Source: Burkholderiales bacterium (lineage in GTDB: Bacteria; Pseudomonadota; Gammaproteobacteria; Burkholderiales; SG8-39). From it: a stretch of 64,000 nt of DNA. The translations under genes and the position numbers were made by a program. Positions 1 to 64,000 of the stretch are shown one piece after another (within the stretch, counting starts at the first letter, position 1; every line of letters starts with the position of its first letter). The stretch is from positions 12,005-76,004 of the forward strand of contig JBBRAI010000007.1 of the NCBI GenBank assembly GCA_038206915.1, given 5' to 3'. The notes below the pieces were generated by a model that had not been told where the DNA came from, ran no database searches, and saw only the letters and a program-made list of their open reading frames with translations.

Positions 1-51
1 GCGAACTACTGGTCGAACCTGGTGGAGCACCTCTTGCCCGCACGCGCCTAG
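1..51 (+). CDS. 3' end of an unidentified upstream gene (partial)
   Basis: Frame is open from the window edge to TAG at 49-51 (...ANYWSNLVEHLLPARA*). Third codon positions are GC-rich like the neighbouring genes. Too short to name. Confidence 0.3.
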   Translation, partial: ANYWSNLVEHLLPARA

Positions 52-102
52 CGCGGGATTCGAGCGGCCATATTCAGCAGCCTAGCGACAGGAGCAGTTC
101 GC

Positions 103-1086
103 ATGCAATACATAGATCACGGCAAAGGCGGCGCGGCCGACGTCATGAACATCGCCGAGGCGCCCGCGCCCAAGTTGCAGGCGGGCGAAGTCCTGATCGA
201 AGTGCACTACGCCGGCGTCAACCGCCCGGACGTGGCGCAGCGCTCGGGCAGCTATCCGCCGCCGCCGGGCGCCTCACCCATCCTCGGCCTTGAAGTCGCC
301 GGGCGCGTCCACGCGGTCGCCGCTGACGTCACGCAGTGGAAAGTCGGCGACTCGGTCTGCGCGCTCACCCCGGGGGGCGGCTACGCCCAGTACTGCGCGG
401 TGCCGGCGCCGCATTGCCTGCCTGTTCCCAAGGGACTGTCGCTGCTGGAAGCCGCGGCCCTGCCGGAAAATTTCTTTACCGTCTGGACCAACGTATTCGA
501 CCGCGGCCGGCTGAAGTCGGGAGAGCGCTTTCTGGTGCACGGCGGCTCAAGCGGCATCGGCCTCACCGCGATCCAGCTGGCCAAGGCTTTCGGCGCGACG
601 GTCTATACCACCGTCGGGAACCAGGAGAAAGCGCAGTTCTGCCGCGGCATCGGCGCCGATGCCGCGTTCAATTACCGCGAGCAAGACTTCGTCGAAGAAG
701 TAGCGCGGCTCACCGGCAAGAAGGGCGTGGATCTGATCCTGGACATGGTCGGAGGTCCCTATATCGAAAAGAACCTCAAGTCGCTGGCGCTGGAAGGGCG
801 CCTGGTGCAGATCGCGTTCCTGCAGGGCAGCAAAGTCGCGCTGGATATCATGCCGATCATGATCAAACGGCTGAGCTACAGCGGTTCGACGCTGCGCCCG
901 CGAACCGTGGCGCAAAAGGCCGCGATCGCGCAGGACTTGCTGCAGCATGTCTGGCCGCTGCTGGAATCGGGCAAAGTGAAGCCGGTGATCCACGCGAGCT
1001 TTGCGCTGAAGGACGCGAGGCTGGCGCACGAATTGATGGAGTCGAGCAAGCACATTGGCAAGATCATGCTCGAAGTGAAAAGCTGA
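103..1086 (+). CDS. qor: NAD(P)H:quinone oxidoreductase (medium-chain dehydrogenase/reductase family)
   Basis: 327-aa ORF. MDR/quinone oxidoreductase layout: N-terminal GroES-like part (EVLIEVHYAGVNRPD) and Rossmann motif VHGGSSGIGLTAIQLAK. Confidence 0.85.
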   Translation: MQYIDHGKGGAADVMNIAEAPAPKLQAGEVLIEVHYAGVNRPDVAQRSGSYPPPPGASPILGLEVAGRVHAVAADVTQWKVGDSVCALTPGGGYAQYCAVPAPHCLPVPKGLSLLEAAALPENFFTVWTNVFDRGRLKSGERFLVHGGSSGIGLTAIQLAKAFGATVYTTVGNQEKAQFCRGIGADAAFNYREQDFVEEVARLTGKKGVDLILDMVGGPYIEKNLKSLALEGRLVQIAFLQGSKVALDIMPIMIKRLSYSGSTLRPRTVAQKAAIAQDLLQHVWPLLESGKVKPVIHASFALKDARLAHELMESSKHIGKIMLEVKS

Positions 1087-1124
1087 GCCGCGCCCGAAAT
1101 TGCACGCCGCGGGCGTTCAAGGTG

Positions 1125-2912
1125 TCAAAGCTCGGCAGCGCGGTTCAGGGTGCTTAGAAAGACGTCCGCCGATTGGTAGCCGATTACGCGCAGACCTTCG
1201 ATTTCCCTGCCCTGACTATCGAAAAAAATAATGCCGGGTGGGCCGAACAGGCTGAAGCGCTTGAGCAGCGCCTTGTCGTCTGCCGAATTCGCGGTGACAT
1301 CCGCCTGCAGCAGCAGCATCTGGCCCATCTTCGCCTTCACCCGCGCATCGGTAAAAGTGAAGGCCTCCATCTCCTTGCAGGAGACGCACCAGTCGGCGTA
1401 AAAATCAAGCATCACCGGCCTGCCGGGGACCTGCAGCTTCGCGTCGAGCTCGGCCGGGTTCTTCACCCGCGTGAAGCGCGTTTGCTGCGTCCCGCCCGTA
1501 CCGCCACCAACCAGGCCGGACAGCGGCCGCAGCACGTCTCTGCTGCCGGCAAACGCGCCGATTGCCAGCGCCGTGCCGGCGAGCAGCGCGAGGAAGCCGG
1601 CGGCCTTCCACAGCCGCGTGAGCGTACCGGCCTCGGGCGGCAGCGGGTCGATCGCGCGCAACACCATGGCCGAACCGACCAGCAATGCCGCCCAGGCAAG
1701 CATTTGCGCGGCCAGCGGCAGCACCGGCGACACGATGTAAATCGCCACCGCGAGCAGCATCACGCCGAAGAACTGTTTCACCGACTGCATCCAGCGGCCC
1801 GACTTGGGCAGGAACTGGCCCTCGAACACGCCGACCAGGATCAGCGGGACGCCCATGCCTATGGACATCGCAAATAGCGCGATGCCGCCCAAGGCGACGT
1901 CGCGCGTCTGGCTGATGTAGAGCAGGGCGCCGGCCAACGGCGCGGCGACGCAGGGGCTGACGATCGCGGCCGAGAACACCCCCATCAGCACCACCGCGCC
2001 GAGGCGCCCGCCTTTCAAGCGATTGTTCGCCCTGGTCATGCTCGTGTGAAAACCCACCGGCAACTGCAACTCGTACAAGCCGAACATCGACAACGCGAGC
2101 AATACGAAAACGAACGCGAAAACCGACAGCACCCAGGGATTCTGCAGCGCGGCCGACAGCAGATTGCCCGAGAGCGCGGCGGCGACACCGATGCCTGTGT
2201 AGGTGATCGACATGCCGAGGACATAGGCCGAGGACAGGATGAATGCGCGCGTGCGCGTGGCGTCGCGCCCCTCGCCGACGATGATGCCGGACAGGATCGG
2301 GATCATCGGCAGCACGCAGGGCGTAAACGTGAGCAGCACACCGGCGCCGAAGAAGGCGGCCGCGATCAGCCACAGGCTGCCCGAAGCCAGCAGCCGCTGA
2401 AAGCGCGCTTCCTCGTTGATCGACCCGGCTGCGTCCCCTGCGCGCGCATCCCCGGCCGCAGGCGCGGCCGCGGTGCTCATCGCAGCCGGGAGCGAGATCT
2501 GCGCTGTCTGAACCTGCGGCACGTAGCACACGCCCGCGTCGGCGCAGCCCTGGGAAGTCACCGCCAGCTTGAGGCTGTCCACGGCCGCGTCGCGCGTAAT
2601 CGGCAAGCGGATGCGCACTTCCTTGCGATAGGTTTCAACCTTGCCGAAGAATTCGTCGTTGTGTACGTCGCCCTGGGGAAGTTGCGCGCTGCCCAGCTTC
2701 ACCGCCGTCGGCTCGGCCTCGAACTTGAATTTGCTGCGGTACATGTAATAGCCGTCGGCGATCTGGTAGCGCACCTCCAGCGTGTCGGCGTCGAGCGCGC
2801 GCGCCGAGAACTTGAACGCGACGTTCGGCGGCAGCAACTCCTGCGCGAAGGCAAGACCGTGCAGGCTGAGCGCGAACAGCAGCGCGAAAAACAGGTGCAG
2901 TCTGGATCGCAT
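1125..2912 (-). CDS. dsbD: Thiol:disulfide interchange protein DsbD
   Basis: Signal peptide (MRSRLHLFFALLFALSLHGLAFA) and a periplasmic N-domain. Multi-TM core with paired Cys motifs (TFTPCVLPMIP, VSPCVAAPL). C-terminal thioredoxin domain DFYADWCVSCK. Start placed at ATG 2912; the track ORF extends to 2966. Confidence 0.9.
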   Translation of the reverse strand: MRSRLHLFFALLFALSLHGLAFAQELLPPNVAFKFSARALDADTLEVRYQIADGYYMYRSKFKFEAEPTAVKLGSAQLPQGDVHNDEFFGKVETYRKEVRIRLPITRDAAVDSLKLAVTSQGCADAGVCYVPQVQTAQISLPAAMSTAAAPAAGDARAGDAAGSINEEARFQRLLASGSLWLIAAAFFGAGVLLTFTPCVLPMIPILSGIIVGEGRDATRTRAFILSSAYVLGMSITYTGIGVAAALSGNLLSAALQNPWVLSVFAFVFVLLALSMFGLYELQLPVGFHTSMTRANNRLKGGRLGAVVLMGVFSAAIVSPCVAAPLAGALLYISQTRDVALGGIALFAMSIGMGVPLILVGVFEGQFLPKSGRWMQSVKQFFGVMLLAVAIYIVSPVLPLAAQMLAWAALLVGSAMVLRAIDPLPPEAGTLTRLWKAAGFLALLAGTALAIGAFAGSRDVLRPLSGLVGGGTGGTQQTRFTRVKNPAELDAKLQVPGRPVMLDFYADWCVSCKEMEAFTFTDARVKAKMGQMLLLQADVTANSADDKALLKRFSLFGPPGIIFFDSQGREIEGLRVIGYQSADVFLSTLNRAAEL

Positions 2913-2926
2913 ATTTATCTGAGGGC

Positions 2927-3256
2927 TCAGGCGGGTGCGCCGACGCGCGTTTCGGACTCTAGCCACTGCAGATAAGCCGGCAGGGCGCGAGTGATTGAGA
3001 CTGCGATAATCTCCGGAAGTTCATACGGATGGTTGGCGCGTATCGCCTGTTCCAATTCGGCGTAGCGGTCGCCGGCGGTCTTGATCAGCAGCGGATGCTC
3101 TTCCTCGCGCCGGATCTGCCCCTGCCAGCGATAGACCGAAGCGCAGGGCGCCAGAATGTTGACGCAGGCGGCCAGCCTGCGCTCGATGAGCAGCGCGGCG
3201 AGCGTTTCCGCGGCGGCACGATCGGGCAGATTGGTGACGACGAGCAGGCTGTCCAT
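2927..3256 (-). CDS. cutA: Divalent-cation tolerance protein CutA
   Basis: 109 aa with CutA1 signature (ACVNILAPCASVYRWQGQI...PYELPEIIAV). Classic cutA-dsbD pairing, 14-nt gap. Confidence 0.9.
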   Translation of the reverse strand: MDSLLVVTNLPDRAAAETLAALLIERRLAACVNILAPCASVYRWQGQIRREEEHPLLIKTAGDRYAELEQAIRANHPYELPEIIAVSITRALPAYLQWLESETRVGAPA

Positions 3257-3271
3257 GGCGCGCTTCGCGCC

Positions 3272-4141
3272 TCAGACGGCCGCGGCCGTCGGCACGCCTT
3301 CGCGAACCGTCGGATAGCGCAGGCGCACGCCAAGCTCGGATTTCATGCGCACGTTGACCAGACGGCGCGATTCGCGCATGAAAGACAGCAGCCCTTCCGA
3401 AATCGCGCCGGCCTCGGCCTCTTTACGCGTGATGCGCGGCGGCCGCGGCAAACCGCAACGGTCCGCCACCAGATCGAAGTAGTCGCCCATTTTCATTTCG
3501 CTGTCGTCGCTGGCGTTATAGGCGCGGCCGGCTGCGCCGCGTTCGAGCGCGGCCGCGCAGATTGCGGCGAGGTCGTCGGCGTGAATGTGATTGGTGTAGA
3601 CATCGTCCTGCGCACGCAATACCGGCGCGCCGCGCCTGAGCTGCGCCAGCGGCAGGCGCTCGGCAGCGTAGATACCGGGCACGCGCAGCACGCACACCGC
3701 GGCGCCGATCCGCTTTCCCCAGGCGAGCAGCGTGCGCTCCGCGTCGGCGCGGCGCGCGCCGCGCGCGGTCTGCGGCACCAGCGGCCGGTCCTCGTCCACC
3801 CGGGCGCCGCCGCAATCGCCGTAGACGCCGCTGGTGCTGATGTAGACCAGGCGCCCCGGCGGGTGCTGCGCCAGCGCGGCGATCAGATTGGCACTGCGCT
3901 GGTCGCGCTCGCCGCTGTCGGCGGGCGGCGCAAGGTGCAGCACCAGATCCGCAGCACCTGCCAGCGGCGCCAGCGTCGCCGGATCGTCGAGGTCGCCCGC
4001 GATCGGCTTCGCCCCGAGCGCGGCGATGCGCTCGGCCTGGGCCGGCGTGCGCACCAGGCCGCACACCTGATAGTCGCGCGCGAGCTGCGGCAGCGCGCGC
4101 AGCGCGATATCGCCGCAACCGACGATGAGCAGCTTCTTCAT
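3272..4141 (-). CDS. NAD-dependent epimerase/dehydratase-family (SDR) protein
   Basis: 289 aa. N-terminal Rossmann motif MKKLLIVGCGDIA and extended-SDR-like body. Substrate unknown. Confidence 0.7.
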   Translation of the reverse strand: MKKLLIVGCGDIALRALPQLARDYQVCGLVRTPAQAERIAALGAKPIAGDLDDPATLAPLAGAADLVLHLAPPADSGERDQRSANLIAALAQHPPGRLVYISTSGVYGDCGGARVDEDRPLVPQTARGARRADAERTLLAWGKRIGAAVCVLRVPGIYAAERLPLAQLRRGAPVLRAQDDVYTNHIHADDLAAICAAALERGAAGRAYNASDDSEMKMGDYFDLVADRCGLPRPPRITRKEAEAGAISEGLLSFMRESRRLVNVRMKSELGVRLRYPTVREGVPTAAAV

Positions 4142-4180
4142 AGTAAAATTGTACCCGCTCTGGTCACGGTAGTATCAGCC

Positions 4181-5212
4181 ATGTCGCATCAAGTCACCAT
4201 TCGACCCAGCGGGCACGTGTTCCACGTCCAGCCCGACGAAACCGTGCTCAGCGCCGCGCTGCGCGAAGGATTCACCCTCGCCTATGGCTGCCGCAACGGC
4301 GCCTGCGGCAGTTGCAAGGGCAAGCTACTCGAGGGCAGGATCGATTACGGCAAGCATGCCGACACCGCGCTTTCCGCCGCCGAGCAGGCAAACGGACTGG
4401 CGCTGTTCTGCGTCGCCCGGCCGCTGGGCGACATCGTGATCGAATGCCGCGAGATCAGTGCAATCAAGGACCAGCAGATCAAGATCCTGCCCTGCCGCGT
4501 GCAAACCATCGAGAATCCGACGCCCGACGTGGCGGTGATTTCGCTCAAACTCCCCGCCAACGAGCGCCTGCAGTACCTGGCCGGGCAGTATATCGAGTTC
4601 ATGCTCAAGGACGGCAAGCGTCGCAGCTATTCCATGGCCAATGCCCCGCATGACGACGCACTGCTGCAGATCCACGTGCGCCACCTGCCCGGCGGCCTGT
4701 TCACCGACCAGGTGTTCGGCAAGATGAAGGCGCGCGACATCCTGCGCTTCGAAGGTCCGCACGGCACGTTTTTTCTGCGCGAGGACAGCGACAAGCCGAT
4801 GCTGCTGCTCGCCAGCGGCACCGGGTTCGCGCCGATCAAGGCGATCGTCGAACATGCGCTGCACAAGGGCATCGCGCGCCCGATGACGCTGTACTGGGGC
4901 GGTCGCCGCCCGCGCGACCTGTACATGGATGAGCTCGCGCGCGGCTGGGCGGCGCAGCACGTGCATTTCAGCTACGCGCCGGTGGTGTCGGACGCGCTGC
5001 CCGAAGACGCTTGGTCCGGGCGCGGCGGGTTCGTGCACCGCGCCGTGATCGAGGATTTCCCCGACCTTTCCGGGCACCAGGTATATGCCTGCGGCGCGCC
5101 GGTGGTGATCGACGCCGCGCGGCGCGACTTCAGCGCGCTATGCGCGCTGCCGCCGGAGGAGTTCTATGCCGACTCGTTCACCACCGAGGCCGACCTGGCC
5201 AAGGTGAAATAG
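4181..5212 (+). CDS. 2Fe-2S ferredoxin / FAD / NAD(P)-binding oxidoreductase (FNR family, CDP-6-deoxy-delta-3,4-glucoseen reductase-like)
   Basis: Starts MSHQVTIRPSG. Plant-type ferredoxin Cys cluster CRNGACGSCK, flavin motif RSYSMAN and an NAD domain LLLASGTGFAP. The part of the track ORF upstream of 4181 is antisense to the SDR gene. Confidence 0.85.
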   Translation: MSHQVTIRPSGHVFHVQPDETVLSAALREGFTLAYGCRNGACGSCKGKLLEGRIDYGKHADTALSAAEQANGLALFCVARPLGDIVIECREISAIKDQQIKILPCRVQTIENPTPDVAVISLKLPANERLQYLAGQYIEFMLKDGKRRSYSMANAPHDDALLQIHVRHLPGGLFTDQVFGKMKARDILRFEGPHGTFFLREDSDKPMLLLASGTGFAPIKAIVEHALHKGIARPMTLYWGGRRPRDLYMDELARGWAAQHVHFSYAPVVSDALPEDAWSGRGGFVHRAVIEDFPDLSGHQVYACGAPVVIDAARRDFSALCALPPEEFYADSFTTEADLAKVK

Positions 5213-5222
5213 ACCGGGTGTC

Positions 5223-5939
5223 TCAGTCCGCTTCGCCCAGATAGGCCGCGCGCACCTTCGGGTCGTTCAGCAAATCGCGCGCCGGTCCCTCGAGCGTAAT
5301 CAGCCCGGTCTCCATCACATAGCCGCGGCTGCTCACTTCGAGTGCCAGCCGCGCGTTCTGCTCCACCAGAAGTATGGTTACGCCCTCCTTCGCGACGGCG
5401 AGGACGGTTTCGAATATCTTCTGCACCAGCAGCGGCGCCAGTCCCATGCTGGGTTCGTCCAAAAGCAGCAGCTTGGGCCGGCTCATCAGCGCGCGGCCGA
5501 TGGCGAGCATCTGCTGCTCGCCGCCGGAGAGCGTGCCGCCTGACTGGCTGCGCCGCTCCGCGAGTCGCGGGAACAGGCTGTAGACGTGATCCAGGTCGGA
5601 CTTCACCGCCGCGGTGTCACTGCGCACATACGCGCCCATGGCGAGGTTCTCCTCCACCGTAAGCTGCCCGAACACGCCGCGCCCTTCGGGCACCAGCGCG
5701 AGGCCGCGGCGCACCAGTTCGAACGCGCGCATGCCGCCGATCGGCACGCCGTCGTAGACGATAGCCTCTGCGGCGACGGGAAGCAGTCCGGCGATGGATT
5801 TGAGGGTGGTGGTCTTGCCAGCGCCGTTGGTGCCGATCAGGCACACCAGCTCCCCCTTGGCGACGTTCAGGTCTATGCCCTTGACCGCCTTGATGCCGCC
5901 ATAGCCGACCTCGAGCCGGCGCAGTTCGAGCAGGCTCAT
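5223..5939 (-). CDS. livF: Branched-chain amino acid ABC transporter ATP-binding protein LivF
   Basis: Starts MSLLELRRLEVGYGG. Walker A GTNGAGKTT, signature LSGGEQQML, Walker B LLLLDEPS. Last gene of the liv operon. Confidence 0.9.
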   Translation of the reverse strand: MSLLELRRLEVGYGGIKAVKGIDLNVAKGELVCLIGTNGAGKTTTLKSIAGLLPVAAEAIVYDGVPIGGMRAFELVRRGLALVPEGRGVFGQLTVEENLAMGAYVRSDTAAVKSDLDHVYSLFPRLAERRSQSGGTLSGGEQQMLAIGRALMSRPKLLLLDEPSMGLAPLLVQKIFETVLAVAKEGVTILLVEQNARLALEVSSRGYVMETGLITLEGPARDLLNDPKVRAAYLGEAD

Positions 5940-6078
5940 TGGATTAGCTTGTCGCTTCGCGCCGAGGCCGAATCGAAAATGCGGCCCTCGGGGCGGCCCG
6001 TCGGGCTCAATTGGATTGCCTTGTCGCTTCGCGCCAAGGCCGAATCGAAAATGCGGCCCTCGGGGCGGCCCGTCGGGC

Positions 6079-6082
<4 letters not shown>
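5939..6082. repeat. 72-bp tandem direct duplication (2 copies, about 4 mismatches) filling the livG-livF junction
   Basis: Copy 1 is 5939-6010 and copy 2 is 6011-6082: ttggatt(ag/gc)cttgtcgcttcgcgcc(g/a)aggccgaatcgaaaatgcggccctcggggcggcccgtcgggctca. Each copy holds an imperfect hairpin (gccgaggccg...cggccctcgg). Copy 2 contains the livG stop and copy 1 abuts the livF ATG. Confidence 0.9.
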
Positions 6083-6890
<808 letters not shown>

Positions 6891-6894
<4 letters not shown>

Positions 6895-7955
6895 TCCGCC
6901 GCCTTCGTCAGCTCGCGCTTTCTCACCGCCGAGGGCAGCAGGCCCGCCGGCCGGTAAAGCATCATCAACACCAGCGCCAGGCCGAACAGCAGCATGCGGA
7001 TCACTTCCGGCTCGATGAACGTCCTTCCGAACAGGTACCGCTGCACCGGCTCCACCGTGTAGCGCAGCAGTTCCGGCACGAACGAAAGCAGCACCGCGCC
7101 CAGCACCACGCCCCAGATATTGCCCATGCCGCCGAGCACCACCATGGACAGCACCATGATGGACTCCACCAGGACGAAGCTCTCCGGGCTGATGAAGCCC
7201 TGAATGGCGGCGAACATGCCGCCGGCGATGCCGCCGAAGGAGGCGCCCATGGCGAAGGCGAGCAGCTTGATGCGCGTCGTGTCGATGCCCATCGCGCGCG
7301 CCGCCGTCTCGTCCTCGCGTATCGCCTCCCAGGCGCGGCCGATGCGCGAGTGCTGCAGCCGCAGGTTCACCACGATGGCCAGAAGCAGTATGGCGAGCAG
7401 GATGTAGTAGTACTTGATCGGCCCGGAAAACATGAGGCCGAAGATGGTCTCGTTCTTGCTGAAGCTGAACGAACCGAAACTGAACGGGTCGATGCGCGAG
7501 ATGCCCTGCGGTCCATTGGTGATATTGACCGGCTGCGACAGGTTGTTGAGGAAGATGCGCACGATTTCGCCAAAGCCCAGGGTGACGATGGCAAGATAGT
7601 CGCCGCGCAGTTTGAGCGTGGGCGCGCCCAGCAGCACGCCGAACGCGCACGCCACCAGCGCGCCTATTGGCAGGATCACCCAGAACGGAAGGTGCAGATT
7701 AAAATGCGGCGAGGCGAGCAGGGCATAGGTATAGGCGCCGACGGCGTAGAACGCGACGTAGCCCAGGTCGAGCAGTCCGGCGAACCCGACCACGATGTTC
7801 AGCCCGAGGGACAGGAACACGAACAGGATGGCGAGGTTGCCGATACGCACCCAGGCGGTCCCGACCGATGCGAGCGCGAACGGCAGCCCGATCAGCGCCA
7901 GCGCGATCAGCGCCAATCCGAACCACTTCGCGCGCGGATGGGCGGACAGATTCAC
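6891..7955 (-). CDS. livM: Branched-chain amino acid ABC transporter permease LivM
   Basis: 354-aa polytopic membrane protein of the LivM family, sitting between livH and livG. Confidence 0.9.
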
Positions 7956-7998
7956 CGTGCGCGTCCTGCCCTGAATCCGGCGACTGGTCTCCCGCGCA

Positions 7999-8922
7999 TC
8001 AGGCCCGGTCTCCCACGCGCTCGCCGAGCAGCCCGGAGGGCCGGAACACCAGCACCGCGATCAGCACGATGAAGGCGAATACGTCCTGGTAATTGCTGCC
8101 GAAGACATTGTTGGTGAAATCGCCGATATAGCCGGCGCCCAGGGCTTCGACCAAGCCGAGCAGGATGCCGCCCAGCATAGCGCCCGCAATATTGCCGATG
8201 CCGCCGAGCACCGCGGCCGAGAACGCCTTCATGCCCAGCAGCGAGCCCATGCCGTAGTGGGCGATGCCGTAATAGGTGCCGACCATCACCCCGGCAACCG
8301 CGGCCAGCGCCGCGCCGACTATGAACGTGAAGGAAATGATGCGATCGATGTCTATGCCCATCAGGCCGGCTACCTGCGGATTCTGCGAGGTTGCGCGCAT
8401 GGCGATGCCAAGCTTGGTGCGGTACACGATCAGCGTCAGCGCCACCATCATCAGCACCGAGCCGAGGATGATCGCGATCTGCACGCCGCTGATGATCGCC
8501 CCGCCAATATTGAATCTGACGAACGGGATGATTTGCGGAAATGCCAGCGGGCTGCGGCCCCAGACCAGCAGCGCCACGTGCTGCAGGATGATCGATATGC
8601 CGATGGCGGTGATCAGCGGCGCCAGCCGCGGGGCATTGCGCAAGGGCCGATAGGCCACGCGCTCCATGGCGTAGCCCACCAGCATGCACGCCGGGACTGC
8701 GGCCACTACGCCGGCAAAAACGATCAGCACCGGCGGCAGGGCGGTGCCGGCGAGCGCGCCGATCACCGAGAACGCGACCATGGCGCCGAGCATCACCAGT
8801 TCGCCGTGGGCGAAGTTGATCAGCTGGATGATGCCGTAAACCATGGTGTAGCCCAGCGCGACGATGGCATAGACGCTGCCCAGGGTAAGGCCGTTGATGA
8901 TCTGCTGCAGGAAGATGTCCAT
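7999..8922 (-). CDS. livH: Branched-chain amino acid ABC transporter permease LivH
   Basis: 307 aa. MDIFLQQIINGLTLGSVYAIVALGYTMVYG is the typical LivH N-terminus. Confidence 0.9.
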   Translation of the reverse strand: MDIFLQQIINGLTLGSVYAIVALGYTMVYGIIQLINFAHGELVMLGAMVAFSVIGALAGTALPPVLIVFAGVVAAVPACMLVGYAMERVAYRPLRNAPRLAPLITAIGISIILQHVALLVWGRSPLAFPQIIPFVRFNIGGAIISGVQIAIILGSVLMMVALTLIVYRTKLGIAMRATSQNPQVAGLMGIDIDRIISFTFIVGAALAAVAGVMVGTYYGIAHYGMGSLLGMKAFSAAVLGGIGNIAGAMLGGILLGLVEALGAGYIGDFTNNVFGSNYQDVFAFIVLIAVLVFRPSGLLGERVGDRA

Positions 8923-9060
8923 ACCCGGCCCGATTTAAACCCAAAGGCGCGAAGAACGCAAAGCGCGCTTGTTCGAGTTCGGCCGCAGCAACGAGCCGGC
9001 GCGCACCGGGAGCGGCGGCGCCTGCTCCCGTACGCCGTGTCGAATCAAAGTGCCCCCGGG

Positions 9061-9088
9061 CAAGAAAACGGCGCCCGCAGGCGCCGTT
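9061..9088 (-). terminator. Rho-independent terminator/attenuator after the binding-protein gene
   Basis: Minus strand reads aacggcgcc-tgcg-ggcgccgtt followed by ttcttg, about 30 nt after the stop at 9119. This fits partial termination between the binding-protein gene and the permease genes. Confidence 0.6.
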
Positions 9089-9118
9089 ATTTCTGTAGTG
9101 CTGGTAAGGATCAAGCCC

Positions 9119-10405
9119 TTACTTTTTTGCCGGCTCTGCCGCTTTCGCCGGCTCGGCCTCGGCTTTAGGTGCTTCCGCCGCGGGCTGGGCTGCTTTGAGG
9201 AAGTCTTCGAACTTGATGGTCTTGCCGCCCTTGATGATGGCGATCGGCTCGATCTTGCCGCCTTTCATGGTGAAGATCGTCATCTCCGCGTCCTTGCGGT
9301 CGCCTTTGTCGTCGAACTCGATCCTGCCGCTCGCGCCTTCGTAGCTGATCTTGGCGAGTTCGGGCAGGTATTTCGCAGGATCGGACGAGTCGGCTTTCTT
9401 CATCGCCTCGATAAGGAGATTGGCCGCGTCGTAGGTGAACGGGGCATACAGGATCGGGTCGACGTTGAATTTCGCCTTGTACGCATCGAGGAATTTCTTG
9501 TTCGCGGCCTGGACCGGCAGGCCGGCCTGCGAGCACAGCAGCCCCTCGGAAGCGTCGCCCGCCAGTTCCTTCATCTTGTCGGTGCAGGCGCCGTCGCCGA
9601 ATGCGAACACCGCCTTTATGCCGAGCTCGCGCGCCTGTTTCATCAGCGGACCGCCGGTCGCGTCCATGCCGCCGTAGAACACCGCGTTGGGCTTCTCGCC
9701 CTTGATCTTGGTGAGGATCGCCTTGAAGTCGACGGTTTTGTCGGTCGCCTTCTCGCGCGGAAGCACTTTGATCTTGTCCGCTTTCAGTGTCTTGGCGACT
9801 TCGTTCGCCAGACCTTCGCCGTAAGCGGTGGCGTCGTCGATCACGGCCACGGTCTTCGGCTTGACTTCAACGGCCAGGTAGCTGGCGATCGCCGGACCCT
9901 GCTGATCGTCGCGTCCGACCACGCGAAACACGTTTTTGAATCCCTGCTCGGTCAGCTGGGGGTTGGTCGCCGAGCCGCTGATCATCGGAACGCCCGCCTG
10001 ATTGTAGATGGCCGAAGCCGGGATGGTCACACCCGAATTGAGGTGTCCGACCACGCCTACGACTTTTGCGTCCATCAGCTTCTGCGCCACGGTGGTTCCC
10101 ACCTTGGGATCGGCCTGGTCGTCTTCGGAGATCAGTTCCAGCTTGACCTTCTTGCCGCCCAACGTAAAGCCCGCGGCATTGGCTTCGTCGATCGCCAGGC
10201 GCACGCCGTTCTCGTTGTCTTTGCCCAGGTGGGCGATGCTGCCGGTGAGCGGGCCCACAGTTCCGATCTTCACCACCATCATTGCGGGCGGTGGCGGCGG
10301 CGGCGCAGCAACTACCGGTTCGGGTTTCTTTTCCTCGCCGCAGCCGGCGAGCGTGAAGGCCGCTACCGCGGCGAAAATGGCAATGCTGAACCGCGTGCGT
10401 TGCAT
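9119..10405 (-). CDS. Branched-chain amino acid ABC transporter substrate-binding lipoprotein (LivJ/K family)
   Basis: Starts MQRTRFSIAIFAAVAAFTLAGC (lipobox LAGC), then a Pro-rich linker (AAPPPPPPA). Type I periplasmic binding fold (KIGTVGPLTGSIAHLGKD). Ala/Pro/Lys/Glu-rich C-terminal tail. Confidence 0.85.
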   Translation of the reverse strand: MQRTRFSIAIFAAVAAFTLAGCGEEKKPEPVVAAPPPPPPAMMVVKIGTVGPLTGSIAHLGKDNENGVRLAIDEANAAGFTLGGKKVKLELISEDDQADPKVGTTVAQKLMDAKVVGVVGHLNSGVTIPASAIYNQAGVPMISGSATNPQLTEQGFKNVFRVVGRDDQQGPAIASYLAVEVKPKTVAVIDDATAYGEGLANEVAKTLKADKIKVLPREKATDKTVDFKAILTKIKGEKPNAVFYGGMDATGGPLMKQARELGIKAVFAFGDGACTDKMKELAGDASEGLLCSQAGLPVQAANKKFLDAYKAKFNVDPILYAPFTYDAANLLIEAMKKADSSDPAKYLPELAKISYEGASGRIEFDDKGDRKDAEMTIFTMKGGKIEPIAIIKGGKTIKFEDFLKAAQPAAEAPKAEAEPAKAAEPAKK

Positions 10406-10482
10406 GGTGTTCTCCCCGAAAAAGTCAATGCATTCTAACACTGGATGTCGTTCCTTACCCTGGAATACCCGACCCCAGGGGC

Positions 10483-10506
10483 AACAAAGCCGGCCCGCGG
10501 GCCGGC
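10483..10506 (-). terminator. Rho-independent terminator after the cytochrome c gene
   Basis: Perfect GC palindrome gccggcccgcgggccggc (10489-10506), followed on the minus strand by tttgtt. Lies about 20 nt downstream of the stop at 10525. Confidence 0.6.
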
Positions 10507-10524
10507 CTGCTTTCTATAGGGTGC

Positions 10525-10842
10525 CTACTTCTTGAGCGACAGCACCCATTTCACCAAAGACTTCACGTCGGCGTCCGGCACCGTCGCATTCGGCGGCATC
10601 GGTATCTGGCCCCAGACGCCGGCGCCGCCGTTCTTGACCTTGGCGACAAGCTTGGCCTCGGCGCCGGCATCGCCCTTGTACTTCGCGGCGACGTCATTGT
10701 ATGCAGGGCCGACCAGCTTCTTGTCCACGGAGTGGCAGGCAAGGCAATTATATTTCTTTGCCAGCGCTTCCTGCGCAAGCACATTGCCTGCGCTGGCGAG
10801 AAGTCCGGCCGACACGAGCAAACAGGTGGCGATTGTTTTCAT
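10525..10842 (-). CDS. Class I c-type cytochrome (c551/c552-like), secreted
   Basis: 105 aa. Signal peptide MKTIATCLLVSAGLLASAGNVLA, haem motif CLACH and a distal Met region (GQIPMPPN). Confidence 0.9.
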   Translation of the reverse strand: MKTIATCLLVSAGLLASAGNVLAQEALAKKYNCLACHSVDKKLVGPAYNDVAAKYKGDAGAEAKLVAKVKNGGAGVWGQIPMPPNATVPDADVKSLVKWVLSLKK

Positions 10843-10900
10843 TGTTTCTCCTTCGGAAGGTTTTGGTGTTCCAAGGTGCCGCATGCTACCGGAAATTGAC

Positions 10901-12979
10901 TCATTTGAGTACACCCAGCAGCGTGTCGAGCGTGTCCAAGGGTGGAAGACAAGTAACGCCCCGGCATACCCAGGCGTTGACAGCGCCGGGTACAACTGGC
11001 TTGTCCAGCGGCGCCGGCAGCAGCGCCGCCTCGGCGGACAGCGCCAGAACCAGAGTGGTCGGCAGAAACATCTGGTCCAGCGCGCGCCGCCAATCGCGCA
11101 TTTGCGCTTCCGGCCCGCGCAGCACGACGATCTGCGGGGGTTCGATCGCTTCCTCCAGCGCCATGAGCAGGCTGGCGCAGCCGCCGGGGTGCTCGGAGAG
11201 CACCGGATAGAACAGTTGCAGCGTGCGCGCCGCGGCATCGAGGTAGCGCGCATCCCCGGTGATATGTCCAAGGCGCTGCAGCGCGAATGCAGCCACGCCG
11301 TTGCCCGAAGGCGTGGCGCTGTCGTGGGCCGGCTTGGGCCGGTGGATCAGCTTTTCGTGGTCGTGGCTGGTGAAAAAGAAGCCGCCTTGCGTCGGATCGA
11401 AGAACTGCTGCAGCAGGACCTCGGCCAGGGCTTGCGCAAACTCAAGGTCGCGGGCTTGAAATTCGGTTTGCATGAGCTCGATCAGGGCCGCAAGCAGGAA
11501 GGCGTAGTCGTCCAGATAGGCGTTCAGGTGCGCGTGGCCGTCCTTGCAGGTGGCAAGCAGACGCGCACGTTCTGCCGCGTCGCCCTCGCGCCACAGGCGG
11601 GCGCGGATGAATTGCAGCGCCGCACGCGCCGAGGCCAGCCATTCAGGCCGGTCGAATACGCGCGCAGCCCGCGCCATGCCCGCGATCATCAGCGCATTCC
11701 AACTCGTCAGGATCTTCTCGTCGCGTCCGGGCCGGATGCGCTGTTCGCGTGCCGCGAACAACTTCGCGCGCGCACGCGCGAGCAGTGCGCCGCATTCCGC
11801 GGCGGACTTGCCCAGGCCGGCGGCGATATCCTCCAGCGCGCGCGCCACGTGCAGATGCCAATGACCGCCCTCGAAATTGGCCGCCTGGTCCAGGCCGTAG
11901 AATGGCGCGCATACGGCGTATTCTTCGTCGCTCAGCAGCGCGCGCGCCTGCTGCTGCGTCCATACGTAGAACTTTCCCTCCTCGTGCTCCGAATCGGCGT
12001 CGAGGCTGGAGTAGTAGCCGCCTTCCGGCGACTGCATCTCGCGCAGGGTCCAGGCCGCGGTTTCGTCCACCACCTCGGCGAACAGCGGATCGCGCGTCAG
12101 CGCCCAGGCATCGCTGTAGCAGGCCAGCAACGGCCCGTTGTCGTAGAGCATCTTCTCAAAATGCGGGATCAGCCAGTACGTGTCCACGCTGTAGCGGCAA
12201 AATCCGCCGCCGAGCTGGTCATAGATGCCGCCCACCGCCATGCGCCCCAGTGTGTAGACCGCCATTTTGAGCGCGTCGACGTCCTTGTCCCCGGCCGCTT
12301 CGGCCGCTTCCCCCGCCGCGTGGCGCCGCAGGCATAGCGCGAGGTCGGTGGGGTGCGGGAATTTGGGCGCAGCACCGAAGCCGCCGTAACGTGCATCAAA
12401 ACTTGCGGCCAGACTCTCCATCGCGCGCGCTACCGGGAGCGTTGAGAACTCCACCTGCTGCGCCGGGTTCTCCGGCTGCATGCGCGCAAAGCCGGCGACG
12501 ATGGCCTCGCCTTGCTGCCCGATCTGTGCGCGCTCGGCGTGGTAGAACTGCGCCACGCGCTCGAGCAGCTCGGCGAAACCGGGCAGGCCGTAGCGCGCGG
12601 ATTTGGGAAAATAGGTGCCGCCGAAAAACGGCTCCTGGCCGGACGTGAGGAACATGGTCAGCGGCCAGCCGCCGCTACGCTGGCTGATCATCTGCTGCGC
12701 GAGCTGGTAGATCTGATCGAGGTCGGGGCGCTCCTCGCGGTCGACCTTGATGTTGATGAAATGCCGGTTCATCAGCGCGGCGACTGCAGCGTCCTCGAAG
12801 GACTCGTGCGCCATCACATGGCACCAATGGCAGGCGGAGTAGCCGATCGAAAGCAGTATCGGCTTGTCCTGTGCGCGCGCCGCCTGCAGCGCCTCCTCGC
12901 CCCAGGCGTACCAGTCCACCGGATTGCCGGCGTGCTGCTGCAGGTAGGGGCTGGTCTCGCGCGCGAGGCGGTTGGGCAT
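10901..12979 (-). CDS. Thioredoxin-domain protein (YyaL/DUF255 family)
   Basis: 692 aa. N-terminal thioredoxin-like part with [13 protein letters not shown]...[18 protein letters not shown], followed by a six-hairpin-glycosidase-like body typical of this family. Confidence 0.85.
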
Positions 12980-13003
12980 CGGATGCAGGTCCGGCCGGCG
13001 GCG

Positions 13004-14686
13004 CTACAGGTCGCCGTCGGTAATCGCGCCTTTGCTCGCCGTAGACACCAGCTTCATGTACTTTGCCAGCAGACCACGCGTATAGCGCGGCTTGGGCGCC
13101 TTCCACTTTTTGCGCCGCGCGGCGAATTCCTTCGCCGGGACGTTCAGCTGGATCAGGCGCTTCTTCGCGTCGATGGTAATCGAGTCGCCCTCCTTCACCA
13201 GCGCAATCGGCCCGCCCACATAGGCCTCCGGCGCGACATGGCCCACCACCATACCCCAGGTGCCGCCGGAAAACCGGCCATCCGTGATCAGTCCCACCGA
13301 CTCGCCAAGTCCTTGGCCGATCAACGCGGAAGTGGGTGCCAACATTTCTTGCATGCCCGGGCCGCCTTTCGGCCCCTCGTAGCGAATCACCACCACGTCT
13401 CCGGGCTTGATGCGCTTGGCCATAATCGCGTCCATGCACTTGGGCTCGGAGTCGAATACGCGCGCCGGACCGGTGATTGAGGTCTTCTTCAATCCGGTGA
13501 TTTTCGCCACACAGCCCTCGGGCGCAAGATTGCCCCTGAGGATGGCGAGGTGACCCTGCGCGTACATCGGCTTGTCCCACTGGCGGATCACGTCCTGGTC
13601 GCGCCGCGGCGCCCCCGGAACCGCCGCCAGCTCCTCGGCCATGGTGCGTCCGGTGATGGTGAGGCAGTCGCCGTGCAGCAAGCCGTGGGCGAGCAGCATT
13701 TTGAGCACCTGCGGCACGCCGCCGGCGCGGTGAAAATCGACCGCCACGTAGCGACCCGAGGGTTTCAGGTCACACAGCACCGGCACTTTGCGGCGCACGC
13801 GCTCGAAGTCGTCGATGCTCCATTTCACCTCGGCCGCGGAGGCGATCGCGAGATAGTGCAGCACCGCGTTGGTCGAGCCGCCGGTAGCCATCACCAGGCT
13901 GATCGCGTTCTCGATCGACTTGCGCGTGATGATCTGCCGCGGCAGGATCTGCTTGCGGATCGCGTTGACCAGCACCGCGGCCGAGTCGGCTGCGGATACT
14001 GCCTTCTCCGCGTCGGGCGAAGCCATCTGCGAAGATCCGAGCAGGCTCATGCCCAGCGCCTCGAACGAGGAGGACATGGTGTTGGCGGTGAACATGCCGC
14101 CGCAGGCGCCTACGGTGGGACAGGCGTTCTTCTCGATGCCGACCAAATCTTCCTTGCTCATCTTGCCCGCGGCGTAGGCGCCGACCGCCTCGAACGCGCT
14201 GACGATGGTGAGGTCCTGGCCCTTCCACTTGCCCGGCTTGATGGTGCCGGCATAGACGTAGATGGCGGGCACGTTCATGCGCGCGATGGCCATCATGCCG
14301 CCGGGCATGTTCTTGTCGCAGCCGCCGCAGACGAATACGCCGTCCATCGCCTGGCCGTTGACCGAGGTCTCGATGCAGTCGGCGATCACTTCGCGCGAAA
14401 CCAGGCTGTATTTCATCGCCTCCGTGCCCATGCCGATGCCGTCGGTGATGGTGGGTACGCCGAACACCTGCGGCTTCGCGCCGGCGGCCTCCAGCGCCGC
14501 CATGGCGCGATCAACCAGCGGCTGGATGCCAGCATTGCACGGGTTCATGGTCGAGTGGCCGTTGGCCACGCCGACGATGGGTTTGCTGAAATCACCATCG
14601 CGAAAGCCCACGGCGCGCAGCATTGCCCGGTTGGGGGAGCGGGCAACGCCCTGGGTGATTAGGCTGCTTCTGCGGTTTTCCGCCAT
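13004..14686 (-). CDS. ilvD: Dihydroxy-acid dehydratase
   Basis: 560 aa starting [23 protein letters not shown]. IlvD/Edd motifs ([16 protein letters not shown]). The track ORF extension to 15583 is antisense to the EamA gene. Confidence 0.92.
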
Positions 14687-14712
14687 GACATGCTCCTTCG
14701 CTATGCTTGATA

Positions 14713-15648
14713 TTAGGAATTCGTGGGAGCCTGAGACGATAGCACCGGCTCCGGCTTGAGACAACCGAGTATGGCGCCGCCCGCGACCAGCACGAAACCC
14801 GCGGCATGATAGACGAACAGCCGCTCGCCGAGAAACAGCGTGGCGAACAGGCTGGAGAACACCGGCATCAGGTGGATCAGGATGCCCGCGCGCACTGCGC
14901 CGACGCGCTCCACGCCGTAGCTGAACAGGGCGGTCGACACCAGCGTCGCAAGCGCGCCGATATAGAACAGGCCCAGCAGTTCGCGCGCGCCCAGGTGCAC
15001 GCCGCCGGCATGCGCCCACTGGAACGCGGCGAAGGGCAGGGTCAGCGATTCGCCCATCAGCGCCATGACGAACACGAAGGCGAACAGCGACAGGGACTTT
15101 GGCCGGTTCTGCAGGCCCAGGGTGTAGATCGCCCATACCAGCATCGCGCCCAGCATGATCAGGTCGCCGGCATTGAACTGCAGGCGCAGCAGCGCGCGCA
15201 GTTCGCCGTGCGCCAGGATCAGCAGCACGCCGGCGAACGACAGCGCAAGGCCGACGCCTTCGAGCCGGCGCGGCCGCCGCGCATGCCAGCCCCAGCTGAT
15301 CAGGATGATGAGCACCGGGATGGTCGAGTTGAGCAGGCCGAGGTTGATCGCCGTGCTCTGCGCGAGGCCGGTATAGACCAGTGCGCTCTGCGGCGCGCCG
15401 CCGACCAGCGTCAGGAACAGCAGTTGTTTCCAGTCGCGCGCAAGCGCCCGCGCGATCCCGCCGCGCTCGCGCCATACCAGTGGCAGCAGCACGCCGAAGG
15501 CCACGCCCCAGCGCGCCGCCGCCATGACCAGCGGCGGGATGGTTTCCATGAGCGCACGCGATACCACTGCGATGCTGCCCCACAAGGCGGTGGTGCAGAT
15601 CAGCGCCAGATAGGCCAGTGCTAGCGCGCGATTCTTGCTTGATGGCAT
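14713..15648 (-). CDS. DMT-superfamily (EamA-like) transporter
   Basis: 311 aa, about 10 TM segments, two EamA-type halves. Confidence 0.8.
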
Positions 15649-15748
15649 AGGGAGGCGAGCGAAATGCGGCGCGGCGTCGGTTCTCGTTGCGAATACGCTT
15701 TACAATATGGACTACATTCTAATCCCGCGCCGTGATCGAACTCGCTTG

Positions 15749-15891
15749 ATGCTGACCCCACCCAATCGATTTGCGCCGCCATCGGCCGGCGTGCGCTCGT
15801 GCTGATCCATCCCAACATTGATCCGGTGGCGATTGGTTCCGTGTTACGAGTGATCGCGCCATGCTTCTTCGGCGCTGACCGCCCATGCTGA
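15749..15891 (+). repeat. Two decayed tandem copies of the lgt 5' end, forming a chain of overlapping mini-ORFs
   Basis: atgctgaccccaccc... (15749) and gtgctgatccatcccaacattgatccggtggcgatt... (15799) both resemble the true lgt start atgctgatccaccccgacatagatccggtcgcgatc (15885). Each mini-ORF ends at the TGA embedded in the next (A/G)TGCTGA. Confidence 0.75.
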
Positions 15892-16664
15892 TCCACCCCG
15901 ACATAGATCCGGTCGCGATCGCAATAGGCCCGCTGGCAGTGCGCTGGTACGGCTTGATGTACCTGCTCGGCTTCGGCATCGCCTTCGCGCTCGCGCGCAG
16001 CCGCATCAAGCGCGGCATGAGCGGCAGCATCACGTACGAAATATTCGACGACCTGTTCTTTTTCAGCGTGCTCGGCGTGGTGCTCGGCGGGCGCCTGGGT
16101 TACGTGCTGTTCTACAAACTGGCCTACTACGCCGCGCATCCGCTCGATATTTTCGCGGTATGGCAGGGCGGCATGTCTTTCCATGGCGGATTCCTCGGCG
16201 TGCTGCTGGCGATGGTCTATATCGCGCGCAAACACCGCATCCGCTGGCTTGCGGTTACCGATTTCATCGCGCCGCTGATTCCGCCGGCGCTGGGCGCGGG
16301 GCGCATCGGCAACTTCATCAACGGCGAACTGTGGGGGCGGGTCACCGAGCTGCCCTGGGGCATGGTGTTCCGCGGCGCGGGGCCGCTGCCGCGCCACCCC
16401 TCGCAGCTGTACGAATTCGCCCTCGAGGGCGTACTGTTGTTCACCCTGCTGTGGCTGTATTCGGCCAGGCCGCGCCCGCGCGGGGCGGTATCGGCGGTGT
16501 TCCTGATCGGCTACGGCGCGCTGCGTTTCATCGCCGAATTCTTCCGCGAACCCGACGATTTTCTCGGCCTGCTGGCGTTCAATCTGTCCATGGGGCAGTG
16601 GCTGTCCCTGCCGATGATCGCCGCCGGCATCGTCATGCTCGCCTGGGCCACACGAAAGGTGTAA
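15885..16664 (+). CDS. lgt: Prolipoprotein diacylglyceryl transferase
   Basis: 259 aa. Lgt hallmarks: [34 protein letters not shown]. Confidence 0.92.
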
Positions 16665-16684
16665 TCTATTCGCAGGGGGTCGCC

Positions 16685-16897
16685 ATGGATGACGATGAAT
16701 CGCTACACGCAGCGCTGCGCCAGCGCATCAGCGAACTGCGGACCGAGCACGATGACCTCGACGACGCCATCGCGCGCCTGTCGGAAAAGCCTCTGCCCGA
16801 CCAGCTGCGCCTGCAGCGGCTCAAAAAGCGCAAGCTGCTGCTGAAAGACCAGCTCACGCATCTCGAACGCCAGCTCGACCCGGACGTCCTGGCTTAG
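16685..16897 (+). CDS. DUF465 (YdcH-like) small coiled-coil protein
   Basis: 70 aa. MDDDESLHAALRQRISELRTEHDDLDDAI...LQRLKKRKLLLKDQL matches the DUF465 pattern. Confidence 0.75.
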   Translation: MDDDESLHAALRQRISELRTEHDDLDDAIARLSEKPLPDQLRLQRLKKRKLLLKDQLTHLERQLDPDVLA

Positions 16898-16966
16898 GCA
16901 CCGGGCGGATTCCGGCGCGCGTCTGGCGGGAACCATCCCGCCGGGCGTGCTCTTGCCTCCTCGGGC

Positions 16967-17350
16967 TCAGTTGCGCCTGGCCGACAGCAGCCCGGCCTTG
17001 AGCCCGGTTGCCACGCTGGCGTCCTCCAGCCGCAGGAACGTGGCGTAACCTTCGGGCGCCACAGCAAAGCCGTATGACAGCGTTCCCCTGAGGCGCACCG
17101 CCTGCGGGCTGAACAGCCCGGCGCCCGGGCTGAATCCCGGCAGGTGCACATACGCCACCGGCGCCTCGGCGCAATCCGGGCACACCCCGGCCGCGCCCGC
17201 CAGCGTGATCTGGCGCGGGTCGCTGTGCATGGCGACCAGGTAGCCGCGCAGTTCTATCTGTTGGCCTGAAAGCGCGTCGGCGCGCTTGCTGAACGTCATG
17301 CGCTGGGTGCCAATATGATCGAACAGGTCGCGGAAAGAAATGTTCTGCAT
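16967..17350 (-). CDS. Hypothetical protein (127 aa)
   Basis: Starts MQNISFRDLF, 28 nt after the TauE stop. Protein-like composition, single CPDC motif, no recognisable family. Confidence 0.5.
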   Translation of the reverse strand: MQNISFRDLFDHIGTQRMTFSKRADALSGQQIELRGYLVAMHSDPRQITLAGAAGVCPDCAEAPVAYVHLPGFSPGAGLFSPQAVRLRGTLSYGFAVAPEGYATFLRLEDASVATGLKAGLLSARRN

Positions 17351-17378
17351 GCGCAATTCTACCGCTGCCGCCGGCGCT

Positions 17379-18119
17379 TCAGCCCAGCGCGCGCAGAACC
17401 AGGGAGCCGCCGGTCGCGAGCAGCAGCAGCGCCACCAGGCGCAACAACAGTTCGTGCGAGATGTGCCGGAACAGGCGCGATGCGACGCTGACGCCGACAA
17501 ACGCCGCGGGCAGCACGGCGAGCGCGGCGAGCAGCACTTCGCGCTTCAGCAACAGGCCGGTGAGCGCGAATGCCACTACGCGCATGCCTATGCTGAATAC
17601 CGTGGTCAGCGTGAGCGTGGCGCGGAACTGCTCCTTGGCGAGCGGCCGGTGCGAAAGATAGATTGCGTAGGGCGGACCGCCCGCGCCGAACAGGGTGCTG
17701 GTCACGCCGCCGACGAATCCGGCGACATAGGCCCAGCCGGTTCCCACGATCGCGCCCCCCGGCCGGCGCAGCAGGCTGTAGGCGGCATACAGCACGACGA
17801 ACACGCCGAGCGCCAGCATCGCGCCGGCGCGCGGCAGGTTGACTAGCGCAGTCACGCCGGCGACCGTGCCGGCCAGCACCATCGGCACCATGCGCACGAG
17901 CTCGTCCTTTTTCGCGTCCTGCGGGCGCCGCAGGCCGATGCGCAGCGCATTGCCCAGATCCATCAGCGCGAACACCGACAGCGCGAACGGCAGCGGCACG
18001 AAATGGGTCGCCAGCGGAATGGTCACCAGCGCAGCGCCGAAACCGGTAATGCCGTAGACCAGGGAGCCGAGAAAAGCGATCCCCGCGATCAGCAGCAGCA
18101 TGCCCGCGTCATGCGGCAT
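17379..18119 (-). CDS. TauE/SafE-family anion permease
   Basis: 246-aa polytopic protein of the TSUP/TauE family (ITGFGAALVTIPL..., FGAGGPPYAIY). 6-nt gap to the upstream dehydrogenase gene. Confidence 0.8.
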   Translation of the reverse strand: MPHDAGMLLLIAGIAFLGSLVYGITGFGAALVTIPLATHFVPLPFALSVFALMDLGNALRIGLRRPQDAKKDELVRMVPMVLAGTVAGVTALVNLPRAGAMLALGVFVVLYAAYSLLRRPGGAIVGTGWAYVAGFVGGVTSTLFGAGGPPYAIYLSHRPLAKEQFRATLTLTTVFSIGMRVVAFALTGLLLKREVLLAALAVLPAAFVGVSVASRLFRHISHELLLRLVALLLLATGGSLVLRALG

Positions 18120-18125
18120 CGGCGC

Positions 18126-21100
18126 TTAGTGGCCGCCGGGAGCGCGCAGCGCCCGCGCCAGCACCTGGGCGACGTGCACCGCGCTGCGTGCGGCAGCGCC
18201 GGAATCCGCATCGCTCCTGAGGCCGTCGTGTATCTGATGGCGGCAGCTGGTGCCATCGGCCACGAGCAGCGTATCGGCGCCCGCCGAGCGCAGCGCGGGC
18301 AGCAAAGAAGCTTCGGCCATCTTCATGGAAATTTCGTAGTGCTCGGCCTCGTAGCCGAACGCACCGGCCATGCCGCAGCAGCCGGACTCAACGGTTTCCA
18401 CCTGCAGCTGCGGGACCAGTCGCAGCACCTGCTCCACGGAGGACATCGCGCCGAACGCCTTCTGATGGCAATGGCCGTGCAGCAGCGCCTTCTTCTCGGG
18501 CAAGGCGTGCAGTTCCAGTTTCAGCCGGCCGGCTTTGTGCTCGGCCGCGAGGAACTCCTCGAACAACAGCGCGTGCGCCGCGAGCGCATCGGTCTCGGCG
18601 CCGGGCAGCATGGATTTGAATTCGTCGCACAGGGTGTATAGACAGGAAGGCTCCAGCCCGATGACAGGAATGCCGCGCGCCACATAGAGCGCAAGCGCTA
18701 CGACAGTGCGCCGCGCCTCCGCCCGGGCCTCATCGACCAGGCCGCTGGCGAGGAAGGTGCGGCCGCAGCATAGCGGGCGCGCGTTTTCCTTGCCCGAGTC
18801 AACCGCGCGCGCAAGGTGCACGTGATAGCCGGCCGCCTCCAGCACCGCCTGCGCCGCGCGCGCATTGTCGGGCTCAAAGTAGTTGTTGAAGGTGTCGACC
18901 AGCAGCGCCACTTCGCGCTGACCCGCTGGTGTTTCGCCGGCGACGGCACGGGGCCGCGACAGGAATGCGTCGCTGCGCCACTTGGGCAAGGAACGCTTCG
19001 CCGACAGGCCCAGCAGCGTTTCGCCCAGGCCGGCGAGGCCAGGAACAGCCTCGCGCAGGTTGGCAAGCGCGGGCAGGCGCGCGGCCCAGGGCGCGTAGCG
19101 CGGCAGCCAGGCGATGAGCCTGTCCTTCAGCGAACGCCCGTGGCGCTTGCCATAGTGGTACAGAAACTCGATTTTCATCTTCGCCATGTCGACGCCGGTC
19201 GGGCATTCGCGCCTGCAGCCCTTGCAGCTCACGCACAAGTCCATGACCGCACGCATGGGTTCCGAAGTGAACGCGTCCGCGCCGAGTTGTCCGGAGAGCG
19301 CAAGGCGCAGCGTATTGGCGCGGCCGCGGGTGAGGTCGCGCTCATTGCCGGTGGCACGGAACGACGGACACATCGTGCCGGCGTCGAACTTGCGGCAATG
19401 GCCGTTGTTGTTGCACATCTCCACCGCGGCGACAAAGCCGCGGCTAGACGCGGCGCTACTTTGGAATCCGCGGCTAGACGCGGCGCTACCTTGGAATCCG
19501 CGGCTAGACGCGGCGCTACTTTGGAATCCGCGGCTGGACGCGGCGCTCGCCGGCGCGCTTTCGCCGGGCGCGGTTTCACCTGGAACTATCCACTCGCTCC
19601 AGTCGAGCGCGGTGTCCAACTGCTGCGCGGCATAGCCCGGCTTGTAGCGGAACAGGCTGCGGTCGTCCTGTTTCGAGCCGCGCACGATCTTGCCCGGATT
19701 CATCAGGCCGCGCGGATCGAACAGGTCCTTGATTTCTTCCAGCGCGCGCATCAATCGGGAACCGATGATGGGCTCAATCCACTCGGTGCGCACCAGACCG
19801 TCGCCGTGCTCGCCCGAATAGGCGGCGCCCTTGTAGCTGCGCACCAGTTCGCATGCCTCCTCGGCGATGGCGCGCATTTGTTTGGCGCCGCCTTCCTTCA
19901 TGTTGAGCACCGGGCGCACGTGCAGCGTCCCGACCGATGCGTGCGCATACCAGGTGCCGCGGGTGCCGTGCTTGGCAAACACCTGCGTCAGCCTGTCGGT
20001 GTATTCGGCCAGGTGTTCCAGCGGCACGGCGCAGTCCTCGATAAAAGACACCGGCTTGCCTTCGCCCTTCATCGACATCATGATGTTGAGGCCGGCTTTG
20101 CGCACCTCCCACACCTGCTTCTGCAGGCCCGCATCGGTGATCTCGACCACGCCGCCTGGAAAGCCGAGCTCGGCCATCAATTCCACCAGCTGCCGCAGCT
20201 TGGCGCGCTGCTCGGCGCCATCGTCGCCGGCGAATTCGACCAGCAGGATCGCATCCGGATCGCCCTTGATGAAACGTTCGACGACGGGCTTGAATGCGGC
20301 ATTGGCGCGCGCCAGCCCTATCATCGTGCGGTCCACCAGTTCCACCGCAGTAGGCGCGAGCTTGACGATATGCTGGGGCGCATGCATCGACTGGCGGAAC
20401 GTCGGGAAATGGCACACGCCCAGTGTCTTGTGCGCGGGCAGTGGCGCAAGGTCGAGGTGGATGCGCCGCGAATACGCGAGCGTTCCTTCCGAACCTACCA
20501 GCAGATGCGCGAGGTTGTGCGCGAGCGGCGCGTCCTCTGTCCCCGGCTGCACCATGTCAATGTTGTAGCCCTGCACCCGGCGCAGCACCTTGGGCCAGCG
20601 CGCCGCGATCTCGGCCGCCTCGCGCCGCACCACGGCGTGCACACGCGCTACCAGTTCCCTATAGGCCGCGGGCGCACCGGCGACCTGCTCGCTCGCGCCG
20701 AAATGAAACTCGGCGCCGTCGGCGAGCAGCGCGTCGATGCCGCGCACGTTGTGCACCATGTTGCCGTAGCGTATCGAGCGCGAGCCGCAGGAATTGTTTC
20801 CCGCCATGCCGCCCAGCGTCGCCTGGGCGCTGGTAGAAACGTCCACCGGGAACCACAGGCCGTGCGGCTTGAGCCAGGCATTCAACTGGTCCAGCACCAG
20901 TCCGGGCTGCACCACTGCCGTGCGCGCGTCCTTGTCGAAGGCGAGGATACGGTTGAGGTACTTGGAATTGTCGATCACCAGGGCTGCGCCCACGGTCTGA
21001 CCGCATTGCGAAGTGCCGGCGCCGCGCGGCAGGATCGGTACCCCTGCGCTGGCCGCGATCTGGATTGCGATGCGCGCGTCCTCTTCGGACTGCGGCACCA

Positions 21101-21275
21101 CCACGCCCACCGGCTCGATCTGGTAAATCGAGGCGTCAGTGGAATAGCGGCCGCGACTGGCAGCATCGAACAGCACTTCGCCCCTGAGCTCGCGCCGCAG
21201 CTGCGCCGCGAGCGCACTATCGCCCACATGCGGGTGGCGCGTGACGCGCGCGACCTGCGTCGGTGCCCGATCCAT
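18126..21275 (-). CDS. FAD-binding and (Fe-S)-binding fusion oxidoreductase (GlcD-GlcF-like, YdiJ family)
   Basis: 1049 aa. N-terminal FAD/PCMH oxidase domain (VVPQSEEDARIAIQIAASAGVPILPRGAGTS), a central 4Fe-4S dicluster region (CNNNGHCRK...MCPS, CVSCKGCRRECP) and C-terminal CCG Cys-rich domains. Confidence 0.85.
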   Translation of the reverse strand: MDRAPTQVARVTRHPHVGDSALAAQLRRELRGEVLFDAASRGRYSTDASIYQIEPVGVVVPQSEEDARIAIQIAASAGVPILPRGAGTSQCGQTVGAALVIDNSKYLNRILAFDKDARTAVVQPGLVLDQLNAWLKPHGLWFPVDVSTSAQATLGGMAGNNSCGSRSIRYGNMVHNVRGIDALLADGAEFHFGASEQVAGAPAAYRELVARVHAVVRREAAEIAARWPKVLRRVQGYNIDMVQPGTEDAPLAHNLAHLLVGSEGTLAYSRRIHLDLAPLPAHKTLGVCHFPTFRQSMHAPQHIVKLAPTAVELVDRTMIGLARANAAFKPVVERFIKGDPDAILLVEFAGDDGAEQRAKLRQLVELMAELGFPGGVVEITDAGLQKQVWEVRKAGLNIMMSMKGEGKPVSFIEDCAVPLEHLAEYTDRLTQVFAKHGTRGTWYAHASVGTLHVRPVLNMKEGGAKQMRAIAEEACELVRSYKGAAYSGEHGDGLVRTEWIEPIIGSRLMRALEEIKDLFDPRGLMNPGKIVRGSKQDDRSLFRYKPGYAAQQLDTALDWSEWIVPGETAPGESAPASAASSRGFQSSAASSRGFQGSAASSRGFQSSAASSRGFVAAVEMCNNNGHCRKFDAGTMCPSFRATGNERDLTRGRANTLRLALSGQLGADAFTSEPMRAVMDLCVSCKGCRRECPTGVDMAKMKIEFLYHYGKRHGRSLKDRLIAWLPRYAPWAARLPALANLREAVPGLAGLGETLLGLSAKRSLPKWRSDAFLSRPRAVAGETPAGQREVALLVDTFNNYFEPDNARAAQAVLEAAGYHVHLARAVDSGKENARPLCCGRTFLASGLVDEARAEARRTVVALALYVARGIPVIGLEPSCLYTLCDEFKSMLPGAETDALAAHALLFEEFLAAEHKAGRLKLELHALPEKKALLHGHCHQKAFGAMSSVEQVLRLVPQLQVETVESGCCGMAGAFGYEAEHYEISMKMAEASLLPALRSAGADTLLVADGTSCRHQIHDGLRSDADSGAAARSAVHVAQVLARALRAPGGH
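19438..19548. repeat. In-frame 30-bp tandem repeat (3 full copies plus 1 partial) inside the FAD/Fe-S oxidoreductase gene
   Basis: Unit ccgcggctagacgcggcgctac(t/c)ttggaat at 19438, 19468 and 19498, with a partial fourth copy. It encodes SAASSRGFQ(S/G) x3 and then SAASSRGFVAAVEMC. Confidence 0.95.
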
Positions 21276-21296
21276 GGGTCGTCGAATCCGCGCCGG

Positions 21297-21956
21297 CTAC
21301 GCGGTCGCGGTTTCGGCCTGGCGCATGGCGTCTAGCAGCGCCTGCGCTCCCTGCGCGCCGGACACCGCGACTTTGCCGTTGAAAATGAAGAACGGCACGC
21401 CCTGCACGCCGATGGCGCGCGCGCGCTGGTCTTCGCTTTCTACCGCTTTGCGCGACTGCGGGTCGTCCAGGCATTGCTCCGCCTGCGTCCGGCCCAGACC
21501 GGCGACGGCGGCGATGGCAACCAGGTTTTCCGCTTTGGTCAAGTCGACGCCGTCGAGGAAGTAGGCGCGAAGCAGGGCCTCTTTGACCCGGTCCTGCAAT
21601 TCATCGGTGCCAGCCGGATCTGCGCCGGCGAGCGCGATCAAGCTGTGCGCCGCGACGGTGTTGGGCTGGCGCACGATCCTGTCGAAGGCGAACGCAATGC
21701 CGTTCTCGACGCCGACCGCGGTGACCCGTGCATAGACGTCTTTCGCGCGCGCGGCACCGAATTTCTGCAGCACGTAGTCCTGCCGGCTCATGCCCTCGGG
21801 CGGCAACTGCGGATTAAGCTGAAACGGCCGCCAGTGTATTCGCGGCTTATCCTCGCCGGCGTGTTCCTGCGCGTACAGCGCGAGCGCCGCCTCGATCTGG
21901 CGCTTGCCTATGTAGCACCAAGGGCAGACCACGTCGGAAATGATGTCGATGTTCAT
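21297..21956 (-). CDS. DsbA-family oxidoreductase (FrnE / 2-hydroxychromene-2-carboxylate isomerase-like)
   Basis: 219 aa starting MNIDIISDVVCPWCYIGKRQ (CPWC active site). No signal peptide. Confidence 0.85.
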   Translation of the reverse strand: MNIDIISDVVCPWCYIGKRQIEAALALYAQEHAGEDKPRIHWRPFQLNPQLPPEGMSRQDYVLQKFGAARAKDVYARVTAVGVENGIAFAFDRIVRQPNTVAAHSLIALAGADPAGTDELQDRVKEALLRAYFLDGVDLTKAENLVAIAAVAGLGRTQAEQCLDDPQSRKAVESEDQRARAIGVQGVPFFIFNGKVAVSGAQGAQALLDAMRQAETATA

Positions 21957-22062
21957 ATTGGTCTCCTTGCGCGTGCCGGCTTGCTGCCGACGGGGATGAG
22001 GGTTGCCGCGGCGATGCCTCATGGGCGGCGCGGCAAGCATGCTCGCTACCTTACTACATTAG

Positions 22063-22764
22063 TCAAGCGCTTTGCTGGCCCAGCGCCTCCAGCACCACCA
22101 GCATCTTGTTGCTGAGGTGACTGCGCAACAGGGCCGACAGTTCAGCGCTGTCGCGCCGCGACAGTGCATCGAGAATTTGCTGATGCTCCTCCACCGCGTG
22201 GTCCCAGCGCTCCGGCGAAAGGTTCGCCATGTAGCGCGCGCGGCGCACGTGCCCGTTCAATGCGCGGTAAGTGTTGGCCAGCGTCGCATTGCCGGTACAG
22301 ACGACCAGGCGCAGGTGTATCTCCTGATTGCAGCGGAAATACGGCGCGAGTTCGCCGCGCGCGTGATGCGCCAGCATTTGATAGTGCAGCGCGCGGATCT
22401 CGGCGATGTCGGCCTCGCTCGCGTTGGCGCAGGCCAGTTCGCCCGCGAGCCCCTCCAGCGTACCCAGGAGCACGAATATTTCGCGCACCGTCGTGGCGGT
22501 AATCGGCGTGACGATCGCGCCGCGGTTGGGCAGCAATTCAACCAGGCCCTCGGAGGCGAGGTATTTGATCGCCTCGCGCACCGGGGTGCGCGAGGTGCGC
22601 AGGCGCTCGCACAGCACGCGCTCGTTCAATTTCACCCCCGGCGCGAGTTCGCCCTGAATGATCAGGTCGCGCAGGCGTTCGACCACTTCAGCCGCAAGCA
22701 GGCGCGGCTCGCCCAGCGCTTCGGCACGCACGCTGGCGGAGACACTCGCTTGTGTTTGGTCCAT
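22063..22764 (-). CDS. GntR-family (FCD-type) transcriptional regulator
   Basis: Starts MDQTQASVS. Winged HTH (LNERVLCERLRTSRTPVREAIKYLASEGLVELLPNRGAIV) plus an FCD-like C-terminal domain. Divergent from the aminotransferase/TRAP block. Confidence 0.88.
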   Translation of the reverse strand: MDQTQASVSASVRAEALGEPRLLAAEVVERLRDLIIQGELAPGVKLNERVLCERLRTSRTPVREAIKYLASEGLVELLPNRGAIVTPITATTVREIFVLLGTLEGLAGELACANASEADIAEIRALHYQMLAHHARGELAPYFRCNQEIHLRLVVCTGNATLANTYRALNGHVRRARYMANLSPERWDHAVEEHQQILDALSRRDSAELSALLRSHLSNKMLVVLEALGQQSA

Positions 22765-22774
22765 ATTGATATAG

Positions 22775-22897
22775 ATTTTGTATGCATAATACGCCGCCTC
22801 GGGGCACATGGCAACGCTAGTACATGTTCATATAAACAAGGTACTATATAATGCGTTGACGCATGTCCGGAAGATATGATTGAATTGCATACAAAAT
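22775..22897. promoter_or_regulatory. Divergent control region with a 12-bp perfect inverted repeat pair (candidate operators)
   Basis: attttgtatgca (22775-22786) and its exact reverse complement tgcatacaaaat (22886-22897) bracket an AT-rich stretch between the GntR gene and the aminotransferase gene. Confidence 0.4.
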
Positions 22898-22950
22898 AGC
22901 TGCGTGGCGCGGGCAACGCAGCCTGTCATTCCTGTCGCGAGGAACTCGTC

Positions 22951-24150
22951 ATGACTTTTAACAGCGGTCGTCACTTCCTGCAAATTCCCGGACCGACCAA
23001 CGTGCCCGATCGCGTCCTGCGTGCCATCGACTATCCCACCATGGACCACCGTGGTCCGAAGTTCGGCACGCTGGGGCTGGAGATCATCGACGGCCTCAAA
23101 CACATATTCCAGACGCAGCAGCCGGTGGTGATCTACCCGGCCTCGGGCACCGGCGCCTGGGAAGCCGCGCTGGTCAACTGTTTCTCTCCGGGCGACAAGT
23201 TGTTGATGGTCGAGACCGGGCACTTCGCCAGCCTGTGGCAAAAAATGGCGGGAAAGCTGGGCTTGCAGGTGGATTTGATTCCCACCGACTGGCGCCGCGG
23301 CGCCGATGCGGCCGCGGTGGGAGCGAAGTTGAAGGAAGACAAAGGGCACGCGATCAAGGCGGTGTGCGTGGTGCACAACGAAACCTCCACCGGCGCCACC
23401 AGCCGCATTGCGCTGGTGCGCAAGGCGATCGACGCGGCGAATCATCCGGTGCTGTACATGGTCGACACGATTTCCTCGCTCGCATCGATCGACTACCGCC
23501 ACGACGAGTGGGGCGTGGACGTGACCGTGGCCGGCTCGCAGAAGGGCCTGATGCTGCCGCCGGGACTGTCGTTCAATGCGGTCAGCGAAAAAGCGCGCAA
23601 GGCGGCGCAGTCGGCCAGGCTGCCCAAGTCCTACTGGGCCTGGGACGAAATGATAAGCGCCAACAAGACCGGCTACTTTCCCTATACACCGGCGACCAAC
23701 CTACTGTACGGCCTGCGCGAGGCGATCGATATGCTGAAGGAAGAGGGCTTGCCGCAGGTATTTGCGCGGCACGCGCGCCATGCCGAGGCGACACGGCGCG
23801 CGGTGCGCGCCTGGGGGCTGGAGATCCTCTGCGTCAACGCCGAGGAATACAGCAACACGCTCACTGCGGTTATGATGCCGGCCGACCATGACGCCGATGC
23901 GCTCAGGAAGACCATACTCGAAGCCTATGACATGTCCCTGGGCACCGGCCTGGGACGGCTCGCGGGCAAGATATTCCGCATCGGCCACCTCGGCGATTTC
24001 AATGATCTCGCGCTGATGGGCACGCTCGCCGGCGTCGAGATGGGCCTGGCGCTGGCGGGCGTCCCGCACAAAAAGGGCGGGGCGCAGACCGCGGCGGACT
24101 ACCTGGTCGAGTGCGCCCGCGGCAAGGGCGCGCAGCGCGCCGCCGCTTGA
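22951..24150 (+). CDS. Class V aminotransferase (serine/alanine-glyoxylate/pyruvate aminotransferase-like)
   Basis: 399 aa. IPGPTNVPDRVLRA N-terminus, SGTGAWEAA, and SQKGLMLPPG containing the PLP lysine. Confidence 0.85.
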   Translation: MTFNSGRHFLQIPGPTNVPDRVLRAIDYPTMDHRGPKFGTLGLEIIDGLKHIFQTQQPVVIYPASGTGAWEAALVNCFSPGDKLLMVETGHFASLWQKMAGKLGLQVDLIPTDWRRGADAAAVGAKLKEDKGHAIKAVCVVHNETSTGATSRIALVRKAIDAANHPVLYMVDTISSLASIDYRHDEWGVDVTVAGSQKGLMLPPGLSFNAVSEKARKAAQSARLPKSYWAWDEMISANKTGYFPYTPATNLLYGLREAIDMLKEEGLPQVFARHARHAEATRRAVRAWGLEILCVNAEEYSNTLTAVMMPADHDADALRKTILEAYDMSLGTGLGRLAGKIFRIGHLGDFNDLALMGTLAGVEMGLALAGVPHKKGGAQTAADYLVECARGKGAQRAAA

Positions 24151-24158
24151 TTGCAGGA

Positions 24159-24180
24159 CCGGTCCCGCATGCGGGACCGG
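24159..24180. other. Perfect 22-nt palindrome (intercistronic hairpin)
   Basis: ccggtcccgc-at-gcgggaccgg lies 9 nt after the aminotransferase stop. No T-tract follows, so it is not a canonical terminator. Confidence 0.5.
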
Positions 24181-24232
24181 AGGTGAGGAGACTGCCCGCA
24201 TCCGCAGGGCGGCAATTTCGTAGGAGGATCAG

Positions 24233-25207
24233 ATGAAACTACTCAAACTGGGAACCATCGCAGCGCTTTGCGCAGCACCCCTCATTGCCGCGGCGCAGGG
24301 CATCGAACTCAAGCTCGGGCACGTAGGCGAACCCGGTTCGCTGATCGGAGCGGCGGCCGATGAGTTCGCCAAAAACGCCAACGCCAAGCTCGGCGGCAAG
24401 TACAAGGTGATGACCTACGGATCGAGCCAGCTCGGCGGCGACAAGGAAATGCTGCAGAAGCTCAAGCTCGGGACGCTGGACATGGTGGAGCCTTCCACCG
24501 TGATGTCCTCGGTGTCGGACATCTTTGGTGTATTCGAGATGCCGTATCTGGTCAAGGACCGCAAGCACATGCAGCGCATCGAAAAGGAACTGTTCTGGTC
24601 CAAGTTCGAGCCCGAGGTCGAAAAGAAGGGCTATAAGGTGTTGGCGCTGTGGGAGAACGGCTACCGCCACATCACCAACAACAAGCACCCGATCAATGTT
24701 CCGGCCGACCTCGACGGCATCAAGCTGCGCGTGCCCGAAGGCAAGTGGCGGGTGAAGATGTTCAAGGCCTACGGCGCCAACCCGAGCCCGATGAAGTTCT
24801 CCGAGGTGTTCACCGCGCTGCAGACCGGCGTCATGGACGGGCAGGAAAATCCCCTGGCGCAGATCGCCAGCGCCAAATTCTACGAGGTGCAGAAATACCT
24901 GTCGCTGACCGGCCACGTGTACACGCCCGCCTACCTCGTCGTCAGCACCACCGGCTGGGCCAAGCTGCCGGCCGACGTGCGCAAGATTCTCGAGGACACG
25001 GCAAAGGAGACACAGGCCTTCGTCTACGAGAAAGCGGCGCACGACGACGAAGCGCTGCTCGCGATGATGAAAGCTGCCGGCATCAAGGTAAACGTCGCCA
25101 ACAAGGATGCCTTCATCGCCGCATCGAAGCCGATATACGAGGAATTCGCCAAGGAAGTGCCGATGGCGAAGGACGTGATCGACCGCGCGATCGCGCTGGG
25201 AAAATAG
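24233..25207 (+). CDS. TRAP transporter substrate-binding protein (DctP family), system 1
   Basis: 324 aa. Signal peptide and DctP-family body (LKLGHVGEPGS..., EMPYLVKD, NGYRHITNN). Confidence 0.88.
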   Translation: MKLLKLGTIAALCAAPLIAAAQGIELKLGHVGEPGSLIGAAADEFAKNANAKLGGKYKVMTYGSSQLGGDKEMLQKLKLGTLDMVEPSTVMSSVSDIFGVFEMPYLVKDRKHMQRIEKELFWSKFEPEVEKKGYKVLALWENGYRHITNNKHPINVPADLDGIKLRVPEGKWRVKMFKAYGANPSPMKFSEVFTALQTGVMDGQENPLAQIASAKFYEVQKYLSLTGHVYTPAYLVVSTTGWAKLPADVRKILEDTAKETQAFVYEKAAHDDEALLAMMKAAGIKVNVANKDAFIAASKPIYEEFAKEVPMAKDVIDRAIALGK

Positions 25208-25294
25208 CAAGGGCGGCGTTGCCTGCGGGCGGGGTTGCCCCGCCTGCATCGACGCGGCCGGGGCAGCGATGCACACCAGATCGGAGGCGGTTGC

Positions 25295-25801
25295 ATGAGT
25301 CTTGACGGGGTTCGCGCAAACTACGAACGCGCGCTGGAATGGCTGGTGGTGGTGCTCATGGCGGCGCTCGCCGCAGAGGTCACCATCGGCGTGGTATTCC
25401 GCACTTTCGGGGAATCCCTCGAGTGGTATGACGAGATCGCCGCCATCCTGCTCGCCTGGCTTACCTTCTACGGCTCGGCACTCGCTTCGGTAAAGCGCGC
25501 GCACATCGGCTGCCCGGAAGTCATGGCGCTGTTGCCGCACAAGATCAAGTTCGTCTTTCGCGTGATTGCCGAAATCATCACCATCACCTTCTTTCTGTTG
25601 ATGGGCTGGGCCGGGTATCGGGTGCTGGGCGTGCTCAACACCGACTACCTGATCACCCTGCCCTCCGTCCCGGTGAGCTGGGTGCAATCGGTGGTACCGA
25701 TCAGCGCGGTGCTGATCGTCGCGGCCGAACTCATCACGCTGCCCAAGGTGCTCGCCAACGCGCAGGCCAGCTCCGGAATCGCCGGCGGAGCGTCGCACTG
25801 A
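25295..25801 (+). CDS. TRAP transporter small permease (DctQ), system 1
   Basis: About 168 aa with 4 TM segments. Its stop overlaps the dctM start (TGATG). Confidence 0.8.
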   Translation: MSLDGVRANYERALEWLVVVLMAALAAEVTIGVVFRTFGESLEWYDEIAAILLAWLTFYGSALASVKRAHIGCPEVMALLPHKIKFVFRVIAEIITITFFLLMGWAGYRVLGVLNTDYLITLPSVPVSWVQSVVPISAVLIVAAELITLPKVLANAQASSGIAGGASH

Positions 25802-27084
25802 TGGAAATACTGCTCCTGTTCGGCTGCGTTCTGGTGCTGGTGGTGATCGACGTGCCCATCGCCGTATCGCTCGGCGTCGTCGCCGTCGTTGCCATGCTCT
25901 CCACGCAGGGTTTCTCGGCGCTACCGAATTTCCCCATCGTGCTCTACAACGGCGCCACCAGCTTCCCGCTGATCGCGATTCCGCTGTTCATCCTCGCCGG
26001 CGCCATCATGAATTCCTCCGGCATCTCCAGGCGCCTGATCGACTTTGCCTCCGCACTGCTCGGTTTTACGCGCGGCGGCCTGGCGATGGTGGGCATCGGG
26101 GCTTCGATGTTCTTTGCCGAGCTCTCGGGTTCCGCGGTGGCCGGCATTTCGGCGCTGGGACCGATACTGATCCCCGCGATGAAGTCCAAGGGCTACCCCG
26201 CGCCGCTCGCGGCTGCGGTGATGTCCTCCGCGGCTACGCTCGCGATTATCATCCCGCCTTCGATACCGATGATCCTGTATGCGGTCATGGCCGGGACTTC
26301 GGTAGTGAAAATGTTCGTCGCAGGTATCATCCCCGGCATCCTCGGCGGCTTCGGCCTGATGGGCGCGGCCTACGGTTTCGCGCGCCGCTACAACCTGCCG
26401 ATCGAGGAGAAATTCAATTGGGCGCGCCTGCGCAGCAGTTTTCGCGAGGCGTCCTGGTCCTTCGCCCTGCCAATCATCATCCTTGGCGGAATATTCGGCG
26501 GCTTCGTGACCGCCACCGAGGGCGCGGCGCTGGCGGTGGTAGCAGCGCTGTTCCTCGGCATGGTGATCTACCGCGAACTCGATCTGAAGCATCTCAAGAG
26601 CACCATGATCGACGGCGGCGTGCAGACGGCGGTGGTGATGCTGCTGGTGGCGTGTTCGGCGCTGCTGGGCTCCTATCTGACTGAAATCCAGGCGCCGCAG
26701 AATCTTGCCAAAGCCGTCTCTGACATAACCACCAACAAGTATGTCGTCCTGGCTCTGCTCAACCTGGTGTTCCTGCTGCTGGGCATGTTTCTGCACTCGG
26801 CCGCGGCGATCATTCTGGTGGTGCCGGTGGTAATGCCGCTGGTCAACGCGGCGGGCATAGACCCGGTGCATTTCGGGCTGGTCGTCACCCTCAACCTCGC
26901 CATCGGCCAGCAGACGCCGCCGGTAGCCAGCGTCCTGATGGTGGCCTGCTCCATCGCCAAGGCGAGCGTTTGGGATGTCACCAAGGTCAATATTTATTTC
27001 ATCGGCGTACTGTTTGCACTGCTGATGCTCGTTACCTATGTACCGGTCACCGGCATGGGGCTGGTGCAACTCTTCTACAAGTAG
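25801..27084 (+). CDS. TRAP transporter large permease (DctM), system 1
   Basis: 427-aa polytopic DctM-family protein. Confidence 0.9.
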   Translation: MEILLLFGCVLVLVVIDVPIAVSLGVVAVVAMLSTQGFSALPNFPIVLYNGATSFPLIAIPLFILAGAIMNSSGISRRLIDFASALLGFTRGGLAMVGIGASMFFAELSGSAVAGISALGPILIPAMKSKGYPAPLAAAVMSSAATLAIIIPPSIPMILYAVMAGTSVVKMFVAGIIPGILGGFGLMGAAYGFARRYNLPIEEKFNWARLRSSFREASWSFALPIIILGGIFGGFVTATEGAALAVVAALFLGMVIYRELDLKHLKSTMIDGGVQTAVVMLLVACSALLGSYLTEIQAPQNLAKAVSDITTNKYVVLALLNLVFLLLGMFLHSAAAIILVVPVVMPLVNAAGIDPVHFGLVVTLNLAIGQQTPPVASVLMVACSIAKASVWDVTKVNIYFIGVLFALLMLVTYVPVTGMGLVQLFYK

Positions 27085-27089
27085 GAGCC

Positions 27090-27869
27090 ATGAGCGAAAC
27101 CATACTGGTAGGGCGCGACGCCGCGGTCGCGACCGTAGTGCTGAACAACCCGGATAAACTGAACGCGCTCAACTTCGCCATGTGGATGCGGCTGGGCGAA
27201 GTCATGCGCGAGCTCGACGCCGACGACGGCGTGCGCTGCATCGTGCTGCGCGGCGCCGGCAACAAGGCCTTCGCGGCCGGTGCCGACATTTCCGAATTCG
27301 AAACGACGCGCAGGAACGCGAGCGTGGCGAAGGAGTACGGCGACAAGATCGAAGGCACGATGCGCGCGGTGGCCGAATGCCGCCACCCGACGCTGGCCAT
27401 GATCCACGGCGCCTGCGTCGGCGGCGGCCTGGAAATCGCGTCGCAATGCGACTTGCGCATCTGCGGCGAATCGAGCCGCTTCGGCATCCCGATCAACAAG
27501 CTCGGCCTGGTGGTGGGCTACGGAGAAATGGCGGCGCTGGTCGACCTCGTCGGACGCGCCACAGCGCTGGAGATCCTGCTTGAGGGGCGCGTGTTCGGCG
27601 CCGCGGAGGCTAAGGAAAAGGGCTTGGTCAGCCGCGTCGTCGCCGACGAGCAGGTGGAGGCGGAGGCGCAGGCAGCGGCCGCGCGCATCGCTGCGGGGGC
27701 GCCGCTGGTGGCGCGCTGGCACAAGAAATTCGCGCGCCGTCTGGCCGATCCGCGGCCGCTCACGGAAGCCGAACGCGACGAGGGCTATGCCTGCTTCGAC
27801 ACCGAGGACTACCGCATCGGTTTCAACGCCTTCCTCGCCAAGACCAGGCCAGAGTTCAGAGGGCGGTGA
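27090..27869 (+). CDS. Enoyl-CoA hydratase/isomerase (crotonase) family protein
   Basis: 259 aa starting MSETILVGRD. Crotonase oxyanion-hole region (LRGAGNKAFAAGADISEF, GACVGGGLEIA). Confidence 0.88.
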   Translation: MSETILVGRDAAVATVVLNNPDKLNALNFAMWMRLGEVMRELDADDGVRCIVLRGAGNKAFAAGADISEFETTRRNASVAKEYGDKIEGTMRAVAECRHPTLAMIHGACVGGGLEIASQCDLRICGESSRFGIPINKLGLVVGYGEMAALVDLVGRATALEILLEGRVFGAAEAKEKGLVSRVVADEQVEAEAQAAAARIAAGAPLVARWHKKFARRLADPRPLTEAERDEGYACFDTEDYRIGFNAFLAKTRPEFRGR

Positions 27870-28040
27870 AGCGCGCCGCGCACGGCGCAGGAATGCTGCG
27901 ACGCAATGCCGGCTGGTTTGTATCCTGAGCGCGGTCGGCCTAAAATGTTGCACCCGGCTGCGCTCACAGTCATAACCATACCCCGGCAAACGGGGAGGGT
28001 ATTAGCGTAGGACCTTTCGACAAACCTGGAGGAGTTAGCA

Positions 28041-29042
28041 ATGTTCAAGCAAAAGCACATAGGCATCGCGGTGGCGCTGATCGCTGCGGCCGTAAGCGGT
28101 TCCGCGCTCGCGGCCAACGTCACGCTGCGCGCCTCGCACCAGTTCCCCGGCGGCAAAGGCGATCCGCGCGACGAAATGGTGCAGATCATCGCGCGAGAGG
28201 CCAAGGCGGCCAATGTCGGGCTCGAAATTCAAGTCTATCCCGGCGCATCGCTGTTCAAGGCGAACGAGCAATGGAATGCGCTGGTCAACGGCCAGCTCGA
28301 TATCTCCTCGTTTCCGCTCGACTATGCCAGCGGCAAGGTCCGCGCATTCGGCGCTACGCTGATGCCCGGCCTGGTGCGCAATCACCAGCGCGCTGCGCGG
28401 CTGAATGACTCGAAGTTCATGACAGACATCAAGGCGAAGATCGAAAAGGCCGGCGCCATCGTGCTGTCGGATGCCTGGCTCGCCGGTGCGGTTGCCTCGA
28501 AGAAGGCCTGCATCCGCACACCGGCCGACATCAAAGGGCTGAAGATCCGCTCCGCGGGTCCGACCTTCGCCGCGATGTGGCAGGCGGCGGGCGCCTCGAT
28601 CGTCTCGATCCCGAGCAACGAAGTCTATAACGCGCTGCAAACCGGCGTCGCCGATGCGACCGATACCAGCACCGGCAGCTTTGTCTCATTTCGCATCTAC
28701 GAGCAGGTGAAGTGCGTCACCGCACCGGGCGAGAACGCGCTTTGGTTCATGTACGAGCCGGTGCTGATGTCGAAAAAGGCGTTCGATAAACTGGACAAGA
28801 ACCAGCAGGCGGTATTGCTGAAGGCCGGGAAGAAAGCGCAGGACTACTTCGGCAAAGAAGCCGAAGACCTGGATGAAAAGATGGTCAAAGCGTTCAAGGA
28901 GCACAACGTCGAAGTGGTGACGATGACCCCGGCGGAGTACGACGCGTGGATCAAGGTAGCCAAGGAAAGCTCGTACGCGAGCTTCGCCAAGGAAGTGCCC
29001 GACGGCCAGCAGCTGATCGACGAGGCGCTGAGCGTCAAGTAA
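28041..29042 (+). CDS. TRAP transporter substrate-binding protein (DctP family), system 2
   Basis: 333 aa with signal peptide MFKQKHIGIAVALIAAAVSGSALA. DctP-type fold, but clearly diverged from system 1. Confidence 0.85.
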   Translation: MFKQKHIGIAVALIAAAVSGSALAANVTLRASHQFPGGKGDPRDEMVQIIAREAKAANVGLEIQVYPGASLFKANEQWNALVNGQLDISSFPLDYASGKVRAFGATLMPGLVRNHQRAARLNDSKFMTDIKAKIEKAGAIVLSDAWLAGAVASKKACIRTPADIKGLKIRSAGPTFAAMWQAAGASIVSIPSNEVYNALQTGVADATDTSTGSFVSFRIYEQVKCVTAPGENALWFMYEPVLMSKKAFDKLDKNQQAVLLKAGKKAQDYFGKEAEDLDEKMVKAFKEHNVEVVTMTPAEYDAWIKVAKESSYASFAKEVPDGQQLIDEALSVK

Positions 29043-29133
29043 CACACCGGTCCGGTGGCGGACGACGAATGCCGTTCGCCACCAATCATCCTTCAAGCTA
29101 ACCGGCTCGCAAAGCGCGGGCGTGGGGTTGTTC

Positions 29134-29649
29134 ATGGACCTGTTTGTCCGCAGCGTCAAGTCCGTCTCGCAGCTGTTCGGCTTCATCGCCGCCGGTTTGA
29201 TCGCGCTCAGCGTCCTCGTCGTGTGTCACATGGTGTTTGTGCGCTACGTGCTCAACCAGAACACCATCTGGCAGACTGATTTCGTCACTTACAGCCTGGT
29301 CGCGGCGACGTTCCTCGGCAGCTCCTTCGTGCTGACAACGCGCGGCCATGTTGCGGTCGACATCCTGCCGCTGTATTCCGGGCCGCGCCAGCGCTGGTGG
29401 CTCGCGCTGTTTGCCGCCCTGGTGACCTTGTTCTTCTGCGCGGCGATGACGGTGCTCACGTTCCTGTTCTGGAGGGAATCCTGGGACAACAGATGGGTGT
29501 CGGATACGATGTGGCGCGCGCGCCTGTGGATCCCTTACGCCGCCATGCCCGTGGGCCTGGGTCTGCTGACGCTGCAATGCCTCGCCGATCTGGTCAGCCT
29601 CGTGAGTGGCCGCGAACCCCCGTTCGGCATAGTCAAGGAGCATCGCTGA
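29134..29649 (+). CDS. TRAP transporter small permease (DctQ), system 2
   Basis: 4-TM protein. ATG 29134 (MDLFVRS) is preferred over the track GTG at 29122. Confidence 0.78.
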   Translation: MDLFVRSVKSVSQLFGFIAAGLIALSVLVVCHMVFVRYVLNQNTIWQTDFVTYSLVAATFLGSSFVLTTRGHVAVDILPLYSGPRQRWWLALFAALVTLFFCAAMTVLTFLFWRESWDNRWVSDTMWRARLWIPYAAMPVGLGLLTLQCLADLVSLVSGREPPFGIVKEHR

Positions 29650-30965
29650 TGAGCCCCGGCATGCAAGGCGCCATGGTGCTGCTGCTCACGCTGGTAATGC
29701 TGCTGTCGGGCGCGCCGGTGGCTTTCGGCCTCGGCGCGATCTCGATCGTGTTCATCGTCATCTTCCAGGGTTTCGACGCTTTGCATGTGGTGGCCGAGAC
29801 CTTCTACTCGGGCCTCAACGACTTCACCCTGGTGTCGATTCCGATGTTCGTCATGATGGGCGCCGCGATCGGCTCTTCGCCGGCGGGCAAGGACCTTTAT
29901 GAAGCGCTCGATCGCTGGCTCTATCGCCTGCCGGGCGGACTTGCAATCTCGAACCTCGGCGCCTGCGCCATATTCGCCGCGCTCACCGGATCTTCGCCCG
30001 CGTGTTGCGCCGCCATCGGCAAGATGGGCATCCCCGAGATGCGCCGGCGCGGCTATCCGGACGACGTGGCGACGGGCTCGATTTGCGCCGGCGGCACGCT
30101 CGGCATTCTGATTCCGCCGTCGATCACTTTCATCCTCTACGGCATCGCGACCGAGACTTCGATCGGGCGACTGTTTCTCGCCGGCGTCCTGCCCGGCCTG
30201 ATGCTTACCAGCTTGTTCATCATCTGGACACTGTTCATTATCTGGAAAAGAGGGTTTCGCTCGCACGCGCTCGACTTCCGCTACACCTGGAAACAGAAAT
30301 TCCAGTCGATTCCGAAGATTGCCCCGTTCATAGCGATTATCGCGGGGGTGATGTACGTACTCTACGGCGGTATCGCCACACCGTCGGAGGCGGCCGGCGT
30401 GGGGGCCGCACTGTGCGTGGTGATGGCGGTGGTGATCTACCGCATGTGGCGGCCGAAGGAATGGTGGGCGATTTTACGCGACACCACCCGAGAGTCTGTG
30501 ATGATCCTGATGATTATCGCCGCCGCCGTGCTGTTCGGCTACATGCTCACCTCACTCTATCTCACGCAGACGCTTGCGCTGGCTATCGCCGACATGCACG
30601 TCAACCGCTGGGTGCTGATGGGAATGATCAACGTGTTCCTGTTGATATGCGGATTCTTTATCCCGCCGGCCGCGGTGATCCTGATGACCGCACCTATCCT
30701 GTATCCCATCATCAAGGCGGCAGGCTTCGACCCGGTTTGGTTCGGCGTAATCCTAACGATCAACATGGAAATCGGGCTGATTCATCCGCCGGTGGGCCTG
30801 AACATCTATATCGTCAGTTCGATCGCGCCCGACGTGCCGGTCACGCGCATCATGTGGGGCACCATCCCTTACGTGCTGTGCATGATGCTGGCGATCGTGA
30901 TCCTATGCATTTTTCCCGAGATCGCTACCTGGCTACCCGATCACATGATGGGCGGCGTCCACTGA
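29649..30965 (+). CDS. TRAP transporter large permease (DctM), system 2
   Basis: 438 aa starting MSPGMQGAMVLLL. TGATG overlap with dctQ. The long upstream part of the track ORF (from 29397) overlaps dctQ in another frame. Confidence 0.9.
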   Translation: MSPGMQGAMVLLLTLVMLLSGAPVAFGLGAISIVFIVIFQGFDALHVVAETFYSGLNDFTLVSIPMFVMMGAAIGSSPAGKDLYEALDRWLYRLPGGLAISNLGACAIFAALTGSSPACCAAIGKMGIPEMRRRGYPDDVATGSICAGGTLGILIPPSITFILYGIATETSIGRLFLAGVLPGLMLTSLFIIWTLFIIWKRGFRSHALDFRYTWKQKFQSIPKIAPFIAIIAGVMYVLYGGIATPSEAAGVGAALCVVMAVVIYRMWRPKEWWAILRDTTRESVMILMIIAAAVLFGYMLTSLYLTQTLALAIADMHVNRWVLMGMINVFLLICGFFIPPAAVILMTAPILYPIIKAAGFDPVWFGVILTINMEIGLIHPPVGLNIYIVSSIAPDVPVTRIMWGTIPYVLCMMLAIVILCIFPEIATWLPDHMMGGVH

Positions 30966-31022
30966 AGCTTCGTCGGCCCCCAACCGAGTAGCGCATTCGC
31001 CATTATTTAGGAAATCCATCTC

Positions 31023-32261
31023 ATGTCCGGCCCTCTGTCCCACATCCGCGTCCTCGATCTTTCGCGCGTGCTCGCCGGCCCCTGGGCCGGCCAGAATCTG
31101 GCCGACCTCGGCGCCGAGGTGATCAAGGTCGAGCGCCCCAAAATCGGCGACGACTCGCGCAGCTTCGGCCCGCCCTGGGTAAAGGACAGAGACGGCCGCG
31201 ACACCAAAGACTCGGCGTATTTCACTTCCGCCAACCGCGGCAAGAAATCGATCACTCTGAACATCTCCAGGCCCGAGGGCCAGAAACTAGTGCGCGAGCT
31301 CGCGCGTGTCTGCGACGTGCTGATCGAGAACTACAAGTTCGGCGACCTCGCGCGCTACGGCCTCGCCTACGAAGACCTCAAGCAGGTCAACCCGCGCCTG
31401 ATCTACTGTTCGGTCACCGGTTTCGGCCAGACCGGGCCCTATCGGGAGCATCCGGGTTACGATTTCATGATCCAGGGCATGGGCGGGATGATGAGCGTCA
31501 CCGGGGAGCCCGACGCTGACCCAAAGGAAGGAAAGACTGGCGGCGGTCCGCAGCGCGCCGGGGTCCCGGTCGCCGACATCATCACCGGGATGTACGCGTC
31601 CATCGCCATCTGCGCCGCGATCGCCCATCGCGCCGAAACCGGCGTCGGCCAGCAGCTCGATCTGGCGCTGCTCGATTCGCAGATTGCGCTGCTCGCCTAC
31701 CAGAACACCAATTACTTCGCCACCGGCAAGCCGCCCAAGCGCATCGGCAACCTGCATCCGAACATCGTGCCCTACCAACCGTTCAAGACCGCCGACGGCG
31801 ACGTGATTCTCGCCTGCGGCAACGACAATCTGTTCCGCAAATTCTGCGCCGCGGCCGGCTGCGCCGAGCTTGCCGAGGACGCGCGCTTCGCCGACAACGG
31901 CAAACGCGTGGCGAACCGCGCCGAACTCACGCGCCTGCTGCAGGCGCTGTTCGCCAAGCGCAGCACGCGCGATTGGGTGCAACTGCTCGAAGCGGCCGGC
32001 GTGCCCAACGGTCCGATCAATGACATCGCGCAGGTGTTCGAGGAACCGCAGGTGAAGGCGCGCGGGATCAAGGTCGAGCTCGACCATCCGGTCGCGGGCA
32101 AACTGCCGACGGTGGCGAGCCCGATGCGCTTCTCCGCCACGCCAGTGGAGTACGCGCTCGCCCCGCCGCTGCTCGGCGAGCACACCGAGGAAATACTGCG
32201 CGGACTGTTGCGGCTTGACGATGTCGCGATTGCCGTGCTGCGCGCCGACGGCACGATTTGA
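31023..32261 (+). CDS. Family III CoA-transferase (CaiB/BaiF family)
   Basis: 412 aa. IRVLDLSRVLAGPWAGQNLADLGAEVIKVE N-terminus and the catalytic Asp region (GYDFMIQGMGGMMS). Confidence 0.9.
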   Translation: MSGPLSHIRVLDLSRVLAGPWAGQNLADLGAEVIKVERPKIGDDSRSFGPPWVKDRDGRDTKDSAYFTSANRGKKSITLNISRPEGQKLVRELARVCDVLIENYKFGDLARYGLAYEDLKQVNPRLIYCSVTGFGQTGPYREHPGYDFMIQGMGGMMSVTGEPDADPKEGKTGGGPQRAGVPVADIITGMYASIAICAAIAHRAETGVGQQLDLALLDSQIALLAYQNTNYFATGKPPKRIGNLHPNIVPYQPFKTADGDVILACGNDNLFRKFCAAAGCAELAEDARFADNGKRVANRAELTRLLQALFAKRSTRDWVQLLEAAGVPNGPINDIAQVFEEPQVKARGIKVELDHPVAGKLPTVASPMRFSATPVEYALAPPLLGEHTEEILRGLLRLDDVAIAVLRADGTI

Positions 32262-32302
32262 CGCGGCGGCCGCCGCAGCCGCATTCGAGGCGGCGCGGGC
32301 CG

Positions 32303-33097
32303 CTACCACAGGCTGAACAGCATTTTCCCTGCGAGCGCGTACAGCAACAAGGCGAATACCTGCTTCAGGCGTTTGATCGGCAGGCGGTGCGCAGCGGCCG
32401 CGCCCAGCGGCGCGGTCAGCACGCTCGCGATCGCGATCCCGAATACTGCGGGCAGGTATACATAGCCGACGCTGTACGGCGGCAGGCCGCTTTGCCCCCA
32501 GCCCGCCATGATGAAGCCGACGCTGCCGGCAAGCGCGATCGGAAAGCCCACGATCGCCGACGTGCCGATCGCCTGCAGCATGGGCACGTTGCAGTAAAGT
32601 GCGTACGGGATGGTGAGGAATGCTCCGCCCAGGGCTGCGAGCGAAGATATGAAACTGATGCCCAGGCCCACCAGCGCCGAGCCCAGGGCGCCCGGCAGTT
32701 CGCGTGAAGGTTTGGGTTTGCGGTCAATCAGGATATTGCTCGCGGCGAAGAACACCACGACGGTGAACAGCGCCGCAAACAGCTTGGTCGAAATCCAGAC
32801 GGTAAGGTTGGAGCCCAGCAGACCGCCGACCAGGATGCCCGGCGTCAGCGCCAGCGCCAGGTCCCAGCGTACCGCGCCGCGCCGCGCATGCGCCCGCATG
32901 CTCGACACCGACGTGAACAGAATGCTGGCCATGCCGCTGCCCACGGCAAGATGCATGATCTGCGACTTGGGCAGACCCTGCGCCTCGAGCAGCATCACCA
33001 GCAGCGGCACCATGATGGCGCCGCCGCCGATGCCGAGCAGACCGGCAAAAAATCCCACCGCCGCGCCGATCGCGAGATAGCCCAGCCACCATTGCAT
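32303..33097 (-). CDS. TauE/SafE-family anion permease (second copy)
   Basis: 264 aa. GLLGIGGGAIMVPLL motif with 7-8 TM segments. Its start overlaps the HAD gene stop (TGATG). Confidence 0.8.
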   Translation of the reverse strand: MQWWLGYLAIGAAVGFFAGLLGIGGGAIMVPLLVMLLEAQGLPKSQIMHLAVGSGMASILFTSVSSMRAHARRGAVRWDLALALTPGILVGGLLGSNLTVWISTKLFAALFTVVVFFAASNILIDRKPKPSRELPGALGSALVGLGISFISSLAALGGAFLTIPYALYCNVPMLQAIGTSAIVGFPIALAGSVGFIMAGWGQSGLPPYSVGYVYLPAVFGIAIASVLTAPLGAAAAHRLPIKRLKQVFALLLYALAGKMLFSLW

Positions 33098-33885
33098 CAG
33101 ATTCGCGCCCCGCGTTCGCCGACCAGCAGTTGTGCGAGTTCGACAAAGCCGTCGCCGCTGCGCCCGCGCGTGACGTACGCCGGCGCGTCGCCGGGGGGTG
33201 CGCCGAAATCGGCCACGTTGGCCACGCCGACCGAATTGGAAAAGAACCTGAACATCGGCGTGTCGTTGGGCGAATCTCCGACGAAAAGATATTGCGCCTC
33301 GTCACGCGCGAGGTCCACGCCATAGCGCTCCTGCATCAGGATGCGCGTCATGCCGAGCTTGTCGTAGTCGCCGAACCAGCCGTTGACATGAATCGAACTG
33401 ATCTTTGCCGTCATGCCGGCCGCCTGCATCAGGGCGACAACGCGATCCACCTCGGCGAACGGCAATCGCGGCACGTCCTCGCAGAAGTCGATGGCGAGAT
33501 CGGCTTCGCGGTAGCCCTGGTCGGAGGCGAGCGCGCAGCCGGGCACTTCGCGCAGGATGCGCTCGCGCACGGCGAGCATTTTTTCGCGGTTGGCAGTGCG
33601 CGTCGGCGCATCGAACAGGAAACGCCGCACCAATTTGCACTGCAGGTCGTCATAGTAGAAATAGAACGCGCCGTTCTCGCCCACTACCGCTTCCACCGGC
33701 CACAGGCGCGCGATGTGGTCGCACCAGCCGGCCGGCCGGCCGGTAATCGGGATCACCAGCTTCCCCGCAGCATGCAAGCACTCCAGCGCGCCATACGCGG
33801 CCGCCGTAAGCTTGCCTTCGCTGGTGAGCGTGTCGTCGATGTCGCAGAACACGCCGCGTATAGCGTCCAGCGCGGCCGCCGGCAT
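33097..33885 (-). CDS. HAD-superfamily hydrolase (IIB-type phosphatase-like)
   Basis: Starts MPAAALDAIRGVFCDIDDTLT (the DxDxT nucleophile motif), with ITGRP and a C-terminal GDSPND motif. Confidence 0.8.
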   Translation of the reverse strand: MPAAALDAIRGVFCDIDDTLTSEGKLTAAAYGALECLHAAGKLVIPITGRPAGWCDHIARLWPVEAVVGENGAFYFYYDDLQCKLVRRFLFDAPTRTANREKMLAVRERILREVPGCALASDQGYREADLAIDFCEDVPRLPFAEVDRVVALMQAAGMTAKISSIHVNGWFGDYDKLGMTRILMQERYGVDLARDEAQYLFVGDSPNDTPMFRFFSNSVGVANVADFGAPPGDAPAYVTRGRSGDGFVELAQLLVGERGARI

Positions 33886-33899
33886 CGCCGCAAGCGGCT

Positions 33900-35384
33900 T
33901 CACCGCGCGCCCGACATGCGCTCTGCAACGCGCAGGCGCTGCGCCTCGCTCATATGCAGGCCGCACTTGGTGCGCCGCCACAACACGTCGTCGGCCGAGC
34001 GCGCCCATTCCTGCTCCATCAGGTGCACCAGCTCGCGCTCGTACAGCCCGCCGCCGAAATCCTCGCCCAGATCCGCCGCGGATTTCGCGCCGTCGATAAT
34101 TTTCGCGCTCAGCGTGCCGTGGCGGCGCAGCAGGCGCGCCATCCAGTGCGGATCCAGCGCCGGGTAACGCGCGCGGAAATCGCCGAGCACCTCGGCATAC
34201 CCGCGCCCGCCGAAATCGCCGCCGGGCAGCGCCTCGGCATGCGTCCAGGGCTTGCGCGCCGGCACCCAGCGTCCGAGCTTTTCCATCACGTGCTCGGCGA
34301 GCTTGCGGTAGGTGGTGATCTTGCCGCCGAAAATCGACAACAGCGGCGGACCCTGCTCATCGAGCAGCAATACGTAGTCGCGGGTGATCGCGGAGGGATC
34401 CACCTTGCCATCGTCGTACAGCGGTCGCACCCCGCTGTAGCTCCACACCACCTGGTCGGTGCTGACTGGACGCGCGCTGTAGCGGCTTGCCGCCGCGCAC
34501 AGGTAGGCGATCTCGTCGGCCGCAATCGCGGGTGGAAGGTCTTTTTCGGCAACTTGCACGTCGGTAGTGCCGATCAGCGTGAACTCACGCTCGTAGGGAA
34601 CCATGAAGATGACGCGCCGGTCCGGGTTCTGCAGGATGTAGGCATAGCGCTTGTCGTGGATGCGCGGCACCACGATGTGGCTGCCCTTTACCAGACGCAC
34701 GCGCCCCGGGGATTCGATGCGCAACTCATTGTCGAGCACGCTTTTCACCCAGGGACCGGCGGCGTTCACCAGGATGCGGGCGCGTACTTCGCGCACTTCG
34801 CCGCTCGCCTCATCGCGCAAGATCACGCGCCAGGCGTCGCCGTCGCGCTTCGCGCCGGTGCAGCGCGTGCGCGCGCGCACCGTGGCGCCATGCGCGCGGG
34901 CGGAAGACAGGGTCAGCACCACCAGGCGCGCGTCGTCCACCCATGCATCGCTATAAGCGAAACCGCGCGTGAATTCCGGCTTCAGGCCGGCGCCGTGTCC
35001 ATCCGGGGAAAGCCGCACGCCGTGCGAACGGGGCAGGCTGCTGCGGCCGCCGATGTGGTCGTAAAGAAACAATCCCGCGCGGATCATCCATGCCGGCCTT
35101 AGGTGCTTCTCGTGCGGCAGTACGAACTCCAGCGGCCATATGATGTGCGGTGCGATGCGCAGCATTACTTCGCGCTCGGCCAGCGACTCCGCCACCAGAC
35201 GGAACTCGTAGTACTCAAGATAGCGCAGCCCGCCATGGATCAGCTTGGTGCTGGCCGACGAGGTCGCCGAGGCAAAATCGTTCTGCTCGACCAGCAGCAC
35301 CTTGAGGCCGCGGCCGGCGGCGTCGCGCGCGACGCCCGCGCCGTTGATGCCGCCGCCGATTACGGCTATGTCGTAAAGTTCCAT
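33900..35384 (-). CDS. glpD: FAD-dependent glycerol-3-phosphate dehydrogenase
   Basis: 494 aa starting [26 protein letters not shown]. GlpD-typical [13 protein letters not shown] and a C-terminal alpha-helical domain. Confidence 0.88.
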
Positions 35385-35524
35385 TGAGCAGGGTAGGCGC
35401 CGCGGGTCCGGCTGAAATGCAGGGCAGGGGCTCGAATTATAGCAGCGCGCCGGCGGCGAATTCGCGCAGACGCGCGCCCCGCCAGCCACTACAATGGCGT
35501 CTTATTTTTCAGATCGAGGCTGCC

Positions 35525-35869
35525 ATGTCGACCAGCAAGACTCCCAGCGGTTTGAGCATAGAGGACGTGGTCATCGGCGAGGGCGCGGCCGCGGCCGCCG
35601 GCCACAGCGTTACGGTGCACTACACCGGTTGGCTTACAAACGGCAGCAAGTTCGACTCGAGCAAGGACCGAAACGATCCTTTCGTGTTCCATCTGGGGGC
35701 CGGACAGGTGATACGCGGCTGGGACGAGGGCGTACAAGGCATGCTGGTCGGAGGCAAGCGCAAGCTGACCATTCCGCCCGAACTCGGCTACGGCGCACGC
35801 GGCGCAGGCGGCGCGATTCCGCCGAACGCAACCCTGGTGTTCGAGGTCGAACTGCTCGCTGTCGGCTGA
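35525..35869 (+). CDS. FKBP-type peptidyl-prolyl cis-trans isomerase
   Basis: 114 aa. VHYTGWL.NG.KFDSS...F.LG.GQVI.GWDEG..GM..GG.R.L.IP..LGYG is the FKBP core. Confidence 0.92.
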
Positions 35870-35936
35870 GGCCAGGCGCGACGGCAGGTCGACGCATTGC
35901 TACGCAGCCGGATCCGGCAACGCGCCGGCATAGAGA

Positions 35937-36230
35937 TTAGGCATCCTTCGCGTGCGGCTTCGGTGCGTTCATCAGCGAGGGCGTGACGCGCGAACGCGCC
36001 AGATACTCGCGCAGTATCTTGATTGCCGAGCGGTCCAGCGTAGTTCCATGGTGCGGGCGGTGCAGCACATCCTCGTGGCCGTTGAGTTTGACGCGCAGGC
36101 GCGCGCCCGAAAGCGATTCGACTTCAGCACCCAGATGATGCAGCAGCGACTCGATCTCGCGCCAGTGGATATTGCCCGTGATCGGATCGCGGAATATCGC
36201 CTCGATCAGGTGCTCGTGCTTGTGGCTCAT
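35937..36230 (-). CDS. Hypothetical protein with HicA/YcfA-like pattern (orphan)
   Basis: 97 aa (MSHKHEHLIEAIF...). The segment LGAEVESLSGARLRVKLNGHEDVLHRPHHGTTLDRSAIKILREYL resembles the HicA beta-sheet/helix core by eye. No HicB partner is present. Confidence 0.45.
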   Translation of the reverse strand: MSHKHEHLIEAIFRDPITGNIHWREIESLLHHLGAEVESLSGARLRVKLNGHEDVLHRPHHGTTLDRSAIKILREYLARSRVTPSLMNAPKPHAKDA

Positions 36231-36513
36231 GGCGGGCGCCTCCGTACCGGAGTGGGTCTGCGCCCATGATAGCCAAGCCGGCCAGCACTGCAAGCGTCCC
36301 GGCGGTCAGGGTCAGGGGCAGGGCCAGCGTCGAGAGGAGCAGAAGCATCAACAGGCGCTGCACAGGCCTGCTCCATATCCGATGATTCTTGTCGCGCGCG
36401 GCCACGATGCGCGCTCCTGCGGGAATTCACGGACCCGGGCGGGAATCATCGCAGGCAGCACCCGATATTGGCCGCTGCCCGCGGCGATTCGCACCCTTGT
36501 GAACGCAAGCTGC

Positions 36514-36747
36514 CTATTTTTTCATTTCGTCCTTGGCCATGGAATCCTTCTTCATGGCGTCCTTCTTCATGCCGTCGTTTTTCATGCTGTCTTTTTTCAT
36601 CGTGTCTTTCTTCATGCTGTCTTTTTTCATCTCCTCTTTGGCCATGTTGTCTTTGGCCATCGCATCTTTCTTCATGTCGTCAGCGAGCGCGTTGCCGCCG
36701 GCAAGCAGCAGGCTGATGGAAAGCAGGGTTGCAGTGGTCTTGATCAT
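36514..36747 (-). CDS. Secreted methionine-rich pentapeptide-repeat (MXKDX) protein, MrpX-like
   Basis: 77 aa. Signal peptide MIKTTATLLSISLLLAGGNALA, then 11 consecutive M-x-K-(D/E)-x pentapeptides (11 Met in 55 mature residues). Confidence 0.85.
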   Translation of the reverse strand: MIKTTATLLSISLLLAGGNALADDMKKDAMAKDNMAKEEMKKDSMKKDTMKKDSMKNDGMKKDAMKKDSMAKDEMKK

Positions 36748-36815
36748 GGTGATCTCCTCGTTTAGTGGTTGGATGGGTGGACGGCGGTAAAGCCGGTGTA
36801 TCAGGGCAGCCGAGC

Positions 36816-37595
36816 TCAGCTGCCGCCGAACCAGTTGTACCCCTGGTCTTCCCAGTAGCCCCCGGGGTAGGTGTTGGTGACGAAGATCGCCTGGATGTGC
36901 TTCGGATTCTTGTAGCCGAGCTTGGTCGGCATGCGCAGCTTCATCGGAAAGCCATACTTGGGCGGCAGCTGCGCGCCGTCGTAGGTGAGCGTCAGCAGCG
37001 TCTGCGGGTGCAGCGCGGTGGGCATGTCGATGCTGGTGTAGTAATCGTCGGCGCACTTGAAGCCGATGTACCTCGCGCTGGTGTCGGCGCCGACGCGGGC
37101 GAGGAAGTCCGAAAAACGCACGCCGCCCCATTTGCCGATCGCGCTCCAGCCTTCGACGCAGATGTGGCGCGTTACCTGGTCGGTCTGCGGCAGCGCGTTG
37201 AGTTCGGGCAGCGTCCACATGCGTTTGTCGGCGACCATGCCGCCGACTTCCAGACGGTAGCCCGCCGCATCCACCTCGCGGATCTCGTCCTCGCCGTAGT
37301 AGGCGTTGAATGGAAACGGCCGTGTGATCATCGATTCTGGATAGGTCGGCGCGAGCTGATTCGGATCGAACAGCCAGCCCTGCACCCGGTCGTTGAAGCG
37401 CGACACTGTTGTCAGCGCCTGATCGACGCCGTCCTCGTCGGAGATCGCGCAGCCGGTCAGCAGCGACAGGCCGCCGAGCGTGAGTGAACGGCGCAGAAAC
37501 AGGCGTCGCGCGGGCTGCTCGAGGCGGCGCAGCGCCTCCTTCACCACGGCATCGCCGTCCAGCGTCAGTCGTTTGGAAGACTTGAGTATTTTCAT
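36816..37595 (-). CDS. Molybdopterin-dependent oxidoreductase of the YedY/MsrP (sulfite-oxidase fold) family, Tat-exported lipoprotein
   Basis: 259 aa. Twin-arginine leader ARRLFLRRSLTLGGLSLLTGC with lipobox, Mo-ligand Cys context HICVEGWS, and GFPMKLRMPTKLGYKNPKHI. Confidence 0.8.
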   Translation of the reverse strand: MKILKSSKRLTLDGDAVVKEALRRLEQPARRLFLRRSLTLGGLSLLTGCAISDEDGVDQALTTVSRFNDRVQGWLFDPNQLAPTYPESMITRPFPFNAYYGEDEIREVDAAGYRLEVGGMVADKRMWTLPELNALPQTDQVTRHICVEGWSAIGKWGGVRFSDFLARVGADTSARYIGFKCADDYYTSIDMPTALHPQTLLTLTYDGAQLPPKYGFPMKLRMPTKLGYKNPKHIQAIFVTNTYPGGYWEDQGYNWFGGS

Positions 37596-37604
37596 GTTGG
37601 CTCC

Positions 37605-38201
37605 TCAGCGGCCGCGGATCATGGCGAGCAATGTGCGTGGTACCAGCGCCACCATCGCCAGGTGCACCGCGACAAACGCGACCATCGCTGCCATGGCGAA
37701 GAAATGCACGCGGCGTGCGTTTTCGTAGCCGCCCAGCAATTCGCGCAGCAGCGGAAACTGCACTGACTTCCACAGCACCAGGCCCGACAGCACTAGCAGG
37801 ACCGCGTCGACAATCACGAACAGGTAGGCGGCGCGCTGCACCGCGTTGTAATGGCTCAGGTCGTCGTGCGCCAGCTTGCCGCGCAGCGCGTCCACTAGAT
37901 CGGCAATGATCGCGCGCGGCGACAGCGGGAAGAACTTTCGCACGATACGTCCGGTCGCGGCATTGCACAACAGATACACCAGGCCGTTCGCGGCGAGCAG
38001 CCACATCGCGGCAAAATGCCACTGGATTGCGCCGCCGAGCCAGCCGCCGAGCGTAATGTCCTTGGCGAACTTGAAATCGTACAGGGGAGAGGCGTTGTAG
38101 ATGCGCCAGCCGCTCGTGACCATGATCACAACCGCGAGCGCGTTTAGCCAGTGCGTCGCGCGCAGCCAGGCCGGGTGGACTATGCGGTCAGTCTGGTTCA
38201 T
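37605..38201 (-). CDS. Membrane b-type cytochrome (cytochrome b561 / Ni-Fe-hydrogenase b-subunit-like)
   Basis: 198 aa, 4-5 TM segments. Conserved His in TM helices (RATHWLNAL, QWHFAAMW, RRVHFFAM, VAVHLAM). 9-nt gap to the Mo-enzyme gene. Confidence 0.75.
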   Translation of the reverse strand: MNQTDRIVHPAWLRATHWLNALAVVIMVTSGWRIYNASPLYDFKFAKDITLGGWLGGAIQWHFAAMWLLAANGLVYLLCNAATGRIVRKFFPLSPRAIIADLVDALRGKLAHDDLSHYNAVQRAAYLFVIVDAVLLVLSGLVLWKSVQFPLLRELLGGYENARRVHFFAMAAMVAFVAVHLAMVALVPRTLLAMIRGR

Positions 38202-38220
38202 GTCTTCGCTCCGCCCGAAT

Positions 38221-39003
38221 TCAGGACGCTGCGCATTGGCGCGCGCTCAGAGCCTGCAGCACCCCGCCGCTGCGTTCGTCCTGCACGAACGCGACCAGTT
38301 CCAGCCGCGCGCGGTTCCAGTCCGCGGGCAGGGCGATCTCACGCTGCACCTTCGCCGCGCCCGCGACGAGGCGCACAGGTCCGATCCACGCACGCACCAC
38401 GTGATCGTGCTTGAGGGTGGAGCCGCTGTTCTCGCCGCGCGTCACGCTCGACGCGAGGCCGCTCTCGGCAAGCGCCAGATACAGCGCCGCCGGGCCGGCC
38501 GCGGCAAGTGTTTTGGCTTCGGCATCGAGTGTAAGCGAGCCATCGGCTGCGACCGCGGCGCGCACATGGATGGCAGCCGCGGCAGGCGCAGCGTTCAGTT
38601 GCCGAACCTTGTCCGCCAGCGCGCCGCGCCAGGAGCGCAGCTCCGCGCCGCCAACGAAGAACTGGGGCGTATAGACGGTGTCGTGCCGGTTGGTGTGTAC
38701 CAGCCAGCTCTGGCGCTGCTCGAACGCGCTTTGCGCATACGGGTCCTTCCAGCCGATGTAGTCCCAATAGCCGACGTGCAGGGCGAGCGGCACCACAGTG
38801 GCGGTTGGGTCCAGCACCTGGTGCAGGCGGCTGAGCTGCTGATCCGCCGGCGGGCAGCTGGAGCAGCCTTCCGAAGTATAGAGTTCTACCAGCGCCGCGG
38901 TCTTCGGACCGCTTTGCGCTTCACAGGCGGCGAAGCCCGTAAGCGGCAGGGTCGCCGCAAGCGTTGCAACCACCGTACGATGGGCGATACGACGCAGATT
39001 CAT
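38221..39003 (-). CDS. DUF1223-family secreted thioredoxin-like protein (CxxC)
   Basis: 260 aa starting MNLRRIAHRTVVATLAATLPLTGFAA (signal peptide). VELYTSEGCSSCPPAD and HVGYWDYIGWKDPY are the DUF1223 hallmarks as I recall them. Confidence 0.8.
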   Translation of the reverse strand: MNLRRIAHRTVVATLAATLPLTGFAACEAQSGPKTAALVELYTSEGCSSCPPADQQLSRLHQVLDPTATVVPLALHVGYWDYIGWKDPYAQSAFEQRQSWLVHTNRHDTVYTPQFFVGGAELRSWRGALADKVRQLNAAPAAAAIHVRAAVAADGSLTLDAEAKTLAAAGPAALYLALAESGLASSVTRGENSGSTLKHDHVVRAWIGPVRLVAGAAKVQREIALPADWNRARLELVAFVQDERSGGVLQALSARQCAAS

Positions 39004-39060
39004 GGGCAATTCGCCTCCTTTGGCAGTGAAAATCCAGCGCGCTTGTGCTCTCAGGGCTAG

Positions 39061-39087
39061 TTCGCCGGCCGCCGACGAACGGTTACA
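39061..39087 (-). promoter_or_regulatory. ECF-type promoter TGTAACC-N16-CGAA upstream of the DUF1223 operon
   Basis: Minus strand reads tgtaacc gttcgtcggcggccgg cgaa ctagcc. It lies 58 nt upstream of the DUF1223 ATG and has the same motif and spacing as the two sites at 40377-40489. Confidence 0.65.
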
Positions 39088-39141
39088 CGGCGGAGCGAAT
39101 CGCAGCCGATTCCACGCAGCGCGATTACGCCCGCGCACGGA

Positions 39142-39774
39142 CTACCTGTCGCCCCAGACCTCGTGTACCCGGGCGTCGCGGCCGCAGCCGGCGCGGTAGT
39201 ACGAGTAGCGAATCGGGTTCTTCTTGTAGTAGCCCTGGTGATATTCCTCCGCCGGGTAGAACGCGGAAGCGGCAACGACTTCCGTATACACATGCGGCAG
39301 CTTGCCGCTCTTGACCAGTGCGTCGCGGCTCGCGTCGGCGATTTTACGCTCAGTTTCGTTCTGCCAGAAGATGGCGCTGCGGTATTGCGTGCCGACGTCG
39401 CAGAACTGGCGATCTTTCACTGTCGGGTCGATGTGGTGCCAGAAGTAGTCGACCAGCTGCCGATAGCTGACTTTGGCCGGGTCGTAGCGAACACGCACCG
39501 CCTCGGCATGACCGGTGCTGCCGGCGCTGACCTGTGCGTAGGTGGGATTCGGCGTCCTGCCGCCGGTATAACCCGATTCCGCGTCGATCACGCCCGGCAG
39601 CTTCTCGAAGTCCGCTTCCAGACACCAGAAGCAGCCGCCGGCAAAAATAGCGTTCGCCGTGCCGCTGGCACCCGACGCGGCGCCCGCCGGCGCGGCGGCT
39701 GCGGCAAGACCCGCGCCGCCCAGCAGCAGCAACAACGCAGCGACAAAACCGGCCACGCGCACACCCGCCCTCAT
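39142..39774 (-). CDS. msrA: Peptide-methionine (S)-S-oxide reductase MsrA, exported form
   Basis: 210 aa. N-terminal hydrophobic leader (MRAGVRVAGFVAALLLLLGGAGLAAAAA), catalytic GCFWC, and the MsrA core GHAEAV...YHQ.Y. Confidence 0.9.
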   Translation of the reverse strand: MRAGVRVAGFVAALLLLLGGAGLAAAAAPAGAASGASGTANAIFAGGCFWCLEADFEKLPGVIDAESGYTGGRTPNPTYAQVSAGSTGHAEAVRVRYDPAKVSYRQLVDYFWHHIDPTVKDRQFCDVGTQYRSAIFWQNETERKIADASRDALVKSGKLPHVYTEVVAASAFYPAEEYHQGYYKKNPIRYSYYRAGCGRDARVHEVWGDR

Positions 39775-40286
39775 GCGCGCAACTCCGGCAGTTTATCCGT
39801 GCGCAACACGAAATTCAGCGCCACGCCGTTGTTGCAATAGCGTTTGCCGGTGGGTGCCGGACCATCGTCGAAGACGTGGCCCTGGTGCCCGCCGCAACGC
39901 GCGCAGTGATATTCGGTGCGCGGAAAGAGCAATTTGTAGTCGGTTCTGGTGGTCACGGCGCCGGGCAGCGGTCGCCAGAAACTCGGCCAGCCGGTACCAC
40001 TGTCGTACTTGGCGCTGCTGTCGAACAGCGGCAGACTGCACGCGGCGCAGACGAAGGTGCCGTCGTGCTTTTCCTGGTTCAGCGGGCTGCTGCCGGGGCG
40101 TTCCGTTGCTTCATCGAACAGCACGCGATACGCCGCCGCCGGCAGCAGAGCGGCCCATTCGGCCTTAGTCTTGCGCAGCGCCGGCCCGGCGCCATCGGCC
40201 GCGCCGGCCGCGCCGGCGTTGATTATGTGCAGTGCTGACAGGCCCGACAGGCCGAACAGCCATTTGAGGGAGCGACGACGGTCCAT
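39771..40286 (-). CDS. msrB: Peptide-methionine (R)-S-oxide reductase MsrB, exported form (Tat-like leader)
   Basis: 171 aa. MDRRRSLKWLFGLSGLSALHII leader, Zn CxxC pairs (CAAC, CARC), GWPSF and catalytic RYCNNG. ATGA overlap with msrA. Confidence 0.9.
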   Translation of the reverse strand: MDRRRSLKWLFGLSGLSALHIINAGAAGAADGAGPALRKTKAEWAALLPAAAYRVLFDEATERPGSSPLNQEKHDGTFVCAACSLPLFDSSAKYDSGTGWPSFWRPLPGAVTTRTDYKLLFPRTEYHCARCGGHQGHVFDDGPAPTGKRYCNNGVALNFVLRTDKLPELRA

Positions 40287-40376
40287 GACATTCTCCGGAT
40301 GATTCTGCCTCTATACATTTATGCGACGGCGCGCTTCACTCGGGCAGCGTTGCGTTCGGCGCGATATGGAGGCTAG

Positions 40377-40403
40377 TTCGGCGCGAACTGGCGTGCGGTT
40401 ACA
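40377..40403 (-). promoter_or_regulatory. ECF-type promoter TGTAACC-N16-CGAA upstream of msrB-msrA
   Basis: Minus strand reads tgtaacc gcacgccagttcgcgc cgaa ctagcc, about 90 nt upstream of the msrB ATG. It shares even the flanking ctagcc with the 39061 site. Confidence 0.65.
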
Positions 40404-40462
40404 TGCTGGTGCACAATTAAATCCCCGGCGGCGGGCACGTATCCGACTTTTTTCCAGCAGCT

Positions 40463-40489
40463 TGTAACAAAAGGCGTCGATGGAGCGAA
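40463..40489 (+). promoter_or_regulatory. ECF-type promoter TGTAACA-N16-CGAA (putative autoregulated sigma promoter)
   Basis: Plus strand reads tgtaaca aaaggcgtcgatggag cgaa. The -10 element overlaps codons 3-4 of the track ORF for the sigma factor. Confidence 0.55.
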
Positions 40490-41052
40490 TGCAAGGGACA
40501 GCCCGGCTGAACGCGGGCGAAAACAGGCTGAAGCTACTCCTGTTGCGCGGGCTTTCCGGCGAGGAGTCGGCCTATCACGCGTTCCTGCAGGAGTTGAGCG
40601 CGCATTTGCGCGCTTTCCTGAGGCGGCGCCTGGCGCGCTTGCCGGACGAAGTGGAGGACCTGGTGCAGGAATCGCTGCTGGCGGTACACAACCAACGTCA
40701 TACCTACGACGCGGGCCAGCCGCTGACGGCGTGGGTGCACGCGATCGCAAAGTACAAGCTGGTGGATCTGCTGCGCCGGCGTTCGAAACGCGAACTGCTC
40801 AGCGATCCGCTGGACGAGGAGTTCGGTCTGGCCGCGGCCTCGGACACGGATGCCGCGGATGCGCGCCGCGATCTGGGCCGGCTGCTGGCGCGCCTGCCCG
40901 AACGCCAGCGCCTGCCCATCGTGCATATGAAACTCGAGGGTCTGTCGGTGGCGCAGACCGCCGAGCTCACGGGCATGTCGGCCTCCGCAGTCAAGGTAGG
41001 CGTACATCGCGGCCTGAAGGCGCTGGCGGCGATGATACGAGAGGCGCCATGA
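40480..41052 (+). CDS. sigF: ECF RNA polymerase sigma factor (SigF-type, partner of NrsF)
   Basis: Sigma-70 region 2 ([20 protein letters not shown]...[19 protein letters not shown]) and region 4 ([44 protein letters not shown]). The 5' end is uncertain because of the promoter overlap. The name is inferred from the NrsF partner. Confidence 0.8.
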
Positions 41053-41690
41053 GAACCGAAGAGCTGGTCAGCATGCTTGCGACCGGTGCCGGCGCGGTAG
41101 CGCCGAACCAGGTCGCGCGCCGCCATGCGCTTGCGCTGGGATGGGGCATTCTGGGCGCCGCGCTGCTGATGGCCATCCTGCTCGGCCCGCGCCCTGATCT
41201 TGCCCGGGCGGTTCTGCTGCCCATGTTCTGGGTGAAGCTCGTGTTTGTCGCGTGCATCGCGGCGGGCAGCCTGGCCGCGGCGCTGCGACTGGCGCGCCCG
41301 GGGCGCAAGCTTGCCTGGGTGCCGGCAGCGGTGGCCGCGCCGGTGCTCGCGATCTGGCTGCTTTCGATGATCGTGCTGGTGCCAGCCGAGGCGGCGCAGC
41401 GCGAAATACTGTTCTTCGGTAGTACCTGGGACGTATGCCCGTTCCTGATCGCCACCTTGTCGGTGCCCGGATTTGTCGCGGCGATGTGGGCGATGCAGGG
41501 ACTTGCGCCCACTCGCCTGCGTCTCGCCGGCGCGGCGGCAGGGCTGTTTGCCGGATCCATGGGCGCGCTGGTGTACTGCCTGCACTGTCCGGAAATGGGC
41601 GCGCCTTTCATCGGTGTCTGGTATCTGCTCGGCATGCTGATACCTGCTGCCGCCGGCGCGCTGCTCGGTCCGCGCCTGCTGCGCTGGTAG
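41049..41690 (+). CDS. nrsF: NrsF-family (DUF1109) membrane anti-sigma factor
   Basis: 213 aa starting [17 protein letters not shown]. Six TM segments and a conserved Cys pair region (VCPF, CLHCPEM). ATGA overlap with the sigma gene. Confidence 0.8.
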
Positions 41691-41770
41691 CGCCGTTCCT
41701 TCGGCGTGCCGACCGAGCGCGGCGGCAGCCGGAAGCGATTCCGAAATGCGGTTAAACTTGCACCATTGCA

Positions 41771-42982
41771 TTGCCGGAGAACGACGTGCGCTGGCGTATT
41801 ACCGCGATCCTGCTGAACCTAGCCCACGCGATCGATCATCTGATGCTGCTGGTATTCGCGACCGCGGTTTCGGCCATCGCACGCGACTTCGGCATCGGGC
41901 GCTGGGAAGATCTCATGCCCTTTACCACCGGCGCCTTTCTCATGTTCGGCCTGGGATCCTTCCCTGCCGGGCGCCTGGGCGATTTGTGGGGCCGCCGCGC
42001 GATGATGCTGATCTTCTATTTCGGCATTGGCGTCTCAGCCGTGCTGATTGCGCTGACGCAGAATGTCTGGCAACTGGCGCTGGCGCTGGGCCTGATGGGC
42101 ACGTTTGCTTCGATCTATCATCCGGTAGGCATTCCGATGCTGCTGCGGCACACGCAAAGGCCCGGCTTTACCATTGGCGTCAACGGCATGGTCGGCAACC
42201 TGGGCATCGCCGCGGCGGCGATATCGACCGGATTCCTGATTCAGTATGTGAACTGGCGCACGGCGTTCATCGTGCCCGGCCTGATCTCGATCGCCTGCGG
42301 ACTGCTGTTCATGAAGATCGCGCCAGCCGAACAGGGCGCGCCCGGCAAGCAGGCGGTCAGGCAGATCGAACTGGCGCCGGCGACGCGAAACCGCGTGTTC
42401 CTGGTGATGACCATGCTCGCAATCACCAGCAGCATACTGTTCAACTTCACTACCAACGGCAACGGCGAATTGCTCAAGGCGCGCCTGCCGATCCTGGTGC
42501 AGCAGCCGGCCCTGCTCGGGACGCTGCTCGCCGTGGTGTACGCGCTCTCATCCGTGTCGCAGCTGGCGGTGGGCCGACTGATCGATCGCTATCCGATACG
42601 CAACGTGATGCTGGCCATCATCGCCTGTCAGGGCCCGGTGTTCCTGCTTGCGGCTTTCACTCACGGCTGGACGCTATATGTGGCGATGATCATTTTTATG
42701 GTGCTGGTGTTCGGTTCCATCCCGTTTACCGATGCGATCATCGCGCGCTTCGTCGACGACAGTATCCGCTCGCGCGTGAGCGGCATGCGCCTGGCGGTTT
42801 CCTTCGGCGTCAGCTCACTGGCCGTGTGGGCGCTGGGACCAGCGGTAAAGGCCGCCGGATTCGGCACCGCGCTGCTGGTACTCAGCGCCGTTGCGATCGG
42901 CTCGCTCTTGATCACCTGGCACTTGCCGGACGAGCAAAGCATACGCAGGGCCTCCGCGGTCCCGAGTCCGCAGACTGCCTGA
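41771..42982 (+). CDS. MFS transporter
   Basis: About 400 aa, 12 TM segments, MFS loop motif GRLGDLWGRR. Non-ATG start (TTG 41771 or GTG 41786). Confidence 0.8.
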   Translation: MPENDVRWRITAILLNLAHAIDHLMLLVFATAVSAIARDFGIGRWEDLMPFTTGAFLMFGLGSFPAGRLGDLWGRRAMMLIFYFGIGVSAVLIALTQNVWQLALALGLMGTFASIYHPVGIPMLLRHTQRPGFTIGVNGMVGNLGIAAAAISTGFLIQYVNWRTAFIVPGLISIACGLLFMKIAPAEQGAPGKQAVRQIELAPATRNRVFLVMTMLAITSSILFNFTTNGNGELLKARLPILVQQPALLGTLLAVVYALSSVSQLAVGRLIDRYPIRNVMLAIIACQGPVFLLAAFTHGWTLYVAMIIFMVLVFGSIPFTDAIIARFVDDSIRSRVSGMRLAVSFGVSSLAVWALGPAVKAAGFGTALLVLSAVAIGSLLITWHLPDEQSIRRASAVPSPQTA

Positions 42983-43090
42983 AGCGCGATTCAATCCTGC
43001 CCGCCGGGGCATACACGCATTGCACGCGGATTCGCCGCCGCGCGGCGTGCAGTAGAATGATGCCGAGAGCAATTTCGAGGAGCACAGCAT

Positions 43091-43408
43091 ATGCGAGGCG
43101 CAGTAGTCGTGGCGTTTGCCCCGGATCGTGAATATGAGTTGAAGATTACCGCGGGCGACCCGCCCTTGCCGACAGAGCAGGAAGGTGAAATTTGGTTGTC
43201 GCAGCAGTTCGAGGAACTGGGCTGCACTCCGAGAAGCCTGGTGGGCAAAGTGCTCGCACTGGACAGGGTTCTGGATGTCGCGCGCGAGGCGGGGGAGAAG
43301 CGCTTCGCCGGAGACATCGCCTGGGCCGAGGCTTACGCGCGTGCCGTGCTCGCCATCCTCGAGCGCCAAGTCGTGCGCGTCGACCTTGCGGAGAACACCG
43401 TCGCCTGA
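43091..43408 (+). CDS. Hypothetical protein (105 aa)
   Basis: ATG preceded by gaggag at -13 to -8. Balanced amino-acid composition. No family recognised. Confidence 0.5.
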   Translation: MRGAVVVAFAPDREYELKITAGDPPLPTEQEGEIWLSQQFEELGCTPRSLVGKVLALDRVLDVAREAGEKRFAGDIAWAEAYARAVLAILERQVVRVDLAENTVA

Positions 43409-43424
43409 GGGCGCCGGCGCGGCT

Positions 43425-44330
43425 TCAGGACTGGAGCTGCGCGACCTGCTGCGCCAGTTGCTGCATGCGCGCCGCGATCGACTTGAGCAGCGACGCGCCG
43501 AACGCAGGATTCGCCTTGACCAGGCCGAGGAAGTCGGTGCGGTTGATCGCCAGCAGCCTGCAGTCGGTCTCCGCGCTCGCCGAGGCCGCCCGCGCGGAGC
43601 GGTCCACCAGCGCCATTTCGCCGAACATGCCGCCGGCGCCGACGCGTTCCACCACGCTGCTGTCGACCGAGATCGCGACACGGCCGTCGAGCACGACGTA
43701 CATGAATGCGCCTACGGCGCCCGCGCTCATGATCACCTTGCCTGCGGGAAATTCGGCGGGCTCCTGCGTCGCGAGTTCGCGCTGAAGCTCCGCCAGTCCC
43801 TTGCGGTCGAGGATGTCGCTGCGCTCTACCGGCGTGACCGCCGGGCGCGCGCTGCCCAGTTTGACGATGCTCTGGCGCAGACGCTGGACCATGATGCTCA
43901 TCAGCATCAGCGCAAACTCCGGCTTCTTCTCGAGCGCCAGGTGGAACTGCTTTTCGTCCAGCGACAGAACGCGGCAGTTGATCTTGGCCATAGCCGTCGC
44001 ACTGCGTGGCAGGCCGGCGATAACCGCCAGTTCGCCGAACACGTCACCCGGCTTTACTACCCCGAAAAACTTGTTGCGGATCATCAGGCCGATTTCGCCC
44101 TCGAGCAGCAGGTACATCCTTGCGTTTTTCGAAAACAATCCGCCCGCTTTTTCATTCTCCGAGAAAATCGCCTTTCCCGCCGGTTTCTCTTCTATGGTTC
44201 CGGCAGAGCGAAAAAATTCCAGTGCCAGTGCAGGCTGATACTGCGGACTCTGCGCGGCGACCTGAGTCGTAGCGCGCGCGGCCGCTTCCGGGCGCGGCGT
44301 GGGCTTGGCCGAAAAATCGAGGTCTTCCAT
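43425..44330 (-). CDS. Tandem cyclic-nucleotide-binding-domain protein (no output domain)
   Basis: 301 aa. Two cNMP-binding beta-barrels with phosphate-binding cassettes (FGELAVIAGLPRSATAMA and FGEMALVDRSARAASASA). Confidence 0.85.
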   Translation of the reverse strand: MEDLDFSAKPTPRPEAAARATTQVAAQSPQYQPALALEFFRSAGTIEEKPAGKAIFSENEKAGGLFSKNARMYLLLEGEIGLMIRNKFFGVVKPGDVFGELAVIAGLPRSATAMAKINCRVLSLDEKQFHLALEKKPEFALMLMSIMVQRLRQSIVKLGSARPAVTPVERSDILDRKGLAELQRELATQEPAEFPAGKVIMSAGAVGAFMYVVLDGRVAISVDSSVVERVGAGGMFGEMALVDRSARAASASAETDCRLLAINRTDFLGLVKANPAFGASLLKSIAARMQQLAQQVAQLQS

Positions 44331-44393
44331 GGGTCCCGATATTTTAATCCTTAATTCGGCGGCGGGCGATGTATTGCCGGCAGGGTCGGCCCC

Positions 44394-45536
44394 TTAGCTG
44401 AACACCGCCGGCGCGAGCTTTGTCAGCGCTTGCTTACGCGAAATCGATGTGCCTGCGAGCGCAAAACCAAGCAGCTTGCCGCTTGCATCCTCGAATCTGG
44501 CCTCGATTCCGTCCGCTTCCGGATTCAGCTTCCAGCTGCCCGCAAGCGCCGCCGGCGGGCAAACCACCAGCGGCAGCGCCGGGGTCTTCACCACCACCGG
44601 CATGGCGGAATAGGTAACCGGCGTCGCCGTTCCCGCCAGCGTCTGCGCCAAAGCGCGCGCTGCCTGCATCAGCGGCAGCACGTAGGGCAGCGTCTGGCCA
44701 TCGACCTCGGCGCAATCACCCAGGGCATACACGTTTGCCGCGCTGGTCTGCAGCAGGCGGTCGGTGACGATGCCGCGATTGACCTTCAATCCCGCGCGCT
44801 GCGCCAGCCGCACGCGCGGGCGCAAGCCGATTGCGCTGAGCACCACGTCAGTCTTCAGCATCGTCCCGTCGGCGAGCTCTACGTGCAATCCTGCGGCATC
44901 GCGCTTTACCGCGCGCGCCGTGGTCCCCAGGTGCCAGCTTACGCCGGCGGCAGCCAGTGCATGCTGCAGGCGCTCGGCTACCGCCTCGGGCAACAGCCGG
45001 CCCAGTGGCCGCTGTGCCGGGTCGATCACCGCTACACGATAGCCGGCAGCGAGGAGGTCGTTGGCGAACTCGCAGCCGATAAGTCCCGCGCCCAGCAGCA
45101 CCACGCTTTGCTTGCCTTCGATGGCGGCGCGAAAGCTCGCATACGCCGCCAGGTCGTTGACGCGCAACACTTCGTGTGCGGCATCGCCTTGCAGCGCCAG
45201 TTCTATCGGGTCGGCGCCCAGCGCGAGCACCAGCTTCGCGTAGCGTATCGGCGCGCCCGCGACCTGCACCGTGCGCCGGCCGGTATCTATTGCTTCGACC
45301 TCGGCGCCGGCGATAATCCGCGCTTTGAGTTGAACGGCCATTTGTTCGGCTGCGGCGCTCGCGATCTGCGCCGCCGCTTTTCCCGCTGCCAGCGCATTCG
45401 ACAGCATCGGCTTGGAATAGAAACTCGCGTCGTCCCGGCTCAGGATCACCAGCGGCGTGAACTGATCGAGCTTGCGCAGTTCGCGGGCCACGGTGTAGCC
45501 CGCGAGCCCGCTGCCGATGATGAGCACCGGATCCAC
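44394..45536 (-). CDS. NAD(P)/FAD-dependent oxidoreductase, rubredoxin-NAD+ reductase-like
   Basis: 380 aa with a GTG start. Two dinucleotide folds (IIGSGLAGY, LLGAGLIGCEFA). The start is 1 nt downstream of the rubredoxin stop. Confidence 0.85.
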   Translation of the reverse strand: MDPVLIIGSGLAGYTVARELRKLDQFTPLVILSRDDASFYSKPMLSNALAAGKAAAQIASAAAEQMAVQLKARIIAGAEVEAIDTGRRTVQVAGAPIRYAKLVLALGADPIELALQGDAAHEVLRVNDLAAYASFRAAIEGKQSVVLLGAGLIGCEFANDLLAAGYRVAVIDPAQRPLGRLLPEAVAERLQHALAAAGVSWHLGTTARAVKRDAAGLHVELADGTMLKTDVVLSAIGLRPRVRLAQRAGLKVNRGIVTDRLLQTSAANVYALGDCAEVDGQTLPYVLPLMQAARALAQTLAGTATPVTYSAMPVVVKTPALPLVVCPPAALAGSWKLNPEADGIEARFEDASGKLLGFALAGTSISRKQALTKLAPAVFS

Positions 45537-45537
45537 T

Positions 45538-45717
45538 TCAGGCCGCCACCGAGCCGGCTTCTACCATTTCGAAATCGGCCTTGGCCACGCCGCAATCGGG
45601 GCAGGACCAGTCAGCCGGGATGTCCTCCCAGCGCGTTCCCGCGGCGACGCCGTCCTCCGGCATTCCCCTTGCTTCGTCATAGATGAAACCGCACACCACA
45701 CATTGCCATGTCTTCAT
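45538..45717 (-). CDS. Rubredoxin
   Basis: 59-aa ORF absent from the track (below 60 aa): [59 protein letters not shown]. Two CxxCG knuckles. Confidence 0.9.
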
Positions 45718-45746
45718 TTGTTCGCTCCTTGCTGTCGGTAGATTGA

Positions 45747-46217
45747 TTAGTGCTGCGCCTTGGCCAGCGCCGCCTTGTATTGGTTGGCGTGGCGCTCCTC
45801 GACCTTGGCCAGCGCGGCAAATCGCTTGGCCGCCTTCTCCAGCGTGCTGCGGAAGGACTGCGCGTGTTCTTTCGATTCGGCGATCTGCTCGTCGAATTCC
45901 TTTACCGCCGGGGTGTTGCCCTCTTCGACGGCGAGGTGGCGGAATTTCGGGTACATCTCGGTGTACTCGTAGGTTTCACCCTCGATGGCGATCTCCAGCG
46001 CCCGTGCCGGGCTGAGCCCGGACTTGGGATAGAGCAGGTCGAGATGGCCGAAGGCGTGCTGCACGTCCTGATCGGCGGTTTCCGCGAACACGCGCGCGGT
46101 AGCCTCGTCACCGGCTGCGCGAGCGAGTTTGGCGAAATAGCGGTATTTGATGTGCGCCATGCTCTCGCCGGCAAATGCCGCCTCGAGGTTCTGGATGGTG
46201 ATGGATTCCGGTTTCAT
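45747..46217 (-). CDS. Rubrerythrin-family diiron protein (no rubredoxin domain)
   Basis: 156 aa. Four-helix ferritin-like protein with ExxH motifs ([16 protein letters not shown]) and the EGETYEY region. Confidence 0.85.
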
Positions 46218-46257
46218 GTCTGGCTCCTTTGAAATGGGATGAACGTGCTACGGGACC

Positions 46258-46280
46258 GATTATGGCCGCTAGACATAATC
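46258..46280. promoter_or_regulatory. LysR/OxyR-type box: 7-bp perfect inverted repeat GATTATG-N9-CATAATC
   Basis: Located in the 107-bp divergent region between the rubrerythrin gene and oxyR. It has T-N11-A geometry. Confidence 0.55.
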
Positions 46281-46324
46281 GAGTCTAACGACTAATATTG
46301 TTAAACTTGATCGGATATGTCGAT

Positions 46325-47278
46325 ATGCCTGTCCTGCCTTCCCTGCGCCAGCTCGGCTACCTCGTCGCGCTGGCGCAGCACCTCAATTTCACCCGCGCCG
46401 CCGCGGCCTGCTTCGTTACGCAGTCCACGCTCAGCGCCGGGCTGAAGGAGCTGGAGGCGACGCTTGGCGCGATGCTGGTCGAGCGCGACCGGCAAAGCGT
46501 GCTCATGACGCCGCTGGGGCTGGAAGCGGCAACGCGCGCGCGCCAGTTGCTCGCCGCGGCGGAGGACCTGGTCCAACTCGCCGCAGCGTCGGCCCAGCCG
46601 ATGACAGGCGCGCTGCGCCTGGGCGCGATTCCGACGCTCGCGCCTTTCCTGCTGCCGCACATCCTTCCCGGTCTGCGCGCGAAATACCCGCAGCTGAAGC
46701 TGTTGCTGCGCGAGGACGTCAGCGCCAACCTGCTGCAGCGCCTTGCGGACGGACAGCTCGATTTCGTGCTGCTGGCCTTACCGTTCGATACCGGGGATAT
46801 GCAAGTGCGTGCGTTGTTCGACGACGAGTTCTGGCTGGTCGGGCGCGAGGACGACCCGGCGCTCAAGGCCAGGCGCGCAAGCGTCAGCGCACCGGTTGCG
46901 GAGCGGCTGCTGCTGCTGGAGGAGGGCCACTGCCTGCGCGAGCACACGCTCGCCGCCTGTGCCGGCCGCGAGCCCTCCAGCCGCTCCGGCGTGGAAGCTA
47001 CCAGCCTGCTGACGCTGGTGCAGATGGTCGAATCGGGCATCGGCCTTGCGCTGGTGCCGGAGATCGCGCTGAACAGCGGCTTGCTCAAGGGAACCAAACT
47101 CGTCGCGCGGCCGCTGACTTCGCCGGCTCCGAAGCGCACCATAGCGCTGCTGGCGCGGCGCTCCAGTGCGCGGCAGGCAGAGCTAGCGGCGCTGGGCGAA
47201 TTCATCGAAGCCGCGCGCCGACAGGATCACTATGCCGTCAGCACGTCCAGGGGACGGCGGCGTCCTTCACACCAATAG
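46325..47278 (+). CDS. oxyR: LysR-family hydrogen peroxide sensor OxyR
   Basis: Starts MPVLPSLRQLGYLVALAQHLNFTRAA. The redox Cys pair sits in the canonical context LLEEGHCLREHTLAAC (Cys199/Cys208 equivalents). Confidence 0.85.
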   Translation: MPVLPSLRQLGYLVALAQHLNFTRAAAACFVTQSTLSAGLKELEATLGAMLVERDRQSVLMTPLGLEAATRARQLLAAAEDLVQLAAASAQPMTGALRLGAIPTLAPFLLPHILPGLRAKYPQLKLLLREDVSANLLQRLADGQLDFVLLALPFDTGDMQVRALFDDEFWLVGREDDPALKARRASVSAPVAERLLLLEEGHCLREHTLAACAGREPSSRSGVEATSLLTLVQMVESGIGLALVPEIALNSGLLKGTKLVARPLTSPAPKRTIALLARRSSARQAELAALGEFIEAARRQDHYAVSTSRGRRRPSHQ

Positions 47279-47291
47279 AGAGGCAAGGCAA

Positions 47292-48152
47292 ATGACCCTT
47301 CCGCTCGAACTCAAGCTATCCGCCGCAGACGGCACGCCGCTGTTTGTCGCCGACTGGCCGCTGACGGCATCCGCGCCAGCGCCCGCAGGTGTCGTGCTGA
47401 TGCACGGGCTGGGCGAGCATTGCGGCCGCTATGAACATGTGGCGCGCTTTTTCAACGGCTGCGGCTATGCGGTGCGCGCCTACGACCATCGCGGCCACGG
47501 CCGTTCCGGCGGCGCGCGCGGCGATACGCCCGACGCCGAGGCCATCGTGCAGGATGCGAAAATTGTGATCGACGACTTCGCGCGACAGCTTTCGGCTCCG
47601 CCGCTGCTGCTCGGCCACAGCCTGGGGGGCTTGTTCGCCGCCTACTTTGCGACGCGCGCGCTGTCGCCGCTGGGCGGGCTGATCCTGTCGTCGCCGGCGC
47701 TAAGGATACGGCTGGCGGGCGGGCAGAAGCTGTTGCTGCTGATACTGGGGGCCATCGCTCCCGGCCTGGGCATACCGAACGGGCTCGACTCGAAATATCT
47801 TTCGCACCGGCAGGACGTGGTCGATGCCTACGACAATGACCCCCTGGTCCATCCGAAGATCAGCGCGCGCCTGCTGCGCGCGATGCTCGCCGCAATCGAA
47901 TTCGCGCAGGCGCATGCGTCCGCGCTCCGCGTCAAGACGCTATTGCTGGTGGCGGGCGACGATCATCTGGTCGACGCCAGCGGCAGCGACGCCTTTTTCG
48001 GAAAACTGGCACCCGGCGTGGGCACGATGCACCGATACGCGGATTATTACCACGAGATTTTCAACGAAACCGGGGCCGCGCGCGTATTCGGCGATGTACG
48101 CGCCTGGCTCGGCGCGCCCGGAGTACCGGACACCGCCGGGACGCAGTCCTAG
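47292..48152 (+). CDS. Alpha/beta hydrolase (lysophospholipase/monoglyceride lipase-like)
   Basis: 286 aa. HGLGEH oxyanion region, nucleophile elbow GHSLGG, and a C-terminal H in YYHEIFNE. Confidence 0.82.
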   Translation: MTLPLELKLSAADGTPLFVADWPLTASAPAPAGVVLMHGLGEHCGRYEHVARFFNGCGYAVRAYDHRGHGRSGGARGDTPDAEAIVQDAKIVIDDFARQLSAPPLLLGHSLGGLFAAYFATRALSPLGGLILSSPALRIRLAGGQKLLLLILGAIAPGLGIPNGLDSKYLSHRQDVVDAYDNDPLVHPKISARLLRAMLAAIEFAQAHASALRVKTLLLVAGDDHLVDASGSDAFFGKLAPGVGTMHRYADYYHEIFNETGAARVFGDVRAWLGAPGVPDTAGTQS

Positions 48153-48571
48153 CTTTTGACCGGACGGTTTTCCGGGTAGTGCTCGATCGCCGGGTCCAGG
48201 TGCACCCACGGCCGGGCGCTATTGGTCCAGATATTCATCACCAGTTTCATATCAAGCGGTGCATCCAGCGTGCCCACCTTGAGCACCATCATTTCCGGAA
48301 CCTTCGCGCGCTGGCTGTAGATAGGTGAGCCGCAATCGGGGCAGAAATAGCGGTTCAGGATGTTGCCGCTCTGGGCGGTATCGGCGTACAGCTTGGGCTT
48401 GCCTGCGGTAAAGGCCACCGCGCTGGTCGGAACCACTGCGTTGTGGCTGGCCCCCGCGCCGGACGCTTTCTGGCAATGCGTGCAGTGGCAGGCGATGATC
48501 TTTTCCACGGGAGCGCTGATGCTGTAGCGGATGCTGCCGCACAGGCAGCCGCCGGTGATCGCGTTCGGCAT
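48149..48571 (-). CDS. GFA (glutathione-dependent formaldehyde-activating / CENP-V-like) family protein
   Basis: 140 aa. Zn-Cys pattern GGCLCG...CHCTHCQK...CPDCGS. Confidence 0.85.
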   Translation of the reverse strand: MPNAITGGCLCGSIRYSISAPVEKIIACHCTHCQKASGAGASHNAVVPTSAVAFTAGKPKLYADTAQSGNILNRYFCPDCGSPIYSQRAKVPEMMVLKVGTLDAPLDMKLVMNIWTNSARPWVHLDPAIEHYPENRPVKS

Positions 48572-48604
48572 TGCTCTTCTCCTTGATCGGCCGGGACAGA
48601 GACT

Positions 48605-49033
48605 TCAGGACTTGCTGGTGAAATCGAAATTGTCCGCGCCGGCTGCAGCGGCGGTCGGCGCCGGTGCCAAAGCAGGCTGCCCCGCGGGCGCTGCACCTTG
48701 CACCCTGGCTGCGGCACGCTGCTCTGCCGGGGAGAGATTCGCGCCGGGTTCCGCGGACGCGCCGGGCGAAACCCCGTCCGAAGAAAATGCTGCCTCCAGA
48801 TCCTGCTGGATTTGTGCCACGTCGAACGCGGCGCGCCCTTGCATGCGCAACAGGATGCGCGATGGCATATCCTGGATGCGCGGCACCGCCGCGCGCACAT
48901 TGGCGGCAGTGGTCAGCATGGGCACTGCGTGGTTGTTCTTGAAGCCGGGCTGCGCGCGCTCGACGGCATCGATGATGGCTTGCTGCGCCTTGGCGATGCC
49001 CATGAGGAGTTCTGCGAGTTGGGTATTGTCCAT
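48605..49033 (-). CDS. Hypothetical protein (142 aa) with Ala/Pro-rich disordered tail
   Basis: Starts MDNTQLAELLMGIAKAQQAIIDAV. The N-half looks helical and the C-half is low-complexity. No family recognised. Confidence 0.5.
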   Translation of the reverse strand: MDNTQLAELLMGIAKAQQAIIDAVERAQPGFKNNHAVPMLTTAANVRAAVPRIQDMPSRILLRMQGRAAFDVAQIQQDLEAAFSSDGVSPGASAEPGANLSPAEQRAAARVQGAAPAGQPALAPAPTAAAAGADNFDFTSKS

Positions 49034-49188
49034 TGCACTCCCTCCATACGGATCCCTATTGCCGCCAATGATACCCCGATCTGCGCACCGCCCGCGATGC
49101 TGCGCCGCCGATTCACGACACGTTCGACGTCAAGCCGGATTGCGCGCTAACATGCGGCCATGCGCACAAACTGGAGCGACATGACATC

Positions 49189-49587
49189 ATGACCGCCGGC
49201 AATGACACTCACTCGAAGACCGTAGGCTACATCCTGTGGATTTTCGGCTTCACCGGCGCGCACCGCTTCTATTACGGCAAACCGGTTACCGGAACCATCT
49301 GGTTTTTCACCCTGGGCCTGCTTGGGATCGGCTGGCTGATCGACGCCTTTCTCATCCCGGGCATGGACCGTGAGGCGGACCTGCGTTTTCGCGCCGGCCG
49401 CGTCGACTACACCATCGCCTGGCTGTTGCTCACCTTCCTGGGCTTGTTCGGCGTGCACCGCATGTACATGGGCAAATGGGTCACGGGGATCATCTACCTG
49501 TGCAGCGCAGGCCTGCTCGGGATTGGGTATCTGTACGACTTCTGGACGCTGAACGACCAGATCACGGTGGTGAATGCGGCCACCTAA
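49189..49587 (+). CDS. TM2-domain membrane protein (two TM2 repeats)
   Basis: 132 aa. Repeated GxHRFY.GK...G...F.T.G..GIG.L.D pattern (GAHRFYYGKPVTG... and GVHRMYMGKWVTG...). Confidence 0.85.
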   Translation: MTAGNDTHSKTVGYILWIFGFTGAHRFYYGKPVTGTIWFFTLGLLGIGWLIDAFLIPGMDREADLRFRAGRVDYTIAWLLLTFLGLFGVHRMYMGKWVTGIIYLCSAGLLGIGYLYDFWTLNDQITVVNAAT

Positions 49588-49656
49588 GGTCGGCTCGCCA
49601 ACGCCGGATTGCTGCCCGGAGAGGCGCGCCAATGCTTGATCTTCGGCGCATCGTAG

Positions 49657-49690
49657 AATAAAACAGGCGGCCGTGGCCGCCTGTTTTCGT
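49657..49690. terminator. Bidirectional rho-independent terminator (atpC / TM2 gene)
   Basis: aataaaacaggcgg-ccgtgg-ccgcctgttttcgt is a GC stem flanked by an A-run and a T-run. It lies between two convergent genes. Confidence 0.8.
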
Positions 49691-49704
49691 GTGCGCGGCG
49701 CGCG

Positions 49705-50127
49705 CTACTTGCGCTGGCGCAGCTTGCGGATCGCCGCGATCTGGGCCGAGGCTTCGGCGAGTTCGGCCACCGCCTTGGCGTACTCCATCTTGCCGCTTCG
49801 ATCCTGCAGGCTTTCCCTGGCGCGCTTTTGCGCCTCCAGCGCCTTGGCTTCGTCCAGGTCGTGGCCTCGGATAGCGGTGTCCGCCAGCACCGTAATCAGG
49901 TTGGGCTGCACCTCGAGGATGCCGCCGGCGACGAATATCAATTCTTCCTCGCCACCGCTTGCGGGCTTGATACGTACGGTACCCGGCTTGATGCGGGTGA
50001 TCAGTGGAGTGTGCTTCGGGAAGATCCCAAGCTCGCCCTCTTCGCCGGGCAGCACCACGAATTCGGCCTCGCCGGAATAAATGGCTTCTTCCGCGCTGAC
50101 GACGTCTACGTGAATTGTGTGTGCCAT
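49705..50127 (-). CDS. atpC: F0F1 ATP synthase subunit epsilon
   Basis: 140 aa. [35 protein letters not shown]. Last gene of the atp operon. Confidence 0.95.
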
Positions 50128-50183
50128 AAGACTTAGAACCTCTTTTCACCGACACCGGTCCAGCCCGGTGTCGTCTCTTGTTA

Positions 50184-51572
<1,389 letters not shown>

Positions 51573-51614
51573 CTAAGTGTTCAATATCAAAATTCGGTTG
51601 GCCAGCGGCATGCG

Positions 51615-52478
51615 CTAGACCGCCGCGGCGCCTGCGACAATTTCCGACAGTTCCTTGGTGATCGCCGCCTGGCGCGACTTGTTGTAGATCAGCGTCAGTT
51701 CATCGATGACGCTGCCGGCGTTGTCGCTCGCAGCCTTCATCGCTACCATGCGCGCGCTCTGCTCTGAGGCCATGTTTTCGGCCACCGCCTGGTAGATCAA
51801 GGCTTCGATGTAGCGCGTGAGCGTTTGGTCGAGCACCGACTTGGCGTCCGGCTCATACAGGTAATCCCAGGAACCTGCGGGAGCGCCGAGCCGCTCGCCC
51901 GACAGCGGCAGCAGCTGCTCCATCACCGGCTCCTGCTTCATGGTGTTGACGAACTTGGTGTAGAAAATCTCCAGGCGGTCGAAGCGGTCCTCGATATAGC
52001 CGTCGAGCATTACCTTGAGCGCGCCGATCAGCCGCTCCATGTTCGGCCTGTCGCCCATGCCGATCACGTGCGATACCACGTTGGCGCCCAGGCGCTGCAT
52101 GAAGCCCAGGCCCTTGTTGCCGATGCAACACACCTCGAAGCTCTCGCCCTGCGATTCCCACTCGCGCATCTTCGCCAGCGCCATGCGCAGCACGTTGGTG
52201 TTCAGGCCGCCGCACAGGCCCTTGTCTGCGGTCACGACAATGATGCCGACTTTCTTCACCGTGTCGCGCGCTACCAGATAGGGGTGGCGGTATTCAGGAT
52301 TGGCGTAGGAGAGGTGGGCTGCGACGTTGCGGATCTTTTCGGCATACGGACGCGCCGCGCGCGTGCGCTCCTGCGCCTTGCGCATTTTTGAGGCCGCGAC
52401 CATTTCCATCGCCTTGGTGATCTTGCGCGTGTTTTGCACGCTCTTGATCTTGGTCTTGATTTCCTTTGAACCTGCCAT
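51615..52478 (-). CDS. atpG: F0F1 ATP synthase subunit gamma
   Basis: 287 aa. [36 protein letters not shown]. Confidence 0.95.
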
Positions 52479-52500
52479 TCCTCTACCTTTCTGCCAACGC

Positions 52501-52540
52501 CCCTCACCCTAACGCTCTCCCCGCTCGCGGGGAGAGGGGA
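52501..52540. repeat. REP-like GC hairpin in the atpG-atpA spacer
   Basis: ccctcaccctaacg-ctctccccg-ctcg-cggggagag-ggga. A 9-bp stem of the 'ctctcccc...ggggagag' type that is common as intergenic repeats in proteobacteria. Confidence 0.5.
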
Positions 52541-52546
52541 TTTCAG

Positions 52547-54091
<1,545 letters not shown>

Positions 54092-54129
54092 GCTATCTCC
54101 TGAACCTTAAGTATTGTCGCGCTGTTGGG

Positions 54130-54669
54130 CTAGATCGCAAGCAGGCCCGCGGCCATTGCATTGAGCTTGGCGCGTACCGAGCCGTCGATGACTTCGTCGC
54201 CCACTACCACGCGCACGCCGCCAATGAGCTCGTGCTCGATGCGCACCTTGGGGTTTATCTTTCGCTTGAAGCGCTTTTCCAGTTCGGCCACCAGGCTCGC
54301 GAGCTGTGCCGCGTCCAGTTCGAACGCGGTGCTGATCTCGGCGTCGACCACGCCTTCGCGTTGATTCTTCAGCGTCTCGAATTGCGCGAAAATCTCGGGC
54401 AGCAGCGTAAGCCGGTCGTTATCGATCAGTAATCCGATGAAATTCTTCGCCTCGGTGGAAATACCCTCCGGGGAGACGGACAGGAACAGACCCCGCAGTT
54501 GCGCCGGGGTCAGGTCGTAGGTCGCCAGGCATTCCTGCATCGCGGGATGTCCGGCTGCCTGCGCCAACCTGCGCAGCGTACTCGACCAGGCGGGGAGTGT
54601 GGCGCCCGCGTCGGCAAGACGGAACACCGCTTCGGCGTAAGGGCGCGCCAGAGTTGCGATCTCGGCCAT
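54130..54669 (-). CDS. atpH: F0F1 ATP synthase subunit delta
   Basis: 179 aa. OSCP/delta family (MAEIATLARPYAEAVF). Confidence 0.92.
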   Translation of the reverse strand: MAEIATLARPYAEAVFRLADAGATLPAWSSTLRRLAQAAGHPAMQECLATYDLTPAQLRGLFLSVSPEGISTEAKNFIGLLIDNDRLTLLPEIFAQFETLKNQREGVVDAEISTAFELDAAQLASLVAELEKRFKRKINPKVRIEHELIGGVRVVVGDEVIDGSVRAKLNAMAAGLLAI

Positions 54670-54676
54670 GGTGGGC

Positions 54677-55147
54677 CTATAGCTCCCGCTTCAACTGGTT
54701 GAGCAGATCGGCGTGCGCCTGCGCGTTCACTTCGCGCTGCAGAATCTTTTCGGCACCGCTCACTGCAAGCGCCGCCACCTGTTCGCGCAGCGCCTCCTTG
54801 GCGCTCGAAACTTCCTGCTGAATCTCGGATTTGGCGCCGGCAAGCAGTCGATCGCCCTCGGCTTTGGCCGAATTCTTCGCTTCTTCGATCATTTGCAGGC
54901 CGCGTTTTTCCGCCTGCGCAATAATCTCCGCGGCACGCGCACGCGCCTTGACCGACTCTTCGGCAGCGAGCTTCCCCGACGCTTCGAGCTCCCGCTTGCC
55001 CTGCTCGCCGGCCGCCAAGCCGTCGGCAATATGTTTTTGCCGATCTTCGATCGCCTTCATCAGCGGCGGCCAGACGAATTTGACCGTAAACAGTATGAAA
55101 AGCGCGAAGGAAATCGCTTGCGCGATCAATGTCAAGTTGATGTTCAT
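54677..55147 (-). CDS. atpF: F0F1 ATP synthase subunit b
   Basis: 156 aa starting [29 protein letters not shown]. Single TM segment plus a long charged helix. Confidence 0.92.
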
Positions 55148-55199
55148 GTTCGAATCCCCTTGCGGCCCACGTCTCGCCAGGACCGACGGTGCAGTCGGG

Positions 55200-56348
<1,149 letters not shown>

Positions 56349-56382
56349 TTATCCGTTTCCAAGGGCGCGCTCTGCGCCAGTC

Positions 56383-56751
56383 CTAATTCTTGTCGCCTAC
56401 GAACAACGCCATGCTGAAAATTAGAAGCGTAATCACGAACGATCCGAGCAAGCCGACGACGACGACGTCCTGATAGGCCGCCAGAACCAGCCATAGCAGC
56501 AGGAATGCAAGGAAAAGTTTGGCCACCTCAGCTTTGACGGCGGCAAAAAGAACCTCCCCGGCAGTTCTACCTCTCTTTGCGGTGCTTTTGGCAGCCATCA
56601 GCACGAACACCAAACCGGCGACGATGCTGATCACGCCGCCCAAAAAAGCCGAAATTGCGCCGTGAACACCCGCAAACCAGGCCGCGAACGACGCGATGAA
56701 TATTGTGGCCAGTACTTGCAACCCGATCACCGGGCGGAACTTTCGCCACAC
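56383..56751 (-). CDS. atpI: ATP synthase protein I
   Basis: 122-aa 4-TM protein in first position of the atp operon. Confidence 0.75.
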   Translation of the reverse strand: MWRKFRPVIGLQVLATIFIASFAAWFAGVHGAISAFLGGVISIVAGLVFVLMAAKSTAKRGRTAGEVLFAAVKAEVAKLFLAFLLLWLVLAAYQDVVVVGLLGSFVITLLIFSMALFVGDKN

Positions 56752-56923
56752 TCGCCGCTATCCTCGCTGCAAATCGGCGAGATTATAGCGGCTATACCGA
56801 AGACCGGTCAATTCGCAATTCCCCTCTTGACGGCGCAATGCCTTGATCCACATCAACATGTATGCTCCGGCTTGAAGGTACCTGCAGCGCCGGTTGAAAT
56901 GATGTTGCAGTGCGAAAACGGCG

Positions 56924-57607
56924 CTAGCGTGGCGATCGCTTTTTCGCCTTGGTCGCAGCTTTCGCGATATCGGTCTTGGAGAAATACCAATCGACATACT
57001 CGTAGCCGGCGCGCGATCTGGCGTCGGCCTCCTTGGCCGTGGTAGGCGGAGGCACAATCACTTTTTCGCCGGGGCACCAGCCCTCCGGCGTTGAAACGGC
57101 GTGCCGATCGCTGGTTTGCAAGGCTTCGACCAATCGCAGTATCTCCTCTACCGACCGGCCATTGGTCATCGGGTAGTAGACCATGGCGCGCACCTTTCCG
57201 TCAGGGTCGATAAAGAACGTCGCTCGCACGGCCGAAGTATCGCTTGCGCCAGGCTGAATCATGCCGTAGTCGTGCGCGATGCGCATCGACAGATCGTCGA
57301 TTATGGGAAACGGGATGTCTACGCCGAATTTTTCCTTGATATTGCGTATCCAAGCCAGATGCGAATAGGCGCTGTCCACCGACAGGCCCAGCAGTTCGCA
57401 GCCCCGCTTCTGGAAGCGCTCGTGGAATTTGGCGAACGCAAGGAATTCGGTGGTGCACACCGGGGTGAAATCCGCCGGGTGGGAAAACAGGATCAGCCAT
57501 TTTCCGCGATAGTCGCGCAGTGAGCGCGGACCGTGGGTGGTCTTGGCGCTGAAATCCGGCGCCGGTTCGTTGATGCGCGGCAGCTTCGCGTTCCAGACAT
57601 TTTCCAT
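56924..57607 (-). CDS. 1-Cys peroxiredoxin (Prx6-like)
   Basis: 227 aa. LFSHPADFTPVCTTE peroxidatic Cys context, no resolving Cys motif, and a basic C-terminal tail. Confidence 0.88.
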   Translation of the reverse strand: MENVWNAKLPRINEPAPDFSAKTTHGPRSLRDYRGKWLILFSHPADFTPVCTTEFLAFAKFHERFQKRGCELLGLSVDSAYSHLAWIRNIKEKFGVDIPFPIIDDLSMRIAHDYGMIQPGASDTSAVRATFFIDPDGKVRAMVYYPMTNGRSVEEILRLVEALQTSDRHAVSTPEGWCPGEKVIVPPPTTAKEADARSRAGYEYVDWYFSKTDIAKAATKAKKRSPR

Positions 57608-57731
57608 CGCGTTCTCCTTTGCGGCGGACTTCTGCTCCGCCCTCTCAGCGTTTGCAGCAAAACGGGAGGATCCCTCGCGCTCACCGAATCTTCACGCGAC
57701 CATCAACCCTTTTTTGCGGGCTCCTATTCGC

Positions 57732-58148
57732 TCAGTCCTGAAAGCGGGCAATGATTTCGGGCGGAATGACACCCGCCTTCAGCCCCTCCGGATCGGCCGG
57801 ATCGCGCAGGCCCCAGACCCTTACCTCGCGACCTTCGACGACGATGTTACCGTTGTTGTGCACCCTGTGCTCGACCACGAAAACCTTGCTGCGCCATTCG
57901 CCGACCCAGCTTTCGATCACGATCTGATCGCCGAAGCGCGACGGGCCGCGGAAGCTGGCGCTCGCGTCTACCAAAGCCACGCCCGCCATCCGGTATTCCG
58001 GAAACATTTGCGCCCAGGGCAGGCCGCGGGAACGAAACATCCTTTCGGTGGCGCGATCGAACCAATCGAAATAACGCGGGTAAAACACGATGCGCGCGGG
58101 GTCGCAGTCGGCGAAATCCACAATAATTTTGAAACGGGAAGGCGTCAT
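57732..58148 (-). CDS. Acyl-CoA thioesterase (4HBT/YbgC-like hotdog fold)
   Basis: 138 aa starting MTPSRFKIIVDFADCDPARIVFYPRYFDWFD, which carries the catalytic Asp context. Confidence 0.82.
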   Translation of the reverse strand: MTPSRFKIIVDFADCDPARIVFYPRYFDWFDRATERMFRSRGLPWAQMFPEYRMAGVALVDASASFRGPSRFGDQIVIESWVGEWRSKVFVVEHRVHNNGNIVVEGREVRVWGLRDPADPEGLKAGVIPPEIIARFQD

Positions 58149-58305
58149 ATCCGCTGGGAAGATAGATTGAATGCGTCGCCCGGGCGCGAACACGCATGCA
58201 GCCGAGGGCCGTATTATGCCGGCTTCTGCCGGGGGCCGATTAGTCCGATGGCCGCGACACCTGTCCGGGATGACAACGCCCGTTGGACAAACTAGACTGA
58301 AAATC

Positions 58306-59052
58306 ATGGTTTCCGACGCGAAGAAGCGCTCGATTCTGGGGACGCTGGGGCTGGTGGCCGCTCTGGCCGGCGGCAGCGCGCCGGCGCAGGACGCGTACGC
58401 GCGCGAGCGCGAGGCGCTGCTGAAAGAAATCGAGGCCATGGCGCGCGAGACCGGCGCCGAAACCGGTCGCGCGGCGTTCAGCGACCGGGTGATGGCGGCC
58501 GTGGCCAGAGTTCCGCGCGAGCGCTTTGTACCCGCGGCCTATGCGTCACTGGCCTACGCCAACCGGCCGCTTCCAATTGGACACGGCCAGACGATCTCGC
58601 AGCCGTACATCGTCGCACTCATGACCGACCTGCTCGAACTCAAGCCCGATGATTCGGTGCTGGAAATCGGCACCGGCTCCGGCTATCAGGCCGCGGTTCT
58701 CGCGGAACTGGTGCACCGGGTGCATACCATCGAGATCATCGAGTCGGTCGGCAGGAATGCTGCAAGCCTGCTGCAACAGCTGGGCTACACCAATATCGAG
58801 AGCAGAATCGGCGATGGCTACGAGGGCTGGCCGGAGCGCGCGCCATTCGATGCAATCATCGTCACCGCTGCGGCGCTGCGGGTTCCGCCGGCGCTGCTCG
58901 AGCAGCTCAAGCCCGGTGCGCGCATGGTGATTCCGGTCGGCGCCGAAGGCGAGGTGCAGTTCCTGCACGTGATGCTGAAACGGACCGACGGTTCGATCGC
59001 GAAGCAGCGCAGCCTGCCGGTGCGCTTCGTGCCGCTTACCCGGAACAACTGA
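58306..59052 (+). CDS. pcm: Protein-L-isoaspartate O-methyltransferase with N-terminal signal-like extension
   Basis: 248 aa. Leader MVSDAKKRSILGTLGLVAALAGGSAPAQDAYA, then the PCMT core (GHGQTISQPYIVALMT, LEIGTGSGYQAAVLA). Confidence 0.85.
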   Translation: MVSDAKKRSILGTLGLVAALAGGSAPAQDAYAREREALLKEIEAMARETGAETGRAAFSDRVMAAVARVPRERFVPAAYASLAYANRPLPIGHGQTISQPYIVALMTDLLELKPDDSVLEIGTGSGYQAAVLAELVHRVHTIEIIESVGRNAASLLQQLGYTNIESRIGDGYEGWPERAPFDAIIVTAAALRVPPALLEQLKPGARMVIPVGAEGEVQFLHVMLKRTDGSIAKQRSLPVRFVPLTRNN

Positions 59053-59077
59053 GCGCCGCGCCGTCCCGCCGCGGCTT

Positions 59078-59917
59078 TCAGCGCTTGAATCTCGCCAGCA
59101 GATCGTCCAGGTGTTCGTGGCTGGAATAGCTGAGCACCAGCTTGCCGGCGCCTTTCTTGCCGGGCTTGATTTCAACCTTGGTGCCGAATTTTTCCGACAG
59201 CTCTTCTTCGAAGCGCTGGATGTCGCGGCTTGTCCGGACGCGGCTCGATTTCTTCGCTTTCGGATTGAGGATGTCCTGCACCAGTTTTTCGGTTTCGCGC
59301 ACCGACAGCCCGCGCTCGGCCACCCGCTTTGCGAGTTCTTCCTGGCGCCGGCCTTCGAGGGCGAGCAGCGCACGCGCGTGGCCCATGTCGATCTTGCTGT
59401 CATAGAGCAGCGCCTGCACCGCCTGCGGCAGGTTCAGCAGGCGCAGCAGATTCGAGGTTGCGGCGCGTGAACGGCCGACAGCTTCGGCGGCTTCCTGGTG
59501 GGTCATCTTGAATTCGTTGATCAGGCGGTGGATGCCGGTGGCCTCCTCCAGCGGATTCAGGTTCTCGCGCTGGATGTTCTCGATCAGGGCCATGGCGAGC
59601 GCCGCCGAATCGGGCACTTCGCGAATGACCACCGGCACTTCGCGCAGACCGGCGATTTTCGCCGCGCGCCAGCGCCGCTCGCCGGCGATGATTTCGTAGC
59701 GCCCCTTGCCCAGCGGCCGGGCCAGTATGGGCTGCATCACGCCCTGGGATTTGAGCGAGCGTGCCAGCTCCTCGAGCGATGCCTGATCCATGCGCGTACG
59801 CGGCTGATACCTGCCCGCCTGCAGTTCCTCCAGCTTGAGTGTTTTAAGGGCGTCGCCAGCGCCCGCCTCCTCATTCTGCGCCAGCAGCGCGTCGAGCCCG
59901 CGACCGAGTCCTTTCAT
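59078..59917 (-). CDS. parB: Chromosome partitioning protein ParB
   Basis: 279 aa. GLGRGLDALL, the GERRWRAA box, and the HTH region THQEAAEAVGRSRAATSNLLRLL. Confidence 0.95.
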   Translation of the reverse strand: MKGLGRGLDALLAQNEEAGAGDALKTLKLEELQAGRYQPRTRMDQASLEELARSLKSQGVMQPILARPLGKGRYEIIAGERRWRAAKIAGLREVPVVIREVPDSAALAMALIENIQRENLNPLEEATGIHRLINEFKMTHQEAAEAVGRSRAATSNLLRLLNLPQAVQALLYDSKIDMGHARALLALEGRRQEELAKRVAERGLSVRETEKLVQDILNPKAKKSSRVRTSRDIQRFEEELSEKFGTKVEIKPGKKGAGKLVLSYSSHEHLDDLLARFKR

Positions 59918-59930
59918 TTCGTTTCCCCGT

Positions 59931-60710
59931 CTACGCCAGCGCCACGGCCGATCGCTGCAGCAATTCGTCCGCCAGCGCCATATAAGCCTGCGAGCCCTTG
60001 CAGGCCTTGTCCAGAGTTACTGCGGGCGCTCCATAGCTGGGTGCTTCGGCCAGGCGCACATTGCGCGGAATTATGGTGGCGTACAGCTTGTCGCCGAAAT
60101 GCTGCTGCAGTTGCGCCGACACCTGCTGCGTGAGCGAGTTGCGCGGATCGTACATGGTGCGCAACAGGCCCTCGATCTCGAGCTGGGGATTCAGATGTTT
60201 GCGCACCTTGCGTATGGTTTCGACCAGATCGCTCAAGCCCTCGAGTGCGTAGTACTCGCATTGCATCGGGATCATCACCGCGTCGGCCGCGACCAGGCCG
60301 TTGAGCGTGAGCAGGTTGAGCGCGGGCGGACAGTCGAGCAGGATGAAATCGTACTCGGCGGCAATTGCGGCGAGCGCAGACTTGAGGCGCGTTTCGCGAT
60401 TGTCCAGGTTCACCATTTCGACCTCAGCGCCGGCTAGCTCGCGGTTCGCCGGCAGCACGTCGTAGCCGCCGCTCTCGGACGTCTGCCGCACCGACTGCAC
60501 CGTCGTCAGCCCGAGTAGCACCTGGTACACCGAGCGCTCCAGCTTGCGCTTGTCGATGCCGCTGCCCATGGTGGCGTTCCCCTGGGGATCGAGATCCACC
60601 AGAAGCACCCGTTTGCCGGCAGCAGCCAGCCCGCCGGCGAGATTGACGCTGGTGGTGGTCTTGCCCACGCCGCCCTTCTGGTTGGCGAGCGCAAGGATGC
60701 GCGAACTCAT
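59931..60710 (-). CDS. parA: Chromosome partitioning ATPase ParA (Soj)
   Basis: 259 aa starting [20 protein letters not shown] (deviant Walker A). Confidence 0.95.
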   Translation of the reverse strand: MSSRILALANQKGGVGKTTTSVNLAGGLAAAGKRVLLVDLDPQGNATMGSGIDKRKLERSVYQVLLGLTTVQSVRQTSESGGYDVLPANRELAGAEVEMVNLDNRETRLKSALAAIAAEYDFILLDCPPALNLLTLNGLVAADAVMIPMQCEYYALEGLSDLVETIRKVRKHLNPQLEIEGLLRTMYDPRNSLTQQVSAQLQQHFGDKLYATIIPRNVRLAEAPSYGAPAVTLDKACKGSQAYMALADELLQRSAVALA

Positions 60711-61363
60711 CGGACGTTTTCCGGCAGCGTTGCCGGCTGTTCGTCTATTTCGATCAGCGCCAGATGCCGCGCTCCGTCCAGGCCGGGGACGGAGAGCGGC
60801 AGCACCCGCCGCACCTTGAATCCCGGCGGCAGCTTGTCTATTTCCTCGTAGGGGTGCAGACCCTTCATAGCCGCAAACAACCCGCCAGGCGCGAGCAAGT
60901 GCCGGGTAACGCGCACGAACTCGCCCATGTCGGAAAAGGCGCGCGAAATGATCACGTCGAAGCGATCCTGCGTTTGCCAGGACTCCACGCGTTCGGCACA
61001 AACTTCGATATTGTCGAGCTTGAGCTCTATCACCGCCTGATTCAGGAACGCGGCCTTCTTGTGATTACTGTCCAGCACGGTCACATGCAGGTCCGGATTC
61101 GCCAGCGCCAGAGGAATGCCGGGCAGCCCGGCGCCGCTGCCGACATCGAGCAGTCGCTTTGCCTGCAGATGCGGTGCCACCGCGAGGCTGTCGAGCAGGT
61201 GGTGGCCGACCATTTTTTCCGGTTCGCGTATGGCGGTCAGGTTGTACACCCGGTTCCACTTGTCTATCAGCGCGATGTAGTCGAGCAAGCGCTGTTGCGT
61301 AGCGTCCGGGAGCGTCAATCCCAGGGCGATGAGTCCGCGCTTGAGCTGATCTGCCGCGTTCAT
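60707..61363 (-). CDS. rsmG: 16S rRNA (guanine527-N7)-methyltransferase RsmG (GidB)
   Basis: 218 aa with SAM motif [20 protein letters not shown] overlaps with both neighbours. Confidence 0.93.
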
Positions 61364-63309
61364 GCCGCGGGCCGCTCGGCACGGGGAGCGTCCGTCGGCA
61401 TTGCGTCACGGTTTGCCGGTTCGCGCGCAAGCCCAGGTGCAAAGCCGCGCTTCAGGTGTACCAGCAGCAAGGAAATCGCGGCCGGCGTCAGGCCGGAAAT
61501 GCGCGAAGCCTGACCTATGGTTTCGGGTTTGTGCTGATTCAGTTTTTGCTGCACTTCGCGCGACAAGCCGCGCACGCTGGCGTAGTCGAGGTCGCGCGGC
61601 AGCGCCGTCTGCTCGTGCAGTTCACGCCTGAGCACCTCGTCCCGCTGGCGCGTGATATAGCCGTCGTACTTGACCTGGATCTCCACCTGTTCCGCCACCG
61701 CCGGCTCCTGGACAGGTTCACCCGCCCCCGGCAGGGACATCAGGCTGGCATAGCTCACGTCCGGGCGGCGCAGCAACTCAGTGAGCGCATACTCTCGCCC
61801 TATGCCTTTACCTAAAACCCTCTCTGCATCTGCTTCGGGCAAGAGCCTGGGGTTGATCCAGGTGGATTTGAGCCGCTCGAGTTCTTTCGCGACGGCCTCG
61901 CGTTTGCGCTCGAACGCTTCCCAGCGCGCATCGTCGATCAGGCCAAGGCTGCGGCCAGTTTCCGTCAGGCGCAGGTCCGCGTTGTCCTCGCGCAGCATCA
62001 GGCGATATTCGGCGCGGCTAGTAAACATGCGATAGGGCTCGGATACGCCGCGGGTGATCAGGTCGTCCACGAGCACGCCGATATAGGCCTGGTCGCGGCG
62101 CGGGGACCAGCCCTCGCGGCCTTGCACCAGCAGGGCGGCGTTTATCCCGGCGAGCAGTCCCTGTGCCGCAGCCTCTTCGTAGCCGGTGGTGCCGTTGATC
62201 TGGCCGGCGAAAAACAGCCCGCCAATCGCCTTCGTTTCCAGGGTGACTTTGAGTCCGCGCGGGTCGAAGTAGTCGTACTCGATGGCATAACCGGGGCGCA
62301 GGATGTGCGCGCGCTCCAGGCCTTTGATCGAGCGCACCAGCGCCAGCTGCACGTCGAACGGCAGACTGGTCGAGATGCCGTTGGGGTAGAACTCGTTGGT
62401 GTTCAGGCCTTCGGGCTCGAGGAAGATCTGATGGCTGGACTTGCCGGCGAAGCGGTGGATCTTGTCTTCTATCGAGGGGCAATAGCGCGGTCCAACGCCT
62501 TCGATTACCCCGGTGTACATGGGCGAGCGGTCCAGACCGCCGCGGATGATTTCATGCGTACGCGCATTGGTGCTCGTGATCCAGCAAGGCAGTTGCCGCG
62601 GGTGCATTGCGCGGCTGCCCATGTACGAAAATACCGGGGCTGGATCGTCGCCGGGCTGTTCCTGCATGGCCGAGAAATCGATCGAGCGGCCGTCCAGGCG
62701 CGGCGGCGTTCCAGTTTTGAGGCGGCCCACCGGAAGCTTGAGTTCGCGCAACCGCGCCGCCAGGCTCAGCGAAGGCGGATCGCCCGCCCTTCCCGCCTGA
62801 AAATTGACCATGCCGACATGGATCAGCCCGGAAAGAAAGGTGCCCGTCGTCAGCACCACGGAGCGCGCGCTGAAGCGCACGCCGAGCTGCGTCACCACGC
62901 CGCTGACCCGCTCGCCGTTCAGCGAAAGATCGTCCACCGCCTGCTGAAACAAACTCAGGTTCGGCTGGTTTTCCAGACGCGCGCGGATCGCCTGCTTGTA
63001 GAGCAAGCGGTCGGCCTGTGCCCGGGTTGCGCGCACCGCGGCGCCCTTGCTCGAATTGAGCGTGCGAAACTGGATCCCGGCCGCGTCGGTCGCGATCGCC
63101 ATGGCGCCGCCCAGCGCATCGACCTCCTTGACCAGGTGCCCCTTGCCGATACCGCCGATCGACGGGTTGCAGGACATCTGCCCCAGCGTTTCGATGTTAT
63201 GCGTAAGCAGCAGGGTATTGCAGCCGGCGCGGGCCGCTGCGAGCGCGGCCTCGGTCCCGGCGTGCCCGCCGCCCACTACGATTACGTCGAATTCCAAGGG
63301 AAATTGCAT
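61360..63309 (-). CDS. mnmG: tRNA uridine 5-carboxymethylaminomethyl modification enzyme MnmG (GidA)
   Basis: 649 aa. [21 protein letters not shown] with a full GidA body. About 25 aa of extra Pro/Ala/Arg-rich C-terminus. Confidence 0.96.
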
Positions 63310-63371
63310 ATGCCCGCTACGCTGCCGAAGAGGCGCGATTTTACGCTGAATTGAATCAAACCGTAAGCTGT

Positions 63372-63387
63372 TGTTCCACGTGGAACA
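63372..63387. other. parS centromere-like site (perfect palindrome)
   Basis: TGTTCCACGTGGAACA matches the canonical parS consensus tGTTNCACGTGAAACa at 15 of 16 positions and is fully palindromic. It lies 63 nt upstream of mnmG. Confidence 0.85.
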
Positions 63388-63470
63388 AGGTGAATTCTCC
63401 GCGTCGCCTCAAGCGCAGACCAATGCGCTTTTACATAGCGATTCGCTGGCGCGGAGGACCGGCGCGCAGA

Positions 63471-63486
63471 TGTTCCACGTGGAACC
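63471..63486. other. parS centromere-like site (second copy, one arm mismatch)
   Basis: TGTTCCACGTGGAACC, 99 bp from the first site. Confidence 0.8.
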
Positions 63487-63521
63487 AGACGCCGTGGACG
63501 GCGCCCGGCGAAGCGCTTTTG

Positions 63522-64000
63522 CTAGCCGGCGGCGCTGGAAACCAGGCCGAGATAACTTTCGATCACGCGCGGATCGGACGCGAGTTCCACGCTCGGCCCC
63601 TCGATGACCATGTCGCCGGTTTCCAGTACGTAGCCGTAGTCGGCCACCTGCAGCGCCGCGTGGGCGTTCTGCTCCACCAGCAAAATGGAAACGCCAGTCT
63701 CGCGCAGTGCGGCGATGACGCGAAAAATGTCGCGCACGATCAGCGGCGCCAACCCGAGGCTGGGTTCGTCCAGCATCAGCAGCCGCGGCCGGCTCATGAG
63801 CGCGCGGCCCAGCGCGAGCATCTGGCGCTCGCCTCCGGAAAGCGTGCCGGCCAGCTGCCGGCGGCGTTCCTGCAAGCGCGGAAACAATGCGTACACCTGG
63901 TCGAAATCGGCAGCGATAGTCTTGTCGCGCTTACGGTAGCGATGAAACGCCCCCAGCACCAGATTGTCCTCGACGGTCATGGCGGCAAACAGCTCGCGCC
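63522..64000 (-). CDS. LivF-type ABC transporter ATP-binding protein (partial, continues beyond window)
   Basis: C-terminal 159 codons are visible. LSGGERQML signature, LLMLDEPS Walker B, and a [10 protein letters not shown] tail. A paralogue of livF. Confidence 0.85.

Follow-up and report, generated by a model that had tools for sequence, protein, structure and literature searches.

Eight genes at positions 36514-41690 of the window, by which we mean the whole 64-kb stretch of DNA analyzed, probably (a chance of about three in four) constitute a genuine envelope oxidative-stress regulon of the ECF16 (SigF/EcfF/BcrS) type. On the analogy of homologous systems, an oxidant-sensing switch would control three effector modules for the extracytoplasmic absorption and repair of oxidised methionine. 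The source organism is an uncultured betaproteobacterium, and the cluster is known here from sequence alone. Profile searches and the open reading frame list located all eight genes, with matching domains, exactly where the preliminary description of a sigma factor/methionine-repair locus had placed them, and the HMM searches it had proposed with the DUF1223, NrsF/DUF1109, molybdopterin-binding and MXKDX models each matched the expected gene. Curated cutoffs were passed by MrpX, MsrA, MsrB, DUF1223, cytochrome b, the sigma factor and, with the Pfam model, NrsF. The cluster mostly matches systems known from Azospira, Brucella, Bradyrhizobium and uropathogenic E. coli (UPEC), with DUF1223 as its only undescribed component.

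The sigma factor switch and its promoters

The sigma gene (40480..41052, plus strand) encodes an ECF sigma factor of the ECF16/SigF type with Sigma70_r2 and r4_2 domains, scoring 302 bits on NF009188 (cutoff 250). Its stop codon overlaps by 4 nt the start of nrsF (41049..41690, plus strand), whose product, a membrane anti-sigma factor of the NrsF/DUF1109 family, matches PF06532 over its full length (E=8e-69) and scores 134.9 bits on the NCBIfam equivalog model, below the 300-bit cutoff. NrsF contains Cys130 and Cys180, both invariant in 12 homologues; they correspond to C129 and C179 of B. japonicum OsrA, without which OsrA neither functions nor releases the sigma factor.

The motif TGTAAC-N17-CGAA equals the published ECF16 (SigF-type) promoter consensus and is identical to the one that 5'-RACE or primer extension established for Brucella, B. 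japonicum and Caulobacter. Scanning the 64-kb window gave exactly 3 matches, compared to a mean of 0.04 in shuffled sequences, none of which reached 3. Searching without the leading T returned only the same three sites. The predicted promoter of the DUF1223-cytb-Mo-mrpX unit (TGTAACC-N16-CGAA, 39061..39087, minus strand) sits in the 138-bp spacer between msrA and DUF1223, with its -10 element ending 58 nt before the DUF1223 ATG; this internal promoter is present in loci L004-6, L094, L107 and L109 and absent from L014, L015 and L095. The predicted msrB-msrA promoter (TGTAACC-N16-CGAA, 40377..40403, minus strand) stands back-to-back with the predicted autoregulatory promoter of sigF-nrsF (TGTAACA-N16-CGAA, 40463..40489, plus strand), an arrangement likewise described for Azospira and Brucella. 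With an ECF16-type sigma factor and three cognate promoters, both the assignment as an ECF SigF/NrsF locus and the earlier claim that msrB, the DUF1223 gene and the sigma gene share one upstream motif held up.

The called sigma ATG (40480) falls inside the spacer of the gene's own promoter, and a transcript made from it must be translated from a codon further downstream. For the true start, which probably lies downstream, CTG 40507 and TTG 40543 are candidates; comparison of start codons showed that codon 10, the likely start in homologues, reads CTG in the window. The overlap resembles that of B. japonicum ecfF, where the transcription start was mapped 6 bp past the -10 element and overlaps the annotated ATG.

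Methionine sulfoxide reductases and the MXKDX cassette

On the minus strand, msrB (39771..40286; TIGR00357, 136.5 bits, cutoff 113.05) overlaps with its stop codon the start of msrA (39142..39774; TIGR00401, 193.4 bits, cutoff 108.1) by 4 nt. MsrB carries a predicted twin-arginine leader (MDRRRSLKWLFGLSGLSALHIINAGAAGA) ahead of a SelR domain that begins at residue 50, as well as two Zn-type CxxC pairs. In MsrA a predicted Sec-type leader of ~28 aa precedes the PF01625 (PMSR) domain, which begins at residue 42, and the GCFWC active site provides the catalytic and resolving cysteines. L004, L014 and L015 keep the hydrophobic MsrA leader; these three, together with L017 and L029, also keep the MsrB leader, whose pattern is MDRR[RQ]SLKWL.... 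The export leaders foreseen for both enzymes are thus real extensions ahead of the catalytic domains, kept in syntenic homologues.

The remaining modules are encoded by a second minus-strand unit headed by the DUF1223 gene. Its cytochrome b gene (37605..38201; cytochrome b561/Ni_hydr_CYTB family, PF01292 E=2e-26, 93.2 bits, cutoff 30.1) lies immediately upstream of the Mo enzyme gene, as it always does in homologous loci, and the membrane b-type cytochrome is presumed to be the quinol-oxidising electron donor to the Mo enzyme. The latter (36816..37595, 259 aa) is a molybdopterin oxidoreductase of the sulfite-oxidase fold (PF00174 E=1e-29) whose best solved structural match is E. coli YedY (1xdq, E=5e-13), its CVEGWS Mo-ligand motif aligning with CVEAWS of YedY. 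Its leader combines RRLFLRR with an LLTGC lipobox, which predicts a Tat-exported lipoprotein; twin arginines and an L[LM][TSA]GC lipobox occur in 37/37 distinct homologues at >=60% identity. It and its E. coli homologue, from a matching operon, share 60-63% identity. [quoted passage not shown] The literature consulted contains no in vitro methionine sulfoxide reductase assay of an enzyme of exactly this clade. The cassette ends, like those of Caballeronia (L007) and E. coli (L009), with an mrpX-like gene (36514..36747; TIGR02953 penta_MxKDx, 77.6 bits, cutoff 41). Its 77-aa precursor bears a predicted Sec-type leader (MIKTTATLLSISLLLAGGNALA); in the mature 55-aa peptide, 11 residues (20%) are Met, 58% are charged, and the MxK[DEN]x repeat occurs nine times.

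This cassette is a known mobile module: YedZ1Y1-MrpX in Azospira, BcrXQP in Brucella and C3566-C3568 in UPEC. Azospira yedY1Z1-mrpX is SigF-dependent and induced by chlorite and hypochlorite, H2O2 being no inducer, and Azospira MrpX is oxidised by reactive chlorine species in experiments; Brucella bcrXQP confers HOCl resistance, and UPEC c3566 (annotated "cytochrome B") and c3567 mutants, including a c3566 deletion, are sensitive to oxidants. The cytochrome, whose role had been called undescribed, is therefore the already-studied partner YedZ1/BcrQ/C3566. Exported msrA and msrB beside sigF/nrsF have been reported from perchlorate-reduction islands (Melnyk & Coates 2015), and in B. japonicum EcfF/OsrA was shown experimentally to govern three methionine sulfoxide reductases and a periplasmic thioredoxin/CcdA pair (Masloboeva 2012). 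The claim that the combined architecture is new is consequently overstated. The functional reading as an expanded Azospira-type regulon survives, and so do the gene content and promoters that place a methionine sink, three reductases and DUF1223 under one switch; originality is confined to DUF1223, which would be a new Sec-exported, thioredoxin-fold CxxC element of the regulon.

By analogy with these systems, NrsF, a DUF1109 membrane protein with two conserved cysteines, would hold the sigma factor inactive until reactive chlorine or oxygen species knock NrsF out and free the sigma factor to act at the three promoters, those of its own operon, msrB-msrA and DUF1223-cytb-Mo-mrpX. Only the promoters among these steps are seen directly in the sequence. 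MrpX, leaving via Sec, would serve as a sacrificial methionine sink, and its sulfoxides, with those of other envelope proteins, may be reduced along two routes: by the Tat-exported Mo lipoprotein using quinol electrons passed on by the b-type cytochrome, and by two stereospecific thiol enzymes, MsrA exported through Sec and MsrB through Tat. ECF16 systems answer different stimuli: in Azospira reactive chlorine species but no H2O2, in B. japonicum H2O2 as well as singlet oxygen, and in Caulobacter Cr and Cd.

DUF1223

The DUF1223 protein (38221..39003, minus strand, 260 aa; PF06764 E=4.5e-55) starts at ATG 39003; an alternative GTG start at 39138 was rejected. It is predicted to comprise a Sec leader, a thioredoxin-like N-domain with a CSSCPP motif and a C-terminal Omp28-like beta-sandwich. 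The family profile matches PDB 2axo (Atu2684, E=5e-25). An AF2 model (pLDDT 72.8, pTM 0.75; weak around the CxxC, with pLDDT <50 at residues 45-49) gave HBP35 5y1a (E=1e-9), 2axo and Omp28 2r2c as best Foldseek matches; among structural neighbours with a studied function HBP35 is the closest, and PMC2907840 credits it with thioredoxin activity. The two terminal cysteines, C27 and C257, which are probably linked in a structural disulfide, occur together in 99/107 homologues and are both missing in 5. As the preliminary description had stated, its role is not experimentally described: the literature searched mentions the family without a bacterial function.

The ECF16 motif lies 36-162 nt upstream of the DUF1223 start in many Betaproteobacteria, even without sigF nearby (L001, L022, L075), and also in Rhizobium and Bradyrhizobium (L011, L175, L176, L179); DUF1223 thus carries ECF16 promoters in Beta- and Alphaproteobacteria. 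Its neighbours are three kinds of periplasmic methionine sulfoxide reductase, including exported MsrA/B (L016, L029, L063) and canonical MsrPQ (L067), or MXKDX peptides (L018, L019, L113, L116, L175, L179), or Trx-CcdA (L176). Most of 80 species-level DUF1223 loci show no tie to the system within 8 kb. No specific partner is singled out, because DUF1223 is found with each reductase type and alone.

Alternative readings

That the three motifs and the clustering are accidental, the genes being independently regulated housekeeping repair genes, is effectively refuted by motif statistics and conservation across homologous loci. No sigma-70-type promoters or convincing terminators were callable to delimit the transcription units of the cluster; yet the three exact motifs are correctly oriented, lie 58-91 nt upstream of start codons and keep their positions in homologous loci of two proteobacterial classes. 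The clustering expected in related genomes was found, the whole eight-gene set recurring in L004-6, L015, L017, L094, L107 and L109 with different flanking genes. The proposed census of sigF-nrsF neighbourhoods, covering 31 metagenomic NrsF loci in which >=4.5 kb precedes sigF, recovered cytb-Mo-mrpX in 16, msrA in 10, DUF1223 in 9 and msrB in 7. We also consider it unlikely that the cassette acts primarily against copper or heavy metals, with the Met-rich peptide as a periplasmic Cu(I)/metal sponge and the Mo/cytochrome pair engaged in metal-linked redox chemistry rather than reactive-chlorine defence. The peptide weakly matches the copper-resistance protein CopI (E=0.001), the P. fungorum cassette lies within a copper-resistance locus with CueR, CopC/D, a multicopper oxidase and TlpA, that of Sinorhizobium is under a heavy-metal two-component system, and Cr and Cd trigger Caulobacter SigF. 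Here, however, the cassette shares ECF16 control with three methionine sulfoxide reductases, and the Azospira responses cited above point to chlorine oxidants. Copper stress itself oxidises methionine, which E. coli MsrPQ repairs (PMC9302797), so that the metal and oxidant readings are not mutually exclusive but overlap.

Within the regulon, DUF1223 is most likely a soluble periplasmic protein of the thiol-disulfide arm, either recycling exported MsrA/MsrB or reducing oxidised cysteines in envelope proteins; thiol reductant and cysteine repairer are both roles inferred from fold and neighbourhood. No dedicated membrane reductant (CcdA/DsbD) was found within the cluster, and electrons might come from a housekeeping DsbD whose gene lies outside the cluster, at 1125-2966 of the window (that of Lgt is at 15885-16664). 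A role apart from MsrA/MsrB, in cysteine repair or scavenging but within the same regulon, is a serious but less favored possibility; DUF1223 could then be a DsbG-like guard of HOCl-sulfenylated periplasmic cysteines, or a thiol peroxidase or chloramine reductase. Consistent with this, DUF1223 forms a single-gene unit with its own ECF16 promoter in L022, L043, L059 and L075, has the MXKDX peptide as sole partner in the six loci listed above, stands in L001, L013, L020, L023 and L056 with a cytb-Mo module but without msrA/B in the vicinity, and lies among DsbA-family and peroxiredoxin genes in Bosea. Against it, exported thiol-dependent Msr enzymes require a periplasmic reductant and the regulon offers no other; in the B. 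japonicum precedent the co-regulated thioredoxin/CcdA pair does this job, and DUF1223 directly adjoins exported MsrA/B in the window as in several lineages (L016, L029, L063).

Gene content and predicted promoters

An ORF map and HMM domain searches placed eight genes between positions 36514 and 41690 of the window and recovered every gene named in the preliminary description, which a model had written from the sequence alone. On the plus strand, a sigma factor of ECF type whose only regions are sigma-2 and sigma-4 (40480–41052; PF04542 and PF08281; NF009188, 302 bits, cutoff 250) is followed by the DUF1109/NrsF membrane anti-sigma factor (41049–41690; PF06532, E = 8e-69, positions 1–204 of 204), the two genes overlapping by 4 nt. 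The minus strand carries msrB (39771–40286; TIGR00357, 136.5 bits, cutoff 113.05; CAAC, CARC and RYCNN in the sequence), msrA (39142–39774; TIGR00401, 193.4 bits, cutoff 108.1; GGCFWC in the sequence), the gene for the CxxC protein DUF1223 (38221–39003; PF06764, E = 4.5e-55, 187.3 bits, cutoff 30.7; CSSCPP motif), a b-type cytochrome (37605–38201; PF01292), a sulfite-oxidase-fold Mo enzyme of 259 aa (36816–37595; PF00174, 103 bits, cutoff 24; RRLFLRR, then an LLTGC lipobox) and an mrpX-like gene encoding 77 aa (36514–36747; TIGR02953, penta MXKDX, 77.6 bits, cutoff 41). The preliminary description is confirmed with two corrections, which concern the start of DUF1223, placed at ATG 39003 and not at the upstream GTG, and the mechanically called sigma start, ATG 40480, which falls inside the promoter of its own gene.

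The leaders of MsrA and MsrB stand ahead of the catalytic domains and are kept in syntenic homologues, which supports the earlier view of both enzymes as exported. The two Zn-type CxxC pairs of MsrB are consistent with Tat export of a folded protein, and the GCFWC site of MsrA implies that a thiol reductant is required. The MrpX leader, as read from the sequence, is hydrophobic and ends in ALA; the mature peptide has 11 Met among 55 residues (20%), and 58% of its residues are charged.

The SigF-type (ECF16) pattern TGTAAC-N17-CGAA has exactly three matches in the 64-kb window, against 0.04 expected from shuffled sequences. They lie upstream of the DUF1223 gene (39061–39087, minus strand), upstream of msrB (40377–40403, minus strand) and upstream of the sigma gene (40463–40489, plus strand), the last in an autoregulatory position. 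A motif shared by these three genes, as first noticed in the preliminary description, is thereby borne out; coincidence is ruled out by the shuffles and by the conserved motif positions in homologous loci. The predicted promoter motif equals the published ECF16 consensus, written GTAACC-N16-CGAA for Caulobacter SigF and (T/C)GTAAC-N17-CGAA for Brucella BcrS, with transcription starts mapped by 5'-RACE (PMC8315932); B. japonicum EcfF uses a similar motif, supported by primer extension (PMC3420878). A scan of the locus for sigma-70 promoters and terminators returned no promoters, and terminator-like sites at chance level.

Two cysteines of the window NrsF, C130 and C180, are invariant in 12 homologues. 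They correspond to C129 and C179 of OsrA, the anti-sigma partner in the B. japonicum EcfF/OsrA pair, which is likewise of ECF16/DUF1109 type with two conserved Cys; there they are needed for sigma binding and for oxidant-triggered sigma release (PMC3420878). With 134.9 bits, the window protein stays below the 300-bit cutoff of the NCBIfam NrsF equivalog model; it thus belongs to the DUF1109 family without being a strict equivalog of the Caulobacter protein.

The sigma gene overlaps its own promoter, with ATG 40480 inside the spacer and a second ATG (40489) inside the promoter, at the -10 box, and this overlap is seen again in most homologous loci. Codon 10 is ATG, GTG or TTG in six homologues and CTG (40507) in the window, where codon 22 is TTG (40543). 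In B. japonicum ecfF, the annotated ATG and the mapped transcription start overlap in a similar way, and translation from a more distal codon was proposed there (PMC3420878).

The cytochrome–Mo enzyme–MrpX cassette

The best solved relative of the Mo enzyme is E. coli YedY/MsrP (1xdq), a distant one (E = 5e-13), with CVEGWS of the window protein aligned to the CVEAWS Mo-ligand motif. The two systems share a sulfite-oxidase-fold Mo enzyme, a Cys Mo ligand, Tat export and electron supply by a membrane haem b protein; reactive chlorine species induce E. coli MsrPQ, which repairs MetSO in the periplasm. The window enzyme is, however, shorter than MsrP (259 vs 334 aa), appears to be a lipoprotein, and falls far below the MsrP equivalog cutoff (NF003767, 72.9 bits, cutoff 207). 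Its partner is a PF01292 (cytochrome b561/Ni_hydr_CYTB) type cytochrome, whereas E. coli MsrQ belongs to PF01794; a domain search of the cytochrome adjoining the Mo enzyme found no match to PF01794 (MsrQ/YedZ type). The NCBIfam cutoff and the type of partner together rule out a true MsrP, so that the earlier assignment to the YedY/MsrP family stands for fold, Cys ligand and Tat motif and fails at the level of the equivalog. The twin Arg and the lipobox are kept in 37 of 37 distinct homologues with at least 60% identity, suggesting that this clade of Mo enzymes consists of Tat lipoproteins.

The cassette matched E. coli loci at 64% nucleotide identity (60–63% amino acid identity for the Mo enzyme, 61% for the cytochrome), annotated there as "cytochrome b/b6 domain-containing protein" and "molybdopterin-dependent oxidoreductase" and situated 3' of a histidine kinase/response regulator pair and 5' of a 73-aa ORF. 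These loci fit the published description of c3564–c3568. Matches at about 64% nucleotide identity were present in 353 of 5426 E. coli genomes, and a Mo-enzyme homologue was encoded in 469 plasmid records; the cytochrome/Mo enzyme/small peptide cassette is widespread and mobile. In Caballeronia it lies under a sigma/DUF1109 pair, and the peptide is annotated as an MXKDX protein. By this resemblance, the cytochrome and Mo enzyme are of the known YedZ1Y1/BcrQP/C3566-67 type and not a new pairing, and the role of the cytochrome, presented in the preliminary description as undescribed, concerns a partner that has already been studied.

The cassette was also seen on P. fungorum pBIL (L008), in a copper-resistance locus with CueR, CopC/D, a multicopper oxidase, TlpA and DsbA, and on an S. 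numidicum (Sinorhizobium) plasmid (L173), under a heavy-metal two-component system. These two loci hint that metal stress and Met oxidation may be connected.

Known ECF16 systems and the modular locus

Envelope proteins lie beyond the reach of cytoplasmic repair enzymes, and their defence against hypochlorite, chloramines and peroxides bears on disinfection, immune evasion and (per)chlorate respiration. Thiol-dependent MsrA and MsrB outside the cytoplasm, as predicted in the window, are found in Neisseria PilB and Haemophilus influenzae MsrAB, where the two are fused; PilB also has a fused thioredoxin domain. The window genes, in contrast, are unfused: each enzyme has a leader of its own, Sec for MsrA and Tat for MsrB, and the Trx-fold protein DUF1223 stands by itself. 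Hypochlorite resistance is reported for the H. influenzae system (PMC9404787), and control by an ECF-type sigma/anti-sigma pair is ascribed to Neisseria, as cited in PMC3420878.

Among the closest counterparts are ECF16 systems. Through the UPEC homologue and published homology statements, the window can be linked to Dsui_0156–0158 of Azospira suillum PS (PMC4436054). There, too, sigF-nrsF is divergent from an effector operon and the SigF promoters stand back to back; a membrane partner accompanies a Mo enzyme exported by Tat and an exported peptide rich in Met, which makes up 20% of the peptide in both organisms. Sacrificial-Met cycling was proposed for that system (PMC4436054). Beyond the Azospira gene set, the window has msrB-msrA for exported enzymes, preceded by a promoter of their own, and a cassette that opens with DUF1223 (PMC4436054). 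The window does not lie in a perchlorate-reduction island, and its annotated parts showed neither pcr nor cld genes.

Brucella melitensis BcrS/AbcS-BcrXQP likewise has an ECF16 sigma/DUF1109 anti-sigma pair, with autoregulation and with promoter elements like those of the window, a TGTAAC -35 and a GCGAA[A/T] -10 that were mapped in Brucella by 5'-RACE, and combines an MXKDX peptide and the Q/P pair with HOCl induction and resistance (PMC8315932). Its order is X-Q-P and that of the window cytb-Mo-X, and msrA/B and DUF1223 are absent from the reported Brucella regulon (PMC8315932). The UPEC system OrhK/OrhR-C3566/C3567/C3568 contains the same cassette in the same order as the window, and its deletions are oxidant-sensitive, but it is under two-component and not ECF control, responds to H2O2, is cotranscribed with hlyCABD and is without DUF1223 or msrAB (PMC8550376). 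In B. japonicum, the EcfF regulon includes three peptide MetSO reductases, with targets scattered on the chromosome, whereas those of the window are clustered (PMC3420878). The periplasmic thioredoxin Bll1026 and the CcdA protein Bll1027 were proposed there to feed periplasmic Msr; this thiol arm is, by annotation, a TlpA-like Trx with CcdA and not DUF1223, and several EcfF-dependent genes, including blr7741 and bll6527, are listed as "hypothetical" (PMC3420878). Looking for DUF1223 among the latter, by homology and by cluster membership, returned no accession from strain USDA110.

To place the locus among its relatives, we examined 80 metagenomic loci centred on NrsF and counted over the 31 in which the sequence 5' of sigF extended for 4.5 kb or more. 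The cytb-Mo-mrpX cassette was present in 16 of the 31, msrA in 10, DUF1223 in 9 and msrB in 7; four loci carried essentially the full set, and 11 had none of these genes. These counts bear on how often DUF1223 and msrAB co-occur with sigF-nrsF, as raised by the preliminary description, and its expectation that the clustering would recur in related genomes is upheld: the full eight-gene set occurs in comparison loci L004-6, L015, L017, L094, L107 and L109 with varying flanks, with the internal DUF1223 promoter present or absent and, in L017, with the module order permuted. Simpler variants have msrBA alone (L099) or the DUF1223-cassette unit alone (L013, L020). The recurring full sets and their variants indicate that the locus is a modular assembly of ECF16-dependent units.

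The locus is real and well organised; the functional reading in the preliminary description is correct, and its novelty was overstated. The gene set, three predicted consensus promoters, export signals, conserved putative sensor Cys and the DUF1223 CxxC are evident from the sequence. The combined architecture had been called undescribed, yet the link among a YedY-type enzyme, MrpX, SigF/NrsF and msrA/msrB is already in print, as are exported msrA/msrB in perchlorate-reduction islands and ECF16 control of MetSO reductases (PMC3420878). The locus presents the fullest modular version of the known ECF16 Met-cycling system, bringing together the predicted sink peptide, a putative Mo reductase driven by quinol and the two stereospecific reductases that depend on thiols. 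The claim of novelty survives for DUF1223: in the literature collection searched, three papers name it and none deals with a bacterial function, and the Azospira paper makes no mention of it (PMC4436054).

DUF1223 as a candidate member of the ECF16 regulon

DUF1223 is a widespread family, and its profile hits 2axo (Atu2684, E = 5e-25), a structural-genomics entry solved in 2005. An AF2 model (pLDDT 72.8, pTM 0.75) has a thioredoxin-like N-domain and a beta-sandwich, and its top Foldseek matches are P. gingivalis HBP35, 2axo and Omp28; thioredoxin activity is reported for HBP35 (PMC2907840). The motif C[SDN][ST]C-PP is present in 107 of 107 homologues examined. The model places the CxxC between strand 37–44 and helix 53–63, with a local pLDDT below 50 at the motif, and the invariant T112-P113 stands just before strand 114–117. 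A lipoprotein, with FAAC as the lipobox, is ruled out, as the homologue Cys follows AxA signal-peptidase I sites. The N-terminal and C-terminal Cys are found together in 99 of the 107 homologues and are both absent in 5, which points to a structural disulfide and not a lipobox.

A second census, centred on DUF1223 and covering 80 species-representative genomes (36–76% identity), found the gene directly followed by cytb-Mo-mrpX in L013, L015, L017, L020, L023 and L056. The sigF/nrsF pair lay at most 8 kb from DUF1223 in nine loci, and msrA/B adjoined it in eight; in L063 the neighbour is a fused exported MsrAB. An ECF16 motif stands shortly 5' of DUF1223 in about 10 loci, some of them without sigF nearby (L022, L075; also L001). 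Among the rhizobia, the motif precedes DUF1223 in R. rhizogenes, next to a divergent cytb-Mo operon with its own motif, and in R. leguminosarum (L176, 2574–4606), divergent from a thioredoxin-CcdA operon. It is followed by DUF1223 and then an MXKDX Met-rich peptide in Bradyrhizobium (L175, 3863–5011; L179, 5946–7051); a Bradyrhizobium chromosome shows this arrangement. More distant DUF1223 genes in the census mostly stand alone. All-against-all ORF clustering of the 80 species loci gave no recurrent DsbD/CcdA neighbour of DUF1223; its cross-lineage neighbours were only the Mo enzyme, cytochrome b, MrpX, sigF/nrsF and Msr, in clusters dominated by spurious high-GC ORFs.

Several single neighbourhoods were of separate interest. 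In a Sulfurifustis MAG (L067, 6152–8729), a canonical MsrP (322 aa) and MsrQ (205 aa) are encoded divergently from DUF1223, and similar weak Mo-enzyme matches lie beside DUF1223 in L027, L035 and L065. A betaproteobacterial MAG (L001, 6400–10189) has a thioredoxin, two small ORFs and a weak AhpD/CMD-like protein before an ECF16-promoted DUF1223-cytb-Mo operon; MrpX is absent, and so is sigF over a distance of 8 kb. In three Burkholderia/Caballeronia-type loci (L043, 5921–8735; L059, 4017–8666; L151, 6353–9170), two nrsF paralogues stand in tandem behind sigF, each with an ECF16 motif ahead of it, and DUF1223 comes next with a motif of its own.

By analogy with the characterised systems, oxidants would inactivate NrsF and free the sigma factor, which would autoinduce and switch on msrBA and DUF1223-cytb-Mo-mrpX. 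MrpX would be the sacrificial Met sink, and both the Mo lipoprotein, fed from quinol through the cytochrome, and MsrA/MsrB would restore it. With less confidence, DUF1223 may form a thiol-disulfide arm, either by reducing MsrA/MsrB or by repairing oxidised Cys, a role paralleled by the co-regulated Bll1026/Bll1027 pair of B. japonicum; equally tentatively, it may be fed by the housekeeping DsbD.

That DUF1223 is probably a conserved member of the ECF16 regulon is the defensible new point. The fuller reading, to which we give roughly one chance in three, is that it serves as a dedicated periplasmic Trx-like enzyme of the ECF16 oxidative/chlorine stress regulon in Alpha- and Betaproteobacteria, recycling exported MsrA/MsrB or repairing Cys beside Met repair. 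If DUF1223 does reduce exported MsrA/MsrB, this would explain how stand-alone periplasmic Msr are recycled without a fused thioredoxin domain. The comparative data place DUF1223 in the ECF16 regulon of two proteobacterial classes and give it a testable functional context.

The window is origin-proximal chromosome (gidA, gidB, parB and the atp operon at 49705–63309), on a 98-kb contig of an uncultured betaproteobacterium. An Rfam scan of it gave no matches, and a motif search over the 64 kb tied none of the other redox genes scattered there to the cluster. A full-length DsbD (1125–2966, minus strand) could feed a periplasmic Trx-like DUF1223. There is no ECF16 motif near it, nor near a DUF255/Thioredox_DsbH protein (10901–12979, minus strand), a DsbA-like protein (21297–22040, minus strand) or Lgt (15885–16664, plus strand). 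Close to the locus, at 44394–47278 and 56924–57607, are a rubredoxin-reductase-like flavoprotein, rubrerythrin, a divergent LysR regulator and an AhpC/1-Cys peroxiredoxin. Directly 3' of mrpX lies a HicA-toxin-like ORF (35937–36293, minus strand; PF07927 at gathering score), with no obvious HicB partner called. An 859-aa ORF (13004–15583, minus strand) has dihydroxy-acid dehydratase domains from residue 334 and the lowest GC3 of the set (0.72), and its start is probably over-extended.

Follow-up and report, generated by a model that had tools for sequence, protein, structure and literature searches.

The 64-kb stretch of Burkholderiales DNA analysed in this work (the window) carries a gene for a short peptide precursor whose product, in all likelihood, is a sacrificial methionine peptide of the MrpX type, acting as an oxidant sink. 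This reading draws on sequence, family membership, synteny, promoter motifs, conservation and copy-number variation. The peptide belongs to the curated, experimentally studied MXKDX family (MrpX, BcrX) and is not new in kind; the cluster around it matches the published hypochlorite-scavenging SigF/NrsF-YedYZ-MrpX system of Azospira suillum, bcrXQP of Brucella and c3566-c3568 of UPEC. By analogy with characterised homologues, the peptide is expected to be exported, oxidised, re-reduced and induced.

Results

The peptide gene and its product

The following features were identified in and around the peptide gene.

36514-36747, minus strand: MXKDX-repeat (MrpX-type) peptide precursor gene, stop codon included (translation, TIGR02953, synteny)
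36682-36747, minus strand: Sec-type signal peptide, residues 1-22, MIKTTATLLSISLLLAGGNALA, cleaved before DD (read by eye; same pattern in homologues)
36517-36675, minus strand: repeat array of 10 M-x-K-(D/E)-x pentapeptides plus a terminal MKK (Met spacing, Tandem Repeats Finder)
36754-36759, minus strand: Shine-Dalgarno sequence GAGGAG, 6 nt upstream of the peptide ATG (read from sequence)
36437-36496, minus strand: long G+C-rich hairpin, about 18 nt past the peptide stop codon, lacking a U-tract (folding)
36805-36824, minus strand: 8-bp hairpin across the Mo-enzyme stop codon, between the Mo-enzyme and peptide genes (folding)

The translation of the 77-aa precursor, MIKTTATLLSISLLLAGGNALADDMKKDAMAKDNMAKEEMKKDSMKKDTMKKDSMKNDGMKKDAMKKDSMAKDEMKK followed by the stop codon, is exactly that given in the original prediction. 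Its N-terminus, judged by eye, has the expected canonical signal peptide, in which the n-region (MIK) is basic, the core hydrophobic and the cleavage site preceded by A-L-A; neither a Cys nor a twin arginine was seen in it. Met residues occupy positions 25, 30 and so on to 75 of the precursor, all 10 Met-Met gaps being 5, as had been claimed. If 11 Met were placed randomly in 55 residues, a perfect period of 5 would arise with a probability of 5/C(55,11) = 4e-11. The original count of 11 perfect pentapeptides is correct as regards the 11 Met in register but needs amending otherwise: there are 10 complete units plus MKK, and in one unit, MKNDG, the third residue is N in place of K. Likewise, the figure of 20% Met is true of the mature chain (11/55) but not of the precursor (12/77, 15.6%). 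The 55-aa mature chain is dominated by charged residues (32/55 K+D+E, 58%; 18 K and 14 D/E), and the peptide has no His and no Cys. The 121-nt stretch that includes the G+C-rich hairpin folds at -61.4 kcal/mol (z = -3.56; 0/200 shuffles fold as well), and this structure probably marks the 3' end of the operon transcript or stabilises it. The 86-nt stretch containing the 8-bp hairpin gave z = -2.7.

Searched as a whole protein, the precursor matched the NCBIfam model TIGR02953, "pentapeptide MXKDX repeat protein", at 77.6 bits (E = 5.3e-22; cut-off 41), the match spanning residues 5-75 and profile positions 4-78 of 78. The layout is that of the family, namely a 22-aa signal peptide (by eye) and then 10 units plus MKK. 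Conservation was examined in 80 related genome loci collected around Mo-enzyme homologues. A complete MXKDX-type peptide directly follows the same Mo enzyme in 70 of them; these 70 relatives have 10-19 Met, with a perfect register in 29. Since 89% of all Met-Met gaps among the relatives are 5, the strict register, put forward originally as a distinguishing mark, proved to be the family norm. Beyond the 70, one locus (L013) has a 3-Met miniature and another a peptide severed by the contig end. A close relative (L002), whose Mo enzyme is 86% identical, has no peptide; together with the 3-Met version in L013, this indicates that the Mo enzyme is independent of the peptide. Apart from composition and period, the relatives' sequences are poorly conserved. 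A search of a representative library with the peptide returned 436 clusters at E <= 1e-3, which overestimates the size of the family; several long matches (P0031, P0053, P0056) are unrelated, eukaryotic-looking pentapeptide low-complexity proteins and were set aside. The best 120 protein-search matches were all metagenome or Burkholderiales MAG proteins. Some family members, in Bradyrhizobium, are encoded apart from any Mo enzyme.

The repeat at the DNA level

A short, low-complexity gene overlapped by open reading frames on the other strand could be a spurious or non-functional product of a 15-nt DNA repeat. Tandem Repeats Finder reported periods of 15, 30 and 45 nt in the repeat DNA, with 72-89% matches. 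The 15-nt units, however, average only 68% mutual identity, with AAA/AAG and GAC/GAT codons mixed among them. This divergence, with synonymous codons interchanged and the peptide pattern retained, indicates that it is the peptide repeat that has been kept and that the DNA has not undergone a recent, homogeneous expansion. The gene is also preceded by a good Shine-Dalgarno sequence, begins with a signal peptide and keeps its position and strand in 70/80 loci from Betaproteobacteria and Pseudomonas; moreover, the protein products of family members have been detected (PMC4436054; Asaia released proteome, PMC12502724). The alignment with the closest relative (L001) contains one clean indel of exactly 15 nt, in frame. 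The conservation pattern effectively refutes the notion of a spurious frame, which we regard as almost certainly wrong. The suggestion that repeat number varies by slippage was borne out both by this indel and by the comparison among relatives, whose Met count spans 3 to 19. We discounted the plus-strand frames at 36172-36765, 36468-36716 and 36533-36790 as antisense read-through, of the sort that a G+C-rich genome produces: it is the minus strand that carries the Shine-Dalgarno sequence, the signal peptide and the synteny. "Terminator-like" plus-strand matches at 36536-36575, inside the repeat, are artefacts of the repeat.

The molybdoenzyme and its cytochrome

Two genes on the same strand precede the peptide gene, with gaps of 9 nt (cytochrome to Mo enzyme) and 68 nt (Mo enzyme to peptide).

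36816-37595, minus strand: 259-aa molybdopterin-dependent oxidoreductase, sulfite-oxidase/YedY superfamily, UPEC C3567 type (PF00174 at 1.3e-29)
37605-38201, minus strand: 198-aa membrane cytochrome b561 (PF01292 at 2.2e-26)

With its Tat motif (RRLFL) and its lipobox (LTGC), the Mo enzyme is predicted to be a Tat-exported lipoprotein; the lipobox is present in 81/81 Mo-enzyme homologues. Among solved structures, E. coli YedY (1xdq, E = 4.7e-13) is closest to the enzyme, and the CVEGWS motif containing the Mo-ligand Cys is aligned between the two. Against the MsrP equivalog model NF003767 it scores 72.9 bits, over residues 108-256 only, and thus falls short of the cut-off of 207, as does UPEC C3567 (71.2 bits). 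With C3567 of strain CFT073 it shares 58% identity (E = 1e-108). As judged from these comparisons, it is a C3567-type paralogue and not an MsrP orthologue. The original description of an adjacent YedY/MsrP-type reductase therefore holds for adjacency and superfamily but not for orthology, and the partner protein likewise differs: the cytochrome matches PF01292, and no MsrQ-type family was matched. A cytochrome b gene lies directly upstream of the Mo enzyme in 79/80 loci, the full arrangement of cytochrome, Mo enzyme and peptide is kept in 70/80, and over 7,900 proteins match the Mo enzyme at E <= 1e-60. By analogy, the Mo enzyme is presumed to be the Met-sulfoxide reductase for the peptide, and the cytochrome b561 is presumed to donate electrons to it from quinol.

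A predicted ECF16-type regulon

The peptide gene is the last of a six-gene minus-strand cluster (periplasmic MsrB, MsrA, DUF1223, cytochrome b561, Mo oxidoreductase, peptide) in which no intergenic gap exceeds 139 nt. An ECF16 sigF-nrsF pair lies divergently to the cluster. The remaining features are as follows.

38221-39003, minus strand: exported DUF1223 protein with a CSSC (CxxC) motif (PF06764 at 4.5e-55)
39061-39086, minus strand: ECF16 (SigF-type) promoter motif TGTAACC-N16-CGAA, upstream of DUF1223-cytb-Mo-peptide (consensus from PMC8315932)
39142-39774, minus strand: MsrA with an N-terminal signal peptide, periplasmic form (TIGR00401 at 193 bits; N-terminus read)
39771-40286, minus strand: MsrB with a Tat-like N-terminus (MDRRRSLKWL...), periplasmic form (TIGR00357 at 136.5 bits; N-terminus read)
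40377-40402, minus strand: ECF16 promoter motif TGTAACC-N16-CGAA, upstream of msrB-msrA (motif search)
40464-40489, plus strand: ECF16 promoter motif TGTAAC-N17-CGAA(T), upstream of sigF, for autoregulation (motif search)
40480-41052, plus strand: ECF sigma factor, SigF/ECF16 type (NF009188 at 302 bits)
41049-41690, plus strand: NrsF (DUF1109) membrane anti-sigma factor (PF06532 at 8.2e-69)

The true start of the DUF1223 gene is likely the ATG at 39003, which is preceded by AAAGGAGG (start and ribosome-binding site read from sequence); a DUF1223 gene lies between sigF and the cytochrome b gene in 9/80 loci. The listed sigF ATG falls within the promoter spacer, so translation probably begins some 9 codons further on. 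NrsF scores 134.9 bits against NF042994, under the equivalog cut-off of 300.

The pattern GTAAC-N17-CGAA occurs exactly three times in the 64 kb, where 0.25 occurrences are expected, and 0/100 shuffles reach three. All three are intergenic within the cluster and oriented toward its operons, with none elsewhere. Motif pairs recur in nearly all of about 20 related loci that have sigF or nrsF, and the sigF-promoter motif is conserved in 15 related loci. Wherever a related locus has sigF-nrsF, a counterpart of the motif at 39061-39086 precedes its operon. The sigF promoter (TGTAAC-N16-GCGAAT) has the same -35 and -10 hexamers as Brucella PbcrS (PMC8315932). Control by SigF/NrsF through GTAAC-N17-CGAA promoters, of the kind described by Melnyk 2015, is predicted from this in silico match. 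In other bacteria, UPEC CFT073 included, the same cassette is found under a two-component system. A sigma-70 promoter scan of 35800-41200 yielded nothing. Neither did Rfam at gathering thresholds over the whole window, hence no Moco riboswitch, nor a tRNA scan of the whole window.

Relation to characterised systems

As far as published descriptions allow the two to be likened, one of the closest counterparts is MrpX of Azospira suillum PS (Dsui_0158; PMC4436054), a small signal-peptide-bearing protein, mostly charged, with about 20% Met. The reported values for MrpX are 20% Met and 44% charged residues (PMC4436054), as against 20% and 58% in the mature chain described here. MrpX is likewise encoded by the last gene of its operon, after a membrane cytochrome and a Tat-exported Mo oxidoreductase, and that operon also is divergent from sigF-nrsF and has a GTAAC...CGAA promoter. 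Unlike the Azospira locus, the window adds exported MsrB, MsrA and DUF1223 proteins under two further SigF-type promoters, and its cluster lies outside any perchlorate-reduction island.

The Brucella melitensis operon bcrXQP, with its ECF16 pair BcrS/AbcS, is HOCl-induced and can be likened to the cluster by description (PMC8315932). Its promoters have -35 TGTAAC and -10 GCGAA(A/T), which the window's sigF promoter matches hexamer for hexamer in PbcrS. The order of genes differs, the peptide gene being first in Brucella (X-Q-P) and last here (cytb-Mo-peptide). In UPEC CFT073, on the other hand, c3566-c3567-c3568 has the order found in the window: cytochrome b, Mo enzyme, Met-rich peptide (PMC8550376). 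Both Mo enzymes, in addition to their 58% identity, have a Tat motif and an LTGC lipobox, and C3568 aligns with the window peptide at E about 1e-6. Nevertheless, C3568 has a degenerate register, contains Cys and His and scores 35.2 bits against TIGR02953, below the cut-off of 41 that the window peptide exceeds with 77.6, and the UPEC cassette is under two-component control and co-transcribed with hlyCABD. The UPEC evidence consists of phenotypes only, c3566/c3567 mutants being oxidant-sensitive, with protection reported against peroxides rather than chlorine species (PMC8550376).

With E. coli MsrPQ (YedYZ), the window pair shares the combination of a membrane haem protein with a periplasmic Mo-pterin enzyme (sulfite-oxidase fold) that it feeds. 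The window enzyme, however, has 259 aa where E. coli MsrP has about 334, scores 72.9 bits where 207 are called for, is a predicted lipoprotein and has a PF01292 cytochrome b561 partner that is not of the MsrQ type; the gene order, too, is reversed.

Discussion

The proposal of an MrpX-like, exported, Met-dense sink beside a periplasmic Mo reductase gains strength from the TIGR02953 score (77.6 bits), the sigF-nrsF pair, the promoter motifs and the msrA/msrB genes. Work on homologues outlines how such a sink would operate. MrpX is induced 20-60-fold by chlorite or hypochlorite; it is oxidised in vivo and later found back in reduced form, and the purified protein is oxidised by HOCl (PMC4436054). 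BcrX was described as an "MXKDX repeat protein" whose operon is HOCl-induced and ECF16-driven (PMC8315932), and MXKDX proteins have been equated with MrpX homologues (PMC8315932, PMC8550376). Periplasmic msrA/msrB have been linked to the system (PMC4623255), and MetO that is clustered within unfolded, polar sequence is the preferred substrate of MsrP (bioRxiv 10.1101/243626). By extension, Sec export and cleavage after ALA would release a 55-residue, highly charged chain with 11 solvent-exposed thioethers. Hypochlorite and related oxidants in the periplasm would convert its Met to Met sulfoxide, sparing essential envelope proteins. Re-reduction might follow two routes, one through the membrane-tethered Mo enzyme, with electrons from quinol via cytochrome b561, and the other through the cluster's own exported MsrA and MsrB. 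Oxidant stress would lift the inhibition of SigF by NrsF, and SigF would then transcribe msrB-msrA, DUF1223-cytb-Mo-peptide and its own operon via the three TGTAAC-N17-CGAA promoters.

Met-rich metal-binding segments occur in CopA/PcoA, PcoE/SilE, CusF and CopI, and a very high Met density would also suit a periplasmic soft-metal buffer, in which thioethers bind Cu(I)/Ag(I) and sequester metal instead of, or besides, oxidant. Some family members have His or Cys inside the repeats (MHKD and CMKKD units), and the peptide gives a weak match to the Met-rich part of CopI (NF047895; E = 0.00097). That match, at 18.9 bits against a cut-off of 200, is compositional, and a CopI/copper reading was rejected for this reason. 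The Met spacing of i,i+5 is unlike that of known Cu/Ag sites, which use MxxM/MxM/MxxH motifs. Furthermore, the window peptide has neither His nor Cys, no copper or silver resistance genes were found in the flanks examined, and across the 80 loci its conserved partners comprise Msr-type enzymes together with a regulator, ECF16 or two-component, that responds to oxidants. The Cu/Ag binding envisaged originally is thus disfavoured on several counts, and a metal buffer seems highly improbable.

A different function could reside in the conformation of the chain. From the single sequence, AlphaFold2 modelled one continuous helix over residues 2-76 (pLDDT 85), which leaves the "natively unfolded" part of the published model not established. 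Met residues are spread over all faces of this helix. The hydrophobic moment peaks only at 72 degrees, and at 100 degrees it equals the shuffle mean, so an amphipathic helix was discarded. Opposite-charge pairs at i,i+3 or i,i+4 number 21, compared with 17.4 +/- 3.2 in shuffles. These properties would fit a charged single alpha-helix that loses structure on Met oxidation and might modulate, for example, NrsF or the tethered Mo enzyme, and Melnyk et al. liken MrpX to the hydrophilin Sip18 (PMC4436054). The peptide would then be a redox switch or protective hydrophilin, acting mainly as a sensor, decoy or chaperone-like shield and not as a bulk stoichiometric sink. However, single-sequence AlphaFold2 commonly gives helices for low-complexity chains rich in K, E, A and M, and the excess of charge pairs is only about 1 sd. 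The poor conservation of sequence beyond composition and period is more in keeping with a bulk sink than with a surface for specific interactions. Such a switch or shield appears highly improbable to us.

The meaning of the register deserves comment. Its exactness, seen in hundreds of members of the family, may reflect more than the duplication of units. One can imagine, as an unlikely proposal taken as a whole, that the period of 5 is a functional requirement, maximising Met on a charged chain while avoiding an amphipathic helix or strand face, and that the chain is a soluble single helix or rod which uncoils when oxidised and is fed processively past the membrane-tethered C3567-type Mo lipoprotein. 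If this were true, the cytb561/lipoprotein/MXKDX cassette would be no variant of MsrPQ but a periplasmic Met-redox machine with a mechanism of its own, possibly serving in addition as a Cu(I)/Ag(I) buffer.

The cluster adds one uncultured Burkholderiales example to a system of envelope protection against hypochlorite and related oxidants, a system that bears on bleach, on killing by neutrophils and on (per)chlorate respiration. It also draws attention to the MXKDX peptide's most consistent partner, a predicted lipoprotein paralogue of MsrP fed by cytochrome b561, and not canonical MsrPQ. The resulting three-gene cassette is widespread and is coupled to an ECF16 regulator in some cases and to a two-component regulator in others.

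A pentapeptide-repeat gene at the end of a redox cluster

The minus strand of 36514-36747 translates to MIKTTATLLSISLLLAGGNALADDMKKDAMAKDNMAKEEMKKDSMKKDTMKKDSMKNDGMKKDAMKKDSMAKDEMKK, identical to the peptide of the original prediction. This 77-aa precursor scored 77.6 bits (E = 5e-22) against the NCBIfam model TIGR02953, "pentapeptide MXKDX repeat protein" (cut-off 41 bits), and so belongs to a kind of protein already curated and studied by experiment; a Pfam search found no model for it. Its gene is the last of a tight minus-strand cluster, from which a sigma/anti-sigma pair diverges:

36514-36747, minus strand: MXKDX peptide
36816-37595, minus strand: 259-aa PF00174 molybdopterin oxidoreductase (Mo enzyme)
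37605-38201, minus strand: PF01292 cytochrome b561
38221-39003, minus strand: exported DUF1223 protein with a CSSC (CxxC) motif
39142-39774, minus strand: MsrA with a Sec-like signal peptide
39771-40286, minus strand: MsrB with a Tat-like N-terminus, MDRRRSLKWL
40480-41052, plus strand: ECF sigma factor (sigF)
41049-41690, plus strand: NrsF/DUF1109 anti-sigma factor

Judging from their N-termini, MsrA and MsrB are probably both periplasmic, as predicted for the msrA/msrB genes linked to such systems (PMC4623255). No reductant supplier of the DsbD/CcdA type was seen in the immediate flanks of msrB-msrA.

By eye, the first 22 residues of the precursor form a Sec-type signal peptide, with a basic n-region, a hydrophobic core and A-L-A as the cleavage motif. 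The 55-residue mature chain contains Met (11), Lys (18), Asp (11) and Glu (3) and is free of aromatic residues, His and Cys. All 10 Met-Met gaps equal 5, an outcome with a chance of 4e-11 for 11 Met in 55 positions. Thus, of the 11 perfect M-x-K-(D/E)-x units originally proposed, the 11 Met and their exact spacing stand, but only 10 of the pentapeptides are complete, the last Met being part of a terminal MKK, and in the unit MKNDG position 3 is not Lys. The ATG is preceded, at a distance of 6 nt, by the Shine-Dalgarno sequence GAGGAG. Tandem Repeats Finder reported periods of 15, 30 and 45 nt (matches 72-89%), and the longest stretch repeated exactly measures 21 nt (offset 30 nt). Since the 15-nt units share only 68% pairwise identity and mix AAA with AAG and GAC with GAT codons, it is the protein that keeps the periodicity, which is not that of a fresh microsatellite. 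At 48% G+C, the gene lies below the window as a whole (64%), as its richness in Lys and Met would lead one to expect.

The stop codon is followed directly by a strong hairpin (36437-36496, minus strand; z = -3.6) of about 25 bp, unusually long and stable and without a U-tract. It could be a variant of a Rho-independent-like terminator, a REP-like element, or a structure that stabilises the mRNA of a small gene with very high expression. Another, small hairpin includes the stop codon of the Mo-enzyme gene. Just downstream of the peptide gene, a HicA-toxin-like ORF (35937-36293, minus strand) scored 27 bits with PF07927, exactly the gathering score; its position is conserved in the related loci L001 and L002.

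The chain had been expected to be unfolded. It may be, or it may form one helix: the single-sequence AlphaFold2 model is one helix (residues 2-76, pLDDT 85), and drawing a helix is a known tendency with such sequences. At 100 degrees the hydrophobic moment equals the shuffle mean, its only peak being at 72 degrees, so the chain has no amphipathic face, folded or not, and every Met would be solvent-exposed in either state.

The Mo enzyme

The neighbouring enzyme had been called YedY/MsrP-type. E. coli YedY (1xdq) is indeed its nearest solved structure, if only at E = 5e-13, and the CVEGWS motif with the Mo-ligand Cys aligns with it, but a score of 72.9 bits against the MsrP equivalog model (cut-off 207) shows that it is not a YedY/MsrP orthologue. 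Moreover, its partner is a cytochrome b561 instead of the MsrQ-type membrane protein of E. coli MsrPQ. Around residues 29-50, a Tat motif (RRLFL) is followed by a lipobox (LLTGC). The same order, Tat motif then L(T/S)GC, is found in 81/81 homologues, including C3567 of uropathogenic E. coli (UPEC) CFT073, where LTGC is followed by D. Hence, in contrast to soluble MsrP, the clade is probably Tat-exported as a membrane-tethered lipoprotein, the enzyme being held beside its cytochrome. We found no mention of this lipoprotein nature in the MrpX, BcrX and C3567 literature cited here. More than 7,900 proteins fall into the clade at E <= 1e-60. The best match, 93% identical, is metagenomic, and those named among the matches listed are Burkholderiales or Betaproteobacteria MAGs; an uncultured Burkholderiales bacterium is the most likely source of the window. 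By analogy, we infer a Met-sulfoxide reductase activity for the clade.

Putative SigF-dependent promoters

Where chance would give 0.25 copies of the ECF16 consensus (T/C)GTAAC-N17-CGAA (PMC8315932), the 64 kb contain exactly three, a number reached in 0/100 shuffles. All three lie inside the cluster, correctly oriented:

39061-39086, minus strand: between msrA and the real start of DUF1223, which are 139 nt apart
40377-40402, minus strand: upstream of msrB, giving msrB-msrA its own SigF-type motif
40464-40489, plus strand: upstream of sigF, with hexamers identical to those of the Brucella promoters

The divergent motif pair, or at least the operon-side motif, is present in nearly all related loci having sigF-nrsF. 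From this placement and conservation, the peptide gene is predicted to be co-transcribed with the DUF1223, cytochrome and Mo-enzyme genes from a SigF-dependent promoter, DUF1223 being the first gene of the operon.

The listed sigF ATG (40480) falls between the two elements of the conserved promoter, within its spacer, and what look like the opening codons (M-Q/E-R-I/M) are simply an in-frame reading of the -10 element, both here and in the equivalents from related loci L005-L075. Protein-level conservation starts about 12 codons after this ATG; codon 10 is CTG, TTG, GTG, ATG or TTT among homologues. In this sigma-factor family, the annotated N-terminus may be about 9 codons too long; the NF009188 profile likewise begins at the listed start.

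Conservation and unit-number variation

Eighty genome loci (Betaproteobacteria, Pseudomonas and assorted MAGs) were fetched via the Mo enzyme. Cytochrome b561 is immediately upstream of the enzyme in 79/80, and a Met-rich peptide gene with a signal peptide follows on the same strand, 2-201 nt downstream, in 70/80; one further gene, in L034, is cut by the contig end and is outside the 70. Flanking genes include sigF-nrsF (20 loci), msrA (29), msrB (11) and DUF1223 (9, between sigF and the cytochrome gene). Elsewhere, the cytochrome-Mo-peptide cassette is under a two-component system, and a Bradyrhizobium family member is encoded without a Mo enzyme. At E <= 1e-3 the peptide family comprises 436 clusters (50% identity), some of them low-complexity false positives.

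The 70 peptides contain 10-19 Met (median 13); 89% of all Met-Met gaps equal 5 and the register is perfect in 29, so that the strict register is normal for the family rather than special to this peptide. The predicted variation in repeat number is real and recurrent. In L001, the closest relative with flanking sequence (Mo enzyme 89% identical), the peptide gene shows 83% identity and a single clean indel of 15 nt, equal to one unit; in L002 (Mo enzyme 86% identical), it is absent, the Mo gene being followed directly by the HicA-like gene with nothing between (3449-3552). Locus L013, likewise outside the 70, encodes a 38-aa miniature with only 3 Met (about 4451-4567). Close relatives are therefore polymorphic for both presence and size.

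In L081 (3297-3660), a Burkholderia sp. PAMC 28687 plasmid, an annotated MXKDX repeat gene lies upstream of the cytochrome and Mo genes, and a GTAACC-N16-CGAA motif begins 115 nt before its start codon. This peptide-first order, also that of Brucella, differs from the window, where the peptide is last; its position in the cassette thus varies between lineages.

Oxidant sink or metal ligand

In Azospira suillum, SigF/NrsF sense reactive chlorine species and induce yedY1Z1-mrpX; MrpX, which has a signal peptide and consists to 20% of Met and to 44% of charged residues, is induced 20-60-fold, oxidised in vivo and back in reduced form within an hour, and hypochlorite oxidises the purified protein (Melnyk et al., PMC4436054). 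YedY is often linked to MrpX, SigF/NrsF, msrA and msrB, and MrpX-linked systems also occur in UPEC and Brucella (PMC4436054). Judged from the published description, the present cluster follows the same logic. Brucella BcrX, described as an MXKDX repeat protein, is HOCl-induced through an ECF16 sigma factor and TGTAAC/GCGAA(A/T) promoters (PMC8315932). In UPEC, oxidant protection comes from the genes for a cytochrome b (c3566), a Mo enzyme (c3567) and a Met-rich peptide (c3568) (PMC8550376). C3567 is 58% identical to the present Mo enzyme (E = 1e-108); C3568 aligns with the peptide at E about 1e-6 and, at 35.2 bits, falls slightly short of the TIGR02953 cut-off.

The Met-rich chain had also suggested Cu/Ag binding, a reading that lacks support. 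The peptide has neither His nor Cys, its i,i+5 Met spacing is unlike that of known Cu/Ag Met motifs, and no metal-resistance context surrounds the gene. A match to CopI was compositional only (18.9 bits, cut-off 200). The oxidant sink originally proposed, like MrpX, appears essentially right on the strength of the TIGR02953 match, operon, promoter motifs and synteny, which, like the sequence, register and unit-number variation, are direct observations. The peptide is thus likely to be a regenerable sink of the MrpX type, induced via SigF and re-reduced by the Mo enzyme and MsrA/MsrB. By analogy with the characterised homologues, HOCl would release SigF from NrsF, the precursor would be exported by Sec and cleaved, and its 11 thioethers would be oxidised stoichiometrically. 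Re-reduction would then fall to the cytochrome b561-fed Mo enzyme and the exported MsrA and MsrB, for which the DUF1223 protein could be a thiol-redox partner.

Follow-up and report, generated by a model that had tools for sequence, protein, structure and literature searches.

In several pathogens, repair of methionine sulfoxide in the envelope is one of the factors behind virulence and tolerance of oxidants and bleach. Exported MsrA and MsrB act in an oxidising compartment, where they require a thiol donor, and the known donors are either a fused thioredoxin (Trx) domain, as in Neisseria, or an operon-encoded TlpA-type thioredoxin together with CcdA, as in Haemophilus and Streptococcus. To our knowledge, leader-bearing MsrA and MsrB are present in many Proteobacteria with neither a fused Trx domain nor a TlpA-type thioredoxin plus CcdA.

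In Neisseria PilB, an exported thioredoxin-fold module precedes MsrA and MsrB, with DsbD as the proposed electron source (PMC3322552) and with ECF sigma control as mentioned in PMC3420878, which cites Gunesekere 2006. Stand-alone exported thioredoxin-fold proteins that are linked to or co-regulated with exported Msr are Trxe with CcdA in H. influenzae, Etrx1/2 with CcdA1/2 in S. pneumoniae, and Bll1026 with Bll1027 in B. japonicum (PMC9404787, PMC3914529, PMC3420878). The Bradyrhizobium proteins belong to the EcfF/OsrA regulon, which is of the SigF/NrsF type and includes an Msr and a thioredoxin, both periplasmic, as well as a CcdA-like protein, for which the authors proposed a relay (PMC3420878). 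In Azospira suillum, a SigF/NrsF pair governs a YedY1/YedZ1–MrpX system that scavenges hypochlorite; the regulon as described lacks DUF1223, msrA, and msrB, and the same paper mentions no more than a frequent linkage of YedY to msrA/msrB (PMC4436054). The only DUF1223 proteins studied so far are Atu2684, the structure of which (PDB 2AXO) was classed as thioredoxin-like (PMC3091736), and SrlA from S. meliloti, the mutant of which is oxidant-sensitive (PMC9561847).

Here, we analyzed a window of 64 kb, meaning the whole stretch of DNA under study, in which a DUF1223 gene lies downstream of msrB and msrA. The initial annotation had proposed that the encoded protein is a thiol-disulfide shuttle linking DsbD, or the adjacent cytochrome b, to MsrA and MsrB. 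Because the gene is part of a predicted bleach-stress cluster, and because DUF1223 adjoins or is fused to exported Msr in several lineages, DUF1223 is probably the missing electron donor for exported MsrA and MsrB, a role that is well supported computationally, although not family-wide.

Organization and predicted SigF control of the locus

The features of the locus are collected in Table 1. The DUF1223 gene, an ORF that translates into a protein of 260 aa, has the ribosome-binding site AAAGGAGG 8 nt 5' of its ATG and is the first gene of an operon that continues with genes for cytochrome b, an Mo enzyme resembling MsrP, and MrpX, a peptide rich in Met. The leader-bearing msrB and msrA genes precede it on the same strand, and a sigF-nrsF pair is located divergently, upstream of both units. 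The cluster corresponds to a known hypochlorite-response module, is predicted to be a SigF/NrsF reactive-chlorine regulon, and shares with the A. suillum system the regulator pair, the promoter type, a Mo-oxidoreductase with its membrane cytochrome, and the Met-rich periplasmic peptide, MrpX having a functional precedent in Azospira (PMC4436054). Apart from the presence of DUF1223, msrA, and msrB, it differs in its short Mo enzyme of 259 aa, which is accompanied by a PF01292 cytochrome b, not by a PF01794 MsrQ. The best NCBIfam match of this enzyme is MsrP, with a score of 72.9 bits that is far under the cut-off of 207.

Table 1. Features of the msrB-msrA and DUF1223 region and of the unlinked dsbD gene, with positions in the window.
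Feature	Position	Strand	Evidence and remarks
dsbD, candidate electron source, unlinked	1125..2966	-	NCBIfam DsbD E=8.6e-183
MrpX-like secreted Met-rich peptide	36514..36747	-	TIGR02953 E=1.1e-21; MxKDx repeats; 20% Met in mature part
MsrP-like molybdopterin oxidoreductase	36816..37595	-	PF00174 E=1.3e-29; Tat leader and LLTGC lipobox
Cytochrome b561-type membrane subunit	37605..38201	-	PF01292 E=2.2e-26; presumed quinol-linked donor to Mo enzyme
DUF1223 protein	38221..39003	-	Predicted signal peptide; C47-S-S-C50 within a predicted thioredoxin-like domain; predicted Omp28-like beta-sandwich at the C-terminus; conserved C27/C257
SigF-type promoter P2 (predicted), TGTAACC-N16-CGAA	39061..39087	-	58 nt upstream of DUF1223 ATG
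msrA	39142..39774	-	PF01625 E=3.9e-62, TIGR00401; Sec-type leader
msrB	39771..40286	-	PF01641 E=4.2e-43, TIGR00357; twin-arginine leader
SigF-type promoter P1 (predicted), TGTAACC-N16-CGAA	40377..40403	-	Upstream of msrB; kept in L084, L086, L088
Possible autoregulatory SigF-type promoter for sigF-nrsF	40464..40489	+	One mismatch; overlaps annotated sigF ATG
ECF sigma factor, SigF type	40480..41052	+	Pfam Sigma70_r2/r4_2/ECF; NCBIfam PRK12536, 302 bits; 4-nt overlap with nrsF
NrsF anti-sigma factor	41049..41690	+	PF06532 NrsF E=8.2e-69; conserved Cys at 130 and CLHC 177-180

The promoter motif that had been pointed out as common to msrBA and DUF1223 was confirmed: the 64 kb contain two copies of TGTAACC-N16-CGAA and no more, one in front of each unit, where 0.05 occurrences are expected by chance, and two or more matches were found in none of 100 shuffles. 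It matches the published SigF/NrsF promoter consensus, GTAACC-N16-CGAA (PMC3511200), and both units are predicted to be under SigF control. An equivalent of the divergent motif in front of sigF is found in five related loci (L004, L006, L084, L086, and L088), and a SigF-type motif stands directly 5' of DUF1223 in L004, L006, L007, and L016. The order msrB-msrA-DUF1223 is kept in close relatives; the intergenic P2 motif is the same in L084 and L086/L087 and is missing in L088, where msrA is followed by DUF1223 without any spacer. A search for an intrinsic terminator between msrA and DUF1223 gave none, the matches being at chance level and inside coding sequence.

Predicted export of MsrA and MsrB

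Both reductases were described in the initial annotation as carrying export leaders, and sequence inspection agrees with this: extensions of ~41 (MsrA) and ~49 (MsrB) residues precede the catalytic domains, with a Sec-like hydrophobic leader in MsrA and a twin-arginine leader (MDRRRSLKW) in MsrB, the latter being conserved in the orthologues from L006, L012, and L052. Since the DUF1223 protein also has a leader-like N-terminus, and since those of all three proteins are conserved in orthologues, we infer that MsrA, MsrB, and DUF1223 are exported. MsrA contains the active site GCFWC and a C-terminal Cys197. MsrB contains four Zn-site cysteines and the catalytic Cys151, and is without the canonical recycling Cys (SGTGWPSF), whereas the MsrB domain from Neisseria has one. 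As the MsrB proteins adjacent to DUF1223 are without a recycling Cys, any partner of theirs has to be capable of sulfenate reduction.

Predicted structure of the DUF1223 protein

The initial annotation of a signal-peptide DUF1223 protein with a CxxC motif directly 3' of msrBA was borne out. The protein matches PF06764 over profile positions 1–202 of 202 (E=2.8e-55, 187.9 bits, cut-off 30.7), contains the motif YTSEGCSSCPPAD, and has an N-terminus, MNLRRIAHRTVVATLAATLPLTGFAA followed by C, with the form of a signal peptide. Residues S44, G46, C47, C50, and P51 are invariant among 108 diverse homologues, as are H76, D87, E191, and N192.

A structure prediction had been suggested as a check, and the AF2 model obtained from the 108-sequence alignment (pLDDT 93; a single-sequence AlphaFold model with pLDDT 31 was discarded) shows a thioredoxin-like fold in which Cys 47 and Cys 50 lie between a strand (37–43) and a helix (50–58), placing the CxxC at the N-terminal end of helix 1. 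The invariant T112-P113, directly before strand 114–117 of the model, fits the position of a cis-Pro loop. Foldseek searches with the model gave 2AXO (E=1.4e-12) and 5Y1A (HBP35 from P. gingivalis) as the best matches, and 2AXO was also recovered by sequence (E=3.4e-18, or 2.6e-39 with a profile) with the CxxC motifs aligned. A thioredoxin-like domain followed by a beta-sandwich is likewise seen in HBP35 and in Omp28 (2R2C) from P. gingivalis (Foldseek E=7.7e-12, TM 0.67), and the Omp28 domain matches the C-terminal half of the DUF1223 protein with E=5e-4. The model supports the two-domain fold already solved in 2AXO, a thioredoxin-like domain plus a beta-sandwich, with the CxxC in the canonical position. 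In HBP35, the CxxC (residues 48/51) is required for insulin reduction (PMC2907840); HBP35 differs by having only 16% sequence identity, by being a T9SS surface protein in haem use, and by its genomic context, which has no Msr. The only Pfam and NCBIfam matches of the DUF1223 protein are DUF1223 and Omp28, with no Pfam match to the Thioredoxin, Redoxin, or AhpC-TSA families. It is therefore at most a protein that works like members of the TlpA/Redoxin/Thioredoxin families, not a member by sequence.

Outside the CxxC, C27 co-varies with the near-invariant C257, and a structural disulfide joining the N- and C-terminal parts is for this reason the more likely role of the pair. A lipoprotein Cys at position 27 was considered and rejected: in homologues, the cysteine is found 1–3 residues past an AxA-type cleavage site and, in some of them, in contexts that are not lipoboxes, such as DSSC in L024.

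Atu2684 and SrlA, which are 58% identical to each other, share with the DUF1223 protein of the window the Pfam family, the sequence GC(A/S)SCPPAD, a signal peptide, and the thioredoxin fold, Atu2684 being alignable over residues 22–203 only. SrlA differs in being regulated by CenK-CenR and in having no reported linkage to Msr. The statement in the initial annotation that DUF1223 has no assigned function therefore needs qualification, as the fold has been solved (2AXO) and stress phenotypes are described for SrlA (PMC9561847). As regards biochemistry it stands, since our search of the literature on DUF1223, PF06764, Atu2684, and 2AXO revealed neither a biochemical function nor a link to Msr.

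Association of DUF1223 with msr genes

Genomic association, on which the shuttle proposal had been made to depend, extends beyond this genome and its close relatives. In 1.17 Mb of sequence surveyed around 80 DUF1223 genes, exported-type msrA or msrB genes were located within 2.2 kb of DUF1223 and on the same strand in six loci (L005, L006, L012, L052, L053, and L081), which represent at least four branches of the DUF1223 tree and several gene orders, including one (L053) with overlapping stop and start codons. Nine of the ten msr matches in the survey are leader-bearing, on the DUF1223 strand, and within 2.2 kb, the tenth being a leaderless msrB on the opposite strand, and msr is among the four commonest recurrent neighbor families of DUF1223 loci.

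Natural gene fusions were found when a profile of concatenated DUF1223 and MsrA was searched against 5.8 billion proteins, the best matches being four DUF1223–MsrA/MsrB fusions with two domain orders. P0272 and P0273 have the order DUF1223-MsrA-MsrB, P0271 has DUF1223-MsrB-MsrA, and P0274 consists of DUF1223-MsrA and, at the protein end, the first residues of an MsrB-like segment. All four have an N-terminal leader and an intact SSEGCSSCPPAD, and each is represented by only one metagenome or MAG sequence. The gene for P0271 is oriented divergently from a pair encoding an ECF sigma factor and NrsF, and a perfect GTAACC-N16-CGAA ends 28 nt upstream of it. The arrangement in P0272 and P0273 is the same as in Neisseria PilB, with an exported module of thioredoxin fold placed ahead of MsrA and MsrB. 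The DUF1223 module differs from that of PilB in belonging to another thioredoxin-module family and in having the extra Omp28-like beta-sandwich, and in the window it is encoded by a separate gene with its own predicted promoter.

About 63 of the 80 sampled loci (~80%) have no Msr, MsrP, MrpX, SigF, or DsbD neighbor. In six further loci (L001, L004, L007, L010, L022, and L035), DUF1223 heads a cytochrome b/Mo enzyme(/mrpX) operon, and the flanking sequence examined contains no msr. Because of these six operons, linkage to the thiol-independent Mo system is, within the DUF1223 clade of the window, at least as tight as linkage to msr.

Candidate electron sources

The dsbD gene reported in the initial annotation is present (Table 1); it is located ~35 kb from DUF1223 and shows no visible linkage to it. 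When all 90 loci were searched by relaxed tblastn with the three domains of DsbD, CcdA/DsbD-like genes were detected near DUF1223 in L008 and L009 only, where dsbD is immediately 3' of DUF1223(-mrpX), and these two adjacencies probably go back to a single evolutionary event. The suggestion that DsbD feeds DUF1223 is thus only indirectly supported, by the related loci and not by the window itself. In this respect, DUF1223 differs from Trxe, Etrx1/2, and Bll1026, which are single-domain proteins of the TlpA/Redoxin family with a dedicated CcdA-type transporter, whereas DUF1223 is predicted to have two domains and is linked to CcdA/DsbD in those two loci alone.

The other suggested source, the adjacent cytochrome b, was rejected as a thiol relay, as the protein has a single Cys, which is located in a membrane helix. 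In related loci, it is always paired with the Mo enzyme, in the way that MsrQ is paired with MsrP, and it is missing from both of the fusion loci that were examined and from most DUF1223 loci linked to msr.

Proposed role and alternative explanations

With moderate confidence we regard DUF1223 as a periplasmic two-domain thiol-disulfide oxidoreductase of thioredoxin fold that belongs to the SigF/NrsF regulon and regenerates exported MsrA and MsrB. In the sequence of events suggested by the promoter motifs and the published regulons, oxidant stress in the periplasm would free SigF from NrsF, leading to transcription of msrB-msrA from P1 and of DUF1223, cytochrome b, the Mo enzyme, and mrpX from P2. 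Based on their sequences and on established Msr chemistry, MsrB (exported by Tat) and MsrA (exported by Sec) would then reduce Met sulfoxide both in proteins of the envelope and in MrpX, the sacrificial peptide, leaving a disulfide on MsrA and, for want of a recycling Cys, a sulfenate on Cys151 of MsrB. Cys47, the first and presumably exposed cysteine of the DUF1223 CxxC, may attack the oxidized Msr, and Cys50 may resolve the mixed disulfide and so regenerate the reductase, in the manner of the Trx domain at the N-terminus of Neisseria PilB; adjacency, co-regulation, and gene fusion argue for this step. Oxidized DUF1223 could finally be re-reduced by DsbD with cytoplasmic thioredoxin, a step suggested more weakly. 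Within the same regulon, the Mo enzyme and cytochrome b would make up a parallel branch of Met-sulfoxide reduction that is driven by quinol and independent of thiols.

As a thiol partner of Msr, DUF1223 is supported by recurrent same-strand adjacency, fusions, common SigF-type promoters, and fold, and this part of the original proposal holds better than the supply of electrons from DsbD or cytochrome b. The support for DUF1223–Msr coupling is guilt by association throughout. Counting against a CxxC relay, SrlA with a C61S substitution in the motif still complemented the salt phenotype (PMC9561847).

The absence of msr from the six cytochrome b/Mo enzyme/MrpX operons, and the absence of an Msr neighbor from ~80% of the family loci, would both be explained if DUF1223 were a general, DsbG/DsbC-like repair reductase of the hypochlorite regulon, with MsrA and MsrB as two clients among many and only where present. 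The invariant Thr before the putative cis-Pro, which we take to resemble that of DsbC/DsbG, fits such an enzyme, as does the sulfenate-reducing partner needed by an adjacent MsrB with no recycling Cys, and the breadth of the SrlA stress phenotypes (salt, H2O2, and cumene hydroperoxide) is also in line with it (PMC9561847). We nevertheless consider this explanation unlikely, if deserving of some weight, since the existence of fusions to MsrA/MsrB, with two different domain orders, points to a dedicated partnership in the lineages concerned, msr is one of the top four neighbor families, and no DsbC/DsbG-like dimerization domain is seen in the AF2 model. A role in feedback, in which DUF1223 would re-reduce the periplasm-facing cysteines of NrsF after stress and thereby turn SigF off, is suggested by L016 (Burkholderia sp. 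Leaf177), where sigF-nrsF-nrsF, a SigF motif, and DUF1223 occur with no adjacent Msr or Mo enzyme. The matching cysteines of Caulobacter NrsF are predicted to be periplasmic and are required to keep SigF inactive (PMC3511200), NrsF from the window keeps them, and the CxxC Cys of SrlA was required for the protein to repress its own promoter but could be dispensed with in stress complementation (PMC9561847). SrlA is, however, under CenK-CenR and not SigF, and a resetting of NrsF leaves unexplained both the fusions and the msr adjacency in L012, L052, L053, and L081, which have no sigF-nrsF nearby; we regard it as improbable.

Slightly more improbable still is a function as a periplasmic metal-handling protein (Cu or Cd via CxxC) or as a factor that assists the MsrP-like Mo enzyme, with no redox relay involved. 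The predicted placement of the CxxC, which is the canonical redox site of a thioredoxin fold, and the invariant putative cis-Pro loop speak against it, as do the disulfide reductase activity of the structural relative HBP35 and the nature of the fusion partners, which are thiol-dependent Msr and not the Mo enzyme. For MsrP-type enzymes, moreover, we know of no requirement for a thiol partner. What favors metal handling is the adjacency of DUF1223 to MbnB/DUF2063 (bufferin-type) operons in five loci, the invariant H76, D87, E191, and N192 besides the CxxC, and the response of Caulobacter SigF regulons to Cr and Cd (PMC3511200).

Of the evidence for DUF1223 as the donor for exported Msr, the coupling itself, by adjacency and by fusion, is new, the fold, the SigF/NrsF module, and the MrpX system being known already. 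If true, this role would be the first mechanistic assignment for a large family of unknown function, and would complete the electron flow of the SigF/NrsF hypochlorite regulon with thiol-driven MsrA/MsrB, a quinol-driven Mo branch, and MrpX as the sink. A wider reading, which we put forward only tentatively, is that DUF1223 proteins are a widespread, hitherto unrecognized class of two-domain extracytoplasmic reductases acting as dedicated donors for stand-alone exported MsrA and MsrB and reducing the sulfenate of recycling-Cys-less MsrB directly; the beta-sandwich might dock Msr or DsbD, and plant and fungal members might take part in Met-sulfoxide or sulfenate repair in oxidising compartments. 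The family comprises ~9,400 clusters at 50% identity and is found in plants and fungi as well.

Sequence and predicted fold of the DUF1223 protein

As the initial annotation had proposed, the gene encodes a DUF1223 protein with a CxxC motif (YTSEGCSSCPPAD) and an N-terminus (MNLRRIAHRTVVATLAATLPLTGFAA, followed by C) that resembles a signal peptide. The protein matches PF06764 end to end (E=2.8e-55, 187.9 bits versus a cut-off of 30.7), with a second, weaker match to Omp28 in its C-terminal part. A ribosome-binding site, AAAGGAGG, lies 8 nt 5' of the ATG. A longer GTG-start ORF reaching 39138 has no support, as homologues are mostly ~260 aa (120 closest among the matches listed).

PDB 2AXO (Atu2684), which belongs to the thioredoxin-like SCOP class (PMC3091736), already provides the fold of the family, and sequence alignment of the window protein to 2AXO places the CxxC in register (E=3.4e-18 for the single sequence, 2.6e-39 for the profile). 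AlphaFold reached a pLDDT of 31 from the single sequence, and of 93 (pTM 0.88) from a 108-sequence alignment. In the latter model strand 37-43 is followed by C47/C50, helix 50-58 and an all-beta C-terminal half; this predicted strand/CxxC/helix order is the canonical thioredoxin arrangement, and modelling supports the fold suspected initially. The best Foldseek matches in the PDB were 2AXO and Porphyromonas gingivalis HBP35 (5Y1A), followed by an Omp28 domain. HBP35 has the two-domain plan in common with the DUF1223 protein, and its C48/C51 are needed for insulin-disulfide reduction (PMC2907840). Across 108 homologues (35-54% identity) S44, G46, C47, C50, P51, H76, W80, G84, D87, T112, P113, G190, E191 and N192 are invariant, and conservation is 90% or higher for C27 and C257. 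In the model T112-P113 sits where a cis-Pro loop is expected, while C27, just after the predicted cleavage site, probably pairs with C257.

The family comprises 9,365 clusters (50% identity) at E<=1e-3 and stands in Pfam/NCBIfam as a distinct two-domain family outside TlpA, Redoxin and Thioredoxin. Its only functional study concerns Sinorhizobium meliloti SrlA, whose deletion causes sensitivity to salt, H2O2 and cumene hydroperoxide; a Cys-to-Ser change in the CxxC still rescued the salt phenotype but had lost autorepression (PMC9561847).

Organization of the gene cluster

Features of the DUF1223 cluster and of other loci in the window
Feature	Position	Strand	Remarks
DUF1223 protein	38221-39003	-	260 aa; PF06764
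msrA	39142-39774	-	directly upstream of DUF1223; N-terminal extension before catalytic domain
msrB	39771-40286	-	upstream of msrA; N-terminal extension before catalytic domain
ECF sigma factor	40480-41052		divergent from msrB
NrsF anti-sigma factor	41049-41690		divergent from msrB; PF06532, E=8.2e-69
Cytochrome b	37605-38201	-	PF01292; downstream of DUF1223
Molybdopterin oxidoreductase (Mo enzyme)	36816-37595	-	short (259 aa); Tat leader, LLTGC lipobox; sulfite-oxidase family
MrpX-like peptide	36514-36747	-	MxKDx-repeat secreted peptide, 77 aa; TIGR02953, E=1.1e-21; last in DUF1223 operon
dsbD	1125-2966		E=8.6e-183; 35 kb from DUF1223
TGTAACC-N16-CGAA, site 1	40377-40403		before msrB
TGTAACC-N16-CGAA, site 2	39061-39087		before DUF1223
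SigF-type motif	40464-40489	+	overlaps annotated sigF start codon by ~10 nt; one mismatch
ORF downstream of mrpX	35937-36293	-	HicA-toxin match exactly at Pfam threshold (27.0 bits, E=4.8e-6)
Rubredoxin-like ORF	45538-45717		translation read by eye
Rubrerythrin-like ORF	45747-46217		translation read by eye

The leaders initially described on both Msr proteins were seen again: a hydrophobic extension, predicted to be of the Sec type, on MsrA, and a putative twin-arginine leader (MDRRRSLKW) on MsrB, whose RR motif is kept in orthologues at three other loci. Likewise, the promoter motif reported as common to msrBA and DUF1223 occurs at both, and TGTAACC-N16-CGAA has exactly these two sites in the 64-kb window (chance expectation 0.05); GTAACC-N16-CGAA is the published SigF promoter consensus (PMC3511200). 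A search for a terminator between msrA and DUF1223 found none. Given the second motif and the cytochrome b, Mo enzyme and MrpX genes that follow with spacers of 10-70 nt, DUF1223 is the lead gene of a second, putatively SigF-driven unit rather than the mere tail of msrBA.

From its gene content, the cluster was identified with the SigF/NrsF-YedY/YedZ-MrpX reactive-chlorine response of Azospira suillum, in which MrpX serves as a sacrificial sink of methionine that the Mo enzyme re-reduces (PMC4436054); this regulon context is already published and ordinary. The initial annotation had recorded msrBA, DUF1223 and cytochrome b but left the MrpX-like peptide, whose mature part is 20% Met, unmentioned. 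MsrP is the best named relative of the Mo enzyme, but the score of 72.9 bits falls well short of the equivalog cut-off of 207. Whereas the membrane partner in canonical MsrPQ is a PF01794 MsrQ, the Mo enzyme here pairs with a PF01292 cytochrome b561, and from sequence the two look like a distinct MsrPQ-like subfamily.

The overlap of a SigF motif with the sigF start recurs in all relatives checked (L004, L006, L084, L086 and L088), where the motif is perfect; either sigF starts further downstream than annotated, or the geometry of the autoregulatory promoter is unusual. The ORF with the HicA match keeps its position downstream of mrpX in the close relatives L084, L086 and L088.

Linkage of DUF1223 to msr genes in other genomes

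In relatives at 73-86% identity, the arrangement of sigF-nrsF divergent from msrB-msrA-DUF1223-cytochrome b-Mo enzyme is retained, as are the flanks. At L088 msrA and DUF1223 abut with zero spacer; where close relatives have a spacer, the SigF motif lies within it. In 80 DUF1223 loci (1.17 Mb) obtained from a scan of representative genomes, tblastn with the window proteins gave ten msr matches. Nine are leader-bearing and share the strand of DUF1223, at most 2.2 kb from it, at six loci (L005, L006, L012, L052, L053 and L081); the remaining match, a leaderless msrB, has the opposite orientation. On a neighbour-joining tree the six loci are spread over four or more distinct branches, and their hosts span Betaproteobacteria, an unclassified gammaproteobacterium and a Verrucomicrobiae MAG; the association with leader-bearing msr extends beyond this genome. 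Gene orders differ and include DUF1223-mrpX-msrA, DUF1223-cytochrome b-Mo enzyme-mrpX-msrB-msrA, DUF1223-msrB, mrpX-DUF1223-msrB-msrA, and an msrAB fusion whose stop codon overlaps the start codon of the DUF1223 gene behind it.

Cytochrome b and Mo enzyme genes (with or without mrpX) adjoin DUF1223 at L004, L006, L007, L010, L022 and L035, and, by separate look-up, at L001; canonical MsrP and MsrQ, divergent from DUF1223, were found at L011, L023 and L024 (Pfam check), sigF-nrsF near DUF1223 at L004-L007 and L016, and dsbD directly 3' of it at L008 and L009. Unsupervised clustering of 514 neighbour genes showed which four families recur in the largest number of loci; the Mo enzyme, cytochrome b and Msr were three of them, the fourth appearing to reflect lineage-specific synteny. 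At least 17 of the 80 loci (21%) have one or more Met-sulfoxide-repair, SigF or DsbD neighbours, a lower bound because many contigs are short.

Further arrangements were observed at individual loci. L008 (9228-13351) and L009 (691-4840) hold an apparent operon of a GST-like protein of cytoplasmic type, DUF1223, in part MrpX, and a full-length DsbD, preceded at L009 by a perfect SigF motif; this DsbD may be a stress-dedicated copy. In Burkholderia sp. Leaf177 (L016, 7921-10735), two nrsF paralogues lie in tandem after sigF, each behind a SigF motif, and then a third SigF motif precedes DUF1223, with an mrpX-like gene 3 kb upstream. Just upstream of DUF1223-cytochrome b-Mo enzyme, and on the same strand, the msrBA-less relative L001 (6400-7929) encodes a thioredoxin of 109 aa (PF00085) together with three small ORFs that lack annotation. 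At L026, L036, L038 and L039 (Methylotenera MAGs) and at L074, DUF1223 adjoins a bufferin-type RiPP operon, made up of genes for an MbnB/DUF692 enzyme (E=2.8e-111), a DUF2063 protein and a small secreted peptide rich in Cys. Homologues of such operons are SigF regulon members in Caulobacter.

Natural fusions of DUF1223 and Msr domains

A profile of five concatenated DUF1223+MsrA pairs was run against a collection of 5.8 billion proteins as a Rosetta-stone test, on the premise that two-domain proteins should rank above single-domain ones. The top four matches are natural fusions carrying both domains: DUF1223-MsrB-MsrA (P0271, 586 aa), DUF1223-MsrA-MsrB (P0272, 682 aa; P0273, 591 aa), and DUF1223-MsrA that runs just into the start of an MsrB-like segment before the protein ends (P0274, 474 aa). 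All have N-terminal leaders and keep SSEGCSSCPPAD, HVDYWN, YTPG and GEN. The occurrence of two domain orders implies that fusion took place independently at least twice, and DUF1223-MsrA-MsrB mirrors the Trx-MsrA-MsrB order of Neisseria PilB. The P0271 gene is divergent from an ECF sigma/NrsF pair, and a perfect GTAACC-N16-CGAA ends 28 nt upstream of the P0271 start codon. All four fusions are singletons, each of metagenome or MAG origin. An assembly artefact is nevertheless disfavoured, since P0272, P0273 and P0274 are homologues that diverge from one another yet share their architecture.

Proposed role in the recycling of exported Msr enzymes

Thiol-dependent Msr enzymes require a thioredoxin-type donor. 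Outside the cytoplasm, PilB carries a Trx domain within its own chain, to which DsbD supplies electrons (as cited in PMC3322552), and Haemophilus influenzae (PMC9404787) and Streptococcus pneumoniae (Etrx; PMC3914529) encode an exported thioredoxin and CcdA in the operon. In the Bradyrhizobium EcfF/OsrA regulon, homologous to that of the window, a periplasmic thioredoxin and a CcdA-like protein are co-regulated, and the authors of that study proposed the two as a relay to the periplasmic Msr Blr7043 (PMC3420878). DUF1223 is the sole thioredoxin-fold protein of the window cluster and, by analogy, would occupy this slot.

The window MsrA keeps GCFWC and Cys197, so its catalytic cycle ends as a disulfide. 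In every MsrB surveyed beside or fused to DUF1223 (that of the window, L006, L012, L052, L053, L081 and P0271-P0273) the motif is S-G/Q/R-T-GWPSF, not GCGWPSF, and the canonical recycling Cys is absent; the four Zn-site Cys are also missing in the fused MsrBs and in the MsrB part of the L053 fusion. With no recycling Cys the catalytic sulfenate must be reduced by the partner, and these sequences suggest that it does so directly. We propose that electrons would pass from DsbD to C47/C50 of DUF1223 and on to MsrA and MsrB, and so to Met-SO in envelope proteins and MrpX, with the cytochrome b/Mo enzyme pair as a parallel, quinol-driven branch. Of this scheme, the gene content, motifs, fold prediction, linkage and fusions are shown; export of DUF1223, MsrA and MsrB, control by SigF, the electron direction and DsbD as the source are inferred. 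The dsbD gene invoked initially is real, though it lies far from DUF1223. Cytochrome b, also suggested as an electron source, was rejected: its single Cys is membrane-embedded, and most msr-linked loci lack this cytochrome, as do the two fusion loci that were examined.

At ~63 of the 80 sampled loci the neighbours are unrelated, and six lineages have a DUF1223/cytochrome b/Mo enzyme (/mrpX) operon without msr within the locus sequence; partnering Msr cannot be the sole role of the family, unless those genomes carry exported msr genes at other sites, in the way that units of the Bradyrhizobium regulon lie apart. The main rival reading, which we consider unlikely, is that DUF1223 is a general DsbG-like reductase of the hypochlorite regulon, which would repair sulfenates and disulfides and count Msr among its many clients. 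That it resets NrsF is a good deal less probable: the conserved Cys residues of NrsF are predicted to face the periplasm (PMC3511200), the L016 order is sigF-nrsF-nrsF-P(SigF)-DUF1223 and SrlA autorepression requires the CxxC, but the fusions are left unexplained. Metal handling or an accessory role for the Mo enzyme, to which the bufferin-type neighbours (MbnB/DUF2063) and the operon position could point, fits the canonical redox-site geometry poorly and is the least probable of these. A search of the literature library found no paper on a DUF1223-Msr connection. As an extracytoplasmic thioredoxin recycling Msr, DUF1223 would add a further case to a function of a known kind; the role is not a new principle, but a well-supported and testable one for a large DUF family.

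Elsewhere in the window, region 44394-47278, whose translations were read by eye, holds the rubredoxin-like and rubrerythrin-like ORFs with a divergent LysR-type ORF and may be another oxidative-stress cluster.

Follow-up and report, generated by a model that had tools for sequence, protein, structure and literature searches.

Three ECF16-type promoters predicted around a SigF/RpoQ-type sigma factor gene in an uncultured Burkholderiales bacterium

Three sites of the form TGTAAC(C/A)-N16-CGAA in a stretch of 64,000 nucleotides (64 kb, here called the window) from a Burkholderiales bacterium are very probably promoters that are read by the adjacent ECF16 (SigF/RpoQ-type) sigma factor. One of them, P_sigF, lies at the sigma factor gene itself, while P_msrB and P_DUF1223 face two operons with genes related to methionine sulfoxide reductases (Table 1). 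Systems of this kind are already well described, and the window adds an ECF16 member from an uncultured betaproteobacterium whose Msr-type regulon resembles those of Azospira and Brucella. The positions of the transcription start sites were predicted from offsets of 6–9 nt after CGAA, borrowed from Bradyrhizobium japonicum ecfF and Cupriavidus metallidurans rpoQ.

Table 1. Promoters, promoter elements and genes of the ECF16 locus (positions in the window; start sites are predictions).
Feature	Position	Strand	Description
P_sigF	40463-40489	+	Autoregulatory ECF16-type promoter, motif with 24.7 bits; -35 TGTAACA 40463-40469, 16-nt spacer, -10 CGAA 40486-40489, extended GAGCGAATG; predicted start site ~40495-40498
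P_msrB	40377-40403	-	ECF16-type promoter facing msrB-msrA, 29.6 bits (best of the window); -35 TGTAACC 40403-40397, 16-nt spacer, -10 CGAA 40380-40377, extended CGAACTA 40380-40374; predicted start site ~40371-40368
P_DUF1223	39061-39087	-	ECF16-type promoter between msrA and DUF1223, facing DUF1223, 26.3 bits; -35 TGTAACC 39087-39081, -10 CGAA 39064-39061, extended CGAACTA 39064-39058; predicted start site ~39055-39052
Upstream T-rich element of P_msrB	40411-40418	-	Reads AATTGTGC, 8 nt 5' of TGTAACC
Upstream T-rich element of P_sigF	40448-40454	+	TTTTTTC, 9-15 nt 5' of TGTAACA
ECF sigma factor, ECF16/SigF-RpoQ type	40480-41052	+	Pfam, NCBIfam and identity to RpoQ; start uncertain
NrsF/DUF1109 anti-sigma factor	41049-41690	+	PF06532, E 8e-69, full length
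MFS transporter	41771-42982	+	PF07690
msrB (SelR domain)	39771-40286	-	PF01641, E 4e-43; first gene of the P_msrB operon
msrA (PMSR domain)	39142-39774	-	PF01625, E 4e-62; overlaps msrB
DUF1223 protein	38221-39003	-	PF06764, E 3e-55; first gene of the P_DUF1223 operon
Cytochrome b561-type membrane protein	37605-38201	-	PF01292, E 2e-26; 19 nt after DUF1223
Molybdopterin oxidoreductase, YedY/MsrP-like	36816-37595	-	PF00174, E 1e-29
Secreted Met-rich MXKDX pentapeptide-repeat protein	36514-36747	-	TIGR02953, E 6e-22

The promoter motif in the window

A sequence-only reading of this DNA had proposed a back-to-back pair of TGTAAC(C/A)-N16-CGAA promoters, and both copies were found where this reading had placed them, with an identical geometry of 16 nt between the two boxes. 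The outward orientation that had been claimed is borne out by the gene positions, i.e., one copy points to msrB (ATG 40286) and the other one to the sigma factor gene. A third copy, which had been noticed at 39061, is present as well and is encoded on the minus strand. Each of the three motifs faces the first gene of an operon.

The pattern TGTAAC(C/A)-N16-CGAA has exactly three matches in the 64 kb window compared to 0.01 matches expected from 100 dinucleotide shuffles. The shorter core GTAAC-N17-CGAA yields the same three matches only (0.25 expected in the window), and loosening the spacing to 15–19 nt adds a single further match in the window, which is intragenic and corresponds to the background level. 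A weight matrix derived from 178 homologous sites assigns 24.7–29.6 bits to the three sites, while the next best position of the window reaches 6.6 bits and ten shuffled windows gave top scores between 2.2 and 13.1 bits. Moreover, P_msrB carries features of the family that are not part of the search pattern, namely the T preceding GTAAC, a GCC within the spacer and the CTA following CGAA. For the intergenic region, a third -10 box of the SigF type (CGAC/CGAAC) was considered and discarded because it has no GTAAC at the required spacing.

That these matches merely reflect chance or base composition is extremely improbable. The fixed part of the motif is short (9–11 bases), and nothing else speaks in favor of such an origin; against it stand the three matches seen where 0.01 are expected, the intergenic location of all three sites within at most 1.5 kb of the sigma factor gene and the conservation of the motif over 80 loci. 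The earlier claim that the sites are very unlikely to be due to chance thus holds, with matrix scores lying far above those of the shuffled sequences.

Conservation of the motif among related loci

The sigma factor has thousands of relatives, of which the closest ones (up to 92% identity) originate from uncultured Burkholderiales metagenomes. For comparison, 80 loci (L001-L080; 661 kb) were taken from species-representative genomes encoding sigma factors that are 68–87% identical to that of the window; these loci come from betaproteobacterial metagenome-assembled genomes. These 661 kb contain 179 copies of GTAAC-N17-CGAA, whereas any other spacing between 11 and 23 occurs only zero to six times each, and the spacing is therefore strictly fixed. 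The motif is found at the sigma factor gene in 78 of the 80 loci, in most cases as far from the sigma factor ORF as in the window, and a divergent partner on the minus strand is present in about 75 of the 80 loci at a distance of 14–193 bp.

This variable distance bears on a second reading, according to which the divergent copies constitute one large inverted-repeat operator of a dimeric transcription factor instead of two promoters. The pair can indeed be written as an inverted repeat, TTCG-N16-GGTTACA ... TGTAACA-N16-CGAA. However, relatives differ in the gap between the halves (14 to 193 bp) but never in the internal spacing of 16 nt, solo copies exist that are always directed at a downstream gene, and start sites mapped in relatives fall just after CGAA, so that an operator is a very improbable explanation. 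Two divergent promoters are the reading followed here.

Copies that are not located at a sigma factor gene lie upstream of msrB (15 sites), DUF1223 (15 sites), cytochrome b (12 sites) or bufferin-type operons, the latter comprising DUF2282, DUF692 (MbnB-like), DUF2063 and DoxX genes. A motif at the junction of msrA and DUF1223, equivalent to the third site of the window, is present in at least six loci (L004, L006, L007, L009, L012 and L014). In L048, msrB is not followed by msrA, and the motif is located directly upstream of DUF1223.

In the aligned sites a T precedes GTAAC in 87–96%, followed by a C after GTAAC and by GCC at spacer positions 10–12. None of these features entered the search among the relatives, and the window sites share them, together with the CTA following CGAA at target promoters and the upstream T-rich element described below. 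Target promoters show an extended -10 element CGAAcTA (T in 96%, A in 92%), and sigma factor gene promoters show CAACGAATa. In the loci L001-L080, a single base thus distinguishes autoregulatory from target promoters in a systematic way.

An upstream T-rich element

Next to the -35 and -10 boxes, a T-rich element is located 9–17 nt upstream of GTAAC in the loci L001-L080, with the consensus aATT(G/T)TGCc or ATATTTTT. At the position of the P_msrB element, GCA[CA]AAT is found in 50 of 75 divergent pairs, and elements of this type also occur upstream of stand-alone (solo) target promoters. For the sigma factor gene promoters, a T-rich tract at -15 to -10 from GTAAC is present in 50–85% of 78 promoters, depending on the position. 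The element resembles an UP element, and no mention of it was found in the published ECF16 texts that were searched.

The conserved box GCACAATT (40411-40418) was also considered as a sigma-70 -10 box of the sigma factor gene, together with CTGGCG as -35 box. This was rejected because the same element, which reads AATTGTGC or ATTTTGCC on the strand of the promoter itself, is located 9–17 nt upstream of GTAAC in solo target promoters and because the sigma factor gene promoters are preceded by a T-rich counterpart. Furthermore, a scan of 36400-41800 for consensus sigma-70 promoters did not find any.

The sigma factor and its anti-sigma factor NrsF

The sigma factor matches five Pfam families, among them Sigma70_r2 (residues 39-103), Sigma70_r4_2 (residues 130-182) and Sigma70_ECF; no region 1 or region 3 family is among these five, leaving regions 2 and 4 only. 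It scores 302 bits against NCBIfam NF009188 and is 64% identical to C. metallidurans RpoQ (E 3e-68). The start of nrsF overlaps with the stop codon of the sigma factor gene (ATGA), and nrsF is preceded by a ribosome-binding site of its own, GAGAGG. Hydropathy analysis indicates six hydrophobic segments in NrsF, which contains cysteines at positions 69, 130, 177 and 180. Cys130 and Cys180 show the same 50-residue spacing as Cys129 and Cys179 of B. japonicum OsrA, a parallel in position. Against the NCBIfam equivalog for Caulobacter NrsF the protein reaches 135 bits at a cut-off of 300 bits, and it is therefore a member of the NrsF family and not an equivalog. Judged by regions 2 and 4, the overlapping nrsF gene, the six segments and the identity to RpoQ, the pair is an ECF16 (SigF/RpoQ-type) system.

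The MFS transporter gene follows nrsF on the same strand, as is also observed in 11 relatives. No terminator-like site was found between the two genes, and the MFS gene is probably the third gene of an autoregulated sigF-nrsF operon.

Target operons

The N-terminus of MsrB is twin-arginine-like (MDRRRSLKWL...), and that of MsrA contains a hydrophobic, signal-like segment; as read from sequence, the products of msrB-msrA are both periplasmic. The DUF1223 gene has a ribosome-binding site AAGGAGG ahead of its ATG at 39003. Its product contains a CSSC motif and could be a periplasmic redox partner. The cytochrome b561-type protein matches PF01292 and DUF4405, with neither a YedZ-type nor any other further family among its Pfam matches. 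The molybdopterin oxidoreductase scores 72.9 bits against the MsrP equivalog NF003767, which has a cut-off of 207 bits. The MXKDX protein is composed of about 14% methionine and 43% charged residues and has a hydrophobic N-terminus; it is similar in kind to MrpX/BcrX. A role of the DUF1223-cytochrome b561-Mo-oxidoreductase-MXKDX operon in methionine sulfoxide repair, and its placement with the hypochlorite scavenging system of the Azospira type (MrpX/YedY-YedZ), are assigned by analogy and not by family membership, because the oxidoreductase scores below the MsrP cut-off and is partnered by a cytochrome b561 instead of a YedZ-type protein. When 36000-42000 was searched against Rfam, only a microRNA match far below the threshold resulted, and the leaders therefore contain no known RNA element. 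The motif had been put forward as a directly readable regulon signature, and the three sites very probably define a local regulon with two target operons.

Among the relatives, those of the window type carry msrB-msrA, DUF1223 or cytochrome b modules. Relatives with a canonical start codon downstream of the sigma factor gene promoter (see below) mostly have no window-type msr-cluster gene beside the divergent promoter. As an example, in L030 (2431-4860) an operon of DUF2282, MbnB-like, DUF2063 and DoxX genes (bufferin/gig-type) is divergent from the sigma factor gene; L030 is the one canonical-start locus for which this operon content was checked. The regulon module next to this sigma/anti-sigma pair appears to have been exchanged among relatives.

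The start codon of the sigma factor gene

Three codons are candidates for the start of the sigma factor, i.e., ATG 40480, ATG 40489 and CTG 40507. Both ATGs are located inside the plus-strand promoter, in the spacer and in the -10 box, respectively, and upstream of the predicted start site, and therefore an mRNA starting from P_sigF cannot carry either of them. ATG 40480 is preceded by a ribosome-binding site, AAGG 40470-40473, directly after the -35 box. CTG 40507 occupies the position at which most relatives have their start codon, and no canonical distal start codon is present in the sigma factor ORF before TTG 40543. Database gene calls for the sigma factor family give 190 or 187 residues, i.e., they start at the promoter-internal ATGs. 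A leaderless mRNA beginning at ATG 40489 was rejected because the -35/-10 geometry puts the start site downstream of this ATG.

The region was compared over 79 sigma factor gene promoters, i.e., that of the window and those of 78 relatives. In 48 of these an ATG, GTG or TTG is located about 17 nt after CGAA with AAGG or GGAG ahead of it, and this codon clearly reads as the start codon on a short leader. In the others the codon at this position is CTG (as in the window), CTA, CTT, AAC, CCA, ACG, TCA, TTT, CAG or GCG. An in-frame promoter-internal ATG is found in 28 of the 31 loci that lack the canonical start compared to 11 of the 48 loci having it (Fisher p 2e-9, uncorrected for phylogeny). 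The non-canonical loci contain an AAAGG in the spacer six or seven bases before the ATG, and over the 9 codons following it the third-position variability is 1.45 bits compared to 0.9 bits at positions 1 and 2, a periodicity based on just 6 codons; the canonical-start loci do not show such a third-position pattern. Moreover, the distance between the two -35 boxes is 52 bp or more in non-canonical loci compared to mostly 42–46 bp in canonical ones. These features suggest the promoter-internal ATG as the translation start of the sigma factor in this clade, for which a longer transcript from a separate upstream promoter would be needed. Alternatively, translation might initiate at CTG 40507, or the sigma-dependent transcript might mainly serve nrsF and the MFS gene.

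These observations lead to a reading in which P_sigF is a real ECF16 promoter without full-length sigma factor as its output. Its transcript would start inside the ORF at about codon 6 and would mainly serve nrsF and the MFS gene, or would yield a sigma factor shortened by 9 residues from CTG 40507, while the full-length protein would be made from a separate upstream promoter; the feedback would then be partly negative, as more anti-sigma factor is formed on induction. The well-spaced AAGG ahead of ATG 40480, the enrichment of promoter-internal ATGs, the third-position variability confined to the non-canonical group, the wider distance of the -35 boxes and the ribosome-binding site of nrsF are in line with it, as is the sigma-independent basal expression of the sigma factor gene that was reported for Caulobacter and Brucella. 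However, a sigma-70-like promoter was looked for in the intergenic region and not found, and the only extra conserved box there is the upstream element of P_msrB. In addition, ECF16 systems were reported as positively autoregulated, the annotated ATG overlapping the start site in B. japonicum was judged to be a mis-annotation, and the small number of codons behind the periodicity counts against it as well. Taken together, this reading is unlikely but deserves some weight.

Slightly less probable, and put forward here only tentatively, is a related reading for the clade of the window, according to which the start codon and the ribosome-binding site of the sigma factor moved into the autoregulatory spacer, resulting in a sigma-dependent transcript without full-length sigma factor. 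If true, the main effect of this transcript would be more anti-sigma factor (and MFS transporter), or else it would yield an N-terminally shortened sigma factor, and the positive loop would turn into a mixed or negative one.

Relation to characterized ECF16 systems

The sequence-only reading had connected GTAAC and CGAA with SigF/ECF16-type promoters, and this link is correct by the published consensus (PMC3420878, PMC3511200, PMC8315932), by the gene pair and by the conservation. The ECF16 consensus of Staron, as quoted in PMC3420878, is tGTAACc-N16-CGAA. In Caulobacter crescentus, the prototype of ECF16, the SigF binding sequence GTAACC-N16-CGAA precedes both sigF and the divergent CC3254 operon (PMC3511200), a placement of promoters that is shared with the window. 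The regulon of Caulobacter SigF-NrsF includes a YedY homolog, and the cysteines of NrsF are important for NrsF function (PMC3511200). In contrast to the window, its adjacent target is a DUF2282-DUF692-DUF2063-DoxX operon, as in L030, and not msr.

For Brucella BcrS the motif (T/C)GTAAC-N17-CGAA was described with two back-to-back promoters, start sites determined by 5'-RACE and one promoter facing an operon that encodes a Met-rich peptide (PMC8315932). The B. melitensis BcrS-AbcS/bcrXQP system resembles the window in its back-to-back TGTAACC-N16-(G)CGAA motifs on opposite strands and in its targets, which comprise a Met-rich peptide and genes of the Msr type, and bcrS is autoregulated in addition to a basal expression that is independent of its own sigma factor (PMC8315932). 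It differs from the window in that Brucella is an alphaproteobacterium, in having one target operon beside the sigma factor gene and in the published bcrS promoter spacer, which contains no ATG. The same back-to-back layout was found for Sinorhizobium RpoE7 (PMC6180224).

In Azospira suillum, SigF-NrsF drives yedY1-yedZ1-mrpX, and SigF promoters are located on both sides of the divergent region (PMC4436054). Like the window, A. suillum PS has a betaproteobacterial ECF16 pair with promoters flanking the divergent region and a regulon with a periplasmic Mo-oxidoreductase and a secreted Met-rich peptide at its center; frequent neighbors noted for this system are msrA and msrB (PMC4436054). Unlike in Azospira, the divergent operon of the window is msrB-msrA, the third promoter would drive the DUF1223-cytochrome b561-Mo-oxidoreductase-MXKDX operon, and a cytochrome b of PF01292, without a YedZ-type Pfam match, takes the place of the membrane partner.

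The EcfF-OsrA system of B. japonicum is similar to the window in having an autoregulated ECF16 promoter with which the annotated ATG clashes: the ecfF start site is located 6 bp after the -10 box, and the annotated ATG overlaps this start site (PMC3420878). For ecfF a distal start codon was proposed (PMC3420878), whereas the window offers no canonical one upstream of the TTG mentioned above. The motif GTAAC(g,a)-N14-15-(c,t)CG(t,a) of EcfF is looser than that of the window.

RpoQ-RsqA of C. metallidurans is a further Burkholderiales ECF16 system with an NrsF-family anti-sigma factor. RpoQ was assigned to ECF16, and an RpoQ-dependent start site, TSS_1315237, was published (PMC13492112). By our own reading of the coordinates this start site maps to position 2738 of L081 (C. 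metallidurans CH34 chromid), i.e., 9 nt after the CGAA on the plus strand. As in the window, perfect divergent TGTAACC-N16-CGAA motifs are present in L081, at 2644-2669 (-) facing the gig operon and at 2704-2729 (+) facing rpoQ. On the chromid, rpoQ is followed by an NrsF-family gene and is divergent from a DUF2282-MbnB-DUF2063 operon. Differences to the window are this bufferin-type gig operon in the divergent position and the longer annotated N-terminus of RpoQ. In PMC13492112 (2026) the ECF16 consensus is given as -35 AATTCG and -10 GGTTAC, and no ECF16 motif is reported at rpoQ or gig. This consensus corresponds to the present motif in reverse complement.

Proposed mechanism and implications

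The start sites, the dependence of the promoters on the sigma factor of the window and the inducing signal are predicted here by analogy with the characterized systems. Each promoter consists of the T-rich upstream element, the -35 box TGTAAC(C/A), the spacer of 16 nt and the -10 box CGAA, extended to CGAACTA at both targets. In unstressed cells the six-helix membrane anti-sigma factor NrsF would hold the sigma factor, as in the characterized relatives. An oxidant such as hypochlorite, reactive oxygen species or a thiol-reactive metal would act on NrsF, probably via Cys130 and Cys180, upon which NrsF would release the sigma factor, and RNA polymerase together with the sigma factor would start transcription 6–9 nt after each CGAA. 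P_msrB would thereby direct the synthesis of the periplasmic MsrB-MsrA enzymes and P_DUF1223 that of the DUF1223 protein, the cytochrome b561, the Mo-oxidoreductase and the Met-rich peptide, which might serve scavenging and repair of methionine sulfoxide in the envelope. Through P_sigF the sigma factor would also act on its own operon sigF-nrsF, probably including the MFS gene.

The current understanding of ECF16 systems is unchanged by these data. For the uncultured Burkholderiales lineage the motif gives a clean and readable regulon, in which an envelope oxidant sensor would be wired to MsrA/MsrB and the further proteins of the two target operons, among them the Met-rich peptide in a sacrificial role. 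The family-wide comparison extends the published ECF16 core by the T-rich upstream element and by the distinction between CGAAcTA at targets and CAACGAATa at sigma factor genes. This may be of use for annotation, for the correction of start codons and as a source of orthogonal promoter parts. Finally, one and the same sigma/anti-sigma pair would govern Msr-type or bufferin-type operons, depending on the relative.
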